Origin: an uncultured Candidatus Saccharibacteria bacterium
GTDB taxonomy: Bacteria > Patescibacteriota > Minisyncoccia > Phycocordibacterales > DATGWK01
Length of the DNA: 64,000 nucleotides
NCBI GenBank assembly: GCA_964428845.1
Contig: CAYRZH010000001.1
Location: 74,990-138,989 of the forward strand
Direction of reading: 5' to 3'
Translations under genes and position numbers: made by a program
Notes under the pieces: generated by a model
What the model saw: only the letters and a program-made list of their open reading frames with translations
Databases searched by the model: none
What the model was told of the DNA's origin: nothing
Part shown: positions 1-64,000 of the stretch, one piece after another
Layout: each line of letters starts with the position of its first letter
How positions within the stretch are numbered: position 1 is the first letter of the stretch

Positions 1-182
1 ATATCTTTCATGAGAAATGGGTTGTGAGTATCGCGGATGTAGTCAGGATTTAGGAATTTCTGGGCAATTTCTCGACTAGTAATACCTCGCGCGGCAAGAA
101 GTTCCTGGAGAAGCTCCGGATACTCGGCAAGCTCTTCGCTTTTCGGTGTGGCAGGAGCAGTCCGGAGAGCATAATTTTCCAT
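1..182 (-). CDS. recJ: Single-stranded-DNA-specific exonuclease RecJ, N-terminal fragment (gene continues left of the window)
   Basis: Reverse-complement translation from ATG (complement of 180-182) reads MENYALRTAPATPKSEELAEYPELLQELLAARGITSREIAQKFLNPDYIRDTHNPFLMKD. The LxxRGI...AxxFLNP...HDPFLMKDM pattern is typical of the RecJ N-terminus. Not in the ORF track because it is truncated. Confidence 0.5.
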   Translation of the reverse strand, partial: MENYALRTAPATPKSEELAEYPELLQELLAARGITSREIAQKFLNPDYIRDTHNPFLMKD

Positions 183-293
183 CCTAGAATTATACAGTAT
201 GGAGATAAAGATTTTATAAAGAAAAAACCGTCTGGATATAAAAATTAATTTTTTATTGAAAGAATATTTAACAATCTTCTATACTATCGGCCT

Positions 294-689
294 ATGAACA
301 AGGATTTTGATGGATGGAGTACAAAAAAGAAAAATATTGATAAATGTAACCGCCAGACTCTCTTCAACGAAAGAGAGATTTGGTGGTGTTCTTTAGGAGT
401 TAATATAGGATTTGAACAAAATGGAGTTAACGAACTCTTTGAGAGACCTGTTCTTATTTTGAAAAAATTTAACAAGGACACACTTTGGGTGTTACCGATT
501 ACTAGATCAGCCAAAATTGGTCCATATTATTACCAGATCAGATTTCTAAATTTCCCATCGTCCATTATTCTTTCTCAAATAAGGCTCATAAGTAGCAAGC
601 GCTTGCTTCGCAGAATGAAGAAAATTAATGAGAAGGAATTTTTTGAGATAGTGAAAATGGTGAAAAATTTTCTTCCCCAAGGAGACTGA
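294..689 (+). CDS. PemK/MazF-family endoribonuclease toxin-like protein (solitary, no antitoxin seen)
   Basis: 131 aa with REIWWCSLGVNIGFEQNG....RPVLIL..FN..TLWVLPIT, matching the PemK/MazF signature GEIW.V.L.P..G.EQ.G.RP.LIV...FN...T...V.P.T. It has a roughly 30-aa N-terminal extension. A paralog lies at 25015..25434. Confidence 0.6.
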   Translation: MNKDFDGWSTKKKNIDKCNRQTLFNEREIWWCSLGVNIGFEQNGVNELFERPVLILKKFNKDTLWVLPITRSAKIGPYYYQIRFLNFPSSIILSQIRLISSKRLLRRMKKINEKEFFEIVKMVKNFLPQGD

Positions 690-906
690 TTACCAAATCG
701 AAACCCCGCTTGTGAGCGGGGTTTCTCGGGTGCCAAAGTGGCAATTTACAATCCGTATTATATTCCTTAGGGCAGGCAGAAGTCAAGCATTTCTAGATTT
801 TTCTTGATTTGTTTTGGAAAATGACTATATTTAGACACATACACGCCCCAGCCAGCCGCAAGGCCCGCTGGGGTTTTGTGTTGTTTATTGATAAAATGTA
901 TCCCAA

Positions 907-1302
907 ATGGGAAAGAAAGATACTAGTGACTGCATCTTTTGCAAAATAGTGCGCGGTGAAATCCCTTCCCATAAAGTCTACGAGAATGAGAATTTTTTGG
1001 CTTTTTTGGATATAAATCCGCGCTCCCCTGGCCACACTCTCTTGATACCAAAAAAACACCTTCGCTGGGTTTGGGATATTGAAGCGGATCGGTCTGTTTC
1101 GCCCAACATAGCAGAATATTTCGAATTGGCTCACAAGATCGCCAACGCACAACGCCGTGCTTTCGGAACAGAGATGATCCTTTCTAGGATTACAGGCGAG
1201 GAGGTAGCCCACGCTCACACATGGATATTTCCAGACTTAAAACTCGAGGGTGATAAAAAAGATTTTGCGGGGAACTTGGAGAAGATTAAGAGGTTTTTGT
1301 AG
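907..1302 (+). CDS. HIT-family (histidine triad) nucleotide hydrolase
   Basis: CIFCKIVRGEIPSHKVYENENFLAFLDINPRSPGHTLLIPKKH plus the histidine triad AHAHTW. Confidence 0.8.
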   Translation: MGKKDTSDCIFCKIVRGEIPSHKVYENENFLAFLDINPRSPGHTLLIPKKHLRWVWDIEADRSVSPNIAEYFELAHKIANAQRRAFGTEMILSRITGEEVAHAHTWIFPDLKLEGDKKDFAGNLEKIKRFL

Positions 1303-1351
1303 AAAATATATAAAACGCACATCCCAGCTAAAGCTGGAGGTTTATGGTATT

Positions 1352-1383
1352 AAAAAAGAGGCCACCCACTTGCGTAGATGGCC
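1352..1383 (-). terminator. Putative intrinsic terminator downstream of the DGR target gene
   Basis: On the minus strand, hairpin ggcca(N14)tggcc (1360-1383) is followed by a T-run (complement of A-run 1352-1357). Confidence 0.4.
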
Positions 1384-1444
1384 CCGAAATTCGCGAATTC
1401 AAGAATCAATTTTTCAAAAGATTCAAGAATTCAATGTGCAAGGA

Positions 1445-2257
1445 TCATTGCTTCCGAGCAGACGCCACACCAAGGTAGCCGACGCGGTCGCTGCCCCAGC
1501 CGTCGTTGACGACGAGCCCGCCCTGGCCGAAGCGGCCGACACAGACACGGCAGCCGAACGAGTCGAGACTGGATGTCCGAACGTAGATGTCTTCGAAGAG
1601 CCGGATACCACGAACTTCGAAGTAGGTCGTGATAAACCAGCTCATCTCGGCGGCATTCGGCACCTTCTCGAGTGCAGAGAGAAGCTTGCCCTGCTCGTTC
1701 CAGGTTTTGCTGGTCGAGTTCGAAACAACCGTCTTTTTGACCATGAGCCACCCGAAGGACGTCCTGTCCTCGCGAGCGAATTTCTGATCGGCATACCACC
1801 CACCCGTCTTCGAGTAGAAGTGGGCGGACTGGATCTCCCGAACCTCGAGCGTGGACATCGCTTTGGGCGGCGCAGGCATGATGGCGTAACCGTTGTCCTT
1901 GCACCATCTGAGCACATCTTCCGATGGCAGACTTCCGGCAAGTGCCGTGATCTGCTCATCGGTGTAAACGAGTGCTCCGCGAGCCTTGGTGACTTCCTCC
2001 GGCGTGATGAAATCCGCCCCGAGGATTGACTGCACCACACCGTAGTCGGGTGCTTTTGCCGAGAAGCGACGGATGCCTTCTGCGAGGTACGCAGCAAAGC
2101 CGCGATGCTCGTTCAGGATCTGTGCGCCTTTTTCGGTGAGTCTGGCCTTGTTGTATTGGGCGCGGAACAGTTGGACAGCCGTTTGTCCTTTGCGACTGTC
2201 TGCGGTTACCAATGCAGACGTGTTCAATGTTTTCGTTTTCATCGACATCATCTCCAT
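1445..2257 (-). CDS. DGR target (variable) protein with a C-terminal VR and an unknown N-terminal domain. The true start may be the downstream Met, giving MKTKTLN
   Basis: A 270-aa ORF about 60% GC in an otherwise AT-rich window. Its last roughly 38 codons (…RVCVGRFGQGGLVVNDGWGSDRVGYLGVASARKQ*) are the VR. The TR encodes …RVYVGNFDQNGLNVNNNWDNNRNDNLGVASARQS, so the Asn (AAC) codons have been diversified. Confidence 0.8.
   Translation of the reverse strand: MEMMSMKTKTLNTSALVTADSRKGQTAVQLFRAQYNKARLTEKGAQILNEHRGFAAYLAEGIRRFSAKAPDYGVVQSILGADFITPEEVTKARGALVYTDEQITALAGSLPSEDVLRWCKDNGYAIMPAPPKAMSTLEVREIQSAHFYSKTGGWYADQKFAREDRTSFGWLMVKKTVVSNSTSKTWNEQGKLLSALEKVPNAAEMSWFITTYFEVRGIRLFEDIYVRTSSLDSFGCRVCVGRFGQGGLVVNDGWGSDRVGYLGVASARKQ
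1454..1569 (-). repeat. DGR variable repeat (VR), 116 bp, at the 3' end of the target gene. The 3' 23 bp are identical to TR (an IMH-like segment, ccttggtgtggcgtctgctcgg)
   Basis: Hand alignment of the reverse complement of 1454-1569 against TR 2696-2810 gives 22 differences over 115 bp, every one at a TR adenine (30 A's in TR, 22 substituted) and zero at C/G/T positions. The ends are identical (tctcgact… and …ccttggtgtggcgtctgctcgg). Confidence 0.85.
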
Positions 2258-2297
2258 TTACTGATTTTCCGCAAACGTGCGGACACGACTGCCTCGG

Positions 2298-2349
2298 AAT
2301 GAGACGAGTTTTCTAGGGCCAGCTTAAGCCTCAAAAAACTCGTCTCATT
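2298..2349. repeat. Perfect 15-bp inverted repeat (aatgagacgagtttt / aaaactcgtctcatt) with a 22-nt loop, between the target gene start and TR
   Basis: Left arm 2298-2312 and right arm 2335-2349 are exact reverse complements. There is no flanking T-run, so it is not a canonical terminator. Confidence 0.6.
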
Positions 2350-2695
2350 TCAATAATCCTATTTCAAAGAATCTGTTTACATTGTATCAAACTATGGCCA
2401 GTTTGTCAATCCAAAAGAACGGCTCTAATGCTATACAATATAGCTATCTTGCTAATGAAGGCTAGGCCACGGTTTAGCCTCGCGAGATGCCTCATCTTTG
2501 AGATATCGTCAGAATGCCAGAGGTTTAAGGATCTTGGTAGAGTACGATCAAAGGTAGGGATTGAACTTCTTGCTCGCTTTTAAAGGAGATCTTTTATAAA
2601 AAGTGCTCTTAAATAAAATTCAGAAGTAAAAGGATATAGATTCTCTTGGAATAGTAAACCTTGAACTTCGGTGTCATGGACAAAGGCGAGCAACA

Positions 2696-2810
2696 TCTCG
2701 ACTCGAACGGCAACCGTGTCTATGTCGGCAACTTCGACCAGAACGGGCTCAACGTCAACAACAACTGGGACAACAACCGCAACGACAACCTTGGTGTGGC
2801 GTCTGCTCGG
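2696..2810 (+). repeat. DGR template repeat (TR), 115 bp, sense on the plus strand, the same direction as the RT
   Basis: Adenine-rich in AAC codons (encoded frame SNGNRVYVGNFDQNGLNVNNNWDNNRNDNLGVASARQ). It is the cognate of VR, with mismatches only at adenines. Confidence 0.85.
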
Positions 2811-2860
2811 CAGTCATCCTCCTTACCATAAGAAATTCTCATCATCCGATGGGAATTTCT

Positions 2861-3211
2861 TTATATGTTTTTTGAAGACCTTAGCCAACCCCCAAGCATT
2901 CTTCCGATTTCATCTACTCCCTCCTCAAAAACGATGTATCTCTTAGTATCAATTGCTCTTGTGTCCTTAGCAAGACGAATGAAGACCCTTAGAAGATTGA
3001 GTTTAAGACTAACCCTCTCTAGAACTTGCACTTTCGATAAACCCTTAGTTTGACTCGCCTGAAGTAGTCCCTCTATCACATCAAGCATATAGTTTTCACA
3101 TCGAATCCATACGGTATATCGGTCTTGTTTTGGAACAGAAACTCTAAATTCACAGAAGTTTTTATAGATTGTGTAGGATTTGTTAAATATCGGGATATCA
3201 AAATCATTCAT
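2861..3211 (-). CDS. avd: Accessory variability determinant (Avd)-like four-helix-bundle protein, also known as the 23S rRNA intervening-sequence protein family
   Basis: 116 aa, MNDFDIP…DRYTVWIRCENYMLDVIEG…RYIVFEEGVDEIGRMLGGWLRSSKNI, which resembles the Avd / TIGR02436 pattern F..L.VW……L.SQ.RRAA.SI..NIAEG……Y……E..KML.GLI.SL. I checked the start by reverse-complementing 3197-3211 to atgaatgattttgat. It is transcribed divergently from the RT. Confidence 0.6.
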   Translation of the reverse strand: MNDFDIPIFNKSYTIYKNFCEFRVSVPKQDRYTVWIRCENYMLDVIEGLLQASQTKGLSKVQVLERVSLKLNLLRVFIRLAKDTRAIDTKRYIVFEEGVDEIGRMLGGWLRSSKNI

Positions 3212-3213
3212 AT

Positions 3214-4287
3214 TATGAAATTATTTAATAAAACTTTTGAACAGATAACTTCTTCAGATAATCTTTTCTCAGCATGGGAGATATTTAAGGAAGATAAGAA
3301 GAACAAACCTGATGTCGCGAACTTTGGAAAAAAGATTGAAGAGAATATTTTTGAGATGCAACGCGAACTTAGAAACAAAACTTACAAACATAGTGTTTAT
3401 AGTGGTTTTTATGTTTACGATCCAAAGAGAAGACACATCCACAAGGCCACTGTTCGCGACAGAGTCCTGCATCATGCTATTTTTAGAGTTCTTAATCCTA
3501 TATTCGAGCCTACCTTCATTGCCCATTCCTTCTCCTGCAGGGTCGATAAAGGAACTCACAAAGGAGTAGAGATTCTCTCTGGCATGCTTAGAAAGGTTAG
3601 CAAAAATCTCACGAAATCTTGTTGGGCACTTAAATGTGACGTGAAGAAATTTTTTGACACCATTGATCACCAAATTCTTATAGAAATTCTGGAAAGAAGA
3701 ATAAAGGATCCGGATTGCTTGTGGCTTCTTGAAGAAATTATTGGGAGCTATGATACTGGAGCCGAGTTTATGAGAGAGAGAGAGAGAGTTTGGCGCTTCG
3801 CGCCAACAAGAAAGGGGTGCCTATTGGGAACCTCACTTCCCAACTCTTTGCCAATGTTTACATGAATGAATTTGATCAGTTTATTAAACATACATTAAAA
3901 ATAAAATATTATGCGAGATATACTGATGATTTTGTAATTGTCTCCGATAGTCGTGAATATCTGAACGGCTTGATCACCTCTATCAATAATTTTTTCGAAA
4001 CCAATCTAAAACTCAAGCTACACCCCGGGAAAATAGACATTCGAAAATATAAGAATGGTATTGATTTTCTAGGATACGTTATCTTGCCTCATTACAAAGT
4101 AATGCGAAAACGGACACGAAAAAGAATACTACGAAAATTTAAAACAAAAGTCCATGACTACCGACAAGGAAAAATTTCAGGAGAAAGTCTAAATCAGTCT
4201 CTACAATCCTACTTAGGCTCTTTATCACATGCAAACGAACACAAATTTAGTGAGTATTTAAAAAATCAATCTTGGTTTATTGATTAA
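3214..4287 (+). pseudogene. DGR-type reverse transcriptase, whose reading frame is interrupted at a (GA)8 tract. Segment 1 runs 3214-3865 in frame 2 and segment 2 runs from about 3784 to 4287 in frame 1
   Basis: RT motifs are present: SCRVDKGTHKGVE, ALKCDVKKFFDTIDH, GVPIGNLTSQLFANVYMNEFD (the DGR-specific I/LGxxxSQ in place of the group II intron QGxxxSP), YARYTDDFVIV (YxDD) and IDFLGYVI. Combined length is about 390 aa with no maturase or endonuclease domain. There is strong similarity to Bordetella phage bRT blocks, as recalled from memory. The two ORF-track pieces (3125..3865 and 3790..4287) are in different frames. Confidence 0.8.
3772..3806 (+). repeat. (GA)8G dinucleotide microsatellite (3772-3788) immediately followed by the perfect hairpin ttggcgc-ttc-gcgccaa (3790-3806) inside the RT gene. 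This is the site of the frame break
   Basis: Read directly from the sequence. One GA unit fewer, or a 1-nt insertion, would fuse the two RT segments into one frame. Confidence 0.8.
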
Positions 4288-4288
4288 A

Positions 4289-5416
4289 TTAGGTGAGCGA
4301 CTTAGAAAGTGCCTCCACTCCCGGCAATGTCTCATTCACCAAAAAGTCGAGCATCGCCCCTCCCGCAGTAGAGAGGAAGGTAAACTTATCTTCGAGCTCG
4401 AGGGACTTGATCGAGGCAGTAGTATCTCCCCCACCGACAATCGATTCCACATTTGATTCGGCGATTATTTTTGCTAGATTTTCGGTACTTTCGCGGAAAC
4501 CGATCTCGTAGTTACCTAGAGGGCCGTTCCACAGTACAAAGCGCGAAACGTCCACGAGTTCTCTAAGTTGAGTAACCGTAGCTGGGCCGACGTCCCAGAT
4601 AGAGTCTGTCGTTTCAACTTGGTCCGGCAACTTCACGAGTCTACCAATATCATTTTGGACAACAACATCGACAGGAAGGATGACTTTGCCACTTTCGAGA
4701 AGTTCCTTTAAATGGAAATCTCCTTCAGAAACCACCGAGCGGCCGACTTCAAACCCTTTTTCTCGGAAAAAGTTATTGGCTAGAGCTCCGCCGACAAAGA
4801 TATAGTTGGCAAGCTTCAGGAACTTGTCGATTGCTGGTATTTTGGTGTCGAACTTCGCACCACCCAGGATAAAAAGAAAGGGTTTTGCTGGACTAAATGC
4901 TCGAGAGAGATTTTCGATTTCCTTTTTAAAAAGAAAGCCGGCAAATCCAGGTATTAGTTTTGGTATTCCAACGATGGAGGCATGTTTTCTGTGAGAAGCA
5001 GAGAAAGCTTCGTTGACGTAGATATCACCGTACGAAGCAAGAGTTTTTGCAAAACCCTCATCGTTATCTTTTTCACCAGGATTCCTACGTAAATTTTCGA
5101 GAAGAATAATCTCGCCGTCTCCAATATCGGTGAGGGCTTGATCGAGCTCGGAAGATGGGTATTCACTGACAAATTTCAAAGGGAAAAAATTTTGCAGATA
5201 GATAGAGATTGGCTCGAGCGAATCCCCACCCTTCCCCTCTAGGTGACTGATGATAATTGTCTTCGCTCCAGCATTTCTCAGAAACTCAATCGTCGGAAGT
5301 GACTGCACGATACGAAAATCGTCGTCGATCTTGCCATCGATAATGGGCACGTTTAGGTCGAGTCTTAGTAAGATACGTTTTCCCTTAAGATTTCCGGCTT
5401 CGTTGATAGTTTTCAT
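4289..5416 (-). CDS. pgk: Phosphoglycerate kinase
   Basis: 375 aa; KRILLRLDLNVPIIDGKIDDDFRIVQSLPTIEFL… is a typical PGK N-terminal domain, and the Gly-rich C-terminal nucleotide-binding region is present. Confidence 0.9.
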   Translation of the reverse strand: MKTINEAGNLKGKRILLRLDLNVPIIDGKIDDDFRIVQSLPTIEFLRNAGAKTIIISHLEGKGGDSLEPISIYLQNFFPLKFVSEYPSSELDQALTDIGDGEIILLENLRRNPGEKDNDEGFAKTLASYGDIYVNEAFSASHRKHASIVGIPKLIPGFAGFLFKKEIENLSRAFSPAKPFLFILGGAKFDTKIPAIDKFLKLANYIFVGGALANNFFREKGFEVGRSVVSEGDFHLKELLESGKVILPVDVVVQNDIGRLVKLPDQVETTDSIWDVGPATVTQLRELVDVSRFVLWNGPLGNYEIGFRESTENLAKIIAESNVESIVGGGDTTASIKSLELEDKFTFLSTAGGAMLDFLVNETLPGVEALSKSLT

Positions 5417-5440
5417 AGTTATAGATCTGAAGGCTTTCAG

Positions 5441-5615
5441 AGCGTATGTTTTAGAGAGTCCGCAGGAAGATTTGCATGGTCTGTCAAGTTGGCCAGATAT
5501 CTAGGTTGGATTTCTTGCATAGTTACCTGGCCAACTTTACAGAAATCTTCCGAGGATGAGGAAAATCTCCAGCTGGGGAGATTTTCCGCTCTCTAAAACA
5601 TACGCTCTGAAAGCC
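5441..5615. repeat. Nested-palindrome structured element between tpiA and pgk (within the minus-strand operon)
   Basis: A perfect 27-bp inverted repeat ggctttcagagcgtatgttttagagag (5441-5467 / 5589-5615). Inside it are inner inverted repeats gtcaagttggccag / ctggccaactttac and the perfect hairpin ggaaaatctcc-agctgg-ggagattttcc (5569-5596). Confidence 0.7.
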
Positions 5616-5618
5616 GTT

Positions 5619-6398
5619 TTACTCATAATCCTTAACCGAATCCACAATCCTCAAGATGTCACCGAAACTTTTGGGGCTTAAGCTCTCGCGCCCCACCAAG
5701 AGACCATTCACATGCCCATCTCGTATAATGTTTTCGGCATTAAAAGAACTCACCGATCCACCATAGAGTATTGGCACTTCCGGGGCTGTCGACATGTCAT
5801 AGATTTCCCCCAAAATTTTTCTTATATAAATCACCATTTCATAAATATCTGAACCTTTCATCACATACCTGTCACTTTTCCCGATTTCCCATATCGGCTC
5901 ATAAGCTATGGTGAGATTGGAAAGATACCTTTTCTGAACTTTGGCCAGACCTTTAATGATTTCCTGTCTTATGACTTCCAGGTATGCGCCGTCTTCATCA
6001 CGAGTTTCTTCGCCGATACAGAAAATCACCTTGAGGTCTTCGTGAAATGCCGCGATGATTTTTCTGTTTACTGCTTCGTCGCTATCTCCAAGGGCACGCC
6101 GCTCGGAGTGACCGATAATGACATGCGTTGCCGCGAGATTTCGAAGCATGACAGGGCTCGTCTCGCCTGTATACGCTCCGGAAAACTTGTCGAATACGTC
6201 TTGAGCTCCCACCTCTACCCTGGGAGCCACATTTTTAGCAAGAATTGGCAAATATACAAAAGGAACACATACTACTGCGTCAGTGTTTTGAAGATTTTTG
6301 ACCGATCGTTTGATCCCAGAAAAGATACTCCGTGCTTCCTCTAGGCTGTCTGGGTTCATCTTCCAGTTCCCTACCACTTTGTGTCTTGATTTTTTCAC
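5619..6398 (-). CDS. tpiA: Triosephosphate isomerase
   Basis: VVGNWKMNPDSLEEA… and IGHSERR are canonical TIM motifs. Confidence 0.9.
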   Translation of the reverse strand: MKKSRHKVVGNWKMNPDSLEEARSIFSGIKRSVKNLQNTDAVVCVPFVYLPILAKNVAPRVEVGAQDVFDKFSGAYTGETSPVMLRNLAATHVIIGHSERRALGDSDEAVNRKIIAAFHEDLKVIFCIGEETRDEDGAYLEVIRQEIIKGLAKVQKRYLSNLTIAYEPIWEIGKSDRYVMKGSDIYEMVIYIRKILGEIYDMSTAPEVPILYGGSVSSFNAENIIRDGHVNGLLVGRESLSPKSFGDILRIVDSVKDYE

Positions 6399-6416
6399 AC
6401 GGTAATTTTAACACAA

Positions 6417-7919
6417 CTAGAACTCTTCCCAAGATATGGTTGTATATTGGTCGGAGGTCAGTGGGAAGCTGGGCGGCGGGTTGTATAGAAGATTGGCATC
6501 GTAATTTATGGTTCTCAATACATAGCCAGAACCGTCGGTGTAGGCAAAACCATAACGCAGATATGTCGCAATCATGCCATAGAGCGTGATCGCTGGACGA
6601 GTGTGGTATGGAAAGCAGCGTGCCGTACCTCCTGCCGCAGGCCAATTGGCATTTGGTCGATAATAATATCTGCCGACTCTTCCATTTTGGGCGATCACTG
6701 CGGCGTCTATACGTAGATCATTTTTACTTACCATCCCCACATTTATATTATCTTGAGCCATGAGAGCCACGATGTCTTGACCGTCGTAGTTTGTATAAAT
6801 CAGGTCATTGTTTACAGTTATACTCGTCCTTGTGGCGGGATTGTCTGGAAATCTCCCAGAAGCGATAGTCAGACGCGCCGTCTCTACCTCTCCCTCGACC
6901 CAGACGTTGTCCTCGACAAAGATCAAACCATTTGTTGGGAAGGCATAAGTTTGTACAAATTGGGTGTTGTTCACACTCCAAGACCCCCAACCTGTTTGAT
7001 TTAGATAATTGGTACAACCAGTTGGTGGATTTACCAGAGAGGTAACTCTGTATAGATCAAATGTATCAGTTTTTTTGAGCACTATTTTATACCCAAGAAC
7101 CCCAGAAGCGGCAAAGTATCTGCCATTCGCTTGAGCATCGGTTTTTATCTGGGCAAGATCAGTAGTAAAACCAACGAAATCAACTGCCGGAACTGGAAAT
7201 TGCCGCCCAGCTTCAAACACATCGGCGCGGTTTGGCACTGGCGATGTCGGTGGCGCCTCAAGTGGTCTGAAGGTGTCATCTATTCCCGTTCCTGGTGGTG
7301 CATTGACGTGCGTATGCACACCAAACTCGTTGTTACCAGTATGATCAGGATCGTTATAGTCGGGTCGTGCGCTCGTGACCAGGTTGTGAGCAAGGCCATC
7401 GAAACGGATTCCCCCATTCGAATGGATTGGTCCAAAAACTTCAGTGCCCTGTCCAAAACGCATATCACTATTTGAAACAAATGCGTACTTAGCAAGAGAC
7501 GGCACAGCAAGCTTTGTTCTGACTTTTCTTGAGACCGAAGGTTCTTCGACCACCTTCCCCTCCGATTCGATGGTCACTATGGTCGATCCGATCGGTGGAG
7601 CAGTTATATTGAGCGTGAATGTACCGATAAGAACATCGTCTTTATCATAAAAATTGTGAACATAAGGACCCGGTTGGCCAGTACCATCCATAAAATCCTG
7701 TGGGGCATGCGCCAAGTGCCACCTGTAGTAATCAACACCAGATTCGGCAATCTGAATCGCCCGCTCACGAGAAACTGCCAGATGGGATGCTTTCATGTTT
7801 ACACCTGCCCAAGCCACGATAGCGCTTATGATCACAACAGCGACCCCGCCGAAAACCACAGCCTGGATCAAGACAAATCCGTTTTCATCTGAAATATTTT
7901 TTTCCCGAGATTTTTTCAT
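6417..7919 (-). CDS. Large pseudopilin / type IV pilus minor pilin-like protein
   Basis: An N-terminal prepilin-like segment (ENGFVLIQAVVFGGVAVVIISAIVAW) followed by a roughly 450-aa extracellular domain. It lies in an operon with pilB and pilC. Confidence 0.5.
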   Translation of the reverse strand: MKKSREKNISDENGFVLIQAVVFGGVAVVIISAIVAWAGVNMKASHLAVSRERAIQIAESGVDYYRWHLAHAPQDFMDGTGQPGPYVHNFYDKDDVLIGTFTLNITAPPIGSTIVTIESEGKVVEEPSVSRKVRTKLAVPSLAKYAFVSNSDMRFGQGTEVFGPIHSNGGIRFDGLAHNLVTSARPDYNDPDHTGNNEFGVHTHVNAPPGTGIDDTFRPLEAPPTSPVPNRADVFEAGRQFPVPAVDFVGFTTDLAQIKTDAQANGRYFAASGVLGYKIVLKKTDTFDLYRVTSLVNPPTGCTNYLNQTGWGSWSVNNTQFVQTYAFPTNGLIFVEDNVWVEGEVETARLTIASGRFPDNPATRTSITVNNDLIYTNYDGQDIVALMAQDNINVGMVSKNDLRIDAAVIAQNGRVGRYYYRPNANWPAAGGTARCFPYHTRPAITLYGMIATYLRYGFAYTDGSGYVLRTINYDANLLYNPPPSFPLTSDQYTTISWEEF

Positions 7920-8555
7920 TTAGAGGTTGTCTTTAAGATTCCTCACCGTCACTTGTGACGTCACCGTAAGCGGAGTCGGTGATCTATCTGGGTTTCTGTC
8001 TATTATCACATCTATCTTGATGAGTCTTACCGAAGGAATATTCACTGGTATAGGTAGAGATGGTGTGGATGTACCAGCATAATTGGTGTCGTAGTACAAA
8101 AATAGTGGTGTGGACGAGCTGTTTTTGATATGAGTGATTACGGTTGTTACAGTTTCGGTCGCCGCGTTGTAGGTGAGAGGATTACCTGTAGGTTTGATTA
8201 CGCCCTTATACAAATCCTCATCACGTAAATAATATCTAATTTGTTCTTTTACATTATCATTGTCTATATTTGAAAAAAAAGTGATGGAAGAAGTGCCAGC
8301 TTGGGATATCGGATAACCGCCAAGACTGGAAGGTGATGATTCTCTAAGTTCCGCAACCATAGTTTTCACAACTCTCCGTCCCTCCATCTGGGTATTGAGA
8401 TTTGCCTGTGTGATGTTGTTATAAAAAAATATATCTTTTTCAAAAGTAGTTACAGCAAGGATTATTACACCGAAAATCCCGATATAAACAAGCATTTCTA
8501 CCGCCGTGAAACCGCGAGCTAGACATTTTTTTGTGTTTTCTAAAAAAAAGGACAT
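7920..8555 (-). CDS. Type IV pilin-like protein (prepilin N-terminal motif RGFTAVEMLV). The ORF-track start at 8600 is probably too long
   Basis: A start at ATG (complement of 8553-8555) gives MSFFLENTKKCLARGFTAVEMLVYIGIFGVIILA, which is the G/FTxxE class III signal. This start avoids overlap with the upstream gene. Confidence 0.6.
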   Translation of the reverse strand: MSFFLENTKKCLARGFTAVEMLVYIGIFGVIILAVTTFEKDIFFYNNITQANLNTQMEGRRVVKTMVAELRESSPSSLGGYPISQAGTSSITFFSNIDNDNVKEQIRYYLRDEDLYKGVIKPTGNPLTYNAATETVTTVITHIKNSSSTPLFLYYDTNYAGTSTPSLPIPVNIPSVRLIKIDVIIDRNPDRSPTPLTVTSQVTVRNLKDNL

Positions 8556-8566
8556 AAAGTTTTCTG

Positions 8567-10414
8567 TTACGGCGAAAGAAATACCTCGAACTGTTGCCAC
8601 TGGCCAGACATATCGACCGTTCCGCTAAAATCTGCATAATTTTCTTTAGAAACATTGAGGTTATACATACCGGAACCGAGACCACTGAAAATGACCTGGC
8701 CGGGTGGAACACAGGCAGAAGTAAAGGTAAATGAAATATCTGAAATATTTGGGGTAAAACTCGTATTTTCTGTACTCAAATATATTTTATATCGCAAGAA
8801 CTGATCTCCGTTGTGAACTGGGTGGATATTTTGGTTAGCAGAAGTATAGAAACTTCCGGCCGTTCCATCTGGTCCAAGGAAGTTCCAAGTAGTGGTGTCA
8901 TTGTTTGTAGCGATCTGGAGTTTAACACTCCCTGCCCCGGTTGCCGGCGGCTGATCTATCGGCTGCCAAAATATCTGATGGAAATTACTTCCCGAACCTG
9001 TATCATATGTCGAAGAAATAAGACTCCCTTCCTCGTCGTAAGCCCCAAATGAGCCGTTCAGTTTTATCTCTCCGGCCGGATCATTGTTCTCTACCCTCTG
9101 TGAAGAAAAATACCTCGCTGGATCAGTAGACGTCCCTTGCCCACCACCGCTTGACCAGTCAGTCTGACCCAAGAAACCTCGCCCAGTTATGAGTGTGTTG
9201 TCGTAGCCACCCCCTTGACCCTCGAGGTGAACCGTCGAGCTCGCAAGTGGTAACTCTGTCGCATTATCCTTCACAATAACAAGTAAGCTCCTTGGGTTTT
9301 TTGGAGCAACTGTAAGCTGGAGGTCTTGGACACTGTTCGGAATGAGGTTCAGGGGAAAAATTGGGCTAGTGCCGGTGAGATCAAAACTCCCATCATTCGA
9401 CAATAGCGAGTAAGTGTCCCATTCAAGATTTGAAATTGTCTTTAAACCATCATCGTCTGTCATATGGTCCGCATCATATTTTAGGACATCTGGGTTGGTT
9501 CCGATAAGACGAGTCCCCCTAAGAGAAAAATCTATGTTGGGGACGGGAGTGCATGTCTGGGTTACTGAAGAAGCCTTGATCGTACTCAACCTATCTATAA
9601 CAAAACTAATCTGTGTTACTTGTTGAAGAACAACTGTAGCGTGCGGCACTACTGGATTTGGGTTACCTGCCGCACCCGGGGTATAAGTCCTGTCAGTAGT
9701 AAAACCTGTTTTGCTAACAGTAATCTCATAGGCGTTCACACCTGGTGGAGCATCTACGATCTGGAGCATGCCGCCAATATTCGTCGTGTCATCGATCACG
9801 ATCGCCGGTATAGCCTGGTTGTTTACGACGTGAACACTGGCGTCTGGGACTGGCTGGCCACTGGCATCGAGAACCTGTATAAAAAGTGCTCCGTTTGTAG
9901 AAGCGGTCTCAAGATTTTTCGGCGCAACTCTTGTGTTTACAAAAACAGGTACGAAGTTTTTACAACTAGGACAGTCGACTTGGATCTCCACAAGTCTGTT
10001 GTCAGCGGGAGAAAGATCATTTGGCTCACCGCCGATCGTCCCGTCAAACGGATCGTCGATGTTTCGCACGGTTGTAGTTACGATAAAAGTATAGCCACTA
10101 CGTACCAGCGTCTGGACCCGCGGAATTTCTCCTGCTGGAATACCAGCGACAATACCGACGTCCGCGTAAGGCATATTTCTTGCGATTTCAAACTGCTCAT
10201 TGGCCAGATCCATAGCCACTATCTTTGACCGAGAAGCCGATATGAGAGAGAAAGTGGTAGTGAAGGCTTCGTACGTGCTCATGGCCACAATAAGAAAAAC
10301 TGATACGCCGACCAGAAGCTCCACGAGGCTAAAGCCGCTTTTTGATGGGCCAGTGCCAGGCTTAAGCATATAGGGATAAAAATAGGTGAAAGAAGTTTTT
10401 TTCATAACGAACAC
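8567..10414 (-). CDS. Large pseudopilin / minor pilin-like protein (615 aa)
   Basis: N-terminal …SKSGFSLVELLVGVSVFLIVAMSTYEA prepilin motif (GFSLVE). Confidence 0.55.
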   Translation of the reverse strand: MFVMKKTSFTYFYPYMLKPGTGPSKSGFSLVELLVGVSVFLIVAMSTYEAFTTTFSLISASRSKIVAMDLANEQFEIARNMPYADVGIVAGIPAGEIPRVQTLVRSGYTFIVTTTVRNIDDPFDGTIGGEPNDLSPADNRLVEIQVDCPSCKNFVPVFVNTRVAPKNLETASTNGALFIQVLDASGQPVPDASVHVVNNQAIPAIVIDDTTNIGGMLQIVDAPPGVNAYEITVSKTGFTTDRTYTPGAAGNPNPVVPHATVVLQQVTQISFVIDRLSTIKASSVTQTCTPVPNIDFSLRGTRLIGTNPDVLKYDADHMTDDDGLKTISNLEWDTYSLLSNDGSFDLTGTSPIFPLNLIPNSVQDLQLTVAPKNPRSLLVIVKDNATELPLASSTVHLEGQGGGYDNTLITGRGFLGQTDWSSGGGQGTSTDPARYFSSQRVENNDPAGEIKLNGSFGAYDEEGSLISSTYDTGSGSNFHQIFWQPIDQPPATGAGSVKLQIATNNDTTTWNFLGPDGTAGSFYTSANQNIHPVHNGDQFLRYKIYLSTENTSFTPNISDISFTFTSACVPPGQVIFSGLGSGMYNLNVSKENYADFSGTVDMSGQWQQFEVFLSP

Positions 10415-10428
10415 GGCTAACCGCCTGG

Positions 10429-11646
10429 CTAAATAGCATCAACCAAAGAATATATCGGCTGAAGCATGGACACCGCGAAGAATCCGACCGCCACACCTAT
10501 CACCACCATAAGGAAAGGTTCGATAATCGTCGACATGTCCTTGGTTTTCTGTTCAACTTCCTCCTCGTAAAATGTCGCTACATTTTGAAGCATCTCTGAA
10601 AGTTTACCGGTTTCCTCACCGATGCTTGCCATTTCTCCGACGAAAACGGGATAAAGTTTCGGTTCGGCGATAAAGACTTCCGAAATTGGCTTGCCTTTTT
10701 CGACATTCATCTCTGCTCTTTTTAGCACTGCTTTATAAAATGAATTTTGCACTACATCTGTTGTAATCTTTATAGCGATTAGGAAATCTACACCGGCACT
10801 AAGGAGTGAAGATAGAGTACGGGCGGTACGAGCGGCATTCACTTCCTTTACTATTCCAGAGATGATAGGGATATGGAGAAGGGCCGTATCGTAGAGTCGC
10901 TTACCCTTAGAAGTACGCCCAAACCAAATACCAAAAGAAACAAGTGCGACAAGAAGAATGAAGGCGATTATCAAATTATTCTTGAGAAGTTCGGAGAAAA
11001 ATATTACTGATCTCGTGGAGAGAGGCAAATTCATATTCAACTCTTTGAAAGTTTCTGTGAGAGTCGGTACAACGTATATGAGCATCAAGACACCGATAGC
11101 CACCATGATCAAAATCACAATCGATGGATAGATAAGGGCTCCGCGTATTTTTTTGGTTAGAAGATAACTTTTTTCAAGTTGATTCCCTACTGCTTTGAGA
11201 GAGCCGGTGAGACTTCCCGATTCTTCTCCAGCCTTCACCATAGAGATAAACAGTTGAGAAAAAGTGTTGGGGTACTTACCCATAGCGCTGGAAAGAGATT
11301 CCCCTCGACTGACAGCCATCTCAAGACCCTTGACCACACTCCTAAGCTCCATGCTCCGAGTCTGTCTTTCGATGACCGAAAGAGCTCTGGTGAGTGGCAA
11401 CCCCGCTTCAATCATTGTCCCAAGGTTCTTGGCAAACATTACTTTGTCTGAAGCTTTCACTCTAGACAAAAAGTTTGGCATCTTAAGAGAGCCGGCAAAA
11501 GTATTGTCCTTTGCCTCTTTTACCGAAATAATCGTCCCTCCTTCTTTTTTTATCTCATCGTAAAGTACAAATTTGTTCGCCGCTTCACGAACTCCTTCGT
11601 ACTTTTCTCCCCCTTGTTTTATTGCCTTAAAAGAAAATTTTGTCAT
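10429..11646 (-). CDS. pilC: Type IV pilus assembly platform protein PilC (GspF family)
   Basis: 405 aa, a polytopic membrane protein with duplicated GspF-like domains, adjacent to pilB. Confidence 0.85.
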   Translation of the reverse strand: MTKFSFKAIKQGGEKYEGVREAANKFVLYDEIKKEGGTIISVKEAKDNTFAGSLKMPNFLSRVKASDKVMFAKNLGTMIEAGLPLTRALSVIERQTRSMELRSVVKGLEMAVSRGESLSSAMGKYPNTFSQLFISMVKAGEESGSLTGSLKAVGNQLEKSYLLTKKIRGALIYPSIVILIMVAIGVLMLIYVVPTLTETFKELNMNLPLSTRSVIFFSELLKNNLIIAFILLVALVSFGIWFGRTSKGKRLYDTALLHIPIISGIVKEVNAARTARTLSSLLSAGVDFLIAIKITTDVVQNSFYKAVLKRAEMNVEKGKPISEVFIAEPKLYPVFVGEMASIGEETGKLSEMLQNVATFYEEEVEQKTKDMSTIIEPFLMVVIGVAVGFFAVSMLQPIYSLVDAI

Positions 11647-11661
11647 GAGTTTATTATCGAT

Positions 11662-13416
11662 TTATTCTGTGACAACGCGCAAAACCTCCTCGATCGTAGT
11701 GTGGCCTTCTACAGCCTTAAAAATGCCGTCCTCAAGCATTGTAAGCATCCCTTCTTTCTTTCCTTGAGCCTCAATCTCTTTGTCTGTCTTGCCTTGGATA
11801 ACCATCTCCTTTATGGTTGGTGACATTTTCAAAACTTCATGAATTCCAATTCGACCAGAAAAGCTCTCCTCTGGATCTATCCCGCCTTGAGGTCGGTAAA
11901 ATGGTATCTTTTCCCATGTAGCCTTTGGGTCTATCACCTTTTCTTCTTTCAAAAAATGCAGAACATGGTTTAGATCTACAGACTCTCCGAGAGTTTTAAG
12001 TTCTGCCGGGGTTAAAATATATTTTTCTTTTTTGTCTGTGAGACGGCGCACTAAACGCTGACCGATTACTACACTCACGGTAGAGACAATGAGGAAGGGT
12101 TCGGCTTTCATATCGACGAGACGTGGAATAGCCCCAGAAGCCGAGTTGGTGTGGAGGGTCGAAAGTACTAAGTGGCCAGTAAGGGCGGCATTTATAGCAA
12201 GTGAAGCCGTTTCGTTGTCGCGAATCTCACCAACCATAATGATATCCGGGTCTTGACGCACAAGAGTACGGAGGCCATTGGCAAAAGTGAAACCGATTTC
12301 TGGTTTGACCTGGGTTTGGTTGATGCGATTCATCTGATACTCGACTGGGTCTTCTATAGTAGAAATATTTACATCGGGCGTGTTTAAAATATCCAAAATT
12401 GTATAGAGAGTCGTTGTTTTACCGGAGCCGGTAGGCCCAGTGGTAAGAATCATTCCTGTAGCGAGCTTCGTGGCCTTATGGATCCGCTCAAGCCCTTCTC
12501 CATGGAAGCCGATGGCCTCGAGGGTAAAGCCGGAAACACTTTCTCGAAGCAGACGCATCACAGCTTTTTCTCCGTAGTAGATCGGTAGGGTCGAGACACG
12601 GAAGGAAACCTTTTCTCCTCCAGTATCTATCTTGAAGCGCCCGTCCTGCGGAAGACGCTTCTCGTCTAGTCGAAGATTCGATAGTACTTTGATACGCGCA
12701 ATGATACTTGAGGCCACGTTCTTCGGGAGAACCATGGCGTCACGAAGGATGCCATCAGTACGATAACGCACTACCACTTGGTTTTCGAGAGGTTCTATGT
12801 GTATGTCGGAAGCATTCTGAAGGATGGCATGCTTGAGAAGTGTGTCTACTATGCGCACCACCGGGAGATCCTCGGCGAGCTTTTTGAGATCACCCTCGGA
12901 AGTGTTGTCTTCCCTCCCTCCGTCGGCTATAGCCTTGAGGGATACTGCTTCCTTTTCTATGATGTCACCGAACTCGGCCTTTAGGCTCTTTTGATATTGC
13001 AGAAGAGCACTTTTCATCGATTCACCGTCAGTAAGACGCGGCAATATTTTCAAACCGACTTTTTTCTTTACAAAATCAATAGCAGGAAGGTCTTCTGTGT
13101 TGAGCATCGCCACTTCGAGAGTTCCGCGACCTTTTCTGAAAGCTACGATGTTGTGATTGCGAGCAATCGGCTCCGGGATAAGAGAAAGAACGTCAAAATT
13201 GAGTTTCTCCCCCTTCAAATCTACAAATGGAATACCCAAAATACTTGCTTCTATGCGACGCAAATCATCCTGATTGATCTTTCCTTTGTTGACGAGTACC
13301 TCACCGATCCCTTTTTCTGCCCCGTCGGCCTCTTTTTCGGCATCATTTATGTCAGCTTTGGACACAAGACCAGAATCTAGAATAAAATCCTTAAGTTGTT
13401 TTTCTTCAATGTGCAT
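11662..13416 (-). CDS. pilB: Type IV pilus assembly ATPase PilB (GspE family)
   Basis: 584 aa; Walker A ILTTGPTGSGKTTTLY plus GspE-family His/Asp boxes. Confidence 0.85.
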   Translation of the reverse strand: MHIEEKQLKDFILDSGLVSKADINDAEKEADGAEKGIGEVLVNKGKINQDDLRRIEASILGIPFVDLKGEKLNFDVLSLIPEPIARNHNIVAFRKGRGTLEVAMLNTEDLPAIDFVKKKVGLKILPRLTDGESMKSALLQYQKSLKAEFGDIIEKEAVSLKAIADGGREDNTSEGDLKKLAEDLPVVRIVDTLLKHAILQNASDIHIEPLENQVVVRYRTDGILRDAMVLPKNVASSIIARIKVLSNLRLDEKRLPQDGRFKIDTGGEKVSFRVSTLPIYYGEKAVMRLLRESVSGFTLEAIGFHGEGLERIHKATKLATGMILTTGPTGSGKTTTLYTILDILNTPDVNISTIEDPVEYQMNRINQTQVKPEIGFTFANGLRTLVRQDPDIIMVGEIRDNETASLAINAALTGHLVLSTLHTNSASGAIPRLVDMKAEPFLIVSTVSVVIGQRLVRRLTDKKEKYILTPAELKTLGESVDLNHVLHFLKEEKVIDPKATWEKIPFYRPQGGIDPEESFSGRIGIHEVLKMSPTIKEMVIQGKTDKEIEAQGKKEGMLTMLEDGIFKAVEGHTTIEEVLRVVTE

Positions 13417-13518
13417 AATCTAGAATATAGAGCAAGCTAATTATATCAAACAAACAAAAAACCTATCCCGAGAGATTGGGATAAGTTTTTTAGACAGAGT
13501 TTCTTTTGTGAACCAAAT

Positions 13519-14553
13519 TTATCCGATAATAATCATATTGAAAACCTGCGGACCAAGAGGATAATCATAAAAATTCTCTGTCGTTCCATATAGACAACCA
13601 TTCGCATTAGCGGTTGCTTTCAATGGAAGAGAAACGGGAGCATTTCCGTCCGGGTGGTTGTGGATATACGTTGTAGCTACCGATCCATTTACGATTGCCC
13701 TGACAGGATAGTCTGGATTATTGCTCGCCGTCTTAACTGTTCCATATATTATTACCAAATAATTTTTGTTTGGGACAAGATTACATAGAGCCGCTTGACC
13801 GGCGGCATCGGACCCTACCGTCTCTATCGTCACCAAAGAAGTGCTTCCCCCTCCAGCGGGCGTTTGCCATGTACCAACACCCGTCGCATCTGAAGTAAGG
13901 ACTTTTCCGAGACCAGGTTGTCCACCTCTTACTCTGATACTCCCATTCACATCAAGAGCTGCCGTTATGGGTGTCGCAGCTGTTCCAACGCCCACCCTCG
14001 TACCAGTAATACTATCAACAACAATGGGAGAATTACCCACTGAAGTTGCAGTAAGAAATTTAGGAATAAAATTTACAGTTCCCGAGCCAGTAATACCAGA
14101 ACCACCACCGCCAGTCGGAGCATCTCCCCAAATCACCCCCCCTTGCCCCCTAGTAAGCACCTGTCCCACCGATCCTGAACTACCCGAGGGAACAGAGCTA
14201 TCATAAATATGCCCTCTCAATCTCACGTCTCCTCTCACATCAAGTGCCCGCGTTGGTTGATCTCCCGGACCCACCCCATCCATACCGATCCCGACCTTAC
14301 CCAAAATCGTATTCCCATTGGTGGAACCATTTACTATGAGGCCATAGTTTGCACTGCCGGAGTTATTCAATGTCAGTCCCCCTTCCTTTATCTGCCCAGT
14401 AAGCGTCACATTGAGCGGTGATGCTGTATTCCCCAATGGTGGAGTCATGCTTGGTGGTGACCATACATATGCGGCAAAGATATAGTTGGTACCAACTGTG
14501 AGAATGAGAGCGACTATAACGATTTTTAATGTTTGGATAAAATCTTTTTTCAT
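13519..14553 (-). CDS. Membrane-anchored glycine-rich repeat surface protein (paralog 1). Start reassigned to MKKDFIQTLKIV
   Basis: ATG at complement of 14551-14553. It has an N-terminal transmembrane helix, then repeated G.VGIG…LDV.GDVRLRGHIYDS modules. It is a paralog of 14589..15923, with the same N-terminus (GTNY.FA..WS.P…GNTASP.NVT.TGQ). Confidence 0.5.
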   Translation of the reverse strand: MKKDFIQTLKIVIVALILTVGTNYIFAAYVWSPPSMTPPLGNTASPLNVTLTGQIKEGGLTLNNSGSANYGLIVNGSTNGNTILGKVGIGMDGVGPGDQPTRALDVRGDVRLRGHIYDSSVPSGSSGSVGQVLTRGQGGVIWGDAPTGGGGSGITGSGTVNFIPKFLTATSVGNSPIVVDSITGTRVGVGTAATPITAALDVNGSIRVRGGQPGLGKVLTSDATGVGTWQTPAGGGSTSLVTIETVGSDAAGQAALCNLVPNKNYLVIIYGTVKTASNNPDYPVRAIVNGSVATTYIHNHPDGNAPVSLPLKATANANGCLYGTTENFYDYPLGPQVFNMIIIG

Positions 14554-14588
14554 AAAATTAAGATATAAATAAACTAGCTCCATCTCTT

Positions 14589-15923
14589 CTATTGACTTGT
14601 AAGGGTACTGCAATAGATCCCTTTGACTCGCATACTCTGCTGGTTGGTGCCCCAATCGTGGAGGAAAAGACCTGTCATCACCGTGCCAGCTGGACATTTT
14701 ACATCTTGTTCGTTTATTTGAGGATTGAAGGGTGGAATTGGTATAAGTTGAGAACTAGGAGCTGGGACAACACTCTTCCAAGACCCAGTTCCATCACTAC
14801 TACTGGACAAAAACTTACCACTTGGAACTGGCGTTCCGCCGCGAATTCTCACATTTCCGTTTACATCAAGAGTAGCAGTCGGAGGATTGCCACCCGTCGT
14901 ACCTATTCCCACATTTCCACCAGTCGGATTTAGAGTGAGATTCCCGACCCCCGTTGGGAAATATTGTAAAAACCTCTTTCCAATATTGTGATCCCAGAGA
15001 AAAAATGTATTGTCGGCCGAATTTCCCACAACCTCTTGCTTACCAATAGCATACTCAAGCCCACCAGCCGAGTCGGTAAATGCAATGGACGCCTGAATAC
15101 TATCTGCCGTAGGTGAAACTCTGATCGCGCTCAAGGCACCAAGGTTACTTTTTACATGTAGAGTAGATTCTGGAGCAGAAACTCCTACACCAACTTTCCC
15201 ATTGTTCGAGTTATATATACTCGTGCCGGAACCCTGTGCCCAAAAAGATGTTCCTCCTTGTCCGCCGGTAGCATTCTTCCACTCTATTCCATTTTGCCCT
15301 CTGGTAAGAACTTGCCCGGCCGCTCCGGCACTTCCTGTGGTTCCCGAGCTGTCGTAGATATGGCCCCTAATTCTCACATCACCGTTCACATCAAACTTTC
15401 GTGTGGGATTAGAACTGCCTACACCCACGTTGCCCGCATTAGAGTTGTAAATATTTGTACCAGACCCTTGAGACCAGAAAGAGCCTCCGCCTTGTCCACC
15501 AGCCGCGTTTCTCCACTCTATTCCATCCTCACCCCTAGCGAGAAACTGGTTTTCCTCGCCAGCGCTGTTTTCACTGTCATAAATATGGCCCCTTAGTCTC
15601 ACATCGCCATTCACATCCAGTTTTCTTGTAGGAGTTACACCGATGCCGACCTTGCCTGTTGTAGAATTACTACCCCAAACGATGAGCCCATTGGGAGCTG
15701 TGCCGATAGTATTAAGGGAGAGACCGCCAGCTTTTGATTGGCCAGTAGCTGTCACGTTTATAGGAGAAGCTGTATTCCCATCAGGTGGGACTGAAGTTGG
15801 AGCTGACCAAATATAAGCAAACACATAGTTAGTGCCAACCACAAGAAGAAGAGCGAGAATGATTGTTTTCAGGATTTGAATAAGTTTTTTTTCAGGTTCC
15901 ATATTTTTTTTATTAATTTCCAC
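14589..15923 (-). CDS. Membrane-anchored glycine-rich repeat surface protein (paralog 2). An alternative start MEPEKK lies at 15902
   Basis: 444 aa with repeated …KFDVNGDVRIRGHIYDS… motifs. It is tandem to paralog 1. Confidence 0.5.
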   Translation of the reverse strand: MEINKKNMEPEKKLIQILKTIILALLLVVGTNYVFAYIWSAPTSVPPDGNTASPINVTATGQSKAGGLSLNTIGTAPNGLIVWGSNSTTGKVGIGVTPTRKLDVNGDVRLRGHIYDSENSAGEENQFLARGEDGIEWRNAAGGQGGGSFWSQGSGTNIYNSNAGNVGVGSSNPTRKFDVNGDVRIRGHIYDSSGTTGSAGAAGQVLTRGQNGIEWKNATGGQGGTSFWAQGSGTSIYNSNNGKVGVGVSAPESTLHVKSNLGALSAIRVSPTADSIQASIAFTDSAGGLEYAIGKQEVVGNSADNTFFLWDHNIGKRFLQYFPTGVGNLTLNPTGGNVGIGTTGGNPPTATLDVNGNVRIRGGTPVPSGKFLSSSSDGTGSWKSVVPAPSSQLIPIPPFNPQINEQDVKCPAGTVMTGLFLHDWGTNQQSMRVKGIYCSTLTSQ

Positions 15924-16212
15924 TAAGCGATTTTATGAGGGCGGCCTTTTCTGCCTCGGTCATCTTCTCTTCCCCTTGGGCAGACAAAGATTCCGCTAAA
16001 GCTTCCTCTTCTTGGGCACTTAACGCCGAAACTCCAGTCGCAGTAAGACTTCTCTCGAGTTCTGCGCGATCGATCGCAACATTTTCCTCTTCTTGAGCGG
16101 GAGGAATTGTCTCTTCCTTTTTATCGAGTCCCAAAAAAATGATGACAAAAATTACAACCAAAATTACCACCACGGCGATCACAATTTTATTTTTTCCAAA
16201 ATTATCTATCAT
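15913..16212 (-). CDS. Small single-pass membrane protein with an acidic tail (hypothetical)
   Basis: 99 aa with a hydrophobic N-terminus (IVIAVVVILVVIFVIIFLG), sitting in the operon. Confidence 0.35.
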   Translation of the reverse strand: MIDNFGKNKIVIAVVVILVVIFVIIFLGLDKKEETIPPAQEEENVAIDRAELERSLTATGVSALSAQEEEALAESLSAQGEEKMTEAEKAALIKSLSGN

Positions 16213-16222
16213 GTTTTAAAAA

Positions 16223-17605
16223 CTATTTTTCTTTTATGAACGGCTTTACTTGGACATTGATTGGTTCTGTTTCACACTCACCAGTTTCATTAAGAGCATC
16301 TGTGACGACAATCCTAACAGCTTTCGTTCCGATTTTTTCATAAGACTTTTTATAGGTAAAGTTTGGCCCGACACCACTAGTCTGGGCAGTGGTAGGATCA
16401 GCCGGAGGATTTATACTCAAAAATTCCCAGTCTACTGTGTATGGTGATTGTCCTTCCGTGACAGCCACTCTCCATTCGACTTCGTTGTTTACATAATACG
16501 GTCCTGATGTCCCGACGGTGCAGGAAACTTCAGGGTTTCCGGTAGGACCACCTCCAGACGTAACATTCAGAACAATGTCCGTTGTCCTAGGTTGGACAGG
16601 ATTACCACCTCCGGGGGCTCCCGAGGCTCTGACAGTGTAGGAGCCGACAGACGCGTTTGCTGTCGCAGTAAATGTGATGTCACTAACACAGGTCGGTGAG
16701 CATGGATTGTTTGTTGGTGACACTACCGCCGTCACACCAGTCGGAAGCGCGGAAATAATACTTAGACTAACGGGAACAGATACACCGGACACAAGAGTTC
16801 TTGTAACCCTACCGATACCGGAAGGTCCCCCTCTAGCTATATTTATTGGGCCATTGTTTGAAAGGCTATAATCAAAAACCAAGGTTGACGGTGATCCGAA
16901 CGTCACATTTATAAACTTTAACCAACCTATAACCGGACCACCCCACGCATTACCGACAATAGAGGCATTTAGAGGATTGTAGGTTATCCCCCCATTTCCA
17001 TTTATATACGATGGACCAGATGGGTGGCGAGAAACTGCCGAGTAACAGCGTGATGAAGGATTGAGAGTTGGGGCGTTATTGTCGGAAAGATGGATCCACC
17101 CATCCCAACCATCGGTTTCCACGGCAGAAATCGCTTTGGCCCATCCATTGATTCTTCCTCTGTTGGCGGCATTTGAAAGATTAATGTTGGCCATGGCACC
17201 AGAACCATTCCCCGGGTCATCACAGGGTGGATTTTTACTTGACGTCGGCATGTTGGTAAAACTATCTGCTCTATCAAAACTAATCCAACCTATATTGTTG
17301 CTCCAAGCATGACCGGACAAATTTCCGACATTATTGGATTGCGTTATGTTTACCCCAAAATCCGGGCCCTCACAACTTCCTGGATCAGGCACTCCGTTCG
17401 CATCATCATCGTCACAATTGCTAAACTTGATCCATCCCGCACCCATGTCAGGACCTTCGCTTGTGCCAGCCCACGCCCAGCCAAAAACTCTAGTACTAGG
17501 AGCAGATTGGGCATCAGCTACTCTAGTGGAAAAACCCACACCAACAAAAACCAAAAACAGGATAACGACAAAAAAGGAGATTGAGAAAAATGTCTTCTTA
17601 TTCAT
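16223..17605 (-). CDS. Secreted repeat protein (GW-I/L-x-F repeats with a PKD-like C-terminal region). Start reassigned to MNKKTFF
   Basis: Signal-peptide-like N-terminus followed by …ADAQS, and repeats GWIKF/GWISF/GWIHL/GWLKF. ATG at complement of 17603-17605. Confidence 0.5.
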   Translation of the reverse strand: MNKKTFFSISFFVVILFLVFVGVGFSTRVADAQSAPSTRVFGWAWAGTSEGPDMGAGWIKFSNCDDDDANGVPDPGSCEGPDFGVNITQSNNVGNLSGHAWSNNIGWISFDRADSFTNMPTSSKNPPCDDPGNGSGAMANINLSNAANRGRINGWAKAISAVETDGWDGWIHLSDNNAPTLNPSSRCYSAVSRHPSGPSYINGNGGITYNPLNASIVGNAWGGPVIGWLKFINVTFGSPSTLVFDYSLSNNGPINIARGGPSGIGRVTRTLVSGVSVPVSLSIISALPTGVTAVVSPTNNPCSPTCVSDITFTATANASVGSYTVRASGAPGGGNPVQPRTTDIVLNVTSGGGPTGNPEVSCTVGTSGPYYVNNEVEWRVAVTEGQSPYTVDWEFLSINPPADPTTAQTSGVGPNFTYKKSYEKIGTKAVRIVVTDALNETGECETEPINVQVKPFIKEK

Positions 17606-17795
17606 AAAAATGGGCTTTGCTTGCCTGATTTTAGCATGAAATATCAACAAGATTGTTCACCTACTCTACCCTTTTGTGGATAACGTTGGAAACATTGGGG
17701 TTTTTGGACAATTTGACAAACACAAAAGAATTTACTAGTATATATGAGCATTTAGGTTCGCCCGTGGGCGGACTATTTTTTTAAAAAAATTCAAC

Positions 17796-18956
17796 ATGCT
17801 TGATCTAAAAGTTATAAATTCAGTGCTAAATCAGCTCGAAGAAGAGCGCGGTATTCCACGTGCCAAAGTTATTGAGGCCATTGAAATGGCTCTTGCCACT
17901 GCCTACAAGAAAGAGTATGGCCAGAAGAGTCAGATCATAAGAGCGAAGTTTGACATCAACACCGGTACCGCCGAATTTTTCCAAATAAAAGTCGTTGTCG
18001 ATGATTCCACAGTTGTCTTTGATCCAAATGACGAGGATGAGGAAAAAACTTTCAAAAATGAAGCTGGAGAAGAAATAGAAAAAGATATTTTCAACCCAGA
18101 ACGCCACACTCTACTCGCTGACGCAAAAAAAATCAAAAAGGACGCTATTTTGGGCGAAGAAATTGTCTTCCCTCTTGAGGCAAAGGATGACTACGGCCGT
18201 ATTGCTTCACAGACAGCAAAGCAAGTCATTATTCAGAAGATAAGGGAAGCAGAAAAAACGGCAGTGTTGAAAGAGTATGGTGCCCAAGAAGGCAATATTA
18301 TAAGTGGAACTGTCCAGCGACTAGAACGTGGAAACATATTCATAGACGTTGGCCGCGCAACAGGCATGATTTCTTACGAAGATCAGATTCCTGGAGAGCG
18401 CTACAGCCAAGGTGAGAGGATCCGCGCATATCTTTATCGTGTAGAGGAGAGCCCGCGTGGCATCTTCTTGCGCCTTTCTCGTTCTCACCCACAGTTTTTG
18501 GCAAAACTCTTCGAAGCAGAAGTTCCAGAGATAGGCACCGGCGTCGTTTCTGTCAAAGCTATAGCCAGAGAAGCAGGGTCTAGGAGCAAAATAGCCGTTT
18601 CTTCGAGCGACAGCCATATAGACCCTGTCGGCAGTATGGTTGGTCAGAGAGGCGTGCGAGTCACTACCGTCATGAGTGAGCTCGGTGGAGAAAAAATTGA
18701 TATAATCGAGTGGTCATTAGACAAAAAGAAGTTTGTCGAGGACGCACTGTCTCCTGCAAAAACACTATCAGTTGAAATAGACGAGGGGGCCAACAAGGCA
18801 GTAGTAAAAGTTTCAGAAGACCAGCAATCCCTGGCTATAGGTAAAGGGGGTCAGAACGTCCGTCTGGCAGCAAAACTTACCGGAACAAAAATCGACATCC
18901 AATCGTCTGCAGGTGAGGAAATTATCAAATCAGACGTCGAAATTACAAAAAACTAA
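17796..18956 (+). CDS. nusA: Transcription termination/antitermination factor NusA
   Basis: 386 aa with an N-terminal domain, S1 and two KH domains (…IGKGGQNVRLAAKLTG…). Confidence 0.9.
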   Translation: MLDLKVINSVLNQLEEERGIPRAKVIEAIEMALATAYKKEYGQKSQIIRAKFDINTGTAEFFQIKVVVDDSTVVFDPNDEDEEKTFKNEAGEEIEKDIFNPERHTLLADAKKIKKDAILGEEIVFPLEAKDDYGRIASQTAKQVIIQKIREAEKTAVLKEYGAQEGNIISGTVQRLERGNIFIDVGRATGMISYEDQIPGERYSQGERIRAYLYRVEESPRGIFLRLSRSHPQFLAKLFEAEVPEIGTGVVSVKAIAREAGSRSKIAVSSSDSHIDPVGSMVGQRGVRVTTVMSELGGEKIDIIEWSLDKKKFVEDALSPAKTLSVEIDEGANKAVVKVSEDQQSLAIGKGGQNVRLAAKLTGTKIDIQSSAGEEIIKSDVEITKN

Positions 18957-18964
18957 TAAAATAT

Positions 18965-19498
18965 ATGAATCTTTGGCACGATGTTACTCCAGGTGAGAAC
19001 GAAAAAATAAACGTTATCATCGAAATAGGAAAGGGTTCGAAAAATAAATACGAAGTAGACAAAAAAACCGGCATGATCGCCCTCGATCGCGTGGCTTATA
19101 CTGCGCAAGATTTTCCTTTTGATTATGGTTTCGTCCCCCAGACTCTCTGGGAAGACAATGACCCGGTGGATGCAATCGTCCTCACCACCCATCCCCTTAT
19201 ACCAGGTATCTTGGTCAGAGTAAGACCAGTAGCGCTCATGGAAATGATTGATAGCGGTGATTCTGATTCAAAAATAATTGCCGTCCCTATAGATGACCCG
19301 CGCTGGGAAGATACTAAGGACTTGGCCGATATCAACCCACACACAATAAAAGAAATCGAGCATTTTTATTCGACATACAAAAAGTTGCAAAATAAGGTTG
19401 TCGAAGTGAAAGGCTTCCACGGCAAAAATGCTGCGATCGAAGCCTTCAAAAAGGGCATCAAATTGTACTCGGAAAAATTCCCCAAAACCTCAAAATAA
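18965..19498 (+). CDS. ppa: Inorganic pyrophosphatase
   Basis: DYGFVPQTLWEDNDPVDAIVL is a family I PPase signature. Confidence 0.9.
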   Translation: MNLWHDVTPGENEKINVIIEIGKGSKNKYEVDKKTGMIALDRVAYTAQDFPFDYGFVPQTLWEDNDPVDAIVLTTHPLIPGILVRVRPVALMEMIDSGDSDSKIIAVPIDDPRWEDTKDLADINPHTIKEIEHFYSTYKKLQNKVVEVKGFHGKNAAIEAFKKGIKLYSEKFPKTSK

Positions 19499-19520
19499 GC
19501 CCCAAAGGGGGCTGTTTTGT
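19499..19520 (+). terminator. Intrinsic terminator after ppa
   Basis: gcccc-aaag-ggggc followed by tgttttgtttc. Confidence 0.6.
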
Positions 19521-19641
19521 TTCTGTATCTTTAGACCTTAATGTAATACAATTACTGATGATTCGTCTTGGGGTGTGTGAAGGATCGGTGCTTTAAATTT
19601 ACATTATAAGTTTTAACAATTTATTAGAATAAAAAAACATC

Positions 19642-20859
19642 ATGAAAAAATACATCATTTCTTCTGTATTTGTTTTGGGCCTAATATTGGCCGGTTCGGG
19701 AGTAGCTTCGGCGCAAAATGTCCTGCCGATGCCATTCCCAACACAAGGAGTTTATGGGGGTGTTGGACAAGGAACATCAGTTTCTGGGGGTGTTGGACAA
19801 GGAACATCAGTTTCTGGCCCTGGTTCTTATTCGTCCACGCAGGCCGTAGAAACTAATCAACCAAACAGGGTCATTGCCGAAACAATAGAAATCGGCGCCG
19901 AAGGAGATGTGGGAATAGAGACTGTCGGCGCAGGGAAATTTAAATCAAAAACAAGCCTGGAAACCGCTCTTAAAATGCAGCTTGAAAGATGCATGAGACT
20001 TCCTACCGACCGAGAGAAAAGTGAATGCAAAATTCGTGCGACAAAAAACTTCGAGATCAGGGGAATAATCAAAGCGGTTAGAGATATTAAGGTCAAAATT
20101 GGCGAAAAAGATGATAAGAATGTAGGTGTTCGTTCAGATGATGATGACAGCGACGATGACGACAGAGATAGTAAGACAAAAAGAGACGATGACGTCTCAA
20201 GAAAAAATATCTCCCAAGACAGAGAAAAAGCAGAAAAACGCCTTGACGATTTGGTAAAGCAGAAGTTGGACCATTTTAGACGACTTCTAGACCGCTTCAA
20301 TGCATACCACATTCGACTCTCGAAGATCGGTGATCTTATCGAAACAAGAATAGAGAAATTTGATTCTGATTCAAATGACGCCAACAATTCAGAAGCTAGG
20401 AGGCATTTGGGTCTTGCCAGGACTCACCTTAAAGACGCTCGTGCTTCTATAGATGTAGCTAGAAAACTATGGCAAGAAGTAACAAACACGAGTGTGACTG
20501 ATCCTGCGACGATAGTAAGCGTAAATAGCGACACAGCCATAATCGTAAATGACTTTGATTCATGTGTGAAAGCCGGCAGCCCAGCCATGGAATCAAATCC
20601 GCCAAAGTGCCAATTCAATGGCAAAGTTTACACCGCGAATGAAACTACTATAAAGGTAGGTGTGGAGAAAAAATCTATTAAAGATATCTATGCTCCTGTG
20701 ATAGAAGCTCTCGAGAAAGCAAAGAAATCTCTCGGTGCAGCCAAGAGCGAGCTTCTCGAGGCTTTGAGAAGTATGCGCCAAGGTCCTAATAATGCCGCGG
20801 CCGAAGTAAACTCTACAACCAATGCTGAAGTGAAGGTTGTAGAACCTGCAACAAATTAA
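19642..20859 (+). CDS. Secreted acidic protein (hypothetical) with a short tandem repeat
   Basis: Signal peptide, a 30-nt tandem duplication (GGVGQGTSVS x2 at about 19757-19816) and a D-rich stretch DDDDSDDDDRDSKTKRDDD. Confidence 0.45.
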   Translation: MKKYIISSVFVLGLILAGSGVASAQNVLPMPFPTQGVYGGVGQGTSVSGGVGQGTSVSGPGSYSSTQAVETNQPNRVIAETIEIGAEGDVGIETVGAGKFKSKTSLETALKMQLERCMRLPTDREKSECKIRATKNFEIRGIIKAVRDIKVKIGEKDDKNVGVRSDDDDSDDDDRDSKTKRDDDVSRKNISQDREKAEKRLDDLVKQKLDHFRRLLDRFNAYHIRLSKIGDLIETRIEKFDSDSNDANNSEARRHLGLARTHLKDARASIDVARKLWQEVTNTSVTDPATIVSVNSDTAIIVNDFDSCVKAGSPAMESNPPKCQFNGKVYTANETTIKVGVEKKSIKDIYAPVIEALEKAKKSLGAAKSELLEALRSMRQGPNNAAAEVNSTTNAEVKVVEPATN

Positions 20860-20912
20860 AAGTGGATAAGGGTGTCCATTAAAAATAACAGACGAGTTAT
20901 AATAGCCATAAT

Positions 20913-21185
20913 ATGGAAGATCTAAAAACAAATAACAATATTAGTGCGGGGGGTAGTCGATCCGTCGGTCCAATTATAGGTCTCGTCATCATCATTGCGG
21001 TGATTTTCCTCGGTGGAATATATTTCTGGACAACGCGAGAAAAAACTTCCGAGTACAGCCAGAAATCTGCTCCAGAAAACGCTGACGAAACTGCAGCGAT
21101 CATAAACAGCGTTCCCACAAGCAGTGAAGATTCGTCAAGTATAGAAGCGGCACTTGAGGCAACGGTTATTGAAGACGATATATAA
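20913..21185 (+). CDS. Small membrane protein (hypothetical)
   Basis: 90 aa with one hydrophobic helix, followed by a terminator. Confidence 0.35.
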   Translation: MEDLKTNNNISAGGSRSVGPIIGLVIIIAVIFLGGIYFWTTREKTSEYSQKSAPENADETAAIINSVPTSSEDSSSIEAALEATVIEDDI

Positions 21186-21212
21186 AAACCACGGCCTTCT
21201 CTGTGCTATTTC

Positions 21213-21245
21213 AAAACCCGGCTCTCTGGCCGGGTTTTGATTTTT
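21213..21245 (+). terminator. Intrinsic terminator
   Basis: aaacccggc-tctctg-gccgggttttgattttt. Confidence 0.65.
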
Positions 21246-21341
21246 AATCTTTAAACTCTACGAACCTCCAACTCCAATCAAGATATGAGTTCTGTCGGAA
21301 AATAGTCTGAAACTTGCACGAGTTCTCACTCATATGTAAAC

Positions 21342-22310
21342 TTGCAAATACGCATGAAAAAGAAATTTCAAAATGTTTCAATAAAAAAACTTCCGAATTC
21401 GGAGGTTGAGATAGAAGCAGAAATCATTGCCGAAGAACTAGATTCGGCTAGAACCATCGCACTCAAGCAGATAAAAGAGACTGTGGAGATACCTGGCTTC
21501 AGAGTCGGACATGCGCCAGAAAATATAGTCGCAAGCCAGGTTGGTGAAATGAAAATACTGGAGAAAGCGGTAGGAATCCTACTCGATACCATATACGGAG
21601 AAATCGTGATGGAAAACAACATTCGTGCTATTGGTATGCCTAAAATCACTATTACAAAGCTTGCCCGAGGAAATCCTGTGGGTTTTAAGGCTTTAACGGC
21701 TGTGCTTCCCGAAGTTGTATTGAAAAACTATTCAGATATTGCCAAAGAAGAGATGGCGAAAGAGAAAGAAAACATCTCCGTAGAAGATAGCGAAGTCGAG
21801 AAAGTTTTAGAGACCTTAAAAAAGGAAACCGGCCAGACAGAAGAAAAACTTGAAAAGGAAAAAATAAAAGAAGAAATTCTTGAACACAAAAAAGCAGAGG
21901 CCCTAGAGAAAAAGAAAATTGCGATCGCCAAGAAACTCATAGCCGAAGCAAAGATAGATATTCCAGAACTTCTAATAGAATCGGAACTTGATACCATGAT
22001 AAATCGTCTAAAAAGCGATATTGAGAGAGCCGGGCTCACTTACGAAGGATACTTATCGCAAATAAAAAAAGAGGACAAAGAAATCCGGAACGAATGGAGA
22101 GAGAATGCCAGAGAAAAAGCCGCCTTACAACTCATCTTAAATCACATCGCAAAGACAGAAAACATCAAACCAGATGAAGAAAAAATAAAGAAGGAGATGG
22201 AGCACATACTGACCCACCACAAAGATGCTGACAGATTCAGGGTTAGAATGTACGTCGAAAACCTCCTGTCAAATGAGGCTGTTTTTGATTTTCTCCTAGC
22301 CGCTAGTTAG
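21342..22310 (+). CDS. tig: Trigger factor-like chaperone (N-terminal ribosome-binding and C-terminal domains, apparently without the PPIase domain)
   Basis: EVEIEAEI…IPGFRVGHAP matches the trigger factor signature GFRKGKVP. C-terminal-domain-like helices are present. At 322 aa it is too short for an FKBP domain. Confidence 0.6.
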   Translation: MQIRMKKKFQNVSIKKLPNSEVEIEAEIIAEELDSARTIALKQIKETVEIPGFRVGHAPENIVASQVGEMKILEKAVGILLDTIYGEIVMENNIRAIGMPKITITKLARGNPVGFKALTAVLPEVVLKNYSDIAKEEMAKEKENISVEDSEVEKVLETLKKETGQTEEKLEKEKIKEEILEHKKAEALEKKKIAIAKKLIAEAKIDIPELLIESELDTMINRLKSDIERAGLTYEGYLSQIKKEDKEIRNEWRENAREKAALQLILNHIAKTENIKPDEEKIKKEMEHILTHHKDADRFRVRMYVENLLSNEAVFDFLLAAS

Positions 22311-22330
22311 ACAAAAAGCTATAATAAGGC

Positions 22331-22903
22331 ATGAGCGAAGATGATTATGACTCATCAAGTTTTGTGGCGGCAACTGATAAAAAACTAATTGAGACACCGC
22401 CTCCTCCACCCCACTATTATGGGGACAGTGTGAGAAAATTTTTTCTCATCGCCGCGATAGTAATGTTTGTCACTCTGCCCTTTCTAAATGAAAGGATTTC
22501 TTATCCTCTTTTCTTCTCGATTGTTGGAATACTTGTGCTTACATTTTTCGCCGGGATCACGAGCCCAAGACAAGGGTTCATCATCACGGCCGATATAGGG
22601 GTTTCTATTCTGGGATTTGCGGTATTTGCTTACGAGGCAGTTACAAAATTTCAAAAAATATTTGATCTTTTGTTTGTGACAAACATCGCTCTGGCCTGCA
22701 TTTTCATCTTCACACTCTACTTCAGCCTCAAGACCCTACGGGGTTTCAACCAAATGGGTGTTCGCGAAAAAGCTATCGCGACGGGGAACCCCCCACTACC
22801 CAAGAGGATATGGAGTAAATTTAGAAAAGCGGAGCCAAAATCAGAGCATTTCACAGAGGAAGAGATGAGGAAAAAAAGGTTCTTGGATAAAAGCACTAGC
22901 TAA
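22331..22903 (+). CDS. Membrane protein (hypothetical)
   Basis: 190 aa with several hydrophobic helices. Confidence 0.4.
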   Translation: MSEDDYDSSSFVAATDKKLIETPPPPPHYYGDSVRKFFLIAAIVMFVTLPFLNERISYPLFFSIVGILVLTFFAGITSPRQGFIITADIGVSILGFAVFAYEAVTKFQKIFDLLFVTNIALACIFIFTLYFSLKTLRGFNQMGVREKAIATGNPPLPKRIWSKFRKAEPKSEHFTEEEMRKKRFLDKSTS

Positions 22904-22961
22904 GAGGGGCAGATGCCGGGCGCGCGTTGGCAATAGGCCTTATATATACCTACATATATAC

Positions 22962-23678
22962 CTACAAAAGCAAAATACTTGTTGCGGCCAGGCTTGCAGT
23001 CTCTGCCCGAAGCACCAATGGGCCGAGACTGTATGTATCGATATTATGCTTTTTGAAAACATCGAGCTCATGACTACTCCATCCCCCTTCTGGGCCGACG
23101 AAGAGGGCAATCCTTTTGTCACTTTTAAAAAGATGCTTATCAAATTTTTGTGAACCAGATGGATCAAGAACTATGACGGTGCAATTTTCTACCCCAGGGC
23201 TTTTTATAAATTCGAGGGCATCTTCTAGCTCTAGGGCTCCGTGAAGTTTTGGAAGTTTTGCTCTGTGAGACTGTTCAGTCGCCTCTTTTATTATTTTAAG
23301 TGCCCTCTCCGTATTCAAATTTTTCTTCTCACTTCTTTCGGCAAGTACCGGAATAAAATGTGATACTCCAATTTCGGTCCCTTTTTCGAGAACCCATTCA
23401 AATTTATCTTTTTTTATCAATGCGGCAAAGAGGAATATTTCTCTTGATGGAGCGCTAGGAGAAAGTTTTGACTCGATAATGATCAGGCTACAGGAAATCC
23501 CAGACAAAGACGATATCTGTGCTTCAAATTCGTAGCCGGAGTTGTCGAGAAGGATCAATCTATGGCCAACCTGAAATCTAAAAACATTCTTCCATTGGTG
23601 TAGGAGATCACGATTTTTTATAACAATCGAGTTTCCTCCCACCAAAGGTTCGTCGATAAAAAATCTATGTAAGCGCAT
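22962..23678 (-). CDS. rsmE: 16S rRNA (uracil1498-N3)-methyltransferase RsmE. Start reassigned to MRLHRFFIDE
   Basis: RFF…G..I.L……H…V.R…G……DG.G… pattern and size are right for RsmE. ATG at complement of 23676-23678. Confidence 0.7.
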   Translation of the reverse strand: MRLHRFFIDEPLVGGNSIVIKNRDLLHQWKNVFRFQVGHRLILLDNSGYEFEAQISSLSGISCSLIIIESKLSPSAPSREIFLFAALIKKDKFEWVLEKGTEIGVSHFIPVLAERSEKKNLNTERALKIIKEATEQSHRAKLPKLHGALELEDALEFIKSPGVENCTVIVLDPSGSQKFDKHLFKSDKRIALFVGPEGGWSSHELDVFKKHNIDTYSLGPLVLRAETASLAATSILLL

Positions 23679-23798
23679 GGGAACAGTATGCAAAACGACC
23701 GGCACACTTGCAAGGAGCCATTTTTTCTGGTTTTTTGCGTCATAGTATTTTTCTGGTATACTGCCGCTATCACTTTTATTCATTAAACGAAAAACATC

Positions 23799-24368
23799 AT
23801 GCTTATCCCAATGGTTATTGAGAAAAGTCAGTTCGGCGAGCGAGCTTTTGATATTTATTCTCGTCTCCTCAAAGACAACATCATTTTCCTAGGTGGGCCG
23901 ATTGATGACAATTTGGCGAACATAGTCATTGCTCAACTTCTTTTCCTCCAGTCAGAAGACCCGAAAAAAGATATTAGCATTTATATAAATTCTCCAGGTG
24001 GTTCTGTTACTTCGACACTCGCCATCGTCGATACAATGAATTTCGTTAAAAATGACATTTCGACTGTTTGCGTCGGGATCGCAGCTTCTGGTGGAGCCAT
24101 CGTTCTTTCCGCTGGCAAAAAAGGCAAACGCCTTGCCCTTCCAAACTCCGAGATTATGATCCACCAGCCTTACGGTGGTGCTGAAGGCCGAGCTTCGGAT
24201 ATCGAGATCACAGCGAAGCAAATCCTCAAAACACGCGAGAGACTCAACAAAATGCTCGCCGAAAACACTGGTAAGCCACTGGCCCAAGTTGAGAAAGATG
24301 TTGACCGAGACTATTTTATGACAGCAGAAGAGGCCAAGAAGTACGGAGTGATTGATAAGATAATTTAG
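23799..24368 (+). CDS. clpP: ATP-dependent Clp protease proteolytic subunit
   Basis: …[37 protein letters not shown]… and GIAASGGA (catalytic Ser) match ClpP. Confidence 0.9.
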
Positions 24369-24379
24369 AGGGCTTCAAA

Positions 24380-24915
24380 TAGGTCCCTCGTCGGGCACAG
24401 AAGACAAGGGTTTTCGAATATATACTTCACCGAGCACGCATAAAACGCTGCTGCGTTTTTGCTCTGCTCGCGCCAGTCGCGCTGCGCAAGGCTCGTCTCA
24501 GTATATATTCGAAAACCTATAGGACTATTCGCCAACCTCACCTCGGGGCGCTATTTGAAGACCTCTAACAAAAATCCCCTTTCGCCTCTTGGCAAATAGC
24601 AGCGGTATGATATCCTGCTCGCCAGTCCCAAGGAGATGTTCATGCGCTCTGTCCCCTGACTCGGTGCAAGTGACAATCCAACATCTCCCAGTCCTGCCCC
24701 CGATGGCCCAAAAGGCTCAAGAAGGCGGGGTGGCCATCAATCCGTAAAGGATCAGAGGCTACGGAAAACGGGCGACTTCCTAGAGAGCTGGCCCAGCTTG
24801 TCGAACCTTCCTCTTGGCTCCATCTGCCAACGAAAGTTTGGGCAGGTCGCCTGGAACGCTAGGCGGTCTTTGGGAAGCCAGCCGGGGGCGCGCAAGTGCT
24901 CCCGGTTTTTTCTTT
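24380..24915 (+). ncRNA. Candidate structured ncRNA of unidentified class. A GC-rich, ORF-free 540 bp ending in an intrinsic terminator
   Basis: No ORF of 60 aa or more in any frame. GC content is far above the window average. Internal structure includes a 17-bp perfect inverted repeat ggttttcgaatatatac (24407-24423 / 24500-24516) and the hairpin gatggcc…ggccatc. It ends in ccggggg-cgcgcaagtg-ctcccgg followed by tttttt (24883-24915). I could not match RNase P RNA (no GGAAAGUCCGG / ACAGAA.CCGGCUUA), tmRNA (no tRNA-like 3' end) or SRP RNA motifs. Confidence 0.3.
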
Positions 24916-25014
24916 GTAAAAATTTAAACTTTTAGTTTGACTTTTTCTACCAATCGTATATACTCTTCTCATAAATGGCTTCGGCCTCGCTTTCCACATC
25001 GGAGAGCAAACTAT

Positions 25015-25434
25015 TTAAAAACCGAGTAGCACTCTAGAAAGTGCCTTTTTTAATTCTTCGAATGTAGGTTTGTTTAGTGTCGAGGACTTTCTTACCAATC
25101 TTTTACTATCAATTAAGCGTATTTGTGAAAGTACGGCACTAGCTTCTCTACCCTCAATCTCTCCAAGTGGAAAATAATACTTTCCCTTTTTCTTTTTTCC
25201 GGTTAATGCAATCGCCAATAAAATATTTTTATTAAAACCTTTTATTACAATTACTGGTCTATCGAAGTTTTGACCAGTCCCATCCTGCTCTGATCCGACA
25301 TTGACCCCCAAAGAACACCACCACACTTCACGTTCGTGGTAAAAAGGTGAGGAAGACAACTCGTGTAGACCTTTCTTTTTGTTATTCCATCTATCAAAAT
25401 CTTTTATCATCAAATCTTGATTATAAATTGCCAT
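25015..25434 (-). CDS. PemK/MazF-family toxin-like protein, paralog 2 (solitary)
   Basis: 139 aa, …YHEREVWWCSLGVNVGSEQDG…RPVIVIKGFN…LLAIALT…; close to 294..689 and with the same N-terminal extension (DFDRWNNKKK). Confidence 0.6.
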   Translation of the reverse strand: MAIYNQDLMIKDFDRWNNKKKGLHELSSSPFYHEREVWWCSLGVNVGSEQDGTGQNFDRPVIVIKGFNKNILLAIALTGKKKKGKYYFPLGEIEGREASAVLSQIRLIDSKRLVRKSSTLNKPTFEELKKALSRVLLGF

Positions 25435-25549
25435 GTATCAATTTTTGATAAATTATTTATGAACCCCCTTCTCCTTGCATTTCTTGACGAGGCATGTAAC
25501 ATAGTGTCTGGTTATCCGCACACAAAACCGACAGAAAGGATGGTGAACC

Positions 25550-26422
25550 TTGAAATCAAAGACCTTGCTCGGTCTTCTGGGAGTACTTGGGATTTGGCTA
25601 ACTGCAGGGTTCGCCCTGCCTTTCGTCAATATCTTGCGCCAGTTCACGGCAGAGCAACTTATGGTCTTTCGGGGATTTTTTACGGCCCTGATAGCATTCG
25701 CATTACTCCGAGGAATAGTGCGAAGGGTGGACAGATACACCTACATGATCGCTCTCCTGCTTCCATTCGCGACACTGTCACTCTTCCAAGGAATCCGCCA
25801 TTGGGGAGCGGGGCCAACGATCATCATTATCACCGCCACCCCGCTCATAAATGTGATCTTCAGTTTCTTTCTGGGAAAACGTGTTTCTGGGGCGGCCATC
25901 ATCGGGCTGGTCTTGGTGCTTGGTGGGGTTATCATCGCGAGGTATGGCGGGCACTTCGAGTGGAAAGGTTTTGTTTGGAGTGTCCTGGGAACCATACTGA
26001 ATGGCATTCTCTATGAACTCTTCGCTCGAGCCAAGGCATCATCCCTAGAGAAATGCTTCTACGCCTGTGTGAGTATGGGAATCGTAGGGCTAGTCCTAAG
26101 CGTCCAAACTCCTTGGGCAAATGCCTTAAAGCCAGAACTGCTACTGTCTCTTTTGGGATTCGCTTTCGTTGGAGGCTTCCTATATTGGATGGCCAACCTG
26201 CTCGCCTTCAAAAACCTACCGACAGTCGAAGTGAGTGTCTTGGGCCAGGGTGAAACCCCCACGGTGATCCTCGGAGCATACTTCTTGCTTGGGGAAAAAC
26301 TCACCCTCGTCCAATGGGCAGGAGTAGGAATGTCTCTCATTGGTGCATGCTACCTAGCAATGTGGTTGGTAAAAAAACCTCTGCCCAATAAAGAACTCTC
26401 AACTCCTCCAGAATTGCAATAG
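25550..26422 (+). CDS. DMT-superfamily (EamA-like) transporter
   Basis: 290 aa with about 10 transmembrane segments in two EamA-like halves. Confidence 0.65.
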   Translation: MKSKTLLGLLGVLGIWLTAGFALPFVNILRQFTAEQLMVFRGFFTALIAFALLRGIVRRVDRYTYMIALLLPFATLSLFQGIRHWGAGPTIIIITATPLINVIFSFFLGKRVSGAAIIGLVLVLGGVIIARYGGHFEWKGFVWSVLGTILNGILYELFARAKASSLEKCFYACVSMGIVGLVLSVQTPWANALKPELLLSLLGFAFVGGFLYWMANLLAFKNLPTVEVSVLGQGETPTVILGAYFLLGEKLTLVQWAGVGMSLIGACYLAMWLVKKPLPNKELSTPPELQ

Positions 26423-26456
26423 AGCCACACCGACACATCATCGGCGTGGCTTTTTT
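26423..26456 (+). terminator. Intrinsic terminator
   Basis: gccacaccgac-acatcat-cggcgtggc followed by ttttttatt. Confidence 0.6.
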
Positions 26457-26742
26457 ATTACTAACCCATCGAAAAAGTTCAGTAGGTTATGAATGGATAC
26501 CTTCAACTTTACAAAAATTCTCCGATCCGGTAGTATGAAACTGTTATCATTTGTAATTTTGTGATTTCGTCTTTCGGTTTTTATGTTGATTCTGACTCGC
26601 CGATCGGCTACCGCAGTAGAAATTCCCTCTCCCCCACCAAACCCATGATACTTAAAACAATAAACTCAAAAGTTTCCTCTAAGAACATAGAGAATTTCAT
26701 GCGTTTCGCATAAAAGCCTGAAGGCGGGGTTACACACAACAT

Positions 26743-28272
26743 ATGTCCGTAAAAATAGCGTTGCTGTTTGCAGGCTTCGCTTCCCTTGTTGGTGTCGCCT
26801 TTGGTTACTTTCTTCGATGGATCGTTTCTCTCGGTAAAAAGGGCTCTGTAGAGCTCCAGATCAAGCAAATGATGCTTGAAGCCCGAGAAGACGCAAAAAA
26901 AATTGTAAAGGAAGCAGAAGAGAAACTAGAAGCAACACAGAGAGAATCGAGAGCCGAAATAAAGGAGAAGGAGGATGCCATAAAGAAAGCCGAAGATCGT
27001 ATAATCAAAAAAGAGGAGTTTTTAGACAAGCGACAGACAGATATAGATAAAGAGGTTGAGGCCATCAAACAAAAGATTGTTGAAGTAAGGCAGATAAAGG
27101 AAAAAACCGAAGAACTCAATACCAAAAAACTAAGTGAGCTCGAAAAGATCTCGAGTCTTTCTCGTGAAGATGCGAAGCAAGAACTTTTTAAAATTATTGA
27201 GAAGGATCACGAGGAAGATTTGACTGTACGCATGCAGAAACTGGAGATGCAGGCCGCAGAAAGACTAGATCGAAAAGCCAAGGATATACTTGCCATAACA
27301 ATCCAGCGTCTTGCGACCTCTGTTTCCTCCGAGATAATGACAACTGTTGTACCAATCCCATCCGAAGAGGTAAAAGGAAAAATTATTGGGAAAGAGGGAC
27401 GAAATATTAAAGCATTCGAGAGAGCAACTGGCGTTGAAATCATAGTTGATGATACACCGGGAGCAATTACTATCTCATCTTTTGACCCAGTGCGCAGACA
27501 GATCGCCCGCGTGGCTCTAGAAAATCTGATCCAGGACGGCAGAATCCAGCCAGCAAAGATCGAGGAGATGGTAGAAAAAGCAAAACAAGAGATAAATAAG
27601 ATCATTAAAGAAAAAGGAGAGCAGGCCGCCTATGAATGTGGAGTCTTCAACCTAGACCCACGAATTGTGTCTATCCTCGGGCGCTTACACTTCAGGACAA
27701 GCTATGGGCAAAATGTTCTCCAGCACTCGATCGAGATGGCCCACATCGCCGGGATGCTCGCAGAAGAGCTTGGTGGAAATGTAAATGTGGCCAAAGTGGG
27801 TGCACTTCTACACGACATCGGCAAAGCGGTAGACCACGAAGTTGCTGGTTCTCATGTAGAGATCGGCCGGCGAATCTTACAAAAGTTTGGGGCTAGTGAG
27901 GAGGTAGTAAAAGCAATGCAGGCGCATCATGGAGAATATCCATACGAGACGATCGAATCAATAATCGTTCAGATCGCCGATGCTATTTCAGGTGGAAGAC
28001 CTGGAGCAAGAAGGGATACGGTAGAAAACTACTTAAAACGACTTTCTGAGCTAGAAGCTGTGGCAAACTCTTTCCCTGGAGTCGAAAAATCTTATGCATT
28101 ACAGGCAGGGCGGGAGATCAGAGTATTCGTTTTTCCTCAACAGGTTTCGGATCTAGAGGCGAAAAATATGGCTAGGAATATAGCTTTGAAGGTTGAGAGG
28201 GAGTTAAAATACCCTGGAGAAATAAAGGTAAATGTCATCAGAGAAATGAGGGCTACGGAATTTGCTAGATAA
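26743..28272 (+). CDS. rny: Ribonuclease Y
   Basis: N-terminal transmembrane helix, a coiled-coil region, a KH domain (KGKIIGKEGRNIKAFE) and an HD domain (HSIEMAHIAGMLAEELG…LLHDIGKA). Confidence 0.9.
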   Translation: MSVKIALLFAGFASLVGVAFGYFLRWIVSLGKKGSVELQIKQMMLEAREDAKKIVKEAEEKLEATQRESRAEIKEKEDAIKKAEDRIIKKEEFLDKRQTDIDKEVEAIKQKIVEVRQIKEKTEELNTKKLSELEKISSLSREDAKQELFKIIEKDHEEDLTVRMQKLEMQAAERLDRKAKDILAITIQRLATSVSSEIMTTVVPIPSEEVKGKIIGKEGRNIKAFERATGVEIIVDDTPGAITISSFDPVRRQIARVALENLIQDGRIQPAKIEEMVEKAKQEINKIIKEKGEQAAYECGVFNLDPRIVSILGRLHFRTSYGQNVLQHSIEMAHIAGMLAEELGGNVNVAKVGALLHDIGKAVDHEVAGSHVEIGRRILQKFGASEEVVKAMQAHHGEYPYETIESIIVQIADAISGGRPGARRDTVENYLKRLSELEAVANSFPGVEKSYALQAGREIRVFVFPQQVSDLEAKNMARNIALKVERELKYPGEIKVNVIREMRATEFAR

Positions 28273-28432
28273 TTTGATGGTTTGGGGCTACTTGCGTGAA
28301 AAGTGGCCTATTATATAATGGTTACCGAAAAGTAAACCCTCTAAAAACAACATTTTATTGGGTTACATTAACAGGGTCGAATAGGAAAAGTTTATAAGTA
28401 TTACAAATTATTAGCATTTATAAGACAACAAT

Positions 28433-28705
28433 ATGAATAAACAAGGAATTGTAGACGCTGTTCATGGAAAACTAGGAGGAACAAAGGTTCAGGCTGAAGA
28501 AATCGTTGATTTGATAATCGATTCAATCGTTTCAACCCTAAAAAATGGGGGTGAAGTATCGATCGCCGGTCTCGGAATCTTCTCCACAAAGACCAGAGCA
28601 GCTCGCCAAGCAAGAAACCCTCGAACAGGAGAATCTATAAGTGTTCCTGCAATGAGAGTTCCAAAGTTCCGCGCAGCTAAGGCCCTCAAGGACTCTGTTA
28701 AGTAA
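28433..28705 (+). CDS. hup: DNA-binding protein HU
   Basis: 90 aa; …GLGIFSTKTRAARQARNPRTGESISVPAMRVPKFRAAKALKD is the HU/IHF arm signature. Confidence 0.85.
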   Translation: MNKQGIVDAVHGKLGGTKVQAEEIVDLIIDSIVSTLKNGGEVSIAGLGIFSTKTRAARQARNPRTGESISVPAMRVPKFRAAKALKDSVK

Positions 28706-28735
28706 CCTTTCTTAAGGTTTTAGTGTTTATCTCTC

Positions 28736-28796
28736 AAAGCCCCCGCCAAAAGCGGGGGCTTTGATATAAGAAAAAACCCGCCAACATGTGCGGGAA
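28736..28796. terminator. Back-to-back terminator hairpins: aaagcccccgc-caaaa-gcgggggcttt (plus, after hup) and cccgc-caacatgt-gcggg with a T-run on the minus strand
   Basis: Read directly. The second hairpin (28777-28796) is followed on the minus strand by TTTTTT (complement of 28771-28776). Confidence 0.5.
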
Positions 28797-28864
28797 TAGT
28801 TTAGACTATTTGTCCTACTCACCAAAACATTCGGATTTTGCTGGGTGCAGCTTTCAGCCACACA

Positions 28865-29134
28865 CTACCCAAGGCTCTTGATAATACGAGATAGTCGTTC
28901 CTCTCTCCCAGAATTAGCCGAGAAAATGATGAGGGTGGACGATGAAGCCGCCGCAAAAGACCCGAACAATAAAAAAATCTCAAAGGCTGGTTCTTCCCAC
29001 CCCAAGAAAAACCTCCTCAATACACACACATCAACAATAAAGGCCACACCAAACCCAAATACTGCCAGAAATCTATCCATTCCGATCGAGAGAGAGTTCC
29101 AGAACAGTTCATCTTGTGCCGGCCCATTATTCAT
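28865..29134 (-). CDS. Small membrane protein (hypothetical). The minus-strand ORF is preferred over the overlapping plus-strand ORF 28845..29207
   Basis: 89 aa with hydrophobic helices (FLAVFGFGVAFIVDVCVL; FLLFGSFAAASSSTLIIF), and a minus-strand terminator downstream. Confidence 0.35.
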   Translation of the reverse strand: MNNGPAQDELFWNSLSIGMDRFLAVFGFGVAFIVDVCVLRRFFLGWEEPAFEIFLLFGSFAAASSSTLIIFSANSGREERLSRIIKSLG

Positions 29135-29230
29135 CTATGGGTCCCCTTTCTCATCCCAAGTTATCAAATTATTAGCTCCCTTTCAACCACGACAGAAAAA
29201 ATATTGAGGGTCTATTTTATCTATTCTTTA

Positions 29231-29301
29231 TGCGGGTAGCGAGAATCGAACTCGCGTCTACACATTGGAAGTGTGTCATTCTACCACTAAACCATACCCG
29301 C
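29231..29301 (-). tRNA. tRNA-Gly (anticodon TCC)
   Basis: Reverse complement reads gcgggtatggtttagtggtagaatgacacacttccaatgtgtagacgcgagttcgattctcgctacccgca. It folds as a cloverleaf with anticodon stem acaca/tgtgt and loop cTTCCaa, T-loop ttcgatt. Confidence 0.85.
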
Positions 29302-29304
29302 TCC

Positions 29305-29970
29305 TTATTCTAAAACCCTATCAATCCATGCAAGAATCCTCCTAGAAAGTAGCACACCAAACTCTTTTTTTCCATTACTCTTAACTTTTAGGTGTGCTGT
29401 CCCAAACGGGAGCTTCCCTTTTTTTGAGATTTTTTTCCCCTCCCTGCGATCAATATAGGGTTTCTGGAAATGATTTTTTGAAAGACCAGTGCTTCTTGAC
29501 CAAAAATTTATAACCCTATTAACGTTATTGTCAGGATACATATGAATCCTTATGGCCAAATTATCATCCGAAAGCCCGCAAATTTCTTTCAACCACCTGA
29601 TTCCAAGATTTACTATTTTAGGATCAGAATTTATTATCCTAACCTGATCGTATGATTTTGTTCCCTCCCCAATATATAACCCAATCCCAAGCATAAACAG
29701 ATCTCTTCTGTCGAAAGATTCAATATCCCTTTTCGCTTGGTTCCTGGCATTTATTATAGTTTCATTTTTTATCCTATTTTTGGACACAGAAGAAGCAATT
29801 CTCGCTTTAGTTATTTTCGCGATAGTCGTCTTGTTTGGTACATATTCAATACCAGAAAGCCAATAACTGATCGTACTTTTTGACACAGGAACTATTGATT
29901 GAATGTGGCTGTAGGAGTACCCTCTCTTTCTTAAAGATATCGCTTTTTGTCTAAGATTGTCGTGTGCCAT
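29305..29970 (-). CDS. HTH-domain protein with a LAGLIDADG-like motif (putative homing-endonuclease-like protein), directly adjacent to tRNA-Gly
   Basis: 221 aa; the N-terminal ISLRKRGYSYSHIQSIVPVSKSTISYWL resembles a resolvase/transposase-type HTH, and DLFMLGIGLYIGEGTKS resembles LAGLIDADG. Confidence 0.35.
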   Translation of the reverse strand: MAHDNLRQKAISLRKRGYSYSHIQSIVPVSKSTISYWLSGIEYVPNKTTIAKITKARIASSVSKNRIKNETIINARNQAKRDIESFDRRDLFMLGIGLYIGEGTKSYDQVRIINSDPKIVNLGIRWLKEICGLSDDNLAIRIHMYPDNNVNRVINFWSRSTGLSKNHFQKPYIDRREGKKISKKGKLPFGTAHLKVKSNGKKEFGVLLSRRILAWIDRVLE

Positions 29971-30033
29971 CAGGTGTATTATATAGTAATACGTACATAT
30001 TACGAGTGTACAACACTACTGCCTTCATCAATT

Positions 30034-30348
30034 TTACTTTGCCTTACTTGCCAAAGCTTTTGCAATCCTCACAGCCTCATCAAAATTATCTCTCTTAGAA
30101 ATTTTATTTCTCTTCTCATACCCACATATTTGGCAGGAATTGGTGAGCATATACTCCTTCCCTTCCTTTTCTATCAAAACAGGTTTCATCATCCCCTGGC
30201 ACTTCGCTCCCCTATCGCCAGGATTTACGTCCACGTGTTTACTCCAGAGACATTTGGGGCAATGATTGGTATAACCGTCACCCAGGACAAACTCTCCGCA
30301 ATTTTCACACGTGAAATCCTCTTTATTCTTCTGGAATTTTTTCGACAT
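30034..30348 (-). CDS. RNHCP-domain zinc-ribbon protein
   Basis: 104 aa with CENCG…TNHCPKC…CQICG; Cys pairs plus the (R/T)NHCP motif. Confidence 0.5.
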   Translation of the reverse strand: MSKKFQKNKEDFTCENCGEFVLGDGYTNHCPKCLWSKHVDVNPGDRGAKCQGMMKPVLIEKEGKEYMLTNSCQICGYEKRNKISKRDNFDEAVRIAKALASKAK

Positions 30349-31663
30349 TGATTTTCTGCGGCTCTTTTACGAACCGGAATGTAAAGAAACTTATCGCCAC
30401 TAAGAGAGCAAGGGAGAGCATGGCAAAACGGTATTTGATAACTTCGCCAAATGAAGCGAAGGCCAGGATCGTACCACTCCACAAAAGCGGCCCCAGGACA
30501 GAGGCGAACCGCTCAAAGAGGGTGTAGACCCCAAAGAATTTGCCCTGTTCGTTTTCTGGCACTAAATATGAGAAGAAGGCGCGTGACAGGGAAAACAGAG
30601 CACCAAAAGCAAAACCATTTAAAGCGAGCATGACCATGAAAAGAATCTGATTGGTGCTAAAGGCAAAGATCGCAATAAAGACTGCCCAAGAACCAATGAG
30701 TGTTGCTATGGCCAGTCTAGTGCTTTTGAGACGTCGTGCTAGAAGGGGGCTAAGTAGCGCACCCAGGACTGCCGCCGCGAGACCAATAATGGCCGCGAAT
30801 GTTTTTTGTTTGTCCCCCAAACCACCCACCTTTTCCATATAGAGAGAAACAAAAAGATTGAGCGTGAGAATAGCATCAGCGAAAAAATAGTAGGTAATGA
30901 GATACATCAAAACTCCTGGATATTTTCTTATCTCATAGAGATCTCTAAGCACGTCCTTGAAAGAACCCCCAAACGTACGGCCTTTCGGTTCTACAGGCTG
31001 TGCGGTGACTTCCCTTTTCTTGTCCTTCAGGAAGATTAGTACTGGCAGTGAGAATATAAGAAACAGTAACGAGGCGACGAGAAAAGTTGCTTCTCTGCCA
31101 GTGGCACCAAATATTGGGATCTTCCCTTGAGCAACGGGAAGTATGAGCAAGAGACCTACAACGTTCCCAAGCTGACCAGCGGCCAACCCGAGACCGGAAA
31201 TCTTCTCTTTTGTCCGGCTTGTAGATAGATCGTGAATGAACGAGTTATAGAAACTGAAACTCGCAAGATAAGAATATTGGAATAGAAAGTAAAGAATGGT
31301 TATAAGCAGTAGAGTCGAAGAAGTAAACGAAGTGTTTGTCACCGCCACGAGACCAAGAAAAAACAAAGAAACTATGCTAAGCAGAGTGAAGACTCGCAAA
31401 AAAGGCATGCGTTTCTGTATACGATCAGATATCCCACCAAAAAACGGTAGCGTTATAAACAAAAGAAGAGTTGAAACAACTATTGGTATAGTTATCCAGA
31501 TATCAGAAACTTTATTGTCTTGGACTAACCAGAGAGAAAAATAGAAAGCGACACTTATAGACGCCAGAGAGTTTGCAAAATCGAAAAGCACCCAAAGCCA
31601 TATACTTTTGCGCGATCCAGGAGTTCGGACGCTACTCATACTGGCTATTTTCTGATCTGTCAT
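30323..31663 (-). CDS. MFS transporter
   Basis: 446 aa with about 12 transmembrane helices and the two-half MFS topology. Confidence 0.7.
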   Translation of the reverse strand: MTDQKIASMSSVRTPGSRKSIWLWVLFDFANSLASISVAFYFSLWLVQDNKVSDIWITIPIVVSTLLLFITLPFFGGISDRIQKRMPFLRVFTLLSIVSLFFLGLVAVTNTSFTSSTLLLITILYFLFQYSYLASFSFYNSFIHDLSTSRTKEKISGLGLAAGQLGNVVGLLLILPVAQGKIPIFGATGREATFLVASLLFLIFSLPVLIFLKDKKREVTAQPVEPKGRTFGGSFKDVLRDLYEIRKYPGVLMYLITYYFFADAILTLNLFVSLYMEKVGGLGDKQKTFAAIIGLAAAVLGALLSPLLARRLKSTRLAIATLIGSWAVFIAIFAFSTNQILFMVMLALNGFAFGALFSLSRAFFSYLVPENEQGKFFGVYTLFERFASVLGPLLWSGTILAFASFGEVIKYRFAMLSLALLVAISFFTFRFVKEPQKINVEKIPEE

Positions 31664-31861
31664 AAAGACTAAGGTTGGTCGTACTCTCCGGATTCAGCGC
31701 GAACGCGTTTCGAGAGAAACCCGACAATCGGCGCGAAAACAAACGCAAACAAATAATAACTGAAGGGATTTATTTTCACAACACCCATTTTTTAGATTTG
31801 AAAAAATAAAAGGGGTACACACAGATCGCTCTGCGCGCACCCCGAAACGTTTCCTCGAAGA

Positions 31862-32701
31862 TTATTCCCACCGGATCGAGCTGCGAAGACTTTCGAGTGC
31901 CTCGACCATTTTTTCGTCAGTCTTCGCCCGGGCGATTCTTTCCCAACATTCTCGGTAATACACACTAACGGGGTCTTTCTTATCCCGGTGTGGATTCTCG
32001 TAGTTGGCCTTCATACTCATCACCGCCACCATGACAAGATCACGCCAGTCATCGAACTGATCGACTGTTAGTGCCCTTTCCCCACCAGCGATCAATTCGA
32101 GTAGTTTTCTCACCTCGAACTTACTGAAGGACAGCGGTTTGATCTTCGGCTCTTCCGATCTGGTTTTCGGATAGACGTGGATATCAAGCTCTAACTCCAA
32201 ATCTTCGGTGTTTGGCCAACCATTGATACCAAAAATCCTTGGATCGAAGTGAACACTCGTTCGGATCTGACCGTAACCTGGGCTCATCATATCCATCACA
32301 TTGTTTACTCGCATCTTGCTCGTCAGAGCATTAGCCCCCCACGAATCGAAGGTTGTACAACCGATAATACGGAACCTTGGAGGGTGTATGGTGATGATAC
32401 CGCCGCTGACATACACATCGAGCACCTCATTGACACAGCTCGCGTCCGACACCCCCTCCGGATAGATGTTAAAACCGATCGGCAAACTACACAGCAGTGT
32501 CTCAACTTGCCTACGAGTGACTCCCCCCTCCATGACCACAACGCGAAAGATGCTTCTCTTGTCGCGCCCACCCTCAACCAAAAATGACTTGTGGGTCTTC
32601 TTCGGCCTCGCCGCTGTCTTTCTCACAATTTGGCTCCTTTCTGATTTTCTAAGAACAATTGCCGCCATGTCCCTGACACGGTTATTGTTCGACAATGGCA
32701 A
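31862..32701 (-). CDS. Hypothetical protein in a GC-rich compositional islet next to tRNA-Pro
   Basis: 279 aa with no motif I can place. Local GC content is clearly higher than in the flanking sequence. Confidence 0.35.
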   Translation of the reverse strand: MPLSNNNRVRDMAAIVLRKSERSQIVRKTAARPKKTHKSFLVEGGRDKRSIFRVVVMEGGVTRRQVETLLCSLPIGFNIYPEGVSDASCVNEVLDVYVSGGIITIHPPRFRIIGCTTFDSWGANALTSKMRVNNVMDMMSPGYGQIRTSVHFDPRIFGINGWPNTEDLELELDIHVYPKTRSEEPKIKPLSFSKFEVRKLLELIAGGERALTVDQFDDWRDLVMVAVMSMKANYENPHRDKKDPVSVYYRECWERIARAKTDEKMVEALESLRSSIRWE

Positions 32702-32769
32702 TAACGCAGACTATCATGCCCAACTGTAAATGTCAATTATATAAAACGGCCCTAAGCTACCTTACCGTG

Positions 32770-32841
32770 TCGGGGCGCCGGGATTCGAACCCGGAGTCAC
32801 TTGATCCCAAGTCAAGCATGTTACCGTTACACTACACCCCG
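32770..32841 (-). tRNA. tRNA-Pro (anticodon TGG)
   Basis: Reverse complement reads cggggtgtagtgtaacggtaacatgcttgacttgggatcaagtgactccgggttcgaatcccggcgccccga. Anticodon stem cttga/tcaag with loop cTTGGga; T-loop ttcgaat. Confidence 0.85.
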
Positions 32842-32947
32842 TATTAAAGCAATTTTTCCTCTAAACTAGACTTGAAAAATATGAATAACTTTCAAATCCT
32901 AGCATACGAGCCATAATATTCCAATGAATTCGTTGTAAAGGACAAAT

Positions 32948-33373
32948 TTAGATGATAATGTCCTTTATAAAGCTCACACGACCAATCCTTTGTCTCGAAT
33001 CAATAAGAACCGTTATAACGTGAAATCTCCAATCACAGGAGATTGGTAGATTCTTTTCTTCTAAGTAACATTGTATTGTCTTGGCTATCCTGGCCAATTT
33101 TCTAGGACTAACATTGTTTTCAGGTCTATAGCGGTCTCCCCACCCACCAAACCTGCCTGTTTCACAAGAAACATCGCCCGGTCCCTTCCCTATTTCACAT
33201 GAAACACTTTTGACCTCTATAAAATGCAAAGCGCCGTGCATGCTAGCGATGATATCAATCTCCCCGCATTTTCTTTGAAAGTTACGTCCAATCACCGCAA
33301 ATCCCCTTCTTTTAAGGTATTTATAAGCCAAAGATTCCCCTAGATCCCCCAATATCCTTCTAGTTGTTTTCAT
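32948..33373 (-). CDS. yraN: YraN-family (UPF0102) predicted endonuclease
   Basis: GDLGESLAYKYLKRRGFAVIGRNFQRKCGEIDIIA…HFIEVKS is the YraN signature. Confidence 0.7.
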   Translation of the reverse strand: MKTTRRILGDLGESLAYKYLKRRGFAVIGRNFQRKCGEIDIIASMHGALHFIEVKSVSCEIGKGPGDVSCETGRFGGWGDRYRPENNVSPRKLARIAKTIQCYLEEKNLPISCDWRFHVITVLIDSRQRIGRVSFIKDIII

Positions 33374-33399
33374 TAGTTCCCCACGAGCTACTGATTTGA

Positions 33400-33540
33400 C
33401 TGTTTCAGATGAAACACCAGTTCACAGCCTGGGAATGAAACTCTAGCAAACATGAGTAAATATTTGATCAATTTGTTCTAAAGATATTCTGTCACTAGGC
33501 AGTTTCATGGGAAACGTTTCACGTGAAACGTTTATGATTA
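33400..33540. promoter_or_regulatory. Cluster of GTTTCA-N2-3-TGAAAC palindromes (operator-like) upstream of yraN
   Basis: gtttcaGATgaaac (about 33403-33416); gtttcaTGGgaaac overlapping the perfect 22-bp palindrome aaacgtttcacgtgaaacgttt (about 33513-33534). Confidence 0.3.
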
Positions 33541-34103
33541 ACAAAATTGTCCATTTCCTAAAATAACCAGAAGAATGCTCATATTATTTGCTTATCAGAC
33601 ATAAAGGACACAGAGGTTAATTTGTCCTTTATGCACATGTCCCCATGATTATCCACAGATCAAATGGGGGGTTCCGTCGTTAAGCGCCTGGAAACTGGCT
33701 TAGCAGGGGAGCACTATCGAAACCGGACAGAAATGCAAGCAAAAAGAATCAAATCCAAAAAAAAGGCGGGTAAACCATGGGACCGCGGACCTTTATAAAA
33801 TATATAGTTTTGGGGAACTTCGGCCAATCTCGGATGTCCGAGATTAATTAAAAAATGGCTTTAATGGCGATTATATCGGACAAAAAGATTTGGCTTTTAA
33901 CTAATGCGTAGCGAAAATCGGTCACAGGTCCTCGCGTGCTCGCTCGGCCCGCGATCCTTACAGGATCAGTACACCTTTTGGATATTTTTTCACTACACTC
34001 AAAAATATCTCAAAAGGTCTTTCGGTCGGGCCCCAGCCCGACCTCAACCCGCCTCGGCCACCTACGTGGCCTCCGGCCTTCGATTTTCTGCTACACAAGA
34101 AAA

Positions 34104-34130
34104 AACGCGCAGATGCGCGCTTTTCTTATG
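34104..34130 (-). terminator. Intrinsic terminator downstream of tRNA-Gly(GCC)
   Basis: Minus strand: aaaagcgcgc-atct-gcgcg followed by ttttttcttg. Confidence 0.65.
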
Positions 34131-34132
34131 GG

Positions 34133-34203
34133 TGCGGGTAGCGAGAATCGAACTCGCGTCTTGTCCTTGGCAAGGACACATTCTACCACTAAACCATACC
34201 CGC
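34133..34203 (-). tRNA. tRNA-Gly (anticodon GCC)
   Basis: Reverse complement reads gcgggtatggtttagtggtagaatgtgtccttgccaaggacaagacgcgagttcgattctcgctacccgca. Anticodon loop tTGCCaa. The acceptor, D and T arms are identical to tRNA-Gly(TCC) at 29231. Confidence 0.85.
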
Positions 34204-34327
34204 GGTGCTCGAAATTATAACAGAAAGTATACCGTCTGAAAAACCCGGCTCTAAAAGATTACAAAAGGTTATTAAATCTGAATGTCTTAGCCATGGTTTC
34301 TGTCAGAAACAGAATGCAATTTATTTT

Positions 34328-34399
34328 GCGCGCCCGGCAGGATTCGAACCCACAAAAACGGTTCCGAAGACCGTTGTGATATCCATTTCACCACGGGCG
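34328..34399 (-). tRNA. tRNA-Arg (anticodon TCG)
   Basis: Reverse complement reads gcgcccgtggtgaaatggatatcacaacggtcttcggaaccgtttttgtgggttcgaatcctgccgggcgcg. Anticodon stem acggt/accgt with loop cTTCGga; T-loop ttcgaat. The T-stem has G-U pairs. Confidence 0.7.
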
Positions 34400-34459
34400 C
34401 AATAGGACCATACTACTTCAAAATAGCTAAAAAACCAAAGCTATACTAAAATTGAAAAA

Positions 34460-35947
34460 ATGAAGAAGACTGCAGGGAAGCATACGTTTTCCATTCCAAA
34501 GGAGGTTCTAGATGTCTCCCAGACCCTGAAGAAGGGTGGTTTTGAGGCATACCTGGTTGGGGGATGTGTACGAGACCTTTTCCTGGAAAAAGTCCCGAAG
34601 GATTGGGACATTACAACGAATGCCGTTCCAGAGCAGATAATCTCCCTTTTTAAGAAGACTTTTTATGAAAATGACTACGGCACGGTGGGCGTGGTGAATG
34701 AAGAAACAGCGGACCCGACCCTTAAAGTCGTCGAAGTGACTCCATACAGAATAGAGTCGGGGTATTCAGACAAAAGAAGGCCTGATTCGGTCTCTTTTAG
34801 CAAAAATATTGAAGATGATCTGAAAAGACGCGATTTTACCGTAAATGCCATCGCATACGATTCTGAAATACAAAAAACCCTTGATTTATATGGCGGTTTA
34901 GCCGACTTGGAGAATAAGATCATCAGAACAGTAGGGAATCCCAATGAGAGATTTGCCGAGGATGGACTTCGGGTGATGCGTGCGGTGCGTCTGCACGCCG
35001 AGCTTGGCTTCTCAATCGAGGAAAATACAAAAGAGGGTATCAGAAAAAACGCCGAACTTCTCTCCCACATTGCAAAAGAGCGAGTGCGAGACGAATTTGT
35101 GAGAATAATCATGTCTGATCGACCAGGGCAGGCATTAGAACTCTGCCGTGAGCTAGGAATTTTGAAATACATAGTACCCGAACTCGAAAAGGGAATTGGT
35201 ATCGAGCAAAATCAGGCGCATGCATTTGATGTCTGGACTCATCTTATGAAAACGGTTGATCATTCGGCGAAGAAACGCTTCCCATTGCAGGTCCGACTAG
35301 CAGCTCTCCTACATGACATATCGAAACCAGAGACCAGAAGGCAGGCTGGGGAGAAAGGAGACTGGACTTTCTACGGACACGACGTGGTTGGGGCTCGAGT
35401 GACAGAAAGAATTCTTAAGGATCTAAAATTTTCCAATGAAATAGTCGCGCAGGTGACAAAACTAGTGCGCTGGCATATGTTTTTCTCTGACACAGAGAAG
35501 ATTACGCTCTCGGCAGTGCGTAGACTGGTGCGAAATGTGGGTAGGGAAAACGTCTGGGACCTGATGGATGTACGCACCTGCGACAGAATAGGGACGGGGA
35601 GGCCAAAAGAGAGCCCGTACCGACTACGAAAGTATCATTCGATGATAGACGAGGCGCTTCGCGACCCTATCTCTGTGGGAATGCTCAAGACAAATGGGGC
35701 GAGAATTATAGAAATAACGAGGGAGAAACCTGGGCCACGAATAGGGTATATACTGCACGCCCTTTTGGAGGAAGTTCTAGAAAATCCGTCCCTGAATACG
35801 GAGGAAAAACTCGAAGAAAAAGCTAAAAAAATGGCTCTGCTTAGCGACCAAAAGCTTCGAGAGATAGGTGAGAAGGGAAGGGAAAAGAAACAGGAGGAGG
35901 ATGAAAAGATCGTGAAGGAAATTCGCAAGAAGCATTGGGTGGAGTAG
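34460..35947 (+). CDS. cca: CCA-adding enzyme (tRNA nucleotidyltransferase, poly(A) polymerase family head plus an HD domain)
   Basis: LVGGCVRDLFLEKVPKDWDITTNA…RDFTVNAIAY… is the NTase head; the HD motif LAALLHDISKPE is present. Confidence 0.8.
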   Translation: MKKTAGKHTFSIPKEVLDVSQTLKKGGFEAYLVGGCVRDLFLEKVPKDWDITTNAVPEQIISLFKKTFYENDYGTVGVVNEETADPTLKVVEVTPYRIESGYSDKRRPDSVSFSKNIEDDLKRRDFTVNAIAYDSEIQKTLDLYGGLADLENKIIRTVGNPNERFAEDGLRVMRAVRLHAELGFSIEENTKEGIRKNAELLSHIAKERVRDEFVRIIMSDRPGQALELCRELGILKYIVPELEKGIGIEQNQAHAFDVWTHLMKTVDHSAKKRFPLQVRLAALLHDISKPETRRQAGEKGDWTFYGHDVVGARVTERILKDLKFSNEIVAQVTKLVRWHMFFSDTEKITLSAVRRLVRNVGRENVWDLMDVRTCDRIGTGRPKESPYRLRKYHSMIDEALRDPISVGMLKTNGARIIEITREKPGPRIGYILHALLEEVLENPSLNTEEKLEEKAKKMALLSDQKLREIGEKGREKKQEEDEKIVKEIRKKHWVE

Positions 35948-35950
35948 AGA

Positions 35951-35990
35951 AAAGGCCCCACCGAACAGATGTCCAGTGGGGCCCTCTTTT
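35951..35990 (+). terminator. Intrinsic terminator after cca
   Basis: aaaaggccccac-cgaacagatgtccag-tggggccctctttt. Confidence 0.6.
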
Positions 35991-36496
35991 GGGCTCCGCC
36001 ATCCTATATTCACCGCGCTAGTTACTTCTAGCACGGCAAGAGGGGTGGGCTATGCGGAGTTTCACACACCCACTTTATGCTAGCACACCTAGGATTTTTA
36101 GTCAAGTACAAGAAATTAAATAGCAATTATCTTAGGTTCCAGAGTTTTTGGGCAACAAAAAACCGCCCGAGCGACAAAAGAGGTGTGCATGGACGGTTCC
36201 GAAAGAACAGCCCAGTTAAATTGAGAGTCCCCAAAGATGATATCCTTGAAAATAAAAAATTGAGAGTGCGAGGATATATAGTTTTGAGAAATGTCCTTTA
36301 ACCAGAAAAGTCTTCCGCTAGGTGGGCCTCACCATTGAAAGAACTAATGCCAGACTTTCGTGCCTAGTTATCAAGGACATCCATCTGGTCGTCTGCGATC
36401 TATTGTATCACAGTCAAAAAATATTTTGTCTTTTATTGGGGATAACTTTTGTCTTTTATAGAATCGCGCGGACTTTACCAAAGAAATCTACATAAT

Positions 36497-37267
36497 TTAA
36501 GCCTTCAAATCTAGAAAAATAGGGCAGTGATCAGAACCAAAAATATTGTCCATTATTCCCGTGGAGGTAATGAGTGGGAGAATTTCTGGAGTTACAAAAA
36601 AATAATCGATACGCCAGCCGACATTTCTGTCGCGTGCAAAAGTTTTCATATCCCAGTAAGTGTAGGCTCCGACCTTATCCGGATAAAAATGTCTGAAGGT
36701 GTCGATATAGCCAACACCAACAACTTTATCCACCCAAGCACGTTCGATCGGCAGAAATCCAACGTGGGTAGAGTTTTCTTTTGGACGAGCCAGGTCCATT
36801 TCTTTATGAGCAACATTTACATCGCCGCAAAAAATTATTTTCTTATTCGTTTTTCGTATTTTCTCAACGAATTTTAAAAATTCCGCAAAAAATCCTAACT
36901 TATATTTCAGCCGTTCGGCGGGACCCCCACCATTGGGGAAGTAGCCGTTAATAAGCACAAAGTCCTTAAAATAGGCCGTTAAAAGGCGACCTTCCTGGTC
37001 AAACTCTGGCACCCCCAGACCCTCGACGATCTTTTCCGGTTTTACCTTAGTGAAAATAGCTACACCACTGTAGCCCATTTTTGCTTTAGCATGATCAAAA
37101 TATGAATGGTAACCGACTGGGTTTCTTGCTTCTTCAGGAAGTTGTTCGGGATGAGCCTTCGTCTCTTGGAGACAAAGGATATCGGGAGATTCGGCGAGAA
37201 TCGTTTGCCATTTACCCTTATTGTGGAGCGCCCGAAGGCCGTTTACGTTCCAGGAGATGATATGCAT
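36497..37267 (-). CDS. xth: Exodeoxyribonuclease III
   Basis: MHIISWNVNGLRA… plus the C-terminal SDHCP motif match ExoIII/APE1. Confidence 0.9.
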   Translation of the reverse strand: MHIISWNVNGLRALHNKGKWQTILAESPDILCLQETKAHPEQLPEEARNPVGYHSYFDHAKAKMGYSGVAIFTKVKPEKIVEGLGVPEFDQEGRLLTAYFKDFVLINGYFPNGGGPAERLKYKLGFFAEFLKFVEKIRKTNKKIIFCGDVNVAHKEMDLARPKENSTHVGFLPIERAWVDKVVGVGYIDTFRHFYPDKVGAYTYWDMKTFARDRNVGWRIDYFFVTPEILPLITSTGIMDNIFGSDHCPIFLDLKA

Positions 37268-37383
37268 GGGGTAATAATAACAGTTTTAGAAATAATTTTG
37301 CGCGGGGCGAAATTGGAACGTGGTAGGGCGCGGTAGTATCGAACGAAATCGAGTGAGGGAGAAGGATGGGGGATCCAAAAGAT

Positions 37384-38331
37384 TTACCTTTTCTTGTTGT
37401 GGAATTTCTTATGCACATCTCGCAGATGCTTGTCGGTGATGTGGGTATAGATCTGGGTAGTACCGATATTTGCGTGGCCGAGGAGCATTTGAACAGAACG
37501 TAGATCGGCGCCATTCTGAAGAAGGTCGGTAGCAAAGCTATGCCTCACGATATGAGGCGTAACTTTTTTGGTTATACCTGCTTTGATGGCGTATTGCTTG
37601 ATAATCCTCTCGACCGAGCGGGGAGTGAGCGTGAGCTCGTCTTTATTTTTTGCATTTTTCCCAAACTGTATAAAAAGGGCATCATCCATGTCTTTGCGTT
37701 TGTTGAGATACTTTCTGACCGCGTCTTTGGCATCTTCTGAAAGAAAAACCACGCGGACCTTTTCACCCTTGCCACGCACCGAGAACTCGTCGCTTTTAAG
37801 ATCAATGTCACGAGTGAGGGAACAGAGCTCGGAGACGCGTAGCCCGGTGGAAAAGAGAAGCTCGAGCATGGCGCGGTCGCGGAGAGAGCGCAGGTCATCA
37901 CCTGTAGGGGCCTTCATCAAGCGTTCTAGCTCGGCTCGCAAAATGAGATCGAGTGAGCGTTCGGGGGTTTTTGCAAGCTCTATCTTTTCTGGTGCAAGGG
38001 AAGAAACCTCTCGCTTCATGAGGTATTTGAGAAAGGCGCGCAGGGCAATGAGGTAGTAGTTTTGGGTCTTCTTCTTGAGCGTGTCTCCGACTTTTTCGGC
38101 GGCACTACCAGCATCCTGCCTATTGAGCCAGAGGCGATACTCACGTAAGAGTTTGTCGTCTATATCCTTGGGATTTTCCGTCTTGGCAAATTGTAGAAAA
38201 CGGGTCAGATATCGGTCATAATTCTCAACCGTCTTTAGGCTGCGGCCCTTTTCGATCTCGGTGTATTCGAGAAATTGGCGTTTGAGGTCGGTGAGTTTCA
38301 TGCTCCTTAATTTTAGCATGAAGTGTCGCAC
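37384..38331 (-). CDS. Tyrosine recombinase XerC/XerD-like
   Basis: …HIVRHSFATDLLQNGADLRSVQMLLGHANIGTTQIYTHI shows the R..H..R..Y catalytic-domain signature. Confidence 0.85.
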   Translation of the reverse strand: MRHFMLKLRSMKLTDLKRQFLEYTEIEKGRSLKTVENYDRYLTRFLQFAKTENPKDIDDKLLREYRLWLNRQDAGSAAEKVGDTLKKKTQNYYLIALRAFLKYLMKREVSSLAPEKIELAKTPERSLDLILRAELERLMKAPTGDDLRSLRDRAMLELLFSTGLRVSELCSLTRDIDLKSDEFSVRGKGEKVRVVFLSEDAKDAVRKYLNKRKDMDDALFIQFGKNAKNKDELTLTPRSVERIIKQYAIKAGITKKVTPHIVRHSFATDLLQNGADLRSVQMLLGHANIGTTQIYTHITDKHLRDVHKKFHNKKR

Positions 38332-38399
38332 AATATTGAAGGACCCCGGGCGGGCTTTTTCATTGTCGCAGGGGTACCAGCATCACAAACCCCAAGAAC

Positions 38400-38545
38400 G
38401 AAATCTCAAATGAAAAAATTTTACGGGGGGAATTTTGACAGATCCCGAGGCGGGACTTGCGAGCGCGACGGCGCGAGCACGAGGAATTTTTCAGCAGAAA
38501 AATATCCGTGCCCGACGAGGGAGACTGTCGAAATTTCCTGTTGCA
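38400..38545. repeat. GC-rich structured intergenic repeat (family member R2), in inverse orientation relative to R1 at 24385-24520
   Basis: Shares with R1 the blocks ccctcgtcgggcac (complement of 38508-38521 vs 24385-24398) and gctcgcgcc(a)gtcgcgct(g)cgcaag (complement of 38455-38477 vs 24466-24490). It is flanked by an imperfect 13-bp inverted repeat, ggaattttgacag…ctgtcgaaatttcc. Confidence 0.5.
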
Positions 38546-38578
38546 AAACTTTTTCATTCGTGATATTGTTAGCCCGCA

Positions 38579-38851
38579 ATGCTTACAAAAACAAAGAAAC
38601 AACGAACAATAAACGAGATCAAAATCCACGATACTGACACCGGTTCGCCGGAGGTTCAGATCGCCATTTTATCCAAGCGCATTGAGGAATTGGCCTCGCA
38701 TTTAAAGAAAAACCCGAAAGATATTCATTCGAGGCGTGGTCTCCTATCCATGGTTGCCAATCGCCAGAAGCATATTAATTATTTACAAAAAAAGAGCGCC
38801 AAGCGATACAACGCTCTTGCAAAGAAACTTAATTTAAAGAAAAAAGCTTAA
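38579..38851 (+). CDS. rpsO: 30S ribosomal protein S15
   Basis: 90 aa, …HLKKNPKDIHSRRGLLSMVANRQKHINYL…. Confidence 0.9.
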   Translation: MLTKTKKQRTINEIKIHDTDTGSPEVQIAILSKRIEELASHLKKNPKDIHSRRGLLSMVANRQKHINYLQKKSAKRYNALAKKLNLKKKA

Positions 38852-39405
38852 TGTCAGTAATAAAACATAAGGAACAACGAGTTGGTATTTTCATAGACAC
38901 TCAAAATCTTTATCACAGCGCGAAAAATCTATACAAATCAAAAGTAAACTTCGGACAGATAGTTAAAGATGCAGTGGCTGGCCGCTCACTTATCCGAGCC
39001 GTTGCTTACGTCATCACCACAGAAAGCGGCGACGAAAAAAGCTTCTTCGAGGCCCTGGAAAAAGTTGGCATTGAAACAAAAACTAAGAATCTACAAATTT
39101 TTGCTGGTGGTGCAAAGAAGGCGGATTGGGACGTGGGGCTTGCAGTAGACGCTATCAAGCTCGCCCCGAAGCTCGACACCGTAGTAATCGTCTCGGGTGA
39201 TGGCGATTTTGTACCGCTAGTGGAATATTTAAAAACAAACGAGGGTTGCCAGGTTGAAGTTATCTCATTTGGAAAATCTTCTTCGGCACGCCTGATAGAA
39301 GCAGCTGACGACTTTTTAGATCTAGACAAAAATCCACGCAAATATCTAATGATAGGCAACAGTAGAAGGAAGACTGGAAGAGAAACAGAAGAAATGACAA
39401 AATAA
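38851..39405 (+). CDS. NYN/LabA-like domain protein
   Basis: …VGIFIDTQNLYHSA… and …VIVSGDGDFVPLVEYL… match the NYN (PIN-like) signature. Confidence 0.65.
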   Translation: MSVIKHKEQRVGIFIDTQNLYHSAKNLYKSKVNFGQIVKDAVAGRSLIRAVAYVITTESGDEKSFFEALEKVGIETKTKNLQIFAGGAKKADWDVGLAVDAIKLAPKLDTVVIVSGDGDFVPLVEYLKTNEGCQVEVISFGKSSSARLIEAADDFLDLDKNPRKYLMIGNSRRKTGRETEEMTK

Positions 39406-39426
39406 CACCATCGTACTCCGATTAGT

Positions 39427-40314
39427 ATGGATGATGGTGAACAAAAAATAATACCGCTTCGCACGTATGAGGGCGACGTGGCTGAAGCTATAAGAAAAAC
39501 CAACGCTTCGGTAGCAAGCATAAATATTGCGGAGCAAAAAAGGAAAGCGGAGACAAAAAACTCTAGTGATTTGGGTGAAAAAACAGAGTCTTTTGCGCGA
39601 AACGGACTTATTTCCCTTGTCAGTATCCTTCTTATCCTGGTAGCTGGTGGCACCTTGGCGATCTTATTCTTCCTACAAAAAGACAAGACCCCAGAAATCG
39701 TTGTAACCCAGCGTTCAGTAATTTCGACAGACAACTTGAAAGAGGTTGATGTCAGCGGGCTCGGGCGTGAAGAATTGATAAAGGTCATCAATAGCAGTCT
39801 CGAGAAAAAATCCGCCGGATCAGTAACTGAAATAAGACTCATGGAGAACGGTCCGTCAGGTAGTTATCAGATACTTCCCGAACAGTTCTTTACGATTATT
39901 GGTAAGGGGGCCCCTTCTTCTTTGGCCCGCGCAATAGGTGAACCGTGGATGTTTGGCTCCTTCAGCACCAACGAACGAGCGGAGTCTTTTATTTTGGTAG
40001 CTGTAAATTCCTTTGATAATACATTTGACGGAATGCTTAGGTGGGAAAAAAGTATGGCAAATGACTTGAGAGAGATTTTTATTGACCATGAGACCATGGT
40101 GGGGACTAGTACACTAAAAGTCACCCCTGAAGTAAAAGAAAATTTTGAAGATTTGATTATTAAAAGCAGAAATACACGTGTCTTAAAGGACACCCGAGGT
40201 AATGTAATTGTCCTTTATTCTTTCTTGAGCGATAAATATCTCGTCATCACAACAAGCGAACAATCTTTTAGAGAAATCCTAAATAGGTTCTTGGCCTCTC
40301 GGTTTGTAAGATAA
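39427..40314 (+). CDS. Membrane-anchored hypothetical protein
   Basis: 295 aa with a single transmembrane helix near residue 70. Confidence 0.4.
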   Translation: MDDGEQKIIPLRTYEGDVAEAIRKTNASVASINIAEQKRKAETKNSSDLGEKTESFARNGLISLVSILLILVAGGTLAILFFLQKDKTPEIVVTQRSVISTDNLKEVDVSGLGREELIKVINSSLEKKSAGSVTEIRLMENGPSGSYQILPEQFFTIIGKGAPSSLARAIGEPWMFGSFSTNERAESFILVAVNSFDNTFDGMLRWEKSMANDLREIFIDHETMVGTSTLKVTPEVKENFEDLIIKSRNTRVLKDTRGNVIVLYSFLSDKYLVITTSEQSFREILNRFLASRFVR

Positions 40315-40333
40315 GGCATGATATTATGCTGTC

Positions 40334-40699
40334 ATGAATCCAAATATCGAAAAATTAAAGAGTAAACTTGAAGAAGAACTCGCAATGCTTGAGCAAGAGC
40401 TGAAGAGTGTCGGCAGAATAAACCCGGATAATCCAAAAGATTGGGAAGCCACACCCCCAGAAATGAACATTCTCGAAAACGACGAAGAGGAGGTCGCCGA
40501 CAAAATCAAAGGATATGAAGAAAATAACAGCGTTTTAAATCAGCTTGAAACTAGATACAATGAAGTAAAACGAGCTCTTGGAAAAATCGAATCCGGCAAA
40601 GGCTACGGTATATGTGAGGTAGGGGGTGAACAGATCGAAACAAACCGACTCGAGGCAAATCCAGCCGCTACTACGTGTACCAAACACATGAGGGCCTAA
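40334..40699 (+). CDS. DksA/TraR-family zinc-finger protein
   Basis: N-terminal coiled-coil, then C-terminal …YGICEVGGEQIETNRLEANPAATTCTKH. Confidence 0.65.
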   Translation: MNPNIEKLKSKLEEELAMLEQELKSVGRINPDNPKDWEATPPEMNILENDEEEVADKIKGYEENNSVLNQLETRYNEVKRALGKIESGKGYGICEVGGEQIETNRLEANPAATTCTKHMRA

Positions 40700-40814
40700 A
40701 GTTTTCGAGCAAGTATCGAGACAAGGTACCGTATCGAAAACTTTAACTTTTCTTAAGAAATATTTTATCTCCTGTGTGCTTAAATCAAAAAATGCCAAGT
40801 AGTTTCGGCGTTTC

Positions 40815-42410
40815 ATGAGCTTTGCAAAGGTGTTTAGTGCACAGGTCCATTACCTAGGCGGTAGAATTGTTGATGTCGAGGTCGACTTATCACGTGGTCT
40901 TCATTCTTTTTCGGTAGTAGGCCTCCCAGACAAGGCAGTTGAAGAATCACGAGACCGTATATCAGCAGCAATCAAAAACTCTGGTTTTGAATCACCAAAA
41001 CACAAAAATCAGAAGGTTGTTATCTCGCTTGCACCGGCACATCTTCGCAAGGAAGGCTCTGTTTTTGACCTCGCCATGGCTCTTGGCTACCTTCTTGCGG
41101 CCGGAGATATCTCTTTTGACCCAGCCGGCAAGCTATTTCTTGGAGAATTATCGCTTGATGGCGAACTGCGCGGCACGACTGGTGTTTTGCCGATTGTTAT
41201 TGAAGCACGCAAAAAAGGATTCCGGGAGATATTTTTACCCCTTTCACGTGCATCCGAAGCAGCCCTCGTCGAAGGCATGATTGTCTATGGGGCAGATACT
41301 TTGAGCGAAGTTATTGACCACTTAAATGTTAGAGGTCGAAAAGGGGATAAGGGGGCGAGAAAGATAAAACCATCCCCAAATATCAACATCGAATCTGCCG
41401 ACCAAGAGATCCAAACAGACCACGACAGTTTCGACGAGATAAAAGGTCAAGAATTAGCGAAGAGAGGTCTTGCGATCGCGGCATCAGGCGGACACAATGT
41501 CCTTTTATATGGGCCACCAGGAACGGGCAAGACAATGCTCGCAAGGTCTTTCCGCATGCTATTGCCAAGATTAAACCCGGAACAAGCTCTTGAGGTTACT
41601 TCGATACATTCTGCCGCTGGACATCTGTCAAAAACAATAATCACCGACCCACCTTTTCGTTCACCCCATCATACTTCTTCGCACGTATCGATCATTGGTG
41701 GGGGAAACATTCCCAGACCGGGCGAGATTACCCTCGCTCATCGGGGCGTACTTTTCTTGGACGAGTTTCCAGAATTTGAACGTCGGGTAATCGAAGTCCT
41801 ACGACAGCCACTCGAAGAAAAAGTTATCACAGTCTCGCGAGCCAGGGGTTCAGTTTGTTTTCCTGCAAACATAATATTTATCGCTACGATGAACCCATGC
41901 CCATGCGGACATTTTGGAAATACTTATCGTAATTGCTTGTGCTCTCCCACCGAAGTTACCCGATACCGAAGAAAAATCTCCGGACCGATTGCCGATCGGA
42001 TCGATCTTTGGATTGAAGTTGGACCGATAGAATATGAAAAGCTCGAAGATCTTTCTGATTTATCTAACACAAAAGAAAGCTCTCTTAGTAGAAGCGGTTT
42101 TTTAAAATTGAAAGAGGCAGTCCGGCAAACACGCCAGATCCAAACCGACCGTTTTAAGCATTCCCACAAAAATTACTCAACAAACAGTGACATTGCTGCG
42201 GGAGACCTCCCGATATATGCACCTCTCTCAGAAAAAGCGGAGGCTGTCTTGAGATCCGCAGCCAAATCATTGTCGCTTTCTATGCGTTCCTATCATCGTG
42301 TATGGAAAATTTCCAAAACAATTGCTGATTTAGAAGGGAAAACTGATATTGAAGAGGCTCATGTCCTCGAGGCACTACAATACCGCCCGCCGAGAGAACC
42401 TGGGGAGTAG
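40815..42410 (+). CDS. comM: YifB/ComM-family Mg-chelatase-like AAA+ ATPase
   Basis: 531 aa with an N-terminal Lon-protease-like domain, Walker A LLYGPPGTGKTMLA and a C-terminal Mg-chelatase subunit ChlI-like region. Confidence 0.85.
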   Translation: MSFAKVFSAQVHYLGGRIVDVEVDLSRGLHSFSVVGLPDKAVEESRDRISAAIKNSGFESPKHKNQKVVISLAPAHLRKEGSVFDLAMALGYLLAAGDISFDPAGKLFLGELSLDGELRGTTGVLPIVIEARKKGFREIFLPLSRASEAALVEGMIVYGADTLSEVIDHLNVRGRKGDKGARKIKPSPNINIESADQEIQTDHDSFDEIKGQELAKRGLAIAASGGHNVLLYGPPGTGKTMLARSFRMLLPRLNPEQALEVTSIHSAAGHLSKTIITDPPFRSPHHTSSHVSIIGGGNIPRPGEITLAHRGVLFLDEFPEFERRVIEVLRQPLEEKVITVSRARGSVCFPANIIFIATMNPCPCGHFGNTYRNCLCSPTEVTRYRRKISGPIADRIDLWIEVGPIEYEKLEDLSDLSNTKESSLSRSGFLKLKEAVRQTRQIQTDRFKHSHKNYSTNSDIAAGDLPIYAPLSEKAEAVLRSAAKSLSLSMRSYHRVWKISKTIADLEGKTDIEEAHVLEALQYRPPREPGE

Positions 42411-42450
42411 TCAGGGTCTTTGGGAGATTTTGGAAGTTGGAAAAACTGAT

Positions 42451-43308
42451 CTAGAAAGGATTCTTTGCCCCACGAACCTCGAAATGAAGATGAGGCCCGG
42501 TAGATCGCCCCGAAGAACCGAGGTACCCGATGACTTGGCCCTTTGTTACCACCATACCTTGAGAAACAATGCTTTGATTTAGATGGCCATAAAGAGTTTG
42601 TGTGCCGTTGTCGTGGAGAATAACAACATAATTGCCATAACCACCGTTCCAACCAGAATTCTTGCTGACTATGACTTTACCGGCAGCCGCAGCCAAGATC
42701 GGCGTACCTTTCGAATTGGCTAGGTCAACTCCGTTGTAACCATGAACACCTTGAGTTCTTCTACCACCAACGAGCGGTCTTAAGTAGTAACCACTGTGGT
42801 CAGGTAGGTTGCTAAACTTAGATGAATTACTAGTACTTGGTTTTGATGGGTTTGCTTTCTTCGGAGCAGGAGCTTCTTCGCCGTCAGGGACAATTATTTC
42901 CTCGCCGACAGCCAGCTTGACTCCGGGCTCGAGATTGTTGAATCTTACGATGTCCTTAGGATCACCACCATGCTTTTTTGCGATGCTCTCTACGGTGTCG
43001 CCAGCTTTTACAATATGTCTCACGCCAGAGATAGGCAGGATTGTAAGGGTCTGACCTTCAGAGATAGTACGACCCTCGAGATCATTGGCCCACAAGATAG
43101 TATTTACCGAAACACCATACATCTGCGCAATTTGTGAAAGAGTATCCCCCCTGCGAACAACATAAACACTGATCTGGCCATTTTGAGGATAGATAACGCT
43201 CTCACCAGTCACGTCATTTTGTGATTCGAGAGCTACGTTGTCGACAATGATGATGTCTCCATCACCGAGGGACGGATTTTGACTACGCTTAGCCTCCAGA
43301 AGTTCCAT
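42451..43308 (-). CDS. LysM-domain M23-family peptidoglycan DD-metalloendopeptidase
   Basis: Two LysM repeats (…YVVRRGDTLSQIAQMYGVS…; …HIVKAGDTVESIAKKHG…) and an M23 core (GYNGVDLANSKGTPILAAAAGKV…HLHFEV). Confidence 0.8.
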   Translation of the reverse strand: MELLEAKRSQNPSLGDGDIIIVDNVALESQNDVTGESVIYPQNGQISVYVVRRGDTLSQIAQMYGVSVNTILWANDLEGRTISEGQTLTILPISGVRHIVKAGDTVESIAKKHGGDPKDIVRFNNLEPGVKLAVGEEIIVPDGEEAPAPKKANPSKPSTSNSSKFSNLPDHSGYYLRPLVGGRRTQGVHGYNGVDLANSKGTPILAAAAGKVIVSKNSGWNGGYGNYVVILHDNGTQTLYGHLNQSIVSQGMVVTKGQVIGYLGSSGRSTGPHLHFEVRGAKNPF

Positions 43309-43777
43309 GTTCTGTGAGTTTACATACGTAGAGTTTACTTCTTCTGAACTTGCGGATTCAAATAGAAAATCTGATAGATTAGAAAGAAAAGAAGAGATGC
43401 CGGCGTTGGCACTCTGTGGCGAGAAAATAAGGCCAAAAACAAAGATGGAAAGAAAAACAAGCTTCGCTGACGCGACCTTGAAGAGACTGCCTTTTGAAAT
43501 TTTGTGATCCTGTCTTTCGCCTTGACCGTTACGGGACCCTAGAGGTTTGGATAAAATAAGCCTAATCTAAATGATAATTCAGAATTTCCGAAAATATGGC
43601 TAAATGAAGCCATATTTAACCAGTCATCAACATCTGTGTACCTAACCATTATACAGAGCAAGGAAGGTCGGTCAATTGACAAAAGCGGTCTTTGTGGATA
43701 TCCAATATGACGGCTTATATTATAGGTTTTTCGTGAATTTAACCAAAAAAATAATGGCAATTCAGAGCATGATATAG

Positions 43778-45772
43778 TTGTGTAACATTCTCATGGAATC
43801 TTACTTGGCGAGCCTAAATGAAAAGCAAAAAGAAGCAGTGTGCGAGACGCATGGACCAGTACTTATCGTAGCAGGAGCCGGAGCCGGCAAGACGAAGACC
43901 ATAACTCACAGAATATTTCATCTCATTAAGACCGGCACCTCTCCGTCGAACATTCTCGCCATCACCTTTACCAACAAAGCCGCCCGCGAGATGAGAGAGA
44001 GGGTTCTTTTACTTTTAAATAGCGACGAGGCAACAAAAAAACTGGCTTCGCGGGGACAGTTACCTTTTGTGAGCACGTTCCACGCCTTGGGTGTTCATAT
44101 CATAAGACAAAACGCCCAGCGTTTAGGCCTGCCAAGATTTTTTACCATCTACGACAAAGGTGACGCCAAAAGAATTATTAAAGAGGCTTTGGTCTCTCTA
44201 AACTACGACCCCAAACAAATCGACCCAGGTCGGATTCAGGGGGTAATTTCGCGAGAGAAGGGAAACTTCGTGACCGCTCGTGAGTACGCCGAACGAATCG
44301 GTAATGAATACTTCCCCAAGATTGTTTCCTCGGCCTGGAATTTCTACGAAAAAGCTCTGGCTCGCGAACAGGCATTAGATTTGGACGATCTACTTCTAGT
44401 GACAGCCAAATTCCTCGCCTCAAATGAAGAAGCGAAAAAGTATTATCAGGAACTTTGGAGGTTTATACATATAGATGAGTACCAGGACACAAACAAGGTG
44501 CAGTACGAGATTGCCAGACTGCTCGCAGAAGAGCACCGCAACATCTGCGTAGTGGGTGATACTGATCAAAATATATACAGCTGGCGAGGAGCTGATATAA
44601 AAAATATGCTTAGGTTCGAAAAGGATTATTCAGAGACAAAAGTTGTTCTGCTTGAAGAAAACTATCGATCGACAAAAAGAATTCTTGCCGCGGCCGAAAG
44701 TGTTATAAAGAAGAATAATCTAAGGATCGAGAAAAACCTTTTTACAAACAATGAAAAAGGCCAGAAAATAGGGCTTTTTTGTGGGTTGAACGAAGTTCAC
44801 GAGGCGGAGTTTGTCGCAGAAAAAAGTGAGGAGCTCTTAAAAAGTGGGGTGCCTGCCGACGAAATCGCCGTTCTTTACCGTGCCAATTTTCAATCAAGAA
44901 TCCTTGAAGACGCTTTTTTTGGACGCGGCGTTCCTTATACGATGGTCGGTACCAAATTTTTTGAGAGAAAAGAAATAAAAGACATGCTGTCTTTTCTGCG
45001 AGCCGCTCTCAACCCAAAAAGTGTCGCGGATATCAAGCGCGTCATAAATATTCCGGCACGCGGCATCGGACCAAAGACACTCGAGAAGATTATGGCTGGA
45101 GAAAAAATTTCTGGGGCAATAGAAAAAAAGGCCGCAGGATTCTTTTCATTCCTTTCTAAAATAAAAGAGCTGGTATCACAAGAAAAACCATCGAAGATTA
45201 TAAAATTCATCATGAAAGAATCGGGGGTCGAGGAGTCACTCAAGCTCGGCAGTGACGAAGACCGTGACAGACTTGAGAATATTATGGAACTTGTGACACT
45301 TGCCGCCAAATATGACGGCTATCCAAGTGAAGAGGGGATCGAGCGACTGCTTTCTGATGCGGCGCTGGCTGGTAGTGAAGAGTCTCCAGACGAAAATGGT
45401 GAAGGGGGAGGGGTTCGACTTATGACAGTTCATGCTTCCAAAGGTCTCGAGTTCGAATATGTCTTTATAACAGGACTGGAACAAGATCTTTTCCCGCACA
45501 GAAAGATTAATGAGTCTGGTATCAACGCAAACGAAGCGGAAGAAGAGCGACGACTTTTCTATGTTGCCCTTACTCGAGCCAAACAGAAAGTTTTTCTTTC
45601 ATACGCCGGATATCGTACAATCTTCGGTGAGAGAAGGACGAATGCCCCGTCCGAATTTATATATGACATCAGTAGTACTGATGTCGAACAAGAATTTTCT
45701 CAATCTTCAGACTTTGCCCCCTTTGATGACACAATATCCAAAAGGAACAAAGAAAGATTTATAGAATTTTAA
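43778..45772 (+). CDS. UvrD/PcrA-family ATP-dependent DNA helicase
   Basis: AGAGAGKTKTITHRI (motif I) and other superfamily-1 helicase motifs. Confidence 0.85.
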   Translation: MCNILMESYLASLNEKQKEAVCETHGPVLIVAGAGAGKTKTITHRIFHLIKTGTSPSNILAITFTNKAAREMRERVLLLLNSDEATKKLASRGQLPFVSTFHALGVHIIRQNAQRLGLPRFFTIYDKGDAKRIIKEALVSLNYDPKQIDPGRIQGVISREKGNFVTAREYAERIGNEYFPKIVSSAWNFYEKALAREQALDLDDLLLVTAKFLASNEEAKKYYQELWRFIHIDEYQDTNKVQYEIARLLAEEHRNICVVGDTDQNIYSWRGADIKNMLRFEKDYSETKVVLLEENYRSTKRILAAAESVIKKNNLRIEKNLFTNNEKGQKIGLFCGLNEVHEAEFVAEKSEELLKSGVPADEIAVLYRANFQSRILEDAFFGRGVPYTMVGTKFFERKEIKDMLSFLRAALNPKSVADIKRVINIPARGIGPKTLEKIMAGEKISGAIEKKAAGFFSFLSKIKELVSQEKPSKIIKFIMKESGVEESLKLGSDEDRDRLENIMELVTLAAKYDGYPSEEGIERLLSDAALAGSEESPDENGEGGGVRLMTVHASKGLEFEYVFITGLEQDLFPHRKINESGINANEAEEERRLFYVALTRAKQKVFLSYAGYRTIFGERRTNAPSEFIYDISSTDVEQEFSQSSDFAPFDDTISKRNKERFIEF

Positions 45773-45806
45773 GCTTATTTTAAGCCACTTATCAGCCAAA
45801 ATCAAA

Positions 45807-46592
45807 ATGAGAGCAAAAAAATCACTCGGCCAAAATTTTCTTTCTTCGAGAAGAGCCCTCTCCCAAATAATTCAAGCCGGAAAGATCGAGCCAGGAGAGA
45901 TCGTGCTTGAGGTAGGCCCAGGCAGAGGAGCCCTCACCAGATTTCTTCTTGCGGCCGGAGCAAAGGTCATTTCTGTTGAAAAAGATGATGAACTGACTAT
46001 CTTTCTAAAAAAAGAATTCGAAGCCGAAGTCCTTACCGGGAACCTTACGCTTCTGAACACAGACATCCTTGAGATAAATCCGAACGACCTTGGTCTCTCT
46101 TCTGGTAAATACAAAATCATTGCAAATATACCCTACTACATAACTGGCCAATTCTTGAGAAAATTTATCTCTGGCGAAAACACTCCAAAGAGTATGGTTT
46201 TACTCCTCCAAAAAGAGGTTGTTTCTCGCATCATTGCCCGGGACGGCAAGGAAAGTATTTTATCTTTAAGTGTGAAAGCGTATGGGACAGCAAAACTTAT
46301 CGGGAAAGTGCCCGCTAGAGAATTTCGGCCAGCACCGAAGGTTGATTCGGCTATTATTGCCATAGAAAATATCTCTAAGAAGAATTTTCCAACCAAAGCT
46401 TCAGAAGAAAAATTCTTTGCACTTATAAAAAGTGGCTTTGCCCACAAAAGAAAAAAGCTAATAAGAAATCTGGAAACACTTTCGGATGCAAAAAGGTTAG
46501 AGAGTGCCTTCGAAAAATGCAAAATTCCTTCCGGTATGCGAGCGGAGGATCTAACGATAGATGACTGGCTCGCTTTGTCTCAACAAATTTAA
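45807..46592 (+). CDS. rsmA: 16S rRNA (adenine1518/1519-N6)-dimethyltransferase RsmA/KsgA
   Basis: LGQNFL…EVGPGRGALT…. Confidence 0.9.
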   Translation: MRAKKSLGQNFLSSRRALSQIIQAGKIEPGEIVLEVGPGRGALTRFLLAAGAKVISVEKDDELTIFLKKEFEAEVLTGNLTLLNTDILEINPNDLGLSSGKYKIIANIPYYITGQFLRKFISGENTPKSMVLLLQKEVVSRIIARDGKESILSLSVKAYGTAKLIGKVPAREFRPAPKVDSAIIAIENISKKNFPTKASEEKFFALIKSGFAHKRKKLIRNLETLSDAKRLESAFEKCKIPSGMRAEDLTIDDWLALSQQI

Positions 46593-46616
46593 AAACTCGA
46601 ACCAAGAGACTCCGGG

Positions 46617-46994
46617 CTAGAGGCTTGTGCCTGTCTGATGTATCACACCGAAGCTCGGCACTGGTACGCAAGCGAGACCTACCCAAATAAAACACGTTTG
46701 GATGCCCGGAACATAATCACCAAGCAGCCAGACGCCAGGCGAGGGTATCACGTGATGAGCAAAAACTATAGTGCCACCTGGTTGGTAGACCAGAGCTCCA
46801 GACATGGGGGCAGGGGAGAAAAACGGCGTCATATATAGCCAAAAATTGGCACTGCAGGTACAAGGGATTACATTTACCACAAAACCGCCGAATGATGTAA
46901 AACCAAGAGCATTTGCAAAAATCGGCAATGAAAATATGACGACAATCAAGGCCGTGCTCATTAGAATTTTTGGAAAGATTTTTACTGCTCTCAT
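46617..46994 (-). CDS. Small Cys-containing membrane/secreted protein (hypothetical) at the left edge of the T4SS-like cluster
   Basis: 125 aa with an N-terminal hydrophobic helix. Confidence 0.3.
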   Translation of the reverse strand: MRAVKIFPKILMSTALIVVIFSLPIFANALGFTSFGGFVVNVIPCTCSANFWLYMTPFFSPAPMSGALVYQPGGTIVFAHHVIPSPGVWLLGDYVPGIQTCFIWVGLACVPVPSFGVIHQTGTSL

Positions 46995-48136
46995 AATTTT
47001 ATTTTAAACATCCCCGGGCTTTTGCTGACTCCATTTTCATTCTGAATGTAAAGCCAGGCATCCATCTCGAGCGACTTTCCTCCTAGATATTTTTGGATAG
47101 TAGTCACTTGTGGGAAGTTCAGGACTTTTACTTTAATAAGTTTACCATCTATAGAAGAAATATTTGAGATATTTCCCAAGCTCGAGTAGATATTGTTGCC
47201 ATTTTCAGTAAAGCCAGAACCAGAAACTAAAATCTCATCACCCATGGTTGCGAGTGTTGGCGATATTTTCTCAATGTTTGGAGATACCTGGGGGTTGTTG
47301 GTTACTGAAATATAGATTGGAGCAGAAAAATTCTTACTTGATTCATTTTTATCAGTGGTAAACCAGATCTCATATTTTCCTATAGGGAAAGTTCCAGGGA
47401 TTGTGACGGTAAATGATTGGGGAGCATCGAGAACCGACGAAGAACCGCCAGAAGATTGTGTTGAAATTTCTGGTGGTGAAAAGCTGGGGAAGAGAGGTGC
47501 TGAATGAGTATAGCCTATATGCAATATATTTTTTTCTTTGGAAAATCCTACCCCCTTGATCTCGATAGTGTCACCAGGTCGAACTTGGTACTTTGAAACA
47601 CCGTAAATTTTTTGAAGATTTGCCTCTGTCGGAGGATTTACAGGATTTTGGGTGAGTAACGAATTTTGTGGGGTCTGGGTAGTCGGAGTCGAAACCGATA
47701 TCGTCGAAATCGGTGCCACCGAAACTGGCGTGGCCAAAACCTCGCCCAAAAGAGCGTTAAGTTTCGTCCGGGTAGCCCTTCCCACGAAACCAGTACCGAA
47801 GGTGAGACCGTTTGGCAATAAAATTTCAGACTTATGTGCCTCTTGGAAGGTGACTACGGCCCACCTGGTAAGTAAGCCAAAGTAGGTGGTTTCTTTACCA
47901 GGAGAGCCTGGACCATCGTTTGCCACCATGGTGGCTGGGTTTCTGTTGAGGAATTTCTGTAATTCCCTGACATCCTCGCCCACATCTCCCTCCTTCAAAT
48001 CACGGCTAAAAACAAAGCCGGCAGAGGCAGTAGAGGATTGAGCATCCACGTTAAAAACTATGGAAATGAAAAATGAGCCAAAAAATATGGAGCAGAGAAG
48101 GAAAACTGGCAACTTTTTTAGTTTTTCTTTGAGCAT
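46991..48136 (-). CDS. Secreted protein with a peptidoglycan-binding (PG_binding_1-like) domain
   Basis: Signal peptide; …DLKEGDVGEDVRELQKFLNRNPATMVANDGPGSPGKETTYFGLLTRWAVVTFQEAH…. Confidence 0.5.
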   Translation of the reverse strand: MLKEKLKKLPVFLLCSIFFGSFFISIVFNVDAQSSTASAGFVFSRDLKEGDVGEDVRELQKFLNRNPATMVANDGPGSPGKETTYFGLLTRWAVVTFQEAHKSEILLPNGLTFGTGFVGRATRTKLNALLGEVLATPVSVAPISTISVSTPTTQTPQNSLLTQNPVNPPTEANLQKIYGVSKYQVRPGDTIEIKGVGFSKEKNILHIGYTHSAPLFPSFSPPEISTQSSGGSSSVLDAPQSFTVTIPGTFPIGKYEIWFTTDKNESSKNFSAPIYISVTNNPQVSPNIEKISPTLATMGDEILVSGSGFTENGNNIYSSLGNISNISSIDGKLIKVKVLNFPQVTTIQKYLGGKSLEMDAWLYIQNENGVSKSPGMFKIKL

Positions 48137-48254
48137 CGAGGCCTCCAGGGCATTATACTCTTCTCAAATTGTCTTTTATCAACAGATTTTGTCTCTAATG
48201 TCGCTTTTTTAGGCCTTATTTTTGCTATAATTTTAAAGACTTCTGTAACTTAAC

Positions 48255-49241
48255 ATGTCTCTTAGAAAAACTACTCCAATCTTTATCGCTTGTGTATTTT
48301 CCTTTGGCCTTATTTTCTTTGCAGTAGCCAAAGATCAATCGATTTTCCCTCCGAAAGATACCGGGAGGGTTGGCACGGACGGCAAGGTAGACGCCGGGGT
48401 GAGGATTTTGGTGGAAAATGCCCTGGAAAATTCTGTCGATCAGGATGACGACGGTGACGGACTTAAGAATTGGGAGGAAATATTTTGGAAAACCAATCCA
48501 AAAGTCAAAGATAGCGACGGTGACGGTATCTCTGATAGCGAAGAAGTGAAAAAAACTGAAAAAAATATCGCTTATGGAGCAGAGGCTTCGGACAACCCAG
48601 CCACTGCAGTAAATTCTTCCAATGAACCCAAGACAAAAACTGGCGAGATCGGTAGGAATCTCTTTGCCGAATATTTGGAACTCAAACAGAGTGGAAGATT
48701 AAATCAGAGTTCAATGGAAAACTTGATTACAAAGACTCTTTCTCAAATAGACACCAAAACGAGCTCGTTTTATTCATCAGGAAGTGTGAAGACCACCCTT
48801 GATACAGATACTGCCGGAGCGAAGAATTATGCAAATGCTCTGGTGACAATAAGGGAAAAGTACAGAGCTTTGTATAACGAGAGCCCAATCATCACAGTAG
48901 CAAAAACTATAAACTTTGAAGACGAAGCCTCGGTCGAGAGCATAAGAAGGGCGGCAAATTTATATAAACTCGAGGCACAAGAACTCGCCAGCCTAATAGT
49001 TCCGAAAAGTTTGGTGGCTGGACACTTGGCTCTCCTCAACAGCTATGCAGCCAGCGCAGAGGGTTTGGCCCAGTTCGCTGAACTTCGCTCTGACCCACTT
49101 ATGGCCGTAGCAGGGATACAAGAACATGCCGCGGCGGTAGGACAGGAATTTGAAATTGTTCTTAGTATAAGCCGTTTTTTCGAGAGTCGGGGAATCGTCT
49201 TTGAATCACAGGAGGCTGGTGCTCGGATAAAAAATATATGA
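48255..49241 (+). CDS. Secreted protein with thrombospondin-type-3-like Ca-binding DxDxDG repeats
   Basis: Signal peptide, then DQDDDGDGLKNWEE / DSDGDGISDSEE. Confidence 0.45.
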   Translation: MSLRKTTPIFIACVFSFGLIFFAVAKDQSIFPPKDTGRVGTDGKVDAGVRILVENALENSVDQDDDGDGLKNWEEIFWKTNPKVKDSDGDGISDSEEVKKTEKNIAYGAEASDNPATAVNSSNEPKTKTGEIGRNLFAEYLELKQSGRLNQSSMENLITKTLSQIDTKTSSFYSSGSVKTTLDTDTAGAKNYANALVTIREKYRALYNESPIITVAKTINFEDEASVESIRRAANLYKLEAQELASLIVPKSLVAGHLALLNSYAASAEGLAQFAELRSDPLMAVAGIQEHAAAVGQEFEIVLSISRFFESRGIVFESQEAGARIKNI

Positions 49242-50899
49242 TTTTTGAAGCCATAAAACAATACACGGCGGTACTACTTTTTATAATATTCGTAACAACC
49301 CCCGTGTTTTTGGCCGGGCCAAAGAATGTAAATGCCCAATTTGGTGGAGCCTCTAGTTTTGCGGGTGGTGCGGCACTAGCAGTACCGACAAGCGACGTGG
49401 TACTTGGTCCGAAGGAAGCGGGAATAAGTGTTTTCGGCGTCACACTCCCGATAAGCCTTGATGGACTTGCTTACATGGCAGCAAACGTAGTGATCGCCCA
49501 AATTACCGACAGCATCGTGACGTGGATTGATTCTGGTTTTCAAGGAAGCCCAGCTTTCATAGAAGATCCTGGAGCTTGGTTTCTTGAGACCGCAGACATG
49601 GTGAGCGGGGCATTTATCGAAGAGCTTGGAGCCGAAGACTTACTCTGTGACCCATTTGCTCCTATTCGCATCACCCTTTCTTACAACTACAACAGATCAT
49701 TCCCACGAGATTACAGATGTAAACTTTCTGACGTCATAGAAAATGTTGAGAATTTTGCAAAATTTACAGCGGGGGACTTCACTGGCCAGGGAGGGTGGCA
49801 GTCTTGGTTCAATATTACTCAAAACCGTCAAAATAATCCCTATGGAGTTTACTTCGGTGCCCAAATTGAGCTCGACAGGAGAATTGCCAACGCTATCGGA
49901 CGTGAGAGTGATACGCTCAACCAAGGCAAGGGCTTCCTTTCGATGCGAAGATGTAAGGTTTGGGATACGGCAAACGGCCAAGAACCAGGGCCAAACAACC
50001 CGACGAGTGGAACCCTTCAGCATGATTGTAAGGAATACGGACCGATCGAGACTCCCGGGTCTATCGTCGAAGATCAGTTGAACAGAGCTCTGGGTTCAGA
50101 GTTAAACAGGATTGAGGTAGCAGATGAAATAAATGAAATCTTGAGCGCGCTTGTAAACCAGCTCGTGAAGACTGTGTTTACAGCTGGACTCTCAAACGTC
50201 AGCCACGGCAATATCTTTGACCCGGGTAGTGTAAATGCCGACTTTGAGGTTTCTTGCAGTTACAGCCCAAATGAGCCACTTTTTCTCGATCCACCGACTG
50301 TTACCCAGACGGAACAAGTAAAGTGGAAAGTGAGTGTCCTTGGGGGAGCGGGGGAGACGACATATAGATGGTCATTCACGGGAGATCCGATCCCAGTCGC
50401 GACACCTTTCATACTTACAAACGCAACAGTAACGCCGGTGGTTTACTCGAGTGCTGGAGTAAAAACAACCAAAGTAGAGGTCGAGAAAGAAACAGAGTTT
50501 GGAAAAATCAAAAAGACAGCGAACTGCTCGCTTACTGTTTTGCCAAATCCACCACTTGAAGTAACGAGCTGTAATGTTGTTCCTCCATCGATCCGACGCG
50601 AACAGCAACCGGACGAAATGGCCATGTGGACACTCAAAGCGAGCGGCGGTGTTTCTATTCCAAATCCAAATATTCCTTTCAATATGGGTTTCTGTATTTT
50701 CACAGGACAATCTGACGATGGACCTTTCGGTATTTCCGTCCCTCTCACGGGAACAACCCTGGAATCATCGTGTTCTCTTACTACTGGAGCCGAATTCTTC
50801 GATCGCTCCGGAGAGCACTACGTAAACGTACTCGTAAGTTCGGGTGAGCAATCCGTCACAAGACAAGGTTGCGGGCCATTGATCATTCTCGACCCATGA
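49238..50899 (+). CDS. Large secreted/membrane-anchored hypothetical protein
   Basis: 553 aa with an N-terminal transmembrane signal anchor. Confidence 0.4.
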   Translation: MIFEAIKQYTAVLLFIIFVTTPVFLAGPKNVNAQFGGASSFAGGAALAVPTSDVVLGPKEAGISVFGVTLPISLDGLAYMAANVVIAQITDSIVTWIDSGFQGSPAFIEDPGAWFLETADMVSGAFIEELGAEDLLCDPFAPIRITLSYNYNRSFPRDYRCKLSDVIENVENFAKFTAGDFTGQGGWQSWFNITQNRQNNPYGVYFGAQIELDRRIANAIGRESDTLNQGKGFLSMRRCKVWDTANGQEPGPNNPTSGTLQHDCKEYGPIETPGSIVEDQLNRALGSELNRIEVADEINEILSALVNQLVKTVFTAGLSNVSHGNIFDPGSVNADFEVSCSYSPNEPLFLDPPTVTQTEQVKWKVSVLGGAGETTYRWSFTGDPIPVATPFILTNATVTPVVYSSAGVKTTKVEVEKETEFGKIKKTANCSLTVLPNPPLEVTSCNVVPPSIRREQQPDEMAMWTLKASGGVSIPNPNIPFNMGFCIFTGQSDDGPFGISVPLTGTTLESSCSLTTGAEFFDRSGEHYVNVLVSSGEQSVTRQGCGPLIILDP

Positions 50900-53148
50900 T
50901 AATTGCTAATCAAAAAAAGGGGTGGGGTGCAAAAAAAATTATTGCAAAACTATTTTTGTTGTTGGTAATTATTTCTGGAGTCATTGTGCCAATCTGGACC
51001 AGCAATTTAGTGGTATATGCGCAAGGCTCCCCAACCAATTTTGAGATAGAGCCAATACCAACAGCGCTTGAAGTCGCTGTAAGCACTGTCGACAATACCA
51101 TATCCGCCATAGCAAATCTTCCAGACAAACTCCTCAATGCTTTTACAAACTTCGTCGGCACCCTTTTTCTAACGATAACAGCGTGGCTACTTGGTATTTC
51201 AGGACTCCTTTTCAACGAAGTCATAACCTTCACGGTCTTGAAGATGAATACTCATGTAAGTTCTATCCCGGCAATAGATATAGCTTGGAAAGGCATGCGG
51301 GACCTGGCCAACATATCTTTCATATTTATCCTCCTTTACATCGCAATAGGAACAATACTTGGACTAGGGAGGATAAATACCAAGAAGATGCTCGTGAAAG
51401 TCATAATCATAGCCCTACTTTTAAATTTCAGCTTGTTCTTCACAAAATTGCTGATAGACGCCTCAAATATAATCTCGATCGGCTTTTACAACAAAGTGGC
51501 TCTGTCATCACCAGAGCGCGCGGTCAATGGTCTAAGCGGCGCCTTCATGGATGCGATTGGCCTGACTCGTATTTTCGACGTAGCGGGAGTATCAAACCTT
51601 CTAGCCAACCTTGACCCAATGAAAATGATCATCGTCGGAATTTTCGGAGGAATTCTATTTCTGGTAACGGCTTTTATATTCATGGCCGGAGCTATTATGT
51701 TTATAATACGTTTTGTCACTCTTATTTTCCTGATGGTTTTTTCTCCGTTGGCTTTTGCCGCCATGGCTCTTCCGAGCGACAAGTATTCAAGCAAGTGGTG
51801 GAATAAACTCTGGGACAATCTAATATTTGCTCCAGTATTCATGGTGCTGATCTGGACAACCTTTACACTATTTGCTGGACCGGGCGGGATCCTCAAACGA
51901 ATATCTGGAGGAAATATACTCGATATTGCTTCGGGTAGCGCCGCCGCGGGCTTTGCGCCTGGCGCACCACCAGTGGGAGCCTTCGGCACACTCATGAGTT
52001 TCATAATCGTCATCGTAATGATGGTGGCAACACTTATCGTCTCCAAACAACTCGGTGCGGCTGGAGCAAGCGGGGCATTGAAGCTTGGAAATAAATGGAG
52101 GGGTAAGGCCCAAGGGGTACTTGGGAGGGGAACGCTACGAATGACACCTTTAAGGACTATTGATAAAAAATGGTCTGAATCCCCACTTGGTCAAACTGCG
52201 ATCGGTAGAGGTTTGAGAAATATCACGACCGGTGTGGGCATGAACGCAGAATTTGGAAGTGGTAAATCAATTTCCAAAGTAGACAAAGAACTTAAAAAAT
52301 CAAGGGAAGACTACGCAAACAAGCAGGCTGAAAAGGTTCAAAACAAACATGATAAAGAAGAAGCAGAAAATGAGTACGAGAAAAGGAATCTCTTGTCAGT
52401 AATATCAGACAGAAGTGCAACCAGCACGGCCAGACATGGTGCACACGGCAGACTGCTTGAAAAAGAAAGAGGTCGTCTCTCAAAGCTCGATACATTGCGT
52501 GCAAGTGCTGTAAAAAGAAGAGCTTTCGATGAAGTGAATGAGATTGATACAATGAAAAAGTCTGTTTTGGATAGAGTCACTAAGATGCAGGCAAAACAAG
52601 CTCTCGGCGAGGCAACCTTCGTGGCTGATTGGGATACGACACCAGATGATGATCTAAAGAAATATGTAAAAGATATTACAGTTGACATTCCGGGAACCGA
52701 TGATAAAAAACTTCGACTAAAGATGGCCCAACGTGCCCAAGCGATACGAGTAGAGGAGGGGGGAATCATTAGAAAAACAGCTAACACAATTGCCTCCAGC
52801 CGTGCCGGATCCGTTGTCGGTAGTGTCGCAGGAGGAGTTGCAGGTGGTGTCGCGGGAGGGGTTGTGGGCAGTGTCACCGCCGGTCCCCTTGGTGCTATTG
52901 CGGGCACAGTAATTGGTGCGGGATTGGGAGGAACCAAGGGGGGTCGTAAATTCACAGCCAAAACCAAAAAATATCTCTATGGCGACGCACAATCCGCTCG
53001 ACTCTCGACTATCAAAACCTTGAGGGAGAATGCAAAAAAGGGTAAGGCTGGAGGTGGGTCTCTGGACGAACAACTCCGCGCAATATTGGATCAAGCTGGC
53101 GGCCCACCGGCCCCCGCAGCCGGAGGAGGCGGAGGTGGAACACCTTAA
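50869..53148 (+). CDS. VirB6/TrbL-like polytopic membrane protein with a Gly/Ala-rich C-terminal tail
   Basis: 759 aa with at least 7 transmembrane helices over the first 400 aa, a long charged coiled-coil middle, and the C-terminal repeat GSVVGSVAGGVAGGVAGGVVGSV…GGGGGG. Confidence 0.5.
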   Translation: MRAIDHSRPMIIANQKKGWGAKKIIAKLFLLLVIISGVIVPIWTSNLVVYAQGSPTNFEIEPIPTALEVAVSTVDNTISAIANLPDKLLNAFTNFVGTLFLTITAWLLGISGLLFNEVITFTVLKMNTHVSSIPAIDIAWKGMRDLANISFIFILLYIAIGTILGLGRINTKKMLVKVIIIALLLNFSLFFTKLLIDASNIISIGFYNKVALSSPERAVNGLSGAFMDAIGLTRIFDVAGVSNLLANLDPMKMIIVGIFGGILFLVTAFIFMAGAIMFIIRFVTLIFLMVFSPLAFAAMALPSDKYSSKWWNKLWDNLIFAPVFMVLIWTTFTLFAGPGGILKRISGGNILDIASGSAAAGFAPGAPPVGAFGTLMSFIIVIVMMVATLIVSKQLGAAGASGALKLGNKWRGKAQGVLGRGTLRMTPLRTIDKKWSESPLGQTAIGRGLRNITTGVGMNAEFGSGKSISKVDKELKKSREDYANKQAEKVQNKHDKEEAENEYEKRNLLSVISDRSATSTARHGAHGRLLEKERGRLSKLDTLRASAVKRRAFDEVNEIDTMKKSVLDRVTKMQAKQALGEATFVADWDTTPDDDLKKYVKDITVDIPGTDDKKLRLKMAQRAQAIRVEEGGIIRKTANTIASSRAGSVVGSVAGGVAGGVAGGVVGSVTAGPLGAIAGTVIGAGLGGTKGGRKFTAKTKKYLYGDAQSARLSTIKTLRENAKKGKAGGGSLDEQLRAILDQAGGPPAPAAGGGGGGTP

Positions 53149-53151
53149 AAA

Positions 53152-53919
53152 ATGGAAGATAAAACAGTAATAAAAGAATATTTTGAGGCGGTAGATAGCA
53201 AACTCCAGAAGTTGCTTGTCTCGCCTATAGTAAAGAACACTACGGAGAAAATCCTGCAGAAATATCCACTTCGAGAAGAACAGGGGAGTCAGCTTGAAAT
53301 TGAAATCTCTTTGGTCTTGCTTGGTATGGAAGTTGTGAGCAACTTCCGGGCAAACTTAGTGAGAGAGCTCGGGATCACATACGACCAAGCACTCAAACTC
53401 TCACTTGAAGTAAATAAGGAAATTTTTGACCAGGTGATGACAGAACTCAAAGAAATGGAAGTCGATATTCTCACCGCCGGAGAAAAACCCGAAACAAACG
53501 AGACAGCTGGAAAAGAAGAGTTAAAAGAAAAAGAAATTGCACCAAAAAATACTGTTCTTGAAAAACAGGTTGCAAGTAATACTCTTGATCGTTCGATACC
53601 CGACCACGAGGCGATGGTCAAAGAAAGCGGCCCACATCTCCACAGCCAGACAGTGATGCCACAAAACACAACAAAAACTCCTCCTCCGATACCAAAAGTC
53701 GCCCCTGCCCCACAAAACATTCCATCGGCTACCGAAGAGGAAGTTCAACAATTTGGAACTATTATCGACAGGAAGTTGAGTCAGGCAATGAGAGGATTCG
53801 GTAATACAAATGGTTCGGATACAAATAAAGCACCATCACCGCAGACTAGTACTACCACAAGTCCAGGGTCACAAAATAGATACAAAGGTCCAGACCCTTA
53901 CCGAGAACCAATAGAATAA
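53152..53919 (+). CDS. Hypothetical protein (Pro/Thr-rich C-terminus)
   Basis: 255 aa, found only through the ORF. Confidence 0.3.
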   Translation: MEDKTVIKEYFEAVDSKLQKLLVSPIVKNTTEKILQKYPLREEQGSQLEIEISLVLLGMEVVSNFRANLVRELGITYDQALKLSLEVNKEIFDQVMTELKEMEVDILTAGEKPETNETAGKEELKEKEIAPKNTVLEKQVASNTLDRSIPDHEAMVKESGPHLHSQTVMPQNTTKTPPPIPKVAPAPQNIPSATEEEVQQFGTIIDRKLSQAMRGFGNTNGSDTNKAPSPQTSTTTSPGSQNRYKGPDPYREPIE

Positions 53920-53929
53920 AAAACGAAGT

Positions 53930-54379
53930 ATGCGTTTCCAAGTACCACAATTCACTGAAGTTGAAGATAAAGTCATCGGGCCACTAACCCTGAAGCAATT
54001 CATATACCTTGCTGGAGCAGTCGGCGCCTGCATTATCCTCTACACGCTTTTACCAAAATTCATTTCTTTTGTTCTCATGATCCCGGTATTGGTCTTGGGT
54101 GCCGCTCTGGCGTTTTACAAAGTAAATAACCGCCCCTTCATTCGTGTTCTTGAATCATCTGTTAAATATTTTATAGCCAGCAAACTATATATCTGGAAAC
54201 ACAAAGAAAAAAAGATTGTGTCTGAAGGACAAACAAGCAAGGCCTCTGTGTTTGTACCCAAACTTTCAGAAAGTAAGCTCCGTGATCTCACCTGGAGTCT
54301 AGATGTAAAACAAAATTTGGATTCCGGAGAGATAAAGCAGGCCCGGGTAAACGAAGGAAAAATAGATCTAAGTGTCTAA
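53930..54379 (+). CDS. Small two-transmembrane membrane protein (VirB3/PrgI-like position)
   Basis: 149 aa with two hydrophobic helices, sitting just upstream of the VirB4-like genes. Confidence 0.35.
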   Translation: MRFQVPQFTEVEDKVIGPLTLKQFIYLAGAVGACIILYTLLPKFISFVLMIPVLVLGAALAFYKVNNRPFIRVLESSVKYFIASKLYIWKHKEKKIVSEGQTSKASVFVPKLSESKLRDLTWSLDVKQNLDSGEIKQARVNEGKIDLSV

Positions 54380-54395
54380 GTGATATAATAAATCA

Positions 54396-55061
54396 ATGGC
54401 AACGGCAGCAAAAGCTACTCAAGAGTTCGTCCCTATAAAAGAAGTGCGGGACGGAATAGTTGTCCTCAAAGACGGCTCGCTACGAGCAGTTGTACTTGCT
54501 TCATCTCTCAATTTTTCTCTAAAGTCCGATGATGAGAGGCAGGCTATCCTTCTTCAGTTCCAAGATTTTTTAAATTCACTCGATTTTTCTGTGCAAATTT
54601 CTGTCCAATCCAGAAAGCTCGACATAAGACCGTACATTGCTCTCCTTGAGCAACAAGAAAAGAAGCAAACGAATGACCTCATGAAGATACAGGTTCAAGA
54701 ATATATAGAATTCATAAAAAGTTTTACCGAAAATACGAACATAATGACCAAACACTTCTTTGTAATAGTCCCTTTTTCTCCAACAATGATCGGGCCGAAG
54801 TCGGGCAGTGGATTTTTCGGTGGCATAAAAAGCGCTCTGCCTAGCGCCAAAAAGGGAGGAGTCGAGATCAGTGATGAGGTTTTTGAGGAGTATCGAACCC
54901 AGCTCGCCCAAAGAGTTTCTGTGGTAGAGCAAGGCCTTGTCCGATGCGGAGTTCGGGTAGCAGAACTTGGAACAGAAGAGGTTGTCGAACTCTTCTACAA
55001 ACTCTTCAACCCTGGCGAGGCCGAGAAGCCGATTCAGCTTGACCAAAACACAACCCAATAA
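54396..55061 (+). CDS. VirB4 N-terminal-domain-like protein (possibly a split or frameshifted part of the downstream ATPase)
   Basis: 221 aa, …GIVVLKDGSLRAVVLASSLNFSLKSDDERQAILLQFQDFLNSLDFSVQISVQSRK… resembles the N-terminal domain of VirB4/TrbE. It ends 2 nt before the next gene, in a different frame. Confidence 0.35.
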   Translation: MATAAKATQEFVPIKEVRDGIVVLKDGSLRAVVLASSLNFSLKSDDERQAILLQFQDFLNSLDFSVQISVQSRKLDIRPYIALLEQQEKKQTNDLMKIQVQEYIEFIKSFTENTNIMTKHFFVIVPFSPTMIGPKSGSGFFGGIKSALPSAKKGGVEISDEVFEEYRTQLAQRVSVVEQGLVRCGVRVAELGTEEVVELFYKLFNPGEAEKPIQLDQNTTQ

Positions 55062-55063
55062 AC

Positions 55064-56887
55064 ATGTCATTTTTAGGTAATATTTTTAAAAGGAAAGAGA
55101 AGATCGAACGAAATCCGATAGCACCATTTTTGCCGCAACAAATCTATGACGCCGGGGCACTCGAATTCAAGGATGTTATCGCCCCAAGTGCACTTAAGAT
55201 CGGTCCACGCGACCTAAACCTCGGAGACAAACTCGTAAGAACTTTCTTCGTCATCTCCTACCCGCGATTCTTGAGCGAAAGCTGGTTTGCTCCGATCATA
55301 AACCTCGATAAGGTTTTCGACGTGTCTATCTTTGTTCACCCAGTAGACACAGTAAAAGCTCTGCGAGAGTTCCAGAAAAAAGTAGCGGAGGTCCAGAGCC
55401 AGATACACGAGAGGGAGGCTAAGGGCATGGTGCGCGATCCAATGCTCGACACCGCACACGAAGATCTTGAGGACTTACGTGATAGCTTACAGCAGGCACG
55501 CGAAAAGCTTTTCGACGTAGCCCTCTATATCTCGATCTATGCAGAAAGTGAGACAGAGCTCGATAAGGTGGAGTCTGAAATCAAATCCATCCTCGAGTCA
55601 AAACTTATATACGTAAAACCAGCTCTATTCCAACAAGAACAAGGTTTCAAAAGTGTCATCCCGATCGCAACCGACATCCTAGAAGTTCACTCGAAACTAA
55701 ACTCTTCTCCACTATCAAGCATTTTCCCATTTATCTCTTTTGACCTTACATCCAACAAAGGAATTCTCTACGGCGTAAATCGCCACAACTCAAGCCTCGT
55801 GCTTTTTGATCGCTTTTCTATGGAAAATTACAACTCCATTACCTTCGCAAAATCAGGAGCCGGAAAATCTTATGCCATAAAGCTCGAGATCTTGCGAACA
55901 CTTATGTTTGACACAGAAGTGATCGTTATCGACCCAGAACGAGAGTATGAATACATGGCCGAGACGGTGGGCGGTAGGTATTTTAAGATTTCCCTTACTT
56001 CAGATCACCATATCAATCCATTCGACCTTCCACCAGCAAACGAAGACGAGCCAGCCGCTTCCGTACTTCGCTCAAATATCATTAATTTGATTGGTCTTTT
56101 CCGACTGATGATGGGCGGCCTTACACCAGAAGAAGACGCTATTATCGATCGAGCTATCACGGAAACTTATGCCCTCAAAGACATCACAGCAGATTCTGAC
56201 TTCAGAAATATTGAGCCGCCCCTTATGTCAGATTTTGAGTTGGTACTCTCTGGCATGGAGGGCGGTGAGTCGCTCGCCCAACGACTTAGCAAGTACACCA
56301 AGGGCACATGGGCGGGTTTTATAAATCGACCCACAAATATCGATATAAATAAAAAGTTTGTTGTCTTCTCACTTCGAGACATGGAGGACGAGCTGAAACC
56401 GATCGCCATGTATATTGTCACTCACTACATCTGGGGGGCAATAAGAAGAGAGTTGAAACGACGACTCTTGGTAATAGACGAGGCTTGGTGGATGATGAAA
56501 TCCGAAGATACCGCATCTTTCCTGCTTTCGCTCGCAAAACGTGGAAGGAAATATTATCTCGGGCTCGCTACTATCACCCAGGACGTCGACGATTTCATGA
56601 AATCGCCTTATGGCCTTCCGATCATTACCAATTCGTCTATACAAGTACTTCTCAAACAATCACCGACGTCTATCGACTCACTCCAGCAAACATTCAATCT
56701 AACAGATGAAGAAAAATATCTGCTGCTCGAAAGTGATGTGGGGGAGGGGATCTTCTTCGCTGGCCTCAAGCACGTGGCCATAAAGGTTATCGCTTCCTAC
56801 ACAGAAGATCAGATAATCACTTCCGATCCATCACAGATACTTTCAATCCAAAAATCACGAGAAGAGTTAGAGGCAACTGGAGGTTAA
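55064..56887 (+). CDS. VirB4/TrbE-family type IV secretion ATPase
   Basis: 607 aa with Walker A FAKSGAGKSY and Walker B LLVIDEAWWMM. The fold is that of a conjugative ATPase. Confidence 0.65.
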   Translation: MSFLGNIFKRKEKIERNPIAPFLPQQIYDAGALEFKDVIAPSALKIGPRDLNLGDKLVRTFFVISYPRFLSESWFAPIINLDKVFDVSIFVHPVDTVKALREFQKKVAEVQSQIHEREAKGMVRDPMLDTAHEDLEDLRDSLQQAREKLFDVALYISIYAESETELDKVESEIKSILESKLIYVKPALFQQEQGFKSVIPIATDILEVHSKLNSSPLSSIFPFISFDLTSNKGILYGVNRHNSSLVLFDRFSMENYNSITFAKSGAGKSYAIKLEILRTLMFDTEVIVIDPEREYEYMAETVGGRYFKISLTSDHHINPFDLPPANEDEPAASVLRSNIINLIGLFRLMMGGLTPEEDAIIDRAITETYALKDITADSDFRNIEPPLMSDFELVLSGMEGGESLAQRLSKYTKGTWAGFINRPTNIDINKKFVVFSLRDMEDELKPIAMYIVTHYIWGAIRRELKRRLLVIDEAWWMMKSEDTASFLLSLAKRGRKYYLGLATITQDVDDFMKSPYGLPIITNSSIQVLLKQSPTSIDSLQQTFNLTDEEKYLLLESDVGEGIFFAGLKHVAIKVIASYTEDQIITSDPSQILSIQKSREELEATGG

Positions 56888-56893
56888 AACAAC

Positions 56894-57289
56894 ATGGATA
56901 ATGGCGAAAGAAAAATAAACAATACCACGCTCGCCTTTATGCTCGTTGTGGCGGGAGCGATCGACCTAGTCCAATTTTTTTTAGGACTATTGTTCGTCGG
57001 CTTGTTTATGAACTGGGCAATAAGCATCATCGTTTGGTTAACATTTTATCTATGGTTCAAGATAAAGGGCGTTGATTTCTTCTACAACCCATGGAGGGTG
57101 CTCGGTTTTGGAGGAGGCCTCGTGGCCGAGGTTGTACCGATCTTAAACCTCCTCCCAGTTTGGACGGCTGCAGTTATTTTTGTAGCCTTATCCCAAAGGG
57201 CAGAGGAGGCGGCGAAAAAGGGAGGGGTGGTCGGCAACGTGGCCAAAGTAGCGAATACTACAGCCACAACATTCAAGAAAGCGGCTTAA
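56894..57289 (+). CDS. Small polytopic membrane protein (hypothetical T4SS component)
   Basis: 131 aa with 3-4 hydrophobic helices. Confidence 0.3.
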   Translation: MDNGERKINNTTLAFMLVVAGAIDLVQFFLGLLFVGLFMNWAISIIVWLTFYLWFKIKGVDFFYNPWRVLGFGGGLVAEVVPILNLLPVWTAAVIFVALSQRAEEAAKKGGVVGNVAKVANTTATTFKKAA

Positions 57290-57319
57290 TAGGCAAAGTT
57301 ACTGTGGTAGAATAAGAGT

Positions 57320-58327
57320 TTGAGTATGGTCCAGTCTAAACCTTTGAAAAAGAGTTCCTTCTGGTTATTTAAGATAAGTTTTTTGCTTTTTTTTCTTACT
57401 TTTTCGGCACAAGTAGGGGCTCAAACATTTGGTGAGACACTCGATCTTACTGTCTCTCCCAAGAATCCTACGCCTTTCGGTCATGTATATATGAGTGTAA
57501 AAAGCGTCGTTCAGGATTTGAATACAAAAGAAGTAACTTGGTATTTAAATGGAAAGGTGGCACGGCGTGGAATAGGGGAGAAGAGCTTTGAGTTTGACTT
57601 AGGGGGTCTCGGCAGTGTCTCCTCTGTCGGCGTAAGCGCTGGCGGTCTTTCAAAAAATATTGATATAAGACCGACAGATGTTGATTTGGTTTGGGAATCT
57701 GACGGATTTACTCCACCCTTCTACAAAGGCAAAGGCTTGCGCGCCTTTCAGGGGAATTTGAGAGTTATTGCAATTCCACACTTCATTACACCCCAAGGCA
57801 CAACATTAAATCCAAAAGATCTTATTTATTCTTGGTACAACGGTAACATTTTAAATGCTAGTGCCTCTGGTTATGGAAAAAATTCTCTAACATACGCCGG
57901 TTCAGTAATATCACGGCCCCTGAATATTGAAGTCCGAGTTTCTTCAAGAGACGGTTCCTATCAGGGAGGTAAAGAAATCATCGTCGAAGAAACTACCCCG
58001 GCCCTGCTCATCTACGAAGACCACCCTCTCTACGGCGTACTTTATAACAACGCACTTGGCGGAAAAGAATTTAGCCTAAAAGACAGAGAAGTGAAGATAA
58101 CGGCCGTTCCTTACTTCTTTTCGACAAAAAATAAGGGTGACGCAAAGTTAAAATATTCTTGGAGTATAAATGGTTCACTGCGCGAGGGGTCCAACTTTAA
58201 AGACTCTGTCATATTCAGACAAGAGGGCAATGTGGCCGGCCTCTCAAGTGTTTCACTTTTGGTGGAAAATAAACAAGAGTTCTTGCAGGCTTCTCGGGCG
58301 GCGTTTGGAATAAGATTTGAAAAATAA
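57320..58327 (+). CDS. Secreted hypothetical protein
   Basis: 335 aa with a signal peptide (…FSAQVGAQT). Confidence 0.4.
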   Translation: MSMVQSKPLKKSSFWLFKISFLLFFLTFSAQVGAQTFGETLDLTVSPKNPTPFGHVYMSVKSVVQDLNTKEVTWYLNGKVARRGIGEKSFEFDLGGLGSVSSVGVSAGGLSKNIDIRPTDVDLVWESDGFTPPFYKGKGLRAFQGNLRVIAIPHFITPQGTTLNPKDLIYSWYNGNILNASASGYGKNSLTYAGSVISRPLNIEVRVSSRDGSYQGGKEIIVEETTPALLIYEDHPLYGVLYNNALGGKEFSLKDREVKITAVPYFFSTKNKGDAKLKYSWSINGSLREGSNFKDSVIFRQEGNVAGLSSVSLLVENKQEFLQASRAAFGIRFEK

Positions 58328-59051
58328 AATGCAAATTAAACTTTTAAAACGATCGAGTAGAAAAAGTTTTGCAATCCTCTCCATTTTCTGTCTGGTATTG
58401 CTTTTTGGACTATCGATATCGAATACACTCTACGTTGAGGCGCAGCCAGACCCATCACCTTTCGGGGAATACGAGCCTCTAGAACCACTTTCAAACACAT
58501 TGACCAACCAGAGTGTATCTACCAATCTTGCGCAGTACGCGAGAGGTCTCTTCGGCCTTTTAATAGGGGTGGCGGCGGGACTCGCAGTGATAATGATCAT
58601 TATTGGAGGTATCCAATACATGTCGACCGATGCAATAAGCGGGAAGTCCGAAGGGAAAGAAAAAATAAGGCAGGCGCTTTACGGTCTTCTTCTGGCGATG
58701 GCTTCCTGGCTCATACTCTTCACGATAAATCCAGAACTTTTGGACTTCGGTCTTTTGAATAGTATCCCGCAGACACCGGTGGTAACGCCAACAAACACAG
58801 GATCGACAACCCCACCGTCAGTGGCGCAATTTGTAAATACTCCAAACTGGCCAGGGTGGTACGTTCGACAGAAATATCAGTGTGAATATCCTCCAGACAA
58901 CAGCGGTCCGCATTTTGTTTACTACGGTCCCCTTGAAGAAGAGAGATGCAGATATCTCCTTTCGGCGTCTTTCCAGGAATATAATTGTTATCATAACCCC
59001 TCCATAAATATGATCATATTATCGGAGGAATGTGTTCCGTTTGATCCGTAA
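58317..59051 (+). CDS. VirB2/TrbC-like pilin candidate
   Basis: Signal peptide, then two hydrophobic helices (GLFGLLIGVAAGLAVIMIIIGGIQYM; LYGLLLAMASWLILFTI) separated by a short charged loop. This topology is typical of T4SS pilins. Confidence 0.4.
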   Translation: MKNKMQIKLLKRSSRKSFAILSIFCLVLLFGLSISNTLYVEAQPDPSPFGEYEPLEPLSNTLTNQSVSTNLAQYARGLFGLLIGVAAGLAVIMIIIGGIQYMSTDAISGKSEGKEKIRQALYGLLLAMASWLILFTINPELLDFGLLNSIPQTPVVTPTNTGSTTPPSVAQFVNTPNWPGWYVRQKYQCEYPPDNSGPHFVYYGPLEEERCRYLLSASFQEYNCYHNPSINMIILSEECVPFDP

Positions 59052-59074
59052 CCTCATTTGAAAAAATTGGCCTC

Positions 59075-60367
59075 ATGAAAAAAATCCTCACAATAATCAT
59101 AATAATCCTCATCATCGTCGCAGTAGGCTTTGGCGCATACTGGTTTTTCGACAAGCAGGAAACGGGTGGGGAGGGGAGTTTCAATATTAGCGACTACTTT
59201 CCTTTCGGCCGAGGGCCAGAGTCTCCTGTGCCTGAACCAACTGGGGGCAACAACACTCCAAACACCGGTGGGGTCCCGGAACCAGGCAGTGGCACTAGCG
59301 AGGTAACACTCACCCCACGTATCTGGCAGATTTCAGAAAATCCACAGTCTGGTGCGGTTATATTCCAAACAAAAGACGCCAGTGGCACCAGCACAGCCGT
59401 TCGATATCTAGACCGAGCCACGGGTAATGTATTCGAGAGTAAACTTTCAGTCCTCGGCCGAAAAAGAGTTTCCCTTACAACAATCCCGAAGGTTCACGAG
59501 GCTTTGTGGTTGCCTGGAGGTGGGTCGCTGATCTTGAGATACCTGCCTGATGATAGTAGTGATATAAAAAATCTTTACGCAAAAATAATTCCGCAAACCG
59601 CTACAACTTCCGAGATCGGAGGGGAAGAACTGCAAGAACTTCAGGGAACTTTTCTTCCTGGAGGCTTGAGTGGCATTGCGATCGAGGCAGGGAACACCGG
59701 AAATGAGAGAATCTTTTATCTGGGAGAAAGTCAGACGGGGGGAATGTCGGGTTTTATCTCAAATCCGGATGGAAGCAAGATTTCTGTTGTGTTTGATTCT
59801 CCAGTTCGTGGGTGGCTATCTTCATGGCCCAAAAAAGAGATAGTGGCCTTAAACACCAAGCCGAGCGCTGGAGTCCCTGGCTACTTATATTTTGTCGACA
59901 CCAAGTCGGGATCTTTCAAAAAAATCTTGGGTGGAATAAAAGGCCTAACCACCCTTACAAAACCCGACGGGAAACAAGTTTTGTATGCTGAAAGCAAATC
60001 TAGCGGTATCTCTTTGGGAATCATTTCAACAAATTCAACCCAAAACTTCGCCCTTCCACAGAAGACACTGCCAGAAAAATGCGTGTGGAGTACTCTTAAA
60101 GAATCCGTAATCTATTGCGCTGTTCCAAAATTTCTACTAGACGCCCAATACCCAGACGCGTGGTACCAAGGGGCTCTATCTTTCAATGACTCAATATGGA
60201 GAATAAATGCGTCGACAAGTGAATCAGAGATGATTGTTGATCCAAGGGTGGCGATGGACAGAGAGGTTGATGCTGTAAATCTTGCTCTCGACAAGGATGA
60301 GAAGTTTTTGATCTTCACAAACAAGAAAGATTACCAGTTGTGGGGGGTTAGATTGTTGGAACAGTAA
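59075..60367 (+). CDS. Membrane-anchored extracellular protein (hypothetical)
   Basis: 430 aa with an N-terminal transmembrane helix (ILTIIIIILIIVAVGFGAYWFF). Confidence 0.4.
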   Translation: MKKILTIIIIILIIVAVGFGAYWFFDKQETGGEGSFNISDYFPFGRGPESPVPEPTGGNNTPNTGGVPEPGSGTSEVTLTPRIWQISENPQSGAVIFQTKDASGTSTAVRYLDRATGNVFESKLSVLGRKRVSLTTIPKVHEALWLPGGGSLILRYLPDDSSDIKNLYAKIIPQTATTSEIGGEELQELQGTFLPGGLSGIAIEAGNTGNERIFYLGESQTGGMSGFISNPDGSKISVVFDSPVRGWLSSWPKKEIVALNTKPSAGVPGYLYFVDTKSGSFKKILGGIKGLTTLTKPDGKQVLYAESKSSGISLGIISTNSTQNFALPQKTLPEKCVWSTLKESVIYCAVPKFLLDAQYPDAWYQGALSFNDSIWRINASTSESEMIVDPRVAMDREVDAVNLALDKDEKFLIFTNKKDYQLWGVRLLEQ

Positions 60368-60399
60368 AAGAATGGGGGAGTTCGAGTGGGCACCGAAGT

Positions 60400-60510
60400 G
60401 AGGTGCACAATATCATCTTCGGGATACGCATAATTTTCTACTGAAAATTTGCTCCCTCTCGGCCGCCTACGCGGCCTCCGAGAGCCCCCTCCGACGATAT
60501 TGTGCACCTC
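60400..60510. repeat. Nested hairpin element between convergent genes: a 15-bp perfect inverted repeat gaggtgcacaatatc / gatattgtgcacctc enclosing the inner hairpin ctctcggccgc-ctac-gcggcctccgagag
   Basis: Arms at 60400-60414 and 60496-60510 are exact reverse complements. The inner motif at 60456-60484 recurs with covariation at 34053-34075. Confidence 0.6.
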
Positions 60511-60573
60511 TCTTAAGTTTTGCGAGATTCCGTCTCGGTGTCTACTCGGGTTCCCCCAACATTCCCTCGACAT

Positions 60574-61320
60574 TCAACCAATTTTAGACTTCACCGTCCT
60601 TCTGATGACAAGCTCTTGCCCGATTGTAAAGATATTACTCGTGATCCAATAGATAGCGATCGCTCCAGAAATACTCCAAGAGATAAAGAAGGCTAGAACT
60701 GGAAAGACGTAGCGCATCTGGATATTCATACTTCTAGCAAGATCTTCTTTGAATGTGTTTGCTTTTGGTGTCACGCCTGGCCCTGTGGCGGTCTTTGGCT
60801 TCGGTGGCATCGACAGACGGATCTGGACGTATGTCGAAACCCCAGCGATAAGCGCTAGAATCAAGCTTTTTCCGGAAATATCTACTAGATCAAGAAATTT
60901 GATGTTTATGTGGGCCGGGATTGAAACAAAAGAGTAGAGTAGCTCTGTGTTTATGGATGGGAGACCAGAGGACAAAAAAACCTTATAGAGAGCAAAGATG
61001 ACCGGCAGCTGGATGAGGATAAGGAGAATGCTAGAGAACGGGTTTATCCCTTGTTCTTTGTAAAGCTTCATCGTCTGGCGAGCCTGCTCCTGTTTATCCT
61101 CTTTGTATTTTTCCCTTATGGAGGCAAGCTCTGGCTCAACCTTCTTCATTCTAAGTTGTGTCGTTATGGCCTTTTTCGAGAGAGGGAAGAGAATGAGTTT
61201 GACGATAATGGTTAGAATAACTATTGCCACACCAGCATCGATCCACGAACTAATGTCCATCAAAAAAATCAACCCGTTATAGAGGGGTTGGTAGATGAGG
61301 GTATTATAAAGATAAGACAT
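60574..61320 (-). CDS. yidC: Membrane protein insertase YidC (short form)
   Basis: 248 aa with about 5 transmembrane helices in the YidC/Oxa1 family. It lies in the conserved rnpA-yidC context. Confidence 0.85.
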   Translation of the reverse strand: MSYLYNTLIYQPLYNGLIFLMDISSWIDAGVAIVILTIIVKLILFPLSKKAITTQLRMKKVEPELASIREKYKEDKQEQARQTMKLYKEQGINPFSSILLILIQLPVIFALYKVFLSSGLPSINTELLYSFVSIPAHINIKFLDLVDISGKSLILALIAGVSTYVQIRLSMPPKPKTATGPGVTPKANTFKEDLARSMNIQMRYVFPVLAFFISWSISGAIAIYWITSNIFTIGQELVIRRTVKSKIG

Positions 61321-61351
61321 CAGGTTATTCTACGCCGCTCCGGCCCTTTTT

Positions 61352-61693
61352 TCAATCGATAAGATTATTTTTAGCCAACAGCAACCCAATAGCGTCTGAA
61401 AGCTCCACGAATGAAAGATTTTGAATTCCTTTTTTCACAAACAAAGCAATCGTGTATTGGCTTTTGATTTTCGGACCCAGGTTTCGGATGGCATGATAAC
61501 ACCTACGCTTGATCTTGTTGCGTAATACTGCCGTGTTGGCAACTTTTTTTGAAACCACAACAGAAAAAGTCGATGAGATTCTTTTTTCTGACTTTAAATA
61601 ACGAATGGAAAAATGCGGTGACGATCCATACGCCCCGTGAGCCAACAGCTCTTTGAACGCGAGCTTTGTAATTCGCTTCGAGCGCTGCAACAT
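61352..61693 (-). CDS. rnpA: Ribonuclease P protein component
   Basis: 113 aa; …KRITKLAFKELLAHGAYGSSPHFSIRYLK…VSKKVANTAVLRNKIKRR… matches the RnpA RNR motif region. Confidence 0.8.
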   Translation of the reverse strand: MLQRSKRITKLAFKELLAHGAYGSSPHFSIRYLKSEKRISSTFSVVVSKKVANTAVLRNKIKRRCYHAIRNLGPKIKSQYTIALFVKKGIQNLSFVELSDAIGLLLAKNNLID

Positions 61694-61706
61694 TTTTCGT
61701 AAAAAC

Positions 61707-61841
61707 CTATACTACTAGCCTTTTTCTGCCCTTACTTCGCCTTCTTTTGACGGTCCTTCTTCCGCCCGGGGTTCTTTTCCTCAAGAGAAAGCCGTGGGAT
61801 CGAGCTCTTTTTCGTTTCTTGGGTTGGTATGTTTGAGACAT
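61707..61841 (-). CDS. rpmH: 50S ribosomal protein L34 (not in the ORF track because it is under 60 aa)
   Basis: Reverse-complement translation gives [44 protein letters not shown] (44 aa), a canonical L34. ATG at complement of 61839-61841. Confidence 0.8.
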
Positions 61842-61997
61842 ATAGGGTAACTGTACATTAGGGGGGGAATGATTTCAAGTTTTTTCTCCTTTTTGGCTCT
61901 TCACATCTTGTTAACATTTTATGAACATGCCCCCGATCTAAGTTCAAGTATCGCGTGGGTTGAATGAGTATATAATGTTTCAAACCGCAGAACTTCT

Positions 61998-63377
61998 ATG
62001 GATAACAATAAAATCTGGGATAGCGTATTGGTAGAAATAGAACTTACCGTCTCCAAACCAAACTTCAATACTTGGTTTAAAGATACCCACATCTCAAAAC
62101 AAGAGAATGGGGTAGTTTTTGTAAGTGTCCCCAACAATTTTGTCCGCGAATGGCTCATAAAAAAGTACCACTCTTTTATTTTGAGATCTTTGCGAAACCT
62201 TTCTCCGACAGTCCGCTCACTTGAGTATGTAGTAAGCAAAGACGAACCGCGAAAAAAGGCCTCTGTTGAGCCAAACAATAGCGGTCGCCCCACCCTAGAT
62301 GCCCCTTCAGGTGAACTGCCTCTAAACGATTTTTATATAAACAAAGAAGACAACCTAAACCCCCGATATACCTTCGAATCTTTCATAGTTGGGCCCTTCA
62401 ACGAGCTTGCTTACGCAGCTTCCCAGGCGATTATAAAAAAGCCCGGCATAGTATATAACCCTCTTTTTGTTTACGGGAACACTGGGCACGGCAAGACCCA
62501 CCTTATCCAAGCCGTAGGCAACCACATGAAACACACCTTTCCAGAACTCCGAATACACTACGTAACTTCAGAAAAATTTGCCACGGATTACATAAACTCT
62601 ATTCATAACGCCCACGGCGACCCCAACAAAGTCAATAATTTTAAAGAGAAGTATAGGAAATATGACATTTTGATCATGGACGACATTCAGTTTTTGTCTA
62701 AAACAGAAAAAACCCAAGAAGAACTGTTCCATTTGTTCAACAGCCTATACGACAACAACAAACAAATCATTTTCTCGTCAGACAAGCACCCAAACTACAT
62801 CCCCAACCTAGAAGACAGGCTCCGCTCCAGGTTTGGCGCTGGTATGATCGTGGACATTCCTGCCCCAGACCATGAGTCTAGAATCGCTATACTGAAGGCC
62901 AAATTGAGCTCTGGGGTGGTTAGTTTGAGTGATGAGGTGATCGATTTTCTAGCCTCCACCATTTCCACAAATATTCGAGAACTTGAGGGAGTTTTGAACT
63001 CCGTGCTCTGTCAATTACAGCTCAAGGGAAGGGAGTTGACCCTTCAGGAGGTTAAAAATCTTATAAAAAACAACGCTCGCCCGGCCAAAAAGACCTTGTC
63101 TGCAAAGGAGGTTATAAAAATCGTGGCAGACTTCTTCAATATTGAGGAAGAAAGTATTTACGAGAAGACAAGGAAGAAAGAAATTATAAAACCAAGACAA
63201 ATAACCATGTATATTCTCCGAGAGGACTTCAATATCTCTTACCCTTCCATTGGTGAGAAGATTGGGGGAAGGGATCACACGACAGTTATCCATTCTTGCG
63301 AAAAAATAAAGAGGGATTTGAAGATTGATGCTGGGTTGGTTCAAGAACTTAACCAGATCAGGGCAATGATTGTGTAA
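61998..63377 (+). CDS. dnaA: Chromosomal replication initiator protein DnaA
   Basis: 459 aa; YNPLFVYGNTGHGKTHLIQAVGN (AAA+ Walker A) and a C-terminal DnaA-box-binding HTH. Confidence 0.95.
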   Translation: MDNNKIWDSVLVEIELTVSKPNFNTWFKDTHISKQENGVVFVSVPNNFVREWLIKKYHSFILRSLRNLSPTVRSLEYVVSKDEPRKKASVEPNNSGRPTLDAPSGELPLNDFYINKEDNLNPRYTFESFIVGPFNELAYAASQAIIKKPGIVYNPLFVYGNTGHGKTHLIQAVGNHMKHTFPELRIHYVTSEKFATDYINSIHNAHGDPNKVNNFKEKYRKYDILIMDDIQFLSKTEKTQEELFHLFNSLYDNNKQIIFSSDKHPNYIPNLEDRLRSRFGAGMIVDIPAPDHESRIAILKAKLSSGVVSLSDEVIDFLASTISTNIRELEGVLNSVLCQLQLKGRELTLQEVKNLIKNNARPAKKTLSAKEVIKIVADFFNIEEESIYEKTRKKEIIKPRQITMYILREDFNISYPSIGEKIGGRDHTTVIHSCEKIKRDLKIDAGLVQELNQIRAMIV

Positions 63378-63634
63378 ATTTATCATTGTTGATATGGTGT
63401 GGGTGTGAATGTAGAAGTTTTCTGAAATGTTTGTGGAAAACCACCGGACAAATCCCAAAAATAGAAACTGGATTTGAAATAACGAACAATTCGCCAAACA
63501 AAATCCACAAAAGAAACAAAAAAGTTTTGCCAAAAAAGCCCCAGAATTAAACAAAAAAATGACTTATCAAGATATTAACAGGCCTAATAGTAGTAATGAA
63601 TTTTATATAGAGTAATTGTACAAAACCTACCAAC
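63378..63634. promoter_or_regulatory. Candidate oriC segment (dnaA-dnaN intergenic) with degenerate DnaA boxes
   Basis: AT-rich sequence. tgtggaaaa (63432-63440) differs from TGTGGATAA at one position. aatccacaa (63502-63510) contains the ATCCACA core. No perfect 9-mers are present. Confidence 0.35.
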
Positions 63635-64000
63635 ATGAAGATAGAATGTATAAAAGAAAAACTAACAAAAGCTGTTTCTAGGGCAGAGAGGGTTGCTGGG
63701 AAGAATCAAACACTACCAGTTCTTGGTTGTATTCTTTTTGAAGCTACCAAGGGTGGGGTAACTATAAAAGCCACAAACCTTGATTTGGGAATAGAAATAA
63801 ATGTTCCGGCGAAGGTTGTCAGGGAGGGGAAGGTTGCTGTGCCAAGCACCACCCTAAACACCTTCCTGTCTACTATTCAGAACGATAAGAATATCACCAT
63901 TGAAGTTGTCGAAAATAACACAATAAAGGTTTTGGCTCCAAAAACATCTACAACAATAAAAACTCTTCCACATGAGGACTTTCCTAGTATTCCGAGGGTT
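63635..64000 (+). CDS. dnaN: DNA polymerase III beta subunit (sliding clamp), N-terminal part (continues right of the window)
   Basis: MKIECIKEKLTKAVSRAERVAGKNQTLPVLGCILFEATKGGVTIKATNLDLGIEINVPA…. Confidence 0.85.
   Translation, partial: MKIECIKEKLTKAVSRAERVAGKNQTLPVLGCILFEATKGGVTIKATNLDLGIEINVPAKVVREGKVAVPSTTLNTFLSTIQNDKNITIEVVENNTIKVLAPKTSTTIKTLPHEDFPSIPRV

Follow-up and report, generated by a model that had tools for sequence, protein, structure and literature searches.

We describe a diversity-generating retroelement (DGR) of the architecture common in CPR bacteria, whose reverse transcriptase (RT) would be turned on and off by slippage of a simple-sequence repeat (SSR) within its coding region. 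We assign this reading a probability of roughly 0.78. In the 64-kb stretch of DNA analysed here (the window), the RT gene changes reading frame at a (GA)8G tract, and in related bacteria in-frame and out-of-frame alleles of such tracts were found in otherwise identical DNA.

Results

Adenine-specific variation and the parts of the retroelement

The features of the region are listed below.

1358-1385, minus strand: terminator-like hairpin (12-bp stem with 7 GC pairs, then TTTTTTAATA) closing the target transcript
1386-1447, minus strand: six YTTGM (cTTGa-like) motifs spaced at 7-9 nt, lying after the target stop codon and before the terminator
1445-2257, minus strand: target gene (270 aa if the first ATG is used) of an unannotated family conserved in Patescibacteria; 58% GC in a 44% GC window
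1454-1569, minus strand: VR, the 3′ end of the target ORF, stopping three codons short of the stop codon (1445-1447); 22-23 mismatches to TR, all at TR adenines
2381-2409, minus strand: sigma-70-like promoter of the target gene (TTGACA, 17 nt, TACAAT, TG-extended; 11 of 12 consensus matches)
2446-2694, plus strand: structured 5′ domain of the TR RNA, conserved in 14 loci, with covariation
2695-2810, plus strand: TR, with 31 A in 116 nt and, when read in the frame of VR, 11 AAC codons
2811-2863, plus strand: 3′ tail of the TR RNA, containing CCTCCTTACC (2818-2827), which base-pairs with the domain upstream; helices 6 and 18 covary
2830-2861, plus strand: predicted terminator (hairpin of 13-14 bp and T-rich run), adjoining the avd stop codon
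2861-3211, minus strand: avd (accessory variability determinant), 116 aa, divergent from RT, the start codons 3 nt apart
3215-3771, plus strand: N-terminal part of RT
3772-3788, plus strand: (GA)8G simple-sequence repeat, at which the frame changes
3774-4287, plus strand: C-terminal part of RT in the -1 frame (listed as ORF 3790-4287), with motif 4 (GVPIGNLTSQ), YTDD and thumb
3789-3805, plus strand: perfect hairpin TTGGCGC-TTC-GCGCCAA, directly 3′ of the repeat

TR (2696-2810, plus strand) and VR (1569-1454, minus strand) were aligned over 115 nt without gaps. All 22 mismatches fell on TR adenines, 22 of the 30 A and none of the 85 other positions being changed, for which the chance is about (30/115)^22, or roughly 1e-13. 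With one more A mismatch, at 2695, the pair becomes 116 nt long and the count 23 of 31 A. The GC-rich 3′ block of 23 nt is identical in TR and VR, and the two sequences diverge immediately past 2810 and 1454. The first-pass annotation of this DNA had reported the same adenine-only alignment, the identical block and the placement of VR at the 3′ end of ORF 1445-2257 (minus strand); re-alignment reproduced all of these exactly, with none of the non-adenine mismatches that it had named as evidence against a DGR. No second VR was found in a scan of the full 64-kb window.

The 116-aa gene between TR and RT, proposed earlier to be Avd-like, was confirmed by its match to Pfam PF22296 bAvd (56 bits, cutoff 40, E 6.6e-15); it scored 74.9 bits against NF033474 DivGenRetAVD, just under the cutoff of 80.

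The N-terminal RT frame continues to a TGA stop at 3863-3865 (ORF 3215-3865), giving a truncated product of 216 aa. It can be joined to the C-terminal frame only within the (GA)8G tract or the palindrome that follows it, and removal of one GA unit or addition of two yields an RT ORF of 356 or 359 aa. The tract is the sole dinucleotide repeat of at least five units in the 64-kb window. Together, the (GA)n repeat and the hairpin encode an insertion of 18 residues before motif 4. When the repaired RT was compared with PDB chains, residues 7-351 aligned end to end with the 328-aa chain 8ub7_A (E 3e-45), which we take to be Bordetella phage bRT; group II intron RTs matched at 7e-23 and retron RTs at 6e-5. 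The assignment to the DGR class is based on this PDB-chain match and on the motifs (I/LGxxxSQ in motif 4, and YxDD) of an RT that has neither a maturase nor an endonuclease domain, Pfam and NCBIfam being without an HMM specific to DGR RTs. The DGR-type motifs had been seen in the first-pass annotation, and the closer similarity to group II intron or retron RTs that it had named as counting against its claim was not found. It had missed the frameshift at (GA)8, and the RT is not one ORF.

Judged from its sequence, the region is a real diversity-generating retroelement, because the mismatches are adenine-specific, the accessory protein beside TR and RT (Avd or HRDC in DGRs) is present as Avd, and the repaired RT best matches 8ub7_A. 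The earlier description of the DGR as complete holds for the parts list (target, VR, TR, avd and RT) but not for the RT gene, which is not intact in this assembly. The cassette is therefore not complete as read, since the RT lies in two reading frames and the intact RT ORF of a DGR is obtained only through the (GA)8G tract.

The target gene and its flanks

The target protein has a database copy (P0001, NCBI source) of 265 aa, which fits a start at 2242. It belongs to a large conserved family, which the first-pass annotation overlooked; at E <= 1e-3, a search of the protein database gave 368 relatives. The protein gave no match in Pfam, NCBIfam, PDB sequence or PDB profile searches, and its structure gave no Foldseek match against the PDB. 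Pfam matches of single family members (Aldo_ket_red and others) were rejected as noise (E >= 0.005). Within 90%-identity clusters, the hypervariable columns of the family are confined to the VR region.

Two conserved elements lie 3′ of VR but not of TR. The hairpin equivalent to that at 1358-1385 shows covariation in relatives. The cTTGa array is found in the window and in nearly all relatives, commonly with 8,8,9,8 spacing; it is absent 3′ of TR and is kept even at loci where neither an RT nor a TR lies within 6 kb. One role it could have is to label the VR side for the homing of cDNA.

A structured RNA that carries TR

Covariation supports the placement of TR on a structured RNA of its own, about 415 nt long, which the first-pass annotation overlooked. 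Over the whole RNA, 116 pairs were defined, and 96% of cells were paired across 14 loci. Compensatory changes were present in 37 pairs, compared with 15 +/- 2.7 in shuffles (0 of 500 reaching this value) and 7-18 in slid controls. They are located in the 5′ domain and the terminator hairpin, not in TR, and long-range helices link the 5′ domain to the segments immediately 5′ and 3′ of TR. No Rfam family matched in the region.

ON and OFF alleles within populations

One related population was represented by 12 independent assemblies, in which 1073 nt of RT flank were 100% identical. The tract was (GA)15G in four of them (31 nt, in frame, 360 aa) and (GA)16G in the other eight (33 nt, split into 218 and 143 aa). 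In the 3 kb upstream the 12 assemblies differed almost only in VR, and 27 of the 31 polymorphic positions were TR adenines. A poly-G lineage gave a similar picture in eight assemblies, with G9 as ON and G10 as OFF and an identical 3′ flank of 480 nt. VR haplotypes in relatives vary at TR-adenine positions, and the RT gene has two properties of an SSR phase-variable gene: the length of its repeat unit is not divisible by three and conserved ORFs lie on both sides, and in the relatives tracts of different length give ON as well as OFF alleles in DNA that is otherwise the same.

The window's RT copy is best read as the OFF phase, (GA)7 or (GA)10 being the predicted ON lengths; the (GA)8 length is that of one assembly. 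The proteins of the window had no exact copies in other assemblies and were singletons in the protein collection.

The repeat and the RT frame across relatives

In a sample of relatives' DNA, all 69 RTs without a repeat at the site were in frame (ORFs of 333-352 aa), whereas of the 20 RTs that carried a (GA)n tract of 11-51 nt just two were in frame, and the single poly-G RT was not. The frame break therefore goes with the repeat and not with assembly quality. Among the nearest 120 protein-cluster representatives of the RT N half, 76 carried (RE)n and 12 carried GGG at the site, and none of these 88 read through it. Single 90%-identity clusters contained all three frames, including full-length alleles of 354-360 aa; counted by contigs within clusters, the in-frame share was roughly 12%. 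In an NJ tree the GA-bearing RTs were dispersed at 10 or more places among repeat-free RTs, and other members had a second poly-G site after YxDD. The hosts of the relatives are represented by Paceibacteria, Taylorbacteria and Kaiserbacteria MAGs.

Both halves of the RT are under strong purifying selection. At dS 0.34-1.3, dN/dS in relatives lay between 0.02 and 0.07 in the N half and between 0.007 and 0.046 in the C half, and no stop occurred in 156 codons of the C half in any of nine repeat-bearing relatives. The RTs are therefore not pseudogenes. Every relative with an out-of-frame RT keeps a TR with A-only mismatches to its own VR, which suggests past activity.

Alternative explanations

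Programmed recoding is the strongest alternative, and we regard it as unlikely. The out-of-frame arrangement would be the normal expression state, and RNA polymerase or the ribosome would re-read or skip one GA, aided by the hairpin, to give a low, set level of full-length RT, much as in gag-pol or the IS3 transposases; such recoding could coexist with switching at the DNA level. It would account for the large out-of-frame share (about 90%) among repeat-bearing RTs in consensus assemblies, and a 2-nt slip on a GA repeat should allow perfect re-pairing of both tRNAs. Among the out-of-frame alleles, which are not phylogenetically independent, 15 of 19 need one GA unit more, equivalent to a -2 slip, and four, the window among them, need one fewer. 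This skew is not predicted by unbiased switching, and so could reflect selection for OFF or partial rescue by transcriptional or ribosomal slippage. Directly 3′ of the tract there is a stem-loop in the window and, with differing sequences (L007, L096, L044 and the L001 group), in about 12 of 20 relatives, but the z-scores are modest (-3.1 to +0.9).

Against recoding, both wrong frames (offset 1 and offset 2) occur, so that no single shift direction serves all members, and the window requires the correction opposite to that of the majority. Neither the constant direction nor the conserved slippery motif of a frameshift site was found: 15 members need +1 and four need -1, over tracts of 11-51 nt. 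In-frame alleles coexist with out-of-frame ones exactly one GA unit apart in otherwise identical DNA, which a fixed signal does not need. We know of no established mechanism for dinucleotide-repeat slippage in transcription elongation, which also counts against this explanation. A particular candidate, a -1 frameshift at A_AAG_GGG (3807-3813), lies in the N frame of the window and would lead into K-GVPIGN; it fits the window and was rejected as a general mechanism, as most relatives need +1. Production of the RT as two polypeptides was also rejected, as the C-half frames have no consistent start codon and ribosome-binding site (in the L001 group, for example, the frame reads E-S-K-T-L..., with no ATG).

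It is very improbable that the repeats were miscalled in assembly or sequencing and that the RT is intact in the window and in the relatives. Dinucleotide repeats are error-prone for polymerases and on some platforms, and the window's tract was read from a single assembly, but tracts of 11-33 nt are well inside read length, and the agreement of eight independent assemblies from different samples on 33 nt, and of four on 31 nt, speaks against error. The 69 in-frame repeat-free RTs come from the same kinds of assemblies. Random error moreover predicts about one-third in frame, compared with 2 of 21 observed (about 10% of repeat-bearing alleles; binomial P = 0.013 against 1/3, with counts that are not phylogenetically independent).

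Least probable of all is a decaying retroelement, with the RT a pseudogene and the A-specific TR/VR differences a relic: most relatives share the frameshifted state of the RT in the window, and in one (L008) the RT is truncated after about residue 147, but the out-of-frame C halves are conserved at synonymous divergence up to 1.3, with no stops and no other indels in nine lineages, the sole lesion always lies within the repeat, and VR is still varying at the positions of TR adenines in a population with an OFF allele.

Discussion

A model for a proposed switch

The reading that we prefer is repeat slippage in the RT gene. The locus consists of a minus-strand target gene with its own promoter and terminator, followed by the plus-strand RNA of about 415 nt with the 116-nt TR, avd on the minus strand and RT on the plus strand. 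By homology to the Bordetella phage system, RT with Avd would copy the TR RNA to cDNA, misincorporating opposite adenines. The cDNA would then replace the final 116 nt of the target coding sequence and rewrite about 12 Asn-coded positions. The RT loop ahead of motif 4 is encoded by (GA)n, read as (Arg-Glu)n. Whenever a GA unit was added or dropped, presumably through slipped-strand mispairing during replication, a mechanism that like its rate we infer, the catalytic C half would move in or out of frame, and OFF alleles would make no active RT. Cells would thus alternate, heritably and reversibly, between a diversifying state and one that preserves the VR variant then present. The process may also involve the hairpin, the structured RNA and the cTTGa array.

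A wider reading extends the model to a clade of Patescibacteria DGRs, and we hold it, as a whole, somewhat more probable than its negation. The mutator would be under a mutable switch, with (GA)n or poly-G recurrently gained in the same RT loop, and lineages would at times try out new VR variants and at times hold on to one, most of the sampled genomes being one repeat unit from ON. In its strongest version the hairpin and the frame bias would make OFF a state of tuned low expression via -2 slippage. TR would be carried on a previously undescribed RNA scaffold, with a structured domain 5′ of the template.

Comparison with known systems

The element shares with the DGR of Bordetella phage BPP-1 (mtd, avd, TR, spacer RNA, brt) the adenine-specific TR-to-VR differences at the target 3′ end, the identical GC-rich block ending TR and VR on the 3′ side, Avd, and an RT with I/LGxxxSQ in motif 4 and YxDD that matches 8ub7_A end to end. 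Unlike in BPP-1, avd is inverted and lies between TR and RT, a large structured RNA domain is 5′ rather than 3′ of TR, and a terminator follows TR. The target here is small, has no signal peptide and belongs to an unannotated family, and is not a phage tail fibre; the RT has its 18-residue insertion before motif 4 and is out of frame.

In retroviral gag-pol and in orfA-orfB of the IS3 family, as here, the catalytic part of the RT or transposase is in another frame beside a slippery repeat and an RNA stem-loop. Those systems have a fixed heptanucleotide and one shift direction, whereas here tract length and the correction required vary and in-frame DNA alleles exist.

The likeness to SSR contingency loci of Haemophilus, Neisseria, Campylobacter and Helicobacter is in the non-triplet repeat inside a coding region with the ORF conserved on both sides, in a tract length that varies between otherwise identical alleles, and in the occurrence of both ON and OFF frames. 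Most of the contingency genes known so far specify surface structures or restriction-modification enzymes of host-associated pathogens. Here, the switched gene is a mutator, the DGR RT, in free-living or episymbiotic Patescibacteria of groundwater and soil.

The divergent-avd layout resembles architecture B3 of Wu et al. 2018, which in the available text of that paper accounts for 90% of CPR DGRs and is the usual one in CPR (PMC5758913). With CPR DGRs as described in the accessible parts of two surveys ('CPR set' B3, PMC5758913; DGR clade 2 of Roux et al. 2021, PMC8144416), the element shares host group, chromosomal location, a single nearby target and the arrangement of avd, TR and RT, and its target is without known domains, as are most CPR targets (PMC5758913). 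Those parts of PMC5758913 and PMC8144416 make no mention of an RT split by repeats, of a phase switch or of a structured RNA 5′ of TR. A non-exhaustive literature search found no report of a DGR with frameshift, slippage, phase variation or SSR.

Implications

Many CPR DGRs may be missed or misclassified, and elements like this one would be under-counted, in surveys that accept only an intact RT ORF. The TR RNA of about 415 nt, Avd and an in-frame RT allele would be compact enough for reconstitution in vitro. To our knowledge, targeted protein hypermutation is achieved in prokaryotes by no natural system other than DGRs, and little is known of how their activity is regulated. If the reading given here is true, heritable and reversible changes of repeat length in the RT would explain in a simple way how a large group of DGRs is regulated, and would amount to bet-hedging on mutability. 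It would help to explain why many environmental DGRs seem 'inactive' in metagenomes, and would place the logic of contingency loci outside host-associated pathogens.

The TR/VR pair and avd

The element is almost certainly a diversity-generating retroelement (DGR). Re-alignment of the template region (TR) with the reverse complement of the variable region (VR) was ungapped and gave 22 mismatches, which affect 22 of the 30 TR adenines. The first-pass annotation had described adenine-only differences, a pattern that any non-adenine mismatch would contradict, and it proved exact, with no change among the other 85 positions. If mismatches are assumed to be placed at random, the probability that all 22 fall at adenines is approximately (30/115)^22 = 1e-13. 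Position 2695 is a 23rd TR-adenine mismatch to the VR. As annotated, the VR closes the target ORF. TR and VR agree fully over their final 23 nt and diverge directly past 2810 and 1454. A scan of the whole 64-kb window, permitting any base at TR adenines, found no TR or VR copies beyond these two. The ORF between TR and the reverse transcriptase (RT) gene, previously described as Avd-like, matched Pfam bAvd (56 bits) and NCBIfam DivGenRetAVD (74.9 bits). The features of the locus are as follows.

1358-1385, minus strand: target gene terminator, predicted from sequence
1445-2257, minus strand: target ORF, ending in the VR (1454-1569)
2381-2409, minus strand: strong sigma-70-like target promoter, predicted from its sequence motif
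2446-2694: non-coding stretch directly 5′ of the TR
2696-2810, plus strand: TR
2830-2861, plus strand: hairpin of 13-14 bp with a T-rich tail, abutting the avd stop
2861-3211, minus strand: avd
3789-3805, plus strand: perfect palindrome TTGGCGC-TTC-GCGCCAA, directly after GAGAGAGAGAGAGAGAG

The avd gene begins at 3211 on the minus strand and the RT gene at 3215 on the plus strand, with 3 nt between the two starts (3209-3217). This junction, which leaves no intergenic room for promoters, is the same in relatives, and a terminator follows the TR.

The RT gene is split at a GA repeat

The DGR had been called complete. This holds for TR, VR, avd and the RT motifs, but not for the RT itself, which is split over two frames instead of forming one ORF. 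The frame starting at ATG 3215 stops at TGA 3863-3865, and the frame containing GVPIGNLTSQ (motif 4) and YTDD has an upstream stop at TGA 3771-3773 and extends to 4287. The two can be joined only within GAGAGAGAGAGAGAGAG (3772-3788) or within the palindrome at 3789-3805. The window contains no dinucleotide repeat with at least five units other than the (GA)8 tract. Removal of one GA unit restores a 356-aa RT, and addition of two units restores one of 359 aa. Residues 7-351 of the repaired RT align with the 328-aa chain 8ub7_A, which we take to be Bordetella phage bRT, with E = 3e-45. This is far ahead of group II intron RTs (7e-23) and of retron RTs, which score lower still, in agreement with the earlier assignment to the DGR type. 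Relative to 8ub7_A the RT has an 18-residue insertion, located exactly at the repeat and hairpin.

Read in the frame of the N half (the RT before the repeat), A_AAG_GGG at 3807-3813 (plus strand) matches X_XXY_YYZ, the form of a -1 slippery heptamer, and a shift there would continue as K-GVPIGN. The sequence is a product of conserved Lys-Gly codons. We rejected it as a shared slippery site because it is out of the right frame in most relatives.

Repeat-bearing relatives are mostly out of frame

The target protein, used as a probe, identified 30 loci from species-representative Patescibacteria genomes, and the RT N half identified 80 further loci from metagenomes. The frame status of their RTs is summarised in the table.

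Table. Frame status of RTs by sequence at the repeat site
No repeat (loop like SFE.SRPNLFE.RG-VPIGN): in frame 69/69
(GA)n, 11-51 nt: in frame 2/20
Poly-G (G10): in frame 0/1

The repeat-free RTs, with ORFs of 333-352 aa, serve as an internal control; as all 69 are in frame, assembly quality is removed as an explanation of the frame break. The in-frame share of repeat-bearing sequences is approximately 10% (2/21; P = 0.013 versus one third, for counts that share phylogeny). Among the 120 closest cluster representatives related to the N half in the protein database, 76 carried (Arg-Glu)n and 12 carried Gly-Gly-Gly at the site, and none of these 88 read through into motif 4.

On a neighbour-joining tree of N halves, GA-bearing RTs occupy at least 10 separate places among repeat-free RTs. 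Six database RTs without a GA tract (P0136, P0141, P0162, P0201, P0219 and P0239) have poly-G after YxDD (..SDNEYTLRGGG..) and end shortly afterwards, suggesting that this RT family has a second repeat site. The scattered positions of GA-bearing RTs, together with these poly-G tracts, indicate that repeats in the RT were gained many times or have long been kept. In one related locus, L008, RT homology ends after approximately residue 147 and is followed by unrelated sequence (~4450-4602); both its TR and its target are whole and mismatch at adenines only, and this RT may be truly disrupted.

Both halves of the RT are under purifying selection

Nei-Gojobori dN/dS was calculated among five relatives with a repeat, of which four are out of frame. 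The N half gave values of 0.02-0.07 and the C half (the RT after the repeat) values of 0.007-0.046, at dS of 0.34-1.3. No stops were found over 156 codons of the C half in nine repeat-bearing loci, and every such locus has kept a TR with adenine-only differences from its own VR. The purifying selection on the C half and its lack of stops therefore indicate that translation of this half in its own frame continued all the while these lineages were diverging. Low dN/dS in both halves, stop-free C halves and adenine-only TR/VR differences led us to reject the idea that these RTs are pseudogenes.

ON and OFF alleles coexist in populations

Single 90%-identity clusters contain proteins with identical flanks and varied (RE)n lengths, in all three frames and including full-length RTs of 354-360 aa. 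The DNA of one such pair was traced to 12 independent assemblies from several groundwater samples, which share a common gene neighbourhood. Their RT flanks (553 and 520 nt) are 100% identical and their RTs differ only in the tract, which is (GA)15G in four assemblies, giving one ORF of 360 aa (ON), and (GA)16G in eight, giving a split gene of 218 + 143 aa (OFF). In the 3 kb upstream, differences are almost confined to the target VR; 27 of 31 polymorphic positions correspond to TR adenines, and at least three VR haplotypes are present. The OFF allele is found with several of these haplotypes, one of which the ON allele shares. In a poly-G population with an identical 480-nt 3′ flank, G9 is ON (344 aa) and G10 gives a split gene in eight assemblies.

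The evidence best supports classical repeat-mediated phase variation acting on a DGR RT, and we put at roughly 0.8 the probability that the repeat switch is genuine and under selection in this RT clade. The window RT looks like the OFF phase of this conserved switch, one unit from ON, and most cells probably carry the (GA)8 allele of the window. A tract that grew or shrank by one unit would move the catalytic half of the RT into or out of frame, such that ON cells would diversify the VR and OFF cells would pass on a fixed VR.

Unbiased switching accounts neither for the low in-frame share nor for the finding that 15 of 19 OFF alleles, in counts that share phylogeny, would all be put back in frame by adding one GA unit. 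The low share would follow if selection mostly favoured the OFF state. The common correction, together with a stem-loop of differing sequence that borders the tract in the window and approximately 12 of 20 relatives, allows for some rescue of OFF alleles, in which RNA polymerase or the ribosome would read one GA unit twice. We treat such re-reading as the chief rival to phase variation, or as a complement to it. However, both wrong frames occur among repeat-bearing members, and in-frame DNA alleles are found beside out-of-frame ones in identical backgrounds. Re-reading is therefore not the whole story.

The TR appears to be carried on its own RNA

The ~250-nt non-coding stretch 5′ of the TR is conserved in all 14 DGR-bearing relatives, in either target orientation. 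The ~415-nt TR RNA (2446-2863, plus strand) has a predicted multi-helix fold of 116 pairs, with 96% of cells paired. Compensatory changes affect 37 pairs, compared with 15 ± 2.7 in shuffles (0/500) and 7-18 with slid partners. In two long-range helices, upstream segments pair with the sequences that immediately flank the TR on its 5′ and its 3′ side. The conserved stretch, the covariation, these clamping helices and the terminator hairpin thus suggest that the TR is carried on its own ~415-nt RNA with a structured domain upstream, whereas the structured spacer of the Bordetella DGR lies downstream of the TR. No Rfam family matched the region.

The target gene and its surroundings

At E ≤ 1e-3, the protein database contains 368 relatives of the target protein. 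The best 120 of these are 57-100% identical to it and contain no Pfam domains; 50 aligned relatives chosen from among them (57-81% identical) show that the family is conserved across Patescibacteria. The N-terminal 230 aa of the target had been described as lacking a recognisable domain or signal peptide. Pfam, NCBIfam and PDB sequence and profile searches with the target gave no annotation, and no signal peptide was seen. Within 90% clusters, only the C-terminal 40 residues contain columns with 5-9 residue types. The AlphaFold2 model was of moderate quality (pLDDT 69, pTM 0.62), with the VR at low confidence. A helical N-terminal domain followed by a putative CLec-like C-terminal domain is plausible.

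Between the VR and stop codon and the terminator (1386-1447, minus strand) lies an array of five to six cTTGa-like motifs, one every 8-9 nt. The array is found just past the target stop in nearly all relatives (L001-L025) but does not follow the TR, and it may act as a recognition element in cDNA homing. Fifteen genomes (loci L002, L005, L009, L014, L017-L024, L026, L030 and L031) have a close target homologue (≤80% identity) but neither an RT nor a TR within 6 kb of it, and the array is kept in all five checked (L002, L005, L014, L019 and L024). Either a distant DGR diversifies these homologues in trans, or they are undiversified.

Target GC is 54-61% (GC3 0.62-0.82) in the window and L001-L027 regardless of host flank GC (31-50%), compared with 36-37% for avd plus RT (window 2861-4287 versus 1445-2257). 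Target dS between loci (0.08-0.34) is far below RT dS in the same loci (0.4 to saturated). Together these values suggest that target plus TR were exchanged horizontally on their own, or that selection acts at the nucleotide level. A large serine recombinase gene (Resolvase, Recombinase and Zn_ribbon_recom domains; 6896-8227, minus strand) adjoins the target in L001, and the cassette flanks differ between the two loci compared (a HIT-like gene at 907-1302, pgk and tpiA in the window; RecG and Ddl in L001), hinting that the cassette moves. Downstream of pgk and tpiA, two adjacent window ORFs of 500 and 226 aa (6417-8600, minus strand) have N-terminal hydrophobic segments that, judged by eye, are like prepilin or pseudopilin leaders (e.g. 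..GFTAVEMLVYIGIFGVIILAV..).

Relation to known systems

The element fits the CPR group of DGRs. Its inverted-avd layout resembles architecture B3 of Wu et al. (PMC5758913), which makes up 90% of their CPR set, and Roux et al. (PMC8144416) place Patescibacteria DGRs in their clade 2. No description of a DGR with a contingency-locus repeat switch was found in the searchable literature, and the main work on CPR DGRs (Paul et al. 2017) may mention one. DGRs and contingency-locus phase variation are each known, and the RT repeat switch unites them. As a DGR, the element is nothing new in kind; the repeat switch in its RT is the part that may be novel.

What the first reader, a model, noticed from the sequence alone, without database searches (positions are those of the whole stretch)
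3772..3806. DGR RT reading frame broken exactly at a (GA)8 microsatellite followed by a GC hairpin
The RT is split into a frame-2 segment (ending 3865) and a frame-1 segment (from about 3784). The switch point is the 17-nt GAGAGAGAGAGAGAGAG run; losing one GA unit (or gaining 1 nt) restores a single roughly 390-aa RT. Dinucleotide SSRs are classic slipped-strand phase-variation switches. This could be an on/off switch for DGR mutagenesis, a recently inactivated RT that freezes the current VR allele, or an assembly error at a low-complexity tract. The perfect hairpin ttggcgcTTCgcgccaa sits 1 nt downstream.
Basis: partly seen in the sequence, partly recalled or inferred. Interest (0 to 1): 0.6.

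Follow-up and report, generated by a model that had tools for sequence, protein, structure and literature searches.

The report
Repeat-tract switch inside a mutagenic reverse transcriptase
The broken reverse-transcriptase gene is real. It is one example of a pattern in more than 100 species of ultra-small (CPR) bacteria: a slippery GA repeat sits in the enzyme that drives targeted hypermutation and usually leaves it out of frame, which suggests a reversible on/off switch.

Summary
A pure (GA)8G run lies at 3772-3788, and a 7-bp GC hairpin lies at 3790-3806. The RT of an otherwise intact DGR changes frame inside the run. Losing one GA unit gives a 356-aa RT, not about 390 aa.

This is not a one-off lesion. 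All carry a pure GA tract of 12-71 nt at the same RT loop. Of 118 loci, 25 are in frame and 93 are out of frame (50 and 43 in the two phases). Both RT halves are intact, and both frames are open inside the tract in 92 of 93. No other dinucleotide repeat occurs in 888 kb of flanking DNA. Two 4.86-kb contigs differ only by one GA unit. Other CPR RTs carry G8 or G10 runs that also split the gene. The tract encodes the only low-confidence loop of the modelled RT.

Best explanation: a conserved hypermutable tract makes DGR mutagenesis phase-variable, and this window holds an OFF allele. The rivals are RNA- or ribosome-level slippage, plain decay and assembly error. I found no paper describing this. 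Reads from this population were not available.

The parts
3772..3788 (+). (GA)8G simple-sequence repeat, the point where the RT reading frame changes. It reads R/E in all three frames and has no stop in any frame.
   Evidence: A homologous tract of 12-71 nt sits at the same site in 120 genome loci.
3790..3806 (+). Perfect 7-bp GC-rich hairpin, ttggcgc-TTC-gcgccaa, 1 nt after the tract.
   Evidence: DNA fold -7.8 kcal/mol, z -3.74. The 13-mer GGCGCTTCGCGCC recurs after GA tracts in relatives and is read in two different frames.
3215..3865 (+). RT N-terminal reading frame (frame 2). RT motifs up to the tract, then a 25-codon out-of-frame tail ending at TGA 3863-3865.
   Evidence: The same 216-aa product is on record from an NCBI contig of 269,714 nt (P0241).
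3754..4287 (+). RT C-terminal reading frame (frame 1), open from 18 nt upstream of the tract. It carries GVPIGNLTSQ, YTDD and the thumb, and stops at TAA 4285-4287.
   Evidence: The repaired protein matches Pfam RVT_1 at 1.4e-26. The closest solved structure is Bordetella bRT 8ub7.
2861..3211 (-). Avd accessory gene, 116 aa, intact.
   Evidence: Pfam bAvd at 6.6e-15.
2696..2810 (+). Template repeat (TR) of the DGR.
   Evidence: 115 nt aligned to the VR, with 22 mismatches, all at TR adenines (22 of 30 A).
1454..1568 (-). Variable repeat (VR) at the 3' end of the target gene (1445-2257, minus strand, 270 aa, no Pfam hit).
2524..2699 (+). Weak match to Rfam RT-16 RNA just upstream of the TR. Possibly the structured 5' part of the DGR template RNA.
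   Evidence: 33 bits against a gathering score of 50, E 0.011, and the full model length is matched.

Best explanation
The GA run is a conserved, hypermutable simple-sequence repeat placed in a permissive surface loop of the DGR reverse transcriptase, between RT motifs 3 and 4.

Slipped-strand mispairing during DNA replication adds or removes GA units. Each step of 2 nt moves the gene through three phases. One phase gives full-length RT with a variable (Arg-Glu)n loop. The other two give a truncated enzyme.

The window carries an OFF phase that returns to ON by losing one GA unit. When the RT is OFF, the current allele of the variable target protein is frozen. Rare ON cells resume adenine-directed mutagenesis of the target.

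Shown here:
- the tract, the frame arithmetic and the intact rest of the DGR;
- conservation of the tract across CPR lineages;
- length polymorphism between otherwise identical DNA;
- coexistence of ON and OFF alleles.

Inferred, not shown:
- that switching happens within this population;
- that the switch is reversible;
- that it is selected as a switch;
- that the adjacent hairpin raises slippage.
For: 1. The tract is the only dinucleotide repeat in the window. All 123 dinucleotide repeats of at least 6 units in 888 kb (120 related loci plus the window) lie at this RT site.

Each has a pure GA tract of 12-71 nt (median 21) before the PIGNLT motif.

3. Frames assigned by tblastn in 118 loci: 25 in frame, 50 shifted by +1 and 43 shifted by +2. 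Both halves match at full length. In 92 of 93 out-of-frame loci both frames are open inside the tract, so the tract is the only lesion.

4. L080 and L103 are 4,863 and 4,861 nt with 0 mismatches and differ by one GA unit. L125 and L136 are 99.1% identical over 9.9 kb and carry 16- and 20-nt tracts in different OFF phases. A group of four loci with 90-97% identical flanks carries tracts of 13, 31, 21 and 25 nt. Short tracts (11, 13, 15 nt) do not vary.

5. Codon use is purely AGA/GAG. The hairpin 13-mer is read in two different frames. Selection therefore acts on the DNA, not on the peptide.

6. Different repeat types converge on RT genes. A G10 run sits at the same loop (L164) and a G8 run sits after motif 5 (L165-167, three assemblies), and both split the RT. 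GA modules also occur between motifs 2 and 3 (L130, L135, L146).

7. Of 55 truncated N-fragments among the best 120 database hits, 46 end in an RERE tract. Five more carry a GGG stretch near the truncation: P0246, P0282, P0288, P0287 and P0304. The underlying G run was confirmed in DNA for P0288 and P0304. A tract-less RT is intact in 10 independent contigs.

8. The tract falls in an 18-aa gap of the Bordetella bRT alignment and in the only internal low-confidence stretch of the AlphaFold model (residue blocks 181-200, pLDDT 52-65, overall mean 88.6).

9. The DGR was active in the past. 22 of 22 TR/VR mismatches are at TR adenines, and Avd is intact.

10. Tract presence clusters on the RT tree (20 inferred changes against 86 when labels are shuffled), so it persists over long times.
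Against: No reads or second assembly of this organism were available, so heterogeneity within this population is untested.

In-frame alleles are only 21% of species, below the neutral one third (binomial p = 0.0045). This fits an OFF-biased switch. It equally fits relaxed selection on the DNA phase, or decay.

The cleanest one-unit pair (L080/L103) has an in-frame TAG elsewhere in the RT. It proves tract instability, not a functional ON/OFF pair.

An 11-nt tract is OFF in three metagenomes, which looks more like a locked state than a switch.

Switching rates and reversibility cannot be read from sequence.
Confidence: 0.6

Rival explanations
1. Frame-independent expression by slippage on the RNA. 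RNA polymerase, or the ribosome, slips by 2 nt on the GA tract. A fraction of transcripts or translations is then in frame whatever the DNA phase. The downstream hairpin acts as the pause or stimulator. The DNA phase would be nearly neutral, and the tract would set a low RT dose.
For: The tract (17 nt here, median 21) is longer than the 9-bp RNA:DNA hybrid, so a 2-nt realignment keeps full pairing.

In E. coli about half of 2-nt transcript deletions fall in dinucleotide repeats (PMC5574713). GAGAG motifs give 2-nt transcript deletions in eukaryotes (PMC3091519).

On a GA repeat, P- and A-site tRNAs re-pair perfectly after a shift of 2 nt either way; this follows directly from the sequence.

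All three phases are common and both halves stay intact.

Hairpins start 0-5 nt after the tract in about 40% of loci. Mean z is -0.79 and Wilcoxon p is 9e-8.

42 of 120 tracts are followed at once by TAA or TAG, as at stop-stimulated shift sites.
Against: There is no canonical slippery heptamer. No single shift direction is favoured (50 against 43).

The hairpin is missing or weak in about half of the loci.

A hairpin downstream of the tract cannot act on RNA polymerase while the hybrid is on the tract; this is an inference from the geometry of the transcription complex.

G8 and G10 runs at the same or other RT sites fit DNA-level phase variation at least as well.

No experimental precedent for efficient 2-nt recoding on GA repeats in bacteria was found in the papers searched.
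Confidence: 0.2
2. Plain decay. The tract is a mutational liability in a tolerant loop. In this genome it has slipped out of frame and the RT is simply dead, which freezes the VR. There is no selected switching.
For: 79% of species carry out-of-frame alleles. An 11-nt tract is stably OFF in three metagenomes. The L080/L103 RT also has an internal TAG. L126 looks like a truncated RT remnant ending at such a module.
Against: In 92 of 93 OFF loci from different species, the roughly 1 kb of RT coding sequence outside the tract has no other frame break or stop in the matched parts. Avd, TR and VR are intact here.

Pure long tracts persist within RT clades. They are absent from all flanking DNA. Unselected bacterial repeats should erode.

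Independent G-run repeats arose in other RTs.
Confidence: 0.12
3. Assembly or sequencing error. The true tract in this organism has 7 or 10 units and the RT is intact.
For: Dinucleotide repeats stutter in amplified libraries. Only one assembly of this organism is on record.
Against: A 17-nt tract is far shorter than a read.

The deposited record carries the same 216-aa N-fragment (P0241).

The same out-of-frame pattern appears in about 93 independent assemblies made by many groups and assemblers. Some alleles recur identically in separate assemblies: L125 and L145 for the GA tract, and L165-167 for the G8 run.
Confidence: 0.05
4. Split enzyme. The two halves are made as separate polypeptides. 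The GA run would serve as a ribosome-binding site for the second half, and the halves would reassemble.
For: Here a TTG at 3790 follows the purine-rich tract in the C-frame.
Against: Only 28 of 93 OFF loci have any ATG, GTG or TTG in the C-frame between the tract and the PIGN motif, and only 8 have ATG. That is about chance level.

GAGAG pairs poorly with the anti-Shine-Dalgarno sequence; this is my own inference.

In-frame fused alleles exist in 21% of species.
Confidence: 0.03

Closest known systems
Simple-sequence-repeat contingency loci (phase-variable genes) of host-adapted bacteria. Examples are poly-G tracts in Campylobacter jejuni, CT/AG dinucleotide and homopolymer tracts in Helicobacter pylori, and repeats in Neisseria and Haemophilus (general knowledge; see PMC5084427, PMC3025981, PMC4081817 listed).
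   Same: A pure intragenic repeat whose unit number sets the reading frame. ON and OFF alleles occur among close relatives. Longer tracts are more variable. Both dinucleotide and G-run versions are found.
   Different: The switched gene is not a surface or restriction-modification gene. It is the reverse transcriptase of a targeted hypermutation system, so the switch gates a mutator. The hosts are CPR/Patescibacteria. The tract is kept at one homologous loop in RTs that share only 32-65% identity with the window's RT. A GC hairpin often follows it.
Diversity-generating retroelement of Bordetella phage BPP-1 (bRT-Avd, TR/VR; solved as 8ub7 and related entries) and the CPR 'B3' DGR architecture (Wu et al. 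2017, PMC5758913).
   Same: The RT has the DGR motif GxPIGxLTSQ. There is an Avd gene and a TR/VR pair with adenine-only differences. The gene order is that described for 90% of CPR DGRs.
   Different: bRT has an 18-residue gap where the tract-encoded loop lies. No repeat tract or frame switching has been described for bRT. None was found in viral contigs.
Recoding by slippage. Examples are transcriptional slippage on A/T runs (dnaX, IS elements), -2 ribosomal frameshifting in arteriviruses, and 'molecular misreading' at GAGAG motifs (PMC3091519). Transcript indels in repeats are documented in PMC5574713.
   Same: A repetitive tract where register can be lost with full re-pairing. A downstream RNA structure is often present. 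Two intact frames overlap at the site.
   Different: There is no canonical heptamer. All three DNA phases occur at comparable frequency. The structure is missing in many loci. No expression data exist.
Repeat-controlled mutator genes, for example a G:C run in mutL of Pseudomonas that gives reversible mutator phenotypes. This is recalled from memory and was not checked here.
   Same: The concept is the same: a hypermutable repeat turns a mutation-generating or mutation-limiting function on and off.
   Different: That case changes genome-wide mutation rate through mismatch repair. Here only one target gene's variable region would be affected.

Membership tests
Diversity-generating retroelement (DGR) | Reverse transcriptase of the DGR clade with the motif-4 signature (I/L)GxxxSQ | tested here: met
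   GVPIGNLTSQLFAN is in the C-frame. The repaired protein matches RVT_1 at 1.4e-26. The best solved match is Bordetella bRT 8ub7, E 3.4e-45. The frame is broken at the tract.
Diversity-generating retroelement (DGR) | TR/VR pair whose differences are confined to adenines of the TR, with the VR at the 3' end of a target gene | tested here: met
   115 nt aligned, 22 mismatches, all at TR adenines (22 of 30 A). The VR ends 7 nt before the stop of ORF 1445-2257.
Diversity-generating retroelement (DGR) | Accessory protein Avd next to the RT | tested here: met
   ORF 2861-3211 on the minus strand matches Pfam bAvd at 6.6e-15.
SSR contingency locus (phase-variable gene) | Perfect intragenic repeat, long enough to be unstable, whose unit changes alter the reading frame | tested here: met
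   (GA)8.5 with 100% matches. The frame arithmetic was verified. Both frames are open across the tract.
SSR contingency locus (phase-variable gene) | Tract-length polymorphism among near-identical genomes, with ON and OFF alleles and an otherwise intact gene | tested here: met
   Met in relatives. L080/L103 differ by one unit only over 4.86 kb. L125/L136 carry 16 and 20 nt. Phases are 25 ON, 50 and 43 OFF, with intact halves. Not testable for the window's own population.
SSR contingency locus (phase-variable gene) | High-frequency, reversible switching within a clonal population | not testable with these tools
   This needs reads or cultures. The organism is absent from the contig collections searched.
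Programmed -1 ribosomal frameshift site | Slippery heptamer X XXY YYZ with a stimulatory structure 5-9 nt downstream and one conserved shift direction | tested here: not met
   There is no such heptamer in GAGAGAG. The hairpin is present in only about 40% of loci. The shift needed is +1 in 50 loci, +2 in 43 and none in 25.
Transcriptional-slippage recoding site | Run that allows the RNA:DNA hybrid to realign, giving a mixed-length transcript population | tested here: inconclusive
   The tract exceeds the 9-bp hybrid, so realignment by 2 nt is possible (PMC5574713). It is not a classical A/T homopolymer, and no transcript data were available.

The most novel reading that the evidence does not exclude
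The GA tract, often with its hairpin and an immediately following TAA, is a new kind of recoding signal. RNA polymerase or ribosomes slip by two nucleotides on it and make active RT from any DNA phase. On this reading most 'broken' CPR DGR RT genes are in fact expressed, and dinucleotide-repeat frameshifting is a regular decoding mode in these bacteria.
Probability: 0.17. Interest if true: 0.85.

Novelty: new variant of a known kind. Interest (0 to 1): 0.76.

Why it matters
If the tract is a switch, CPR bacteria put targeted hypermutation under a second stochastic layer. Most cells keep a fixed variant of the diversified protein. A minority re-open diversification. This gives a concrete, testable answer to how DGR activity is restrained.

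There is also a practical consequence. Pipelines that require an intact RT reading frame will score these DGRs as dead or will split the gene. Out-of-frame alleles are 79% of tract-bearing loci. Tract-bearing genes may be 35-46% of this RT clade, as a rough estimate. DGR prevalence and activity in CPR genomes are therefore probably misjudged.

The conserved site also marks a loop of the RT that tolerates insertions of very different length.

Tried and rejected
1. I looked for the same organism elsewhere to count tract variants. Exact look-ups of the window's Avd found nothing. The metagenome scan found relatives but not this species.

2. I used Avd proteins seen on many contigs to sample populations. 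The two tried were linked to a tract-less RT (10 contigs, all intact) and a 15-nt tract (5 contigs, invariant). They served only as controls. None of the 120 Avd hits matched my long-tract loci.

3. Split-RT hypothesis: rejected, because start codons after the tract are at chance level.

4. A single-direction programmed frameshift: rejected on the 50/43/25 phase distribution.

5. An obligatory hairpin: rejected, because about half of the loci lack a convincing one. The stems I first read as UUCG tetraloops fold as 3-nt TTC loops.

6. Rfam search of 2300-4400 found nothing at the tract.

7. A technical sequence such as an adapter was considered and dismissed. The tract sits at one homologous codon position in many independent assemblies.

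8. Viral contigs: two scans gave no hits.

9. Eight literature searches and two DGR surveys read gave no description of repeats or frame switching in DGR RT genes. Paul et al. 2017 could not be read.

Full report
**The observation.** The window reads ...GAGTTTAT GAGAGAGAGAGAGAGAG T TTGGCGC TTC GCGCCAA CAAG.... The pure (GA)8G run is at 3772-3788 and the 7-bp hairpin is at 3790-3806.

The run is the only period-2 array that Tandem Repeats Finder reports in 64 kb. Its 10-mer occurs nowhere else; 0.17 matches are expected by chance. The hairpin as DNA folds at -7.8 kcal/mol, better than all 200 shuffles.

The RT N-part starts at ATG 3215 in frame 2 and runs through the tract to TGA 3863-3865. The C-part in frame 1 is open from 3754 to TAA 4285-4287. 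Deleting one GA unit fuses them into a 356-aa protein. That protein matches Pfam RVT_1 at 1.4e-26 and covers 99% of 349-357-aa homologues at about 60% identity, mostly from Parcubacteria and other CPR bacteria.

**The surrounding element is a complete DGR that has worked.**
- Avd (2861-3211, minus strand) is intact.
- The TR (2696-2810, plus strand) and the VR (1568-1454, minus strand, at the end of ORF 1445-2257) align over 115 nt. There are 22 differences, all at TR adenines.
- The order target(-), TR(+), avd(-), RT(+) recurs in relatives. It corresponds to the architecture that Wu et al. report for 90% of CPR DGRs (PMC5758913).
- A weak match to the RT-associated Rfam motif RT-16 lies just upstream of the TR.

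**The tract is a family trait, not a private lesion.** In an alignment of the 120 best full-length homologues, 18 carry an in-frame RERERE stretch at exactly this position. The others have a short loop.

The DNA of four such homologues shows pure GA runs of 27-35 nt. In two of them the identical hairpin core GGCGCTTCGCGCC is present. One of the two reads it in a different codon phase from the window (GASR rather than ALRA). Conservation is therefore at nucleotide level.

I then scanned one genome per bacterial and archaeal species with a pattern that ignores reading frame: GAGAGAGAGAG, 15-45 nt, then the codons of PIGNLT. Nearly all are Patescibacteria MAGs: Saccharibacteria, Wolfe-, Berkel-, Doudna-, Uhr-, Peregrini-, Yanofsky-bacteria and others.

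Tracts are 12-71 nt long, median 21. The same patterns found nothing in 2.9 million viral contigs.

**Most alleles are out of frame, and only at the tract.** I assigned the frames of the N and C halves by tblastn in 118 loci. 25 are in frame, 50 need a +1 shift and 43 need a +2 shift. The window belongs to the last class.

Both halves match over essentially their full length. In 92 of 93 out-of-frame loci the N frame is open into the tract and the C frame is open out of it, so a change inside the tract is sufficient to restore the gene. A GA run reads Arg/Glu and is stop-free in all three frames, which makes this possible.

In-frame alleles are fewer than one third (binomial p = 0.0045). The loci are not fully independent, so this is only suggestive.

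The protein database gives the same picture. Of 55 truncated N-fragments among the best 120 hits to the window's N-part, 46 end in an RERE tract followed by a stop or a short tail. Many sit on contigs of tens to hundreds of kb. A tract-less RT was intact in all 10 independent contigs examined.

**The tract is specific and unstable.** In 888 kb of sequence (120 loci plus the window), every one of the 123 dinucleotide repeats of at least six units lies at the RT site.
- L080 and L103, from two co-assemblies of one study, are 4,863 and 4,861 nt with no mismatch and one gap, the GA unit.
- L125 and L136 are 99.1% identical over 9.9 kb. They carry 16- and 20-nt tracts, which are two different OFF phases.
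- Four loci with 90-97% identical flanks carry 13, 31, 21 and 25 nt.
- Short tracts (11, 13 and 15 nt) did not vary across 3, 2 and 5 contigs.

This length dependence is what slipped-strand mispairing predicts.

**Other repeats do the same job.** A Kaiserbacteria MAG has a G10 run in the same loop, and its RT is split there (L164). Three assemblies of another lineage have a G8 run after the YTDD motif, and the RT is split there (L165-167).

GA-plus-hairpin modules also sit between RT motifs 2 and 3 in another DGR-type RT. They break the frame in at least L146 and L135. Different repeat types at several permissive positions of the same enzyme argue that switchability is the selected property, not a GA-specific function.

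**Why this loop.** The tract-encoded segment aligns to an 18-residue gap in the solved Bordetella bRT, directly before GIPIGSLTSQ. An AlphaFold model has mean pLDDT 88.6. Its only internal low-confidence stretch is residue blocks 181-200 (pLDDT 52-65, below 50 at 184-191), which is this segment. A hydrophilic Arg-Glu or Gly insert of variable length should be tolerated there. That last point is an inference.

**The hairpin.** Across 108 loci with at least 14 nt of sequence between the last tract base and the PIGN codons, that sequence folds better than shuffles. Mean z is -0.79, Wilcoxon p is 9e-8, and 41% have z below -1. Stems differ in sequence (GGCGC, CAGCC, CGGCC, GCGACC, AAAAATCC and others) and loops are mostly TTC or TGC. 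About half of the loci have little or no structure.

The hairpin is therefore a frequent companion, not a requirement. Its role is open. It could stall replication and so raise slippage, or it could pause ribosomes.

42 of 120 tracts are followed at once by TAA or TAG. In the ON phase this reads Ser-Lys. In one OFF phase it stops translation immediately.

**Evolution.** On a neighbour-joining tree of 256 RTs (123 with a tract, 133 without), tract presence needs about 20 changes, against 86 for shuffled labels. There are pure tract clades of up to 17 members. The tract is thus inherited over long periods, with several gains or losses. The tree is crude and the sampling is uneven.

**Interpretation.** The best-supported reading is a conserved contingency repeat that makes DGR mutagenesis phase-variable. 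The window holds an OFF allele one unit away from ON.

What is not shown is switching inside this population, its reversibility, or its selective value.

The main rival is rescue at the RNA or ribosome level. A 2-nt realignment keeps full pairing for RNA polymerase on a tract longer than the hybrid. Dinucleotide repeats are hot spots for 2-nt transcript deletions in E. coli (PMC5574713), and GAGAG motifs are hot spots in eukaryotes (PMC3091519). On a GA repeat both ribosomal tRNAs also re-pair perfectly after a shift of 2 nt either way. The roughly even use of both OFF phases excludes a single-direction programmed shift. It does not exclude direction-blind slippage.

Plain decay is unlikely, given intact halves in 92 of 93 OFF species and the persistence of pure tracts. 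It cannot be ruled out for this one genome.

Assembly error is unlikely. The tract is short, the deposited record carries the same 216-aa N-fragment (P0241), and the pattern recurs in many independent assemblies.

A split enzyme is unlikely, because start codons after the tract occur at chance level.

**Novelty.** Eight full-text searches and two large DGR surveys read turned up no mention of repeat tracts, frame switching or phase variation in DGR RT genes. One key CPR paper could not be read, so prior description cannot be excluded.

Repeat-based phase variation and DGRs are each well known. Their combination, a repeat switch gating a targeted mutator and conserved across CPR lineages, appears to be a new variant.

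Noticed in passing
window 2524-2699 (+): Sub-threshold match to Rfam RT-16 RNA (33 bits against a gathering score of 50, E 0.011, full model length), ending where the TR begins. It may be the structured leader of the DGR template RNA.
   Followed up: no
L127, L131, L134, L137, L140 (metagenome contigs, GC 0.53-0.68): The same module, a GA tract of 13-23 nt followed by TAG/TAA and the hairpin GGCGCTTCGCGCC, sits at the 3' end of a RelB-family antitoxin gene in high-GC, non-CPR bacteria (Pfam RelB at 9e-9 for L140). Tract length differs between related contigs (13 and 15 nt). It would change the antitoxin C-terminus.
   Followed up: partly
L164 3053-3062; L165 and L166 3197-3204; L167 1627-1634: G10 and G8 homopolymer runs inside CPR DGR RT genes, one in the same loop as the GA tract and one after the YTDD motif. 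The RT is split into two ORFs at each run. The G8 allele is identical in three assemblies.
   Followed up: partly
L130, L135, L146 (and L126): A GA tract plus the same hairpin at other positions of DGR-type RTs: between motifs 2 and 3 (40-47 nt, frame-breaking in L146 and L135) and near residue 50 (L126, where the RT seems to end at the module).
   Followed up: partly
L034, L050; L054, L102: Compound repeats at the RT site. In L034 and L050 a (TC)n run abuts the (GA)n run, which forms a perfect palindrome. In L054 and L102 the GA tract runs straight into a G8-9 run.
   Followed up: no
L080 / L103: This RT has an in-frame TAG in the N-terminal half (..KNFV*RGDITKFFD..) in both contigs. It is either a second lesion or a reassigned or read-through codon. 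The MAGs are labelled Gammaproteobacteria but carry a CPR-type DGR at 39% GC.
   Followed up: partly
L005-L124 record titles: Several contigs with CPR-type DGR RTs are labelled Gammaproteobacteria, Bdellovibrionales, Actinomycetota or Syntrophorhabdaceae. These are probably binning or labelling errors in automated MAG sets.
   Followed up: no
window 294-689 (+); L164 3871-4221: A PemK/MazF-type toxin gene lies close to the DGR in the window (Pfam 1.2e-10), and another lies just downstream of the RT in L164. This may be coincidence or a recurrent neighbour.
   Followed up: no
window 19749-19817 and 52819-52875: Tandem repeats with 30-nt (2.3 copies, 97% matches) and 24-nt (2.4 copies, 78%) units elsewhere in the window. 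They were not examined.
   Followed up: no

Follow-up and report, generated by a model that had tools for sequence, protein, structure and literature searches.

A chromosomal type IV secretion cluster kept beside dnaA in a Paceibacteria-type genome

We analysed a 64-kb stretch of DNA (64,000 nucleotides; hereafter the window), in which positions 46617-60367 carry 13 closely packed genes arranged as two divergent transcription units with intergenic gaps of 30 nt or less (Table 1). The original prediction had counted twelve plus-strand and two minus-strand genes; the two minus-strand genes were recovered, but 11 rather than twelve lie on the plus strand. Because yidC, rnpA, rpmH, and dnaA follow directly downstream, the cluster is, as had been proposed, origin-proximal; DnaA boxes and GC skew gave no independent origin signal. 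The window also contains a type IV pilus cluster, and an M23/LysM protein encoded three genes upstream is the sole hydrolase near the cluster.

Table 1. Features of the cluster and its borders (positions are those of the window).
Feature	Position	Strand	Basis or remark
Small secreted/membrane protein, 125 aa	46617..46994	-	ORF and hydropathy
Peptidoglycan-binding protein, 381 aa, secreted/anchored	46991..48136	-	Pfam PG_binding_1
Divergent spacer between both transcription units, 118 bp	48137..48254	.	
Signal-anchored TSP3 protein, 328 aa	48255..49241	+	Pfam TSP3_bac; first gene of the plus-strand operon
Secreted Cys-rich protein, 553 aa, 10 Cys	49238..50899	+	Alignment of relatives
VirB6/TrbL-like polytopic membrane protein, 759 aa	50869..53148	+	Fold and transitive homology
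255-aa protein, no TM segment	53152..53919	+	Slot between VirB6 and VirB3
PrgI family protein (VirB3 equivalent), 149 aa, two TM helices	53930..54379	+	Pfam, hydropathy
TrsD-like protein, 221 aa, soluble	54396..55061	+	NCBIfam partial matches
VirB4-type T4SS ATPase, 607 aa, CD1110/MPF_FATA type	55064..56887	+	Pfam, NCBIfam, profiles
Small polytopic membrane protein, 131 aa, ~3 TM helices	56894..57289	+	Hydropathy
Membrane-anchored three-Ig-domain protein, 335 aa	57320..58327	+	One N-terminal TM helix
VirB2-type T4SS pilin, 244 aa	58317..59051	+	Pfam T4SS_pilin
Membrane-anchored protein, 430 aa	59075..60367	+	Last gene of the operon
Structured spacer between convergent ends of operon and yidC	60375..60530	.	
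rpmH	61707-61841	-	

The predicted VirB4-type ATPase was recovered with both of its motifs, Walker A (AKSGAGKSY) at residue 262 and Walker B (VIDEAW) at residue 470. It passed the NCBIfam model conju_CD1110 (1.2e-111, 374 bits against a cut-off of 325), matched Pfam P-loop_TraG (6.9e-26), AAA_10 and, weakly, CagE_TrbE_VirB, and its family profile matched PrgJ (2e-51), pSK41 TraE (5e-41), and a Geobacillus VirB4 (1e-83); by these matches we assign it to the Gram-positive CD1110 family. We note that it aligns to conju_CD1110 from position 184 onward only. The gene 5′ of virB4, left unnamed earlier, ends 2 nt upstream of it and encodes a separate, TrsD-like polypeptide. In NCBIfam, residues 6-125 of this polypeptide correspond to positions 102-233 of VirB4_plasma (1.5e-10), 2-118 of conju_CD1110 (5.6e-8), and 14-142 of TrsD (2.2e-6, under the cut-off), and on these partial matches it is a detached VirB4 N-terminal domain, corresponding to the N-terminus of full-length Gram-positive VirB4s. 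Its homologues occur in 129 plasmid records, mainly Firmicutes and some haloarchaeal, and the PrgI/TrsD-like/VirB4 triad is found again in Firmicutes plasmids, the gene order on pGspE55-1 being PrgI, TrsD-like homologue, VirB4. The small membrane protein predicted at a VirB3-like position proved to belong to the PrgI family (Pfam PrgI 8.3e-14, 52 bits against a cut-off of 27; family profile against the Geobacillus plasmid PrgI, 5.6e-8). Among the best 80 of 568 VirB4 relatives in genome contigs (VirB4 77-86% identical; hereafter the related loci), PrgI and the TrsD-like protein were each present in 79, the latter with a median identity of 64%.

Upstream of this triad lies the polytopic protein with a Gly/Ala-rich tail that had been called VirB6/TrbL-like, a description that holds, with the VirB6 call itself being indirect. 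Hydropathy indicated 7-8 hydrophobic helices, with the TM core at residues ~60-400, followed by a long coiled-coil and the Gly/Ala-rich extension (an "extended VirB6"). The protein had no direct match in Pfam or NCBIfam; its homologues pass Pfam TrbL, and the best matches of its structure model were TrwI/VirB6 and DotA, at modest Foldseek E-values of 7e-3 to 0.1. Its VirB6 identity is thus supported by modelled fold and transitive homology. Overall, the cluster encodes a Gram-positive-type inner-membrane platform consisting of an extended VirB6, PrgI/VirB3, and VirB4 with a separate TrsD-like N-terminal domain, together with one VirB2-type pilin and a conserved group of proteins located at the wall or surface.

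The Cys-rich protein was found in 55 related loci, always immediately 5′ of the VirB6 gene (median gap, 5 nt). Its N-terminal domain of ~320 aa is conserved, as are four Cys in that domain, and its C-terminal part varies. The PDB held no sequence match to it; nine relatives scanned gave near-threshold N-terminal matches to Pfam DUF4141, two of them over the cut-off. In the conjugative transposons of Bacteroides, genes for DUF4141 proteins stand between traJ and traG (PMC10434189), and we treat this possible link as a lead only. The 255-aa protein, the C-terminal half of which is Pro/Thr/Ser-rich and probably disordered, had no significant family match in Pfam or NCBIfam and was detected by tblastn in only 7 related loci; the gap between VirB6 and VirB3 nevertheless exceeds 300 nt in 57/57 loci, so the gene slot is conserved and this protein occupies a fast-evolving slot. 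The same is the case for the 131-aa membrane protein after virB4, which had no Pfam or NCBIfam match and was found by tblastn in 19 related loci (gap to the next gene >300 nt in 59 of 66), and both slots are retained across the related loci. A likeness of the 131-aa protein to pSK41 TraC (E 0.006) was weak and TM-driven and is not relied on.

The VirB2-like pilin candidate passed Pfam T4SS_pilin (7e-7, 29.7 bits against a cut-off of 26.6), as expected. Its signal peptide is followed by two hydrophobic helices and a Thr/Pro-linked C-terminal domain of 108 aa, with four Cys. Of its orthologues, 40/46 match T4SS_pilin and 2 match TrbC. The pilin core matched 65/65 orthologues and the C-terminal part 0/65, and a comparison of the latter domain with 1.84 billion representative proteins returned no match except the protein itself. 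Further, 58 C-terminal extensions of orthologous pilins sort into 28 unrelated classes, and some orthologues are almost without an extension (the shortest is 12 aa).

The signal-anchor proteins that had been predicted were borne out by hydropathy, and two of the domain calls among the surface proteins were confirmed in Pfam. The peptidoglycan-binding protein matched PG_binding_1 (8.6e-7, 29.5 bits against a cut-off of 23) and carries beta-rich C-terminal domains that are weakly TIG/IPT-like (TIG 0.006, under the cut-off); no hydrolase domain was detected in it, and it is present in 21 related loci. Its gene is overlapped by 4 nt by the 125-aa gene, with which it is predicted to be co-transcribed. 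The 125-aa protein has an N-terminal signal/anchor, a hydrophobic segment at the C-terminus, and 4 Cys; it had no match in Pfam or NCBIfam and was found by tblastn at the same place in 19/80 related loci. The DxDxDG repeats noted earlier are thrombospondin type 3 Ca-binding repeats (TSP3_bac 2.1e-9, 37.5 bits against a cut-off of 25), which are weakly similar to those of the cohesion/gliding adhesins MtsD and CglD in NCBIfam; the C-terminal part of this protein, present in 43 related loci, is helical. The 335-aa protein has three tandem beta-sandwich (Ig/FN3-like) domains after its TM helix and may serve the machine as an extracellular stalk or scaffold. It is not VirB8-like, and nothing resembling VirB8 or VirB1 was identified among the cluster's proteins. 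In the 430-aa protein, present in 61 related loci, a TM helix and a Gly/Pro-rich linker precede an ectodomain with a conserved Cys pair (C336 and C348, invariant in the alignment). Orthologues gave weak matches to the propeller families PD40, DPPIV_N, and DUF5050 (two each), and the ectodomain is a probable beta-propeller.

The PrgI, TrsD-like, VirB4, and VirB6 proteins have homologues among the components of Firmicutes conjugative plasmids and ICEs, and a tyrosine recombinase gene lies at 37384-38331, as might be seen if a conjugative element, intact or decayed, had integrated beside the origin. The recombinase, however, lies 8 kb from the cluster, with housekeeping genes in between, and is XerC/D-like in size and domains. 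As the original prediction had stated, neither VirD4 nor a relaxase was found in the window, in which we scanned 31 ORFs outside the cluster (including all of at least 440 aa), and the sequence within 10 kb of virB4 in the 80 related loci (1.34 Mb) gave no tblastn match to either of two Gram-positive VirD4s or to any of three relaxases. The GC content of the cluster does not differ from that of the remaining window, and all cluster ORFs are intact. All related genomes with full flanks (44/44, from different species-level genomes) retain the order uvrD-ksgA-[cluster]-yidC-rnpA-(rpmH)-dnaA. This fixed position shows the cluster to be an inherited core locus rather than an ICE, in keeping with the view that classical conjugation is not its purpose, and we regard an integrated element as extremely unlikely. 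VirB4 is more conserved than DnaA in 51/51 genomes (mean difference, 17 points), which fits strong purifying selection. Strict synteny suggests that the secreted proteins without an assigned function belong to the machine itself, in a structural or accessory capacity, rather than being its cargo. The relatives are mostly named as Paceibacteria/Parcubacteria, not Saccharibacteria. We conclude that the locus is the chromosomal T4SS cluster kept beside dnaA by ultrasmall Patescibacteria, here in a Paceibacteria/Parcubacteria-type genome.

The locus matches the Patescibacteria T4SS of Wang et al. 2023 (Cell, PMC10633639) and Quinonero-Coronel et al. 2025 (Microb Genom, PMC12102498), including the missing conjugation genes, and the system is therefore already known. 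The available text of the latter, a phylum-wide survey, describes an MPF_FATA-related VirB4 with a TrsD homologue beside virB4, PrgI-type VirB3, VirB6, and a VirB2-like pilin, without a relaxase or a T4CP near virB4, at a place near dnaA, rnpA, ksgA, and rpmH, notably in Paceibacteria; at the system level, we see no difference between that description and the present locus. The same text does not mention a three-Ig-domain protein, a Cys-rich protein 5′ of VirB6, a propeller-like protein, a TSP3 protein, or a swapped C-terminal domain of a single pilin. Two details are possibly new, namely the pilin with a conserved core and a species-variable C-terminal domain, and the conserved three-Ig-domain protein placed where VirB8 might be expected. 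In Southlakia epibionticum ML1 (SEML1_0006-0019; PMC10633639), a member of the Saccharimonadia, the core order is the same as here, with VirB6-like (0011), PrgI (0010), a hypothetical TrsD-like protein (0009), and VirB4 (0008); pilins are likewise in the cluster (PF18895 in Southlakia), and neither cluster shows a recognisable coupling protein or relaxase. Southlakia differs in carrying six short divergent pilins in an array, along with a second VirB6-like protein, an NTF2-like (VirB8-like) protein, and peptidase/lysozyme genes next to virB4. In the present locus there is a single pilin, its C-terminal domain variable, as well as a single VirB6, a peptidoglycan-binding protein lacking a hydrolase domain, and no NTF2-like protein that we could find. 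The pSK41/pGO1 subclass and Bacillaceae plasmids such as Geobacillus pGspE55-1 share the short VirB4 after a separate TrsD-type protein, a small VirB3-like membrane protein, and a TrbL/VirB6-family protein, and pSK41 carries a small CagC/VirB2-like gene; these systems, however, are on mobile plasmids that also encode a coupling protein of the VirD4 type, a relaxase, a wall hydrolase (CHAP or M23), and DNA-processing functions, whereas the present locus is a fixed chromosomal feature without them. With the MPF_T systems of R388 and Agrobacterium (VirB type), the locus shares the two-helix VirB2-type pilin and the VirB4 motor, but it lacks the outer-membrane core (VirB7, 9, 10), VirB11, and a recognisable VirB5 or VirB8, and its pilin has a large additional C-terminal domain; the organism is taken from the literature to be monoderm.

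The proposal of a Gram-positive/CPR-style T4SS thus agrees with the CD1110-family VirB4, the PrgI/TrsD-like/VirB4 triad, and the published picture (PMC10633639, PMC12857230, and the available text of PMC12102498), and we put a probability of roughly 85% on a Gram-positive-type T4SS platform for host attachment and exchange rather than conjugation. In Southlakia, the T4SS with this core order and its pilins are essential (PMC10633639); essentiality has been demonstrated there only. On homology and the Southlakia Tn-seq, VirB3 would dock the VirB4/TrsD motor onto VirB6, and the motor would extract the pilin from the membrane to build a pilus or a short conduit across the cell wall, a role proposed in PMC12857230. 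The anchored Ig-like, propeller, and peptidoglycan-binding proteins would form a wall-spanning scaffold, taking over the functions of VirB8 and VirB1, for which the cluster showed no candidate, and the variable pilin domain would lie outside the cell and touch the host cell; the roles given to the Ig-like, propeller, TSP3, and Cys-rich proteins are guesswork based on where they are located and on their folds. Such a machine would let the cell attach to its host and exchange proteins or small molecules, and would not act in conjugative DNA transfer. Because the literature finds distant T4CP/VirD4 homologues in most Patescibacteria genomes, a T4CP elsewhere in the genome could couple DNA or protein remotely.

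The absence of a nearby T4CP that would recruit substrates also speaks for a pilus-only adhesion organelle, in which VirB4 and VirB6 solely assemble a VirB2-type pilus bearing a variable adhesin domain, without passage of any substrate. The conserved pilin core with an exposed C-terminal domain exchanged between species, and the many adhesion-type folds (TSP3 repeats, Ig-like domains, and the probable propeller), would suit such an organelle. Against it, a type IV pilus system for adhesion is already present in the genome, certain orthologous pilins are nearly extension-free, and, as a weak argument, the large cytoplasmic coiled-coil of the extended VirB6 and the very conserved ATPase suggest an additional role; we consider it possible but rather unlikely. 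A VirB4 without a T4CP or relaxase nearby, and with type IV pilus genes in the same window, might instead belong to a DNA- or nucleotide-uptake machine like Helicobacter ComB or archaeal Ced, importing host nucleic acid for a cell that cannot make nucleotides, and it has been speculated in print that molecules are taken up from the host (PMC12857230). VirB4 does match NCBIfam CedB weakly and partially (2.9e-9), but at 36 bits this is far under the cut-off of 700, whereas the conjugation-type CD1110 model was passed; further, no ComB-type VirB7-10 or CedA-like proteins were detected. Competence in Southlakia needs type IV pili and ComEC, and comEC deletion is viable yet the T4SS is essential (PMC10633639; PMC12857230), so essentiality is not explained by transformation. 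An uptake machine is, to us, improbable, and attachment and exchange remain the preferred reading.

Finally, we note two spacers. In the divergent spacer, an extended -10-like element, TGCTATAAT, lies at 48223-48231, 24 nt 5′ of the ATG at 48255; because a generic promoter scan across the cluster performed at chance level, it is a candidate promoter only. The spacer between the operon and yidC has a minimum free energy of -63.5 kcal/mol (z = -5.4 against 200 shuffles) and no Rfam match. It contains perfect 15-nt inverted arms (60400-60414 and 60496-60510) that occur nowhere else in the window and is probably a bidirectional terminator hairpin; four related loci have similarly stable spacers that are unrelated in sequence.

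The cluster comprises 13 ORFs arranged in two divergent units between ksgA and yidC, with coordinates as listed in the table. Two genes lie on the minus strand, as in the original prediction, and overlap by 4 nt; the plus-strand unit, for which twelve genes had been proposed, holds eleven by our ORF count (48255 to 60367), and wherever its neighboring genes do not overlap, the gap between them is 30 nt or less, as is typical of a single operon. In the 118 bp that separate the two units, an extended -10-like sequence (TGCTATAAT) precedes the first plus-strand ATG by 24 nt. A scan with generic promoter and terminator consensus sequences returned matches at chance level, and so did a search for DnaA boxes. 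Downstream, the cluster is followed by yidC, rnpA, rpmH, and dnaA.

Coordinates (positions in the window) of the genes of the T4SS-like cluster, of its flanks, and of the type IV pilus cluster
Feature	Position	Strand	Remarks
615-aa N-methyl-motif protein	8567-10414	-	type IV pilus cluster
PilC-type platform	10429-11646	-	type IV pilus cluster
PilB-type ATPase	11662-13416	-	type IV pilus cluster
M23 peptidase with two LysM domains	42451-43308	-	three genes upstream of cluster
UvrD/PcrA helicase			upstream of cluster
ksgA	45807-46592		upstream flank
Small protein (125 aa)	46617-46994	-	cluster
PG-binding protein (381 aa)	46991-48136	-	cluster; PG_binding_1
553-aa secreted protein	49238-50899	+	upstream of VirB6; conserved Cys-containing N-terminal domain
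VirB6	50869-53148	+	759 aa
255-aa protein	53152-53919	+	partly disordered; fast-evolving slot, VirB6 to VirB3
PrgI/VirB3	53930-54379	+	Pfam PrgI, above cut-off
TrsD-like 221-aa protein	54396-55061	+	2 nt upstream of virB4
VirB4	55064-56887	+	P-loop_TraG, AAA_10, conju_CD1110
131-aa protein	56894-57289	+	about 3 TM helices; fast-evolving slot after VirB4
VirB2-type pilin	58317-59051	+	Pfam T4SS_pilin
Pilin C-terminal 108-aa extension	58725-59048	+	
yidC	60574-61320	-	downstream flank
rpmH	61707-61841		downstream flank
dnaA	61998-63377		downstream flank

The identity of the ATPase as a VirB4-type protein was confirmed, as both Walker motifs quoted in the original prediction are present and the protein scores 374 bits against the Gram-positive-type NCBIfam model conju_CD1110 (cut-off, 325), in addition to matching Pfam P-loop_TraG (7e-26) and AAA_10. 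Its profile matches are PrgJ, pSK41 TraE, and the Geobacillus VirB4, and it is thus of the monoderm type (MPF_FATA/CD1110) that characterizes the Patescibacteria clade of T4SSs. We note that the conju_CD1110 model covers VirB4 from model position 184 onward only. Residues 6-125 of the TrsD-like 221-aa protein align to positions 2-118 of this same model (5.6e-8) and further match the corresponding part of the Mycoplasma ICE VirB4 model (1.5e-10) and, below that model's cut-off, the TrsD/TraD model (2.2e-6). Because the two alignments to conju_CD1110 are complementary, we conclude that VirB4 is split and that the 221-aa protein is its detached N-terminal domain, a link drawn from the NCBIfam family models only. 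Comparison of the 221-aa family by hhalign with VirB4 of the same loci, pSK41 TrsD, and pCF10 PrgJ was uninformative, the alignments being shallow (Neff about 2), and PDB sequence-profile searches with the 221-aa and 553-aa families gave nothing meaningful. Homologues of the 221-aa protein were found by tblastn in 129 plasmid records, mainly from Bacillaceae and Clostridia and some of them haloarchaeal. In Geobacillus plasmid pGspE55-1, the gene order is PrgI, 221-aa homologue, VirB4, large protein, and M23 peptidase, and a profile search confirmed the matches of our PrgI, 221-aa, and VirB4 proteins to their plasmid counterparts; likewise, pSK41 has a TrsD plus a short VirB4, the same layout as here. 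When the cluster families were compared by hmmsearch with the T4SS proteins of pCF10, pSK41, and the Geobacillus plasmid, VirB4, PrgI, and the TrsD-like protein alone matched; the other, small matches were discarded as driven by low complexity or transmembrane segments. A TrsD homologue adjoining virB4 (from the NCBIfam models and the Firmicutes plasmid order) and a PrgI-type VirB3 together with VirB6 are further features of the Patescibacteria clade.

Pfam and NCBIfam gave no direct family match for the 759-aa protein. The Pfam TrbL cut-off is passed by two of its homologues, and hhalign to pSK41 TraL picked out a conserved SPLA...WW motif. When its AlphaFold model (overall pLDDT mean 73; block means for residues ~80-400, mostly 80-97) was compared with the PDB by Foldseek, the five top matches were all TrwI/VirB6 of plasmid R388. 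Taken together, the homologues, the motif, and the predicted fold indicate that the protein is an extended VirB6 with a long coiled-coil and a Gly/Ala-rich tail, in agreement with the VirB6/TrbL-like protein originally proposed.

The VirB2-like pilin candidate also stood up to scrutiny: it passes the T4SS_pilin cut-off (29.7 bits; cut-off, 26.6), 40 of 46 orthologues match this family too, and a VirB2-like pilin (PF18895/PF04956) near virB4 is again a feature of the Patescibacteria clade. No second pilin was found among the small membrane proteins, and all-against-all hhalign of the 13 gene families detected no hidden paralogy. The core of the pilin was matched in all 65 orthologues (median identity, 45%), whereas its 108-aa C-terminal extension was matched in none of the 65 and, among 1.84 billion representative proteins, matches itself alone. 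In the orthologues, the region after the second helix varies from 12 to 445 aa, cannot be aligned, and often has an even number of Cys residues; 58 such extensions were sorted into 28 unrelated classes, of which 23 have a single member, and one orthologue carries an NlpC/P60 domain in place of the extension. Membrane topology predicts that this C-terminal domain lies outside the cell, and it is the sole rapidly changing exposed part of the locus. If displayed along the pilus or at its tip, it could determine which host cell is recognized. Should the domain prove to be a host-recognition module, it would provide both an experimental target and a sequence marker from which the host range of uncultured lineages might be read. 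In the available text of the Patescibacteria T4SS papers, we found no description of a swapped pilin C-terminal domain; a structure-clustering preprint reports that many freshwater-specific clusters carry PF18895, which is consistent with the diversity of the extensions.

Of the remaining proteins, the 381-aa minus-strand product contains PG_binding_1, and TSP3 Ca-binding repeats occur in the 328-aa protein, so the peptidoglycan-binding protein and the protein with DxDxDG repeats noted from the sequence were both recovered. The 430-aa protein, encoded by the last gene of the operon, is membrane-anchored, and the beta-propeller matches of its orthologues are weak. We considered the 335-aa protein as a VirB8 and rejected this because its high-confidence model consists of three beta-sandwiches (Ig-like) and not an NTF2 fold. 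A search for wall hydrolase domains within the cluster yielded PG_binding_1 only. The M23 peptidase gene with two LysM domains is also located upstream of uvrD in some of the related loci, and surveys may be counting it as a VirB1-like hydrolase near virB4. Further, when nine relatives of the 553-aa protein were scanned, near-threshold matches to Pfam DUF4141 were seen at their N termini, two of which pass the cut-off. Because DUF4141 proteins of Bacteroides conjugative transposons are encoded between traJ (VirB6-like) and traG (VirB4) (PMC10434189), the 553-aa protein may be a T4SS component shared with these transposons, which we regard as a lead only. The 255-aa and 131-aa genes were seldom detected by tblastn in related loci; gaps of more than 300 nt are nevertheless present at their positions in 57/57 and 59/66 loci, respectively.

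A VirB4 scan with one genome per species returned 568 relatives, the best 80 of which are 77-86% identical to the query. All of these 80 are from metagenome-assembled genomes (MAGs), and every taxon-specific name among them is of Patescibacteria, the informative ones being Paceibacterota, Parcubacteria, and Zambryski-, Taylor-, Campbell-, and Wolfebacteria. Gene order in the 44 loci with full 10-kb flanks is, without exception, uvrD, ksgA, [small protein, PG-binding], TSP3, 553-aa, VirB6, VirB3, TrsD-like, VirB4, Ig-like, pilin, propeller-like, yidC, (rnpA), dnaA. The locus is a unit of 13 genes whose order is strictly conserved in many species, and it has the fixed Paceibacteria site, with ksgA upstream and rnpA, rpmH, and dnaA downstream. 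Identity was about 80% for VirB4 and 62% for DnaA, with VirB4 higher in 51/51 genomes by a mean of 17 points, a difference somewhat inflated because the loci were ranked on VirB4; VirB4 likewise exceeds YidC, KsgA, and UvrD in conservation in each of the genomes compared. We conclude that VirB4 is under stronger constraint than DnaA, which is unusually strong for a secretion ATPase. Many third-party MAG records (loci L002, L004, L007, and about 30 more) are titled 'uncultured Candidatus Saccharibacteria bacterium' and have a Paceibacteria-type locus with 77-84% VirB4 identity and the same synteny. These titles appear to be generic or wrong labels, as the records have this locus in common and all homologues with names from other sources belong to Paceibacteria, Parcubacteria, or Patescibacteria.

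A conjugative element of the MPF_FATA type would be expected to have a coupling protein, a relaxase, and a mobile location. Domain scans of 31 window ORFs beyond the cluster (including every ORF of at least 440 aa) gave no VirD4 or relaxase, and tblastn queries with two VirD4s of Gram-positive origin and three relaxases returned no match from the window or from the 80 related loci (1.34 Mb), where the VirD4 queries thus found nothing within 10 kb of virB4. This upholds the earlier claim that the window contains neither gene. By these searches the system has no associated coupling protein of the VirD4/TcpA type in the 64-kb window, and the chromosomal context is invariant in 44 genomes, with an unremarkable cluster GC content that resembles the surroundings. 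Given the fixed synteny and the lack of conjugation genes in the regions searched, a conjugative element is ruled out, and we conclude that the cluster is a vertically inherited core locus and not an ICE.

Systems of this kind have been described. Using Tn-seq, Wang et al. (2023, PMC10633639) found that Southlakia epibionticum cannot grow epibiotically without its T4SS; this system has pilins, lacks a recognizable coupling protein and relaxase, most closely resembles Gram-positive conjugation systems, and has the same core order as here, i.e. VirB6-like, PrgI, a hypothetical protein in the place of the TrsD-like one, and VirB4. A survey of 3,035 genomes (Quinonero-Coronel et al. 2025, PMC12102498) assigns most VirB4s to a Patescibacteria clade within MPF_FATA, with virB4 clustered with TrsD, PrgI, VirB6, and VirB2-like pilins, relaxases nearly absent, T4CP homologues usually far from virB4, and, in Paceibacteria and other classes, a locus near dnaA, dnaN, rnpA, ksgA, and rpmH. 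A 2025 FEMS review (PMC12857230) regards such systems as a recognized new group and suggests, as speculation, that a pilus conduit serves exchange with the host. The original prediction of a non-conjugative T4SS of CPR/Gram-positive style thus agrees with published Patescibacteria T4SSs and with the absence of conjugation genes nearby; its observation and interpretation reproduce published knowledge, and the window brings no new kind of system. It does provide, for Paceibacteria, a complete and clear-cut example of systems that are among the few molecular handles on the life of ultrasmall, host-dependent bacteria.

We propose that VirB6, VirB3, and the TrsD/VirB4 ATPase would form a membrane platform, from which VirB4 would take the pilin out of the membrane and polymerize it, and that the Ig-like, propeller-like, PG-binding, and Ca-binding anchored proteins would build or stabilize the passage through the wall. 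The resulting structure would contact the host cell, serving for attachment and for passing proteins or small molecules and not for conjugative DNA transfer. A role in host-dependent growth is predicted here by analogy with the Southlakia Tn-seq result, and the higher conservation of VirB4 than of DnaA in all 51 genomes lends it indirect support. A pilus acting solely as an adhesion organelle is a rival to the proposed secretion machine. A machine for DNA uptake is disfavored by the Southlakia comEC result and by the weak score of VirB4 against the CedB model (36 bits; cut-off, 700); further, Pfam and NCBIfam scans of the cluster gave no VirB7, 9 or 10-like or CedA-like matches, so that neither CedB with CedA nor a ComB VirB7-10 core was found. 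It is possible, if on balance doubtful, that the Paceibacteria T4SS is a distinct variant, in which the exchangeable, lineage-specific C-terminal domain of a single pilin is combined with a conserved set of anchored proteins that replaces VirB8/VirB1/VirB5 in the wall-spanning part. This set may consist of the protein with three Ig-like domains, the probable propeller, the TSP3 and PG-binding proteins, and the Cys-rich protein upstream of VirB6.

The T4SS operon and yidC converge on a 156-nt spacer (60375-60530), which has a predicted folding energy of -63.5 kcal/mol (z = -5.4) and 15-nt perfect inverted arms. Spacers in four related loci are equally stable and unrelated to it in sequence, and an Rfam search with it found no match. 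A MITE-like repeat was rejected because the arms occur at no other place in the window; the spacer is probably a bidirectional terminator. We also observed a tyrosine recombinase gene (XerC/D-like, 37384-38331, minus strand) upstream of the cluster and, on the minus strand of the same window, a type IV pilus gene cluster (6417-17650). Beside the latter are large ORFs, several without a family match and one faintly similar to the CPR pilus protein PamR.
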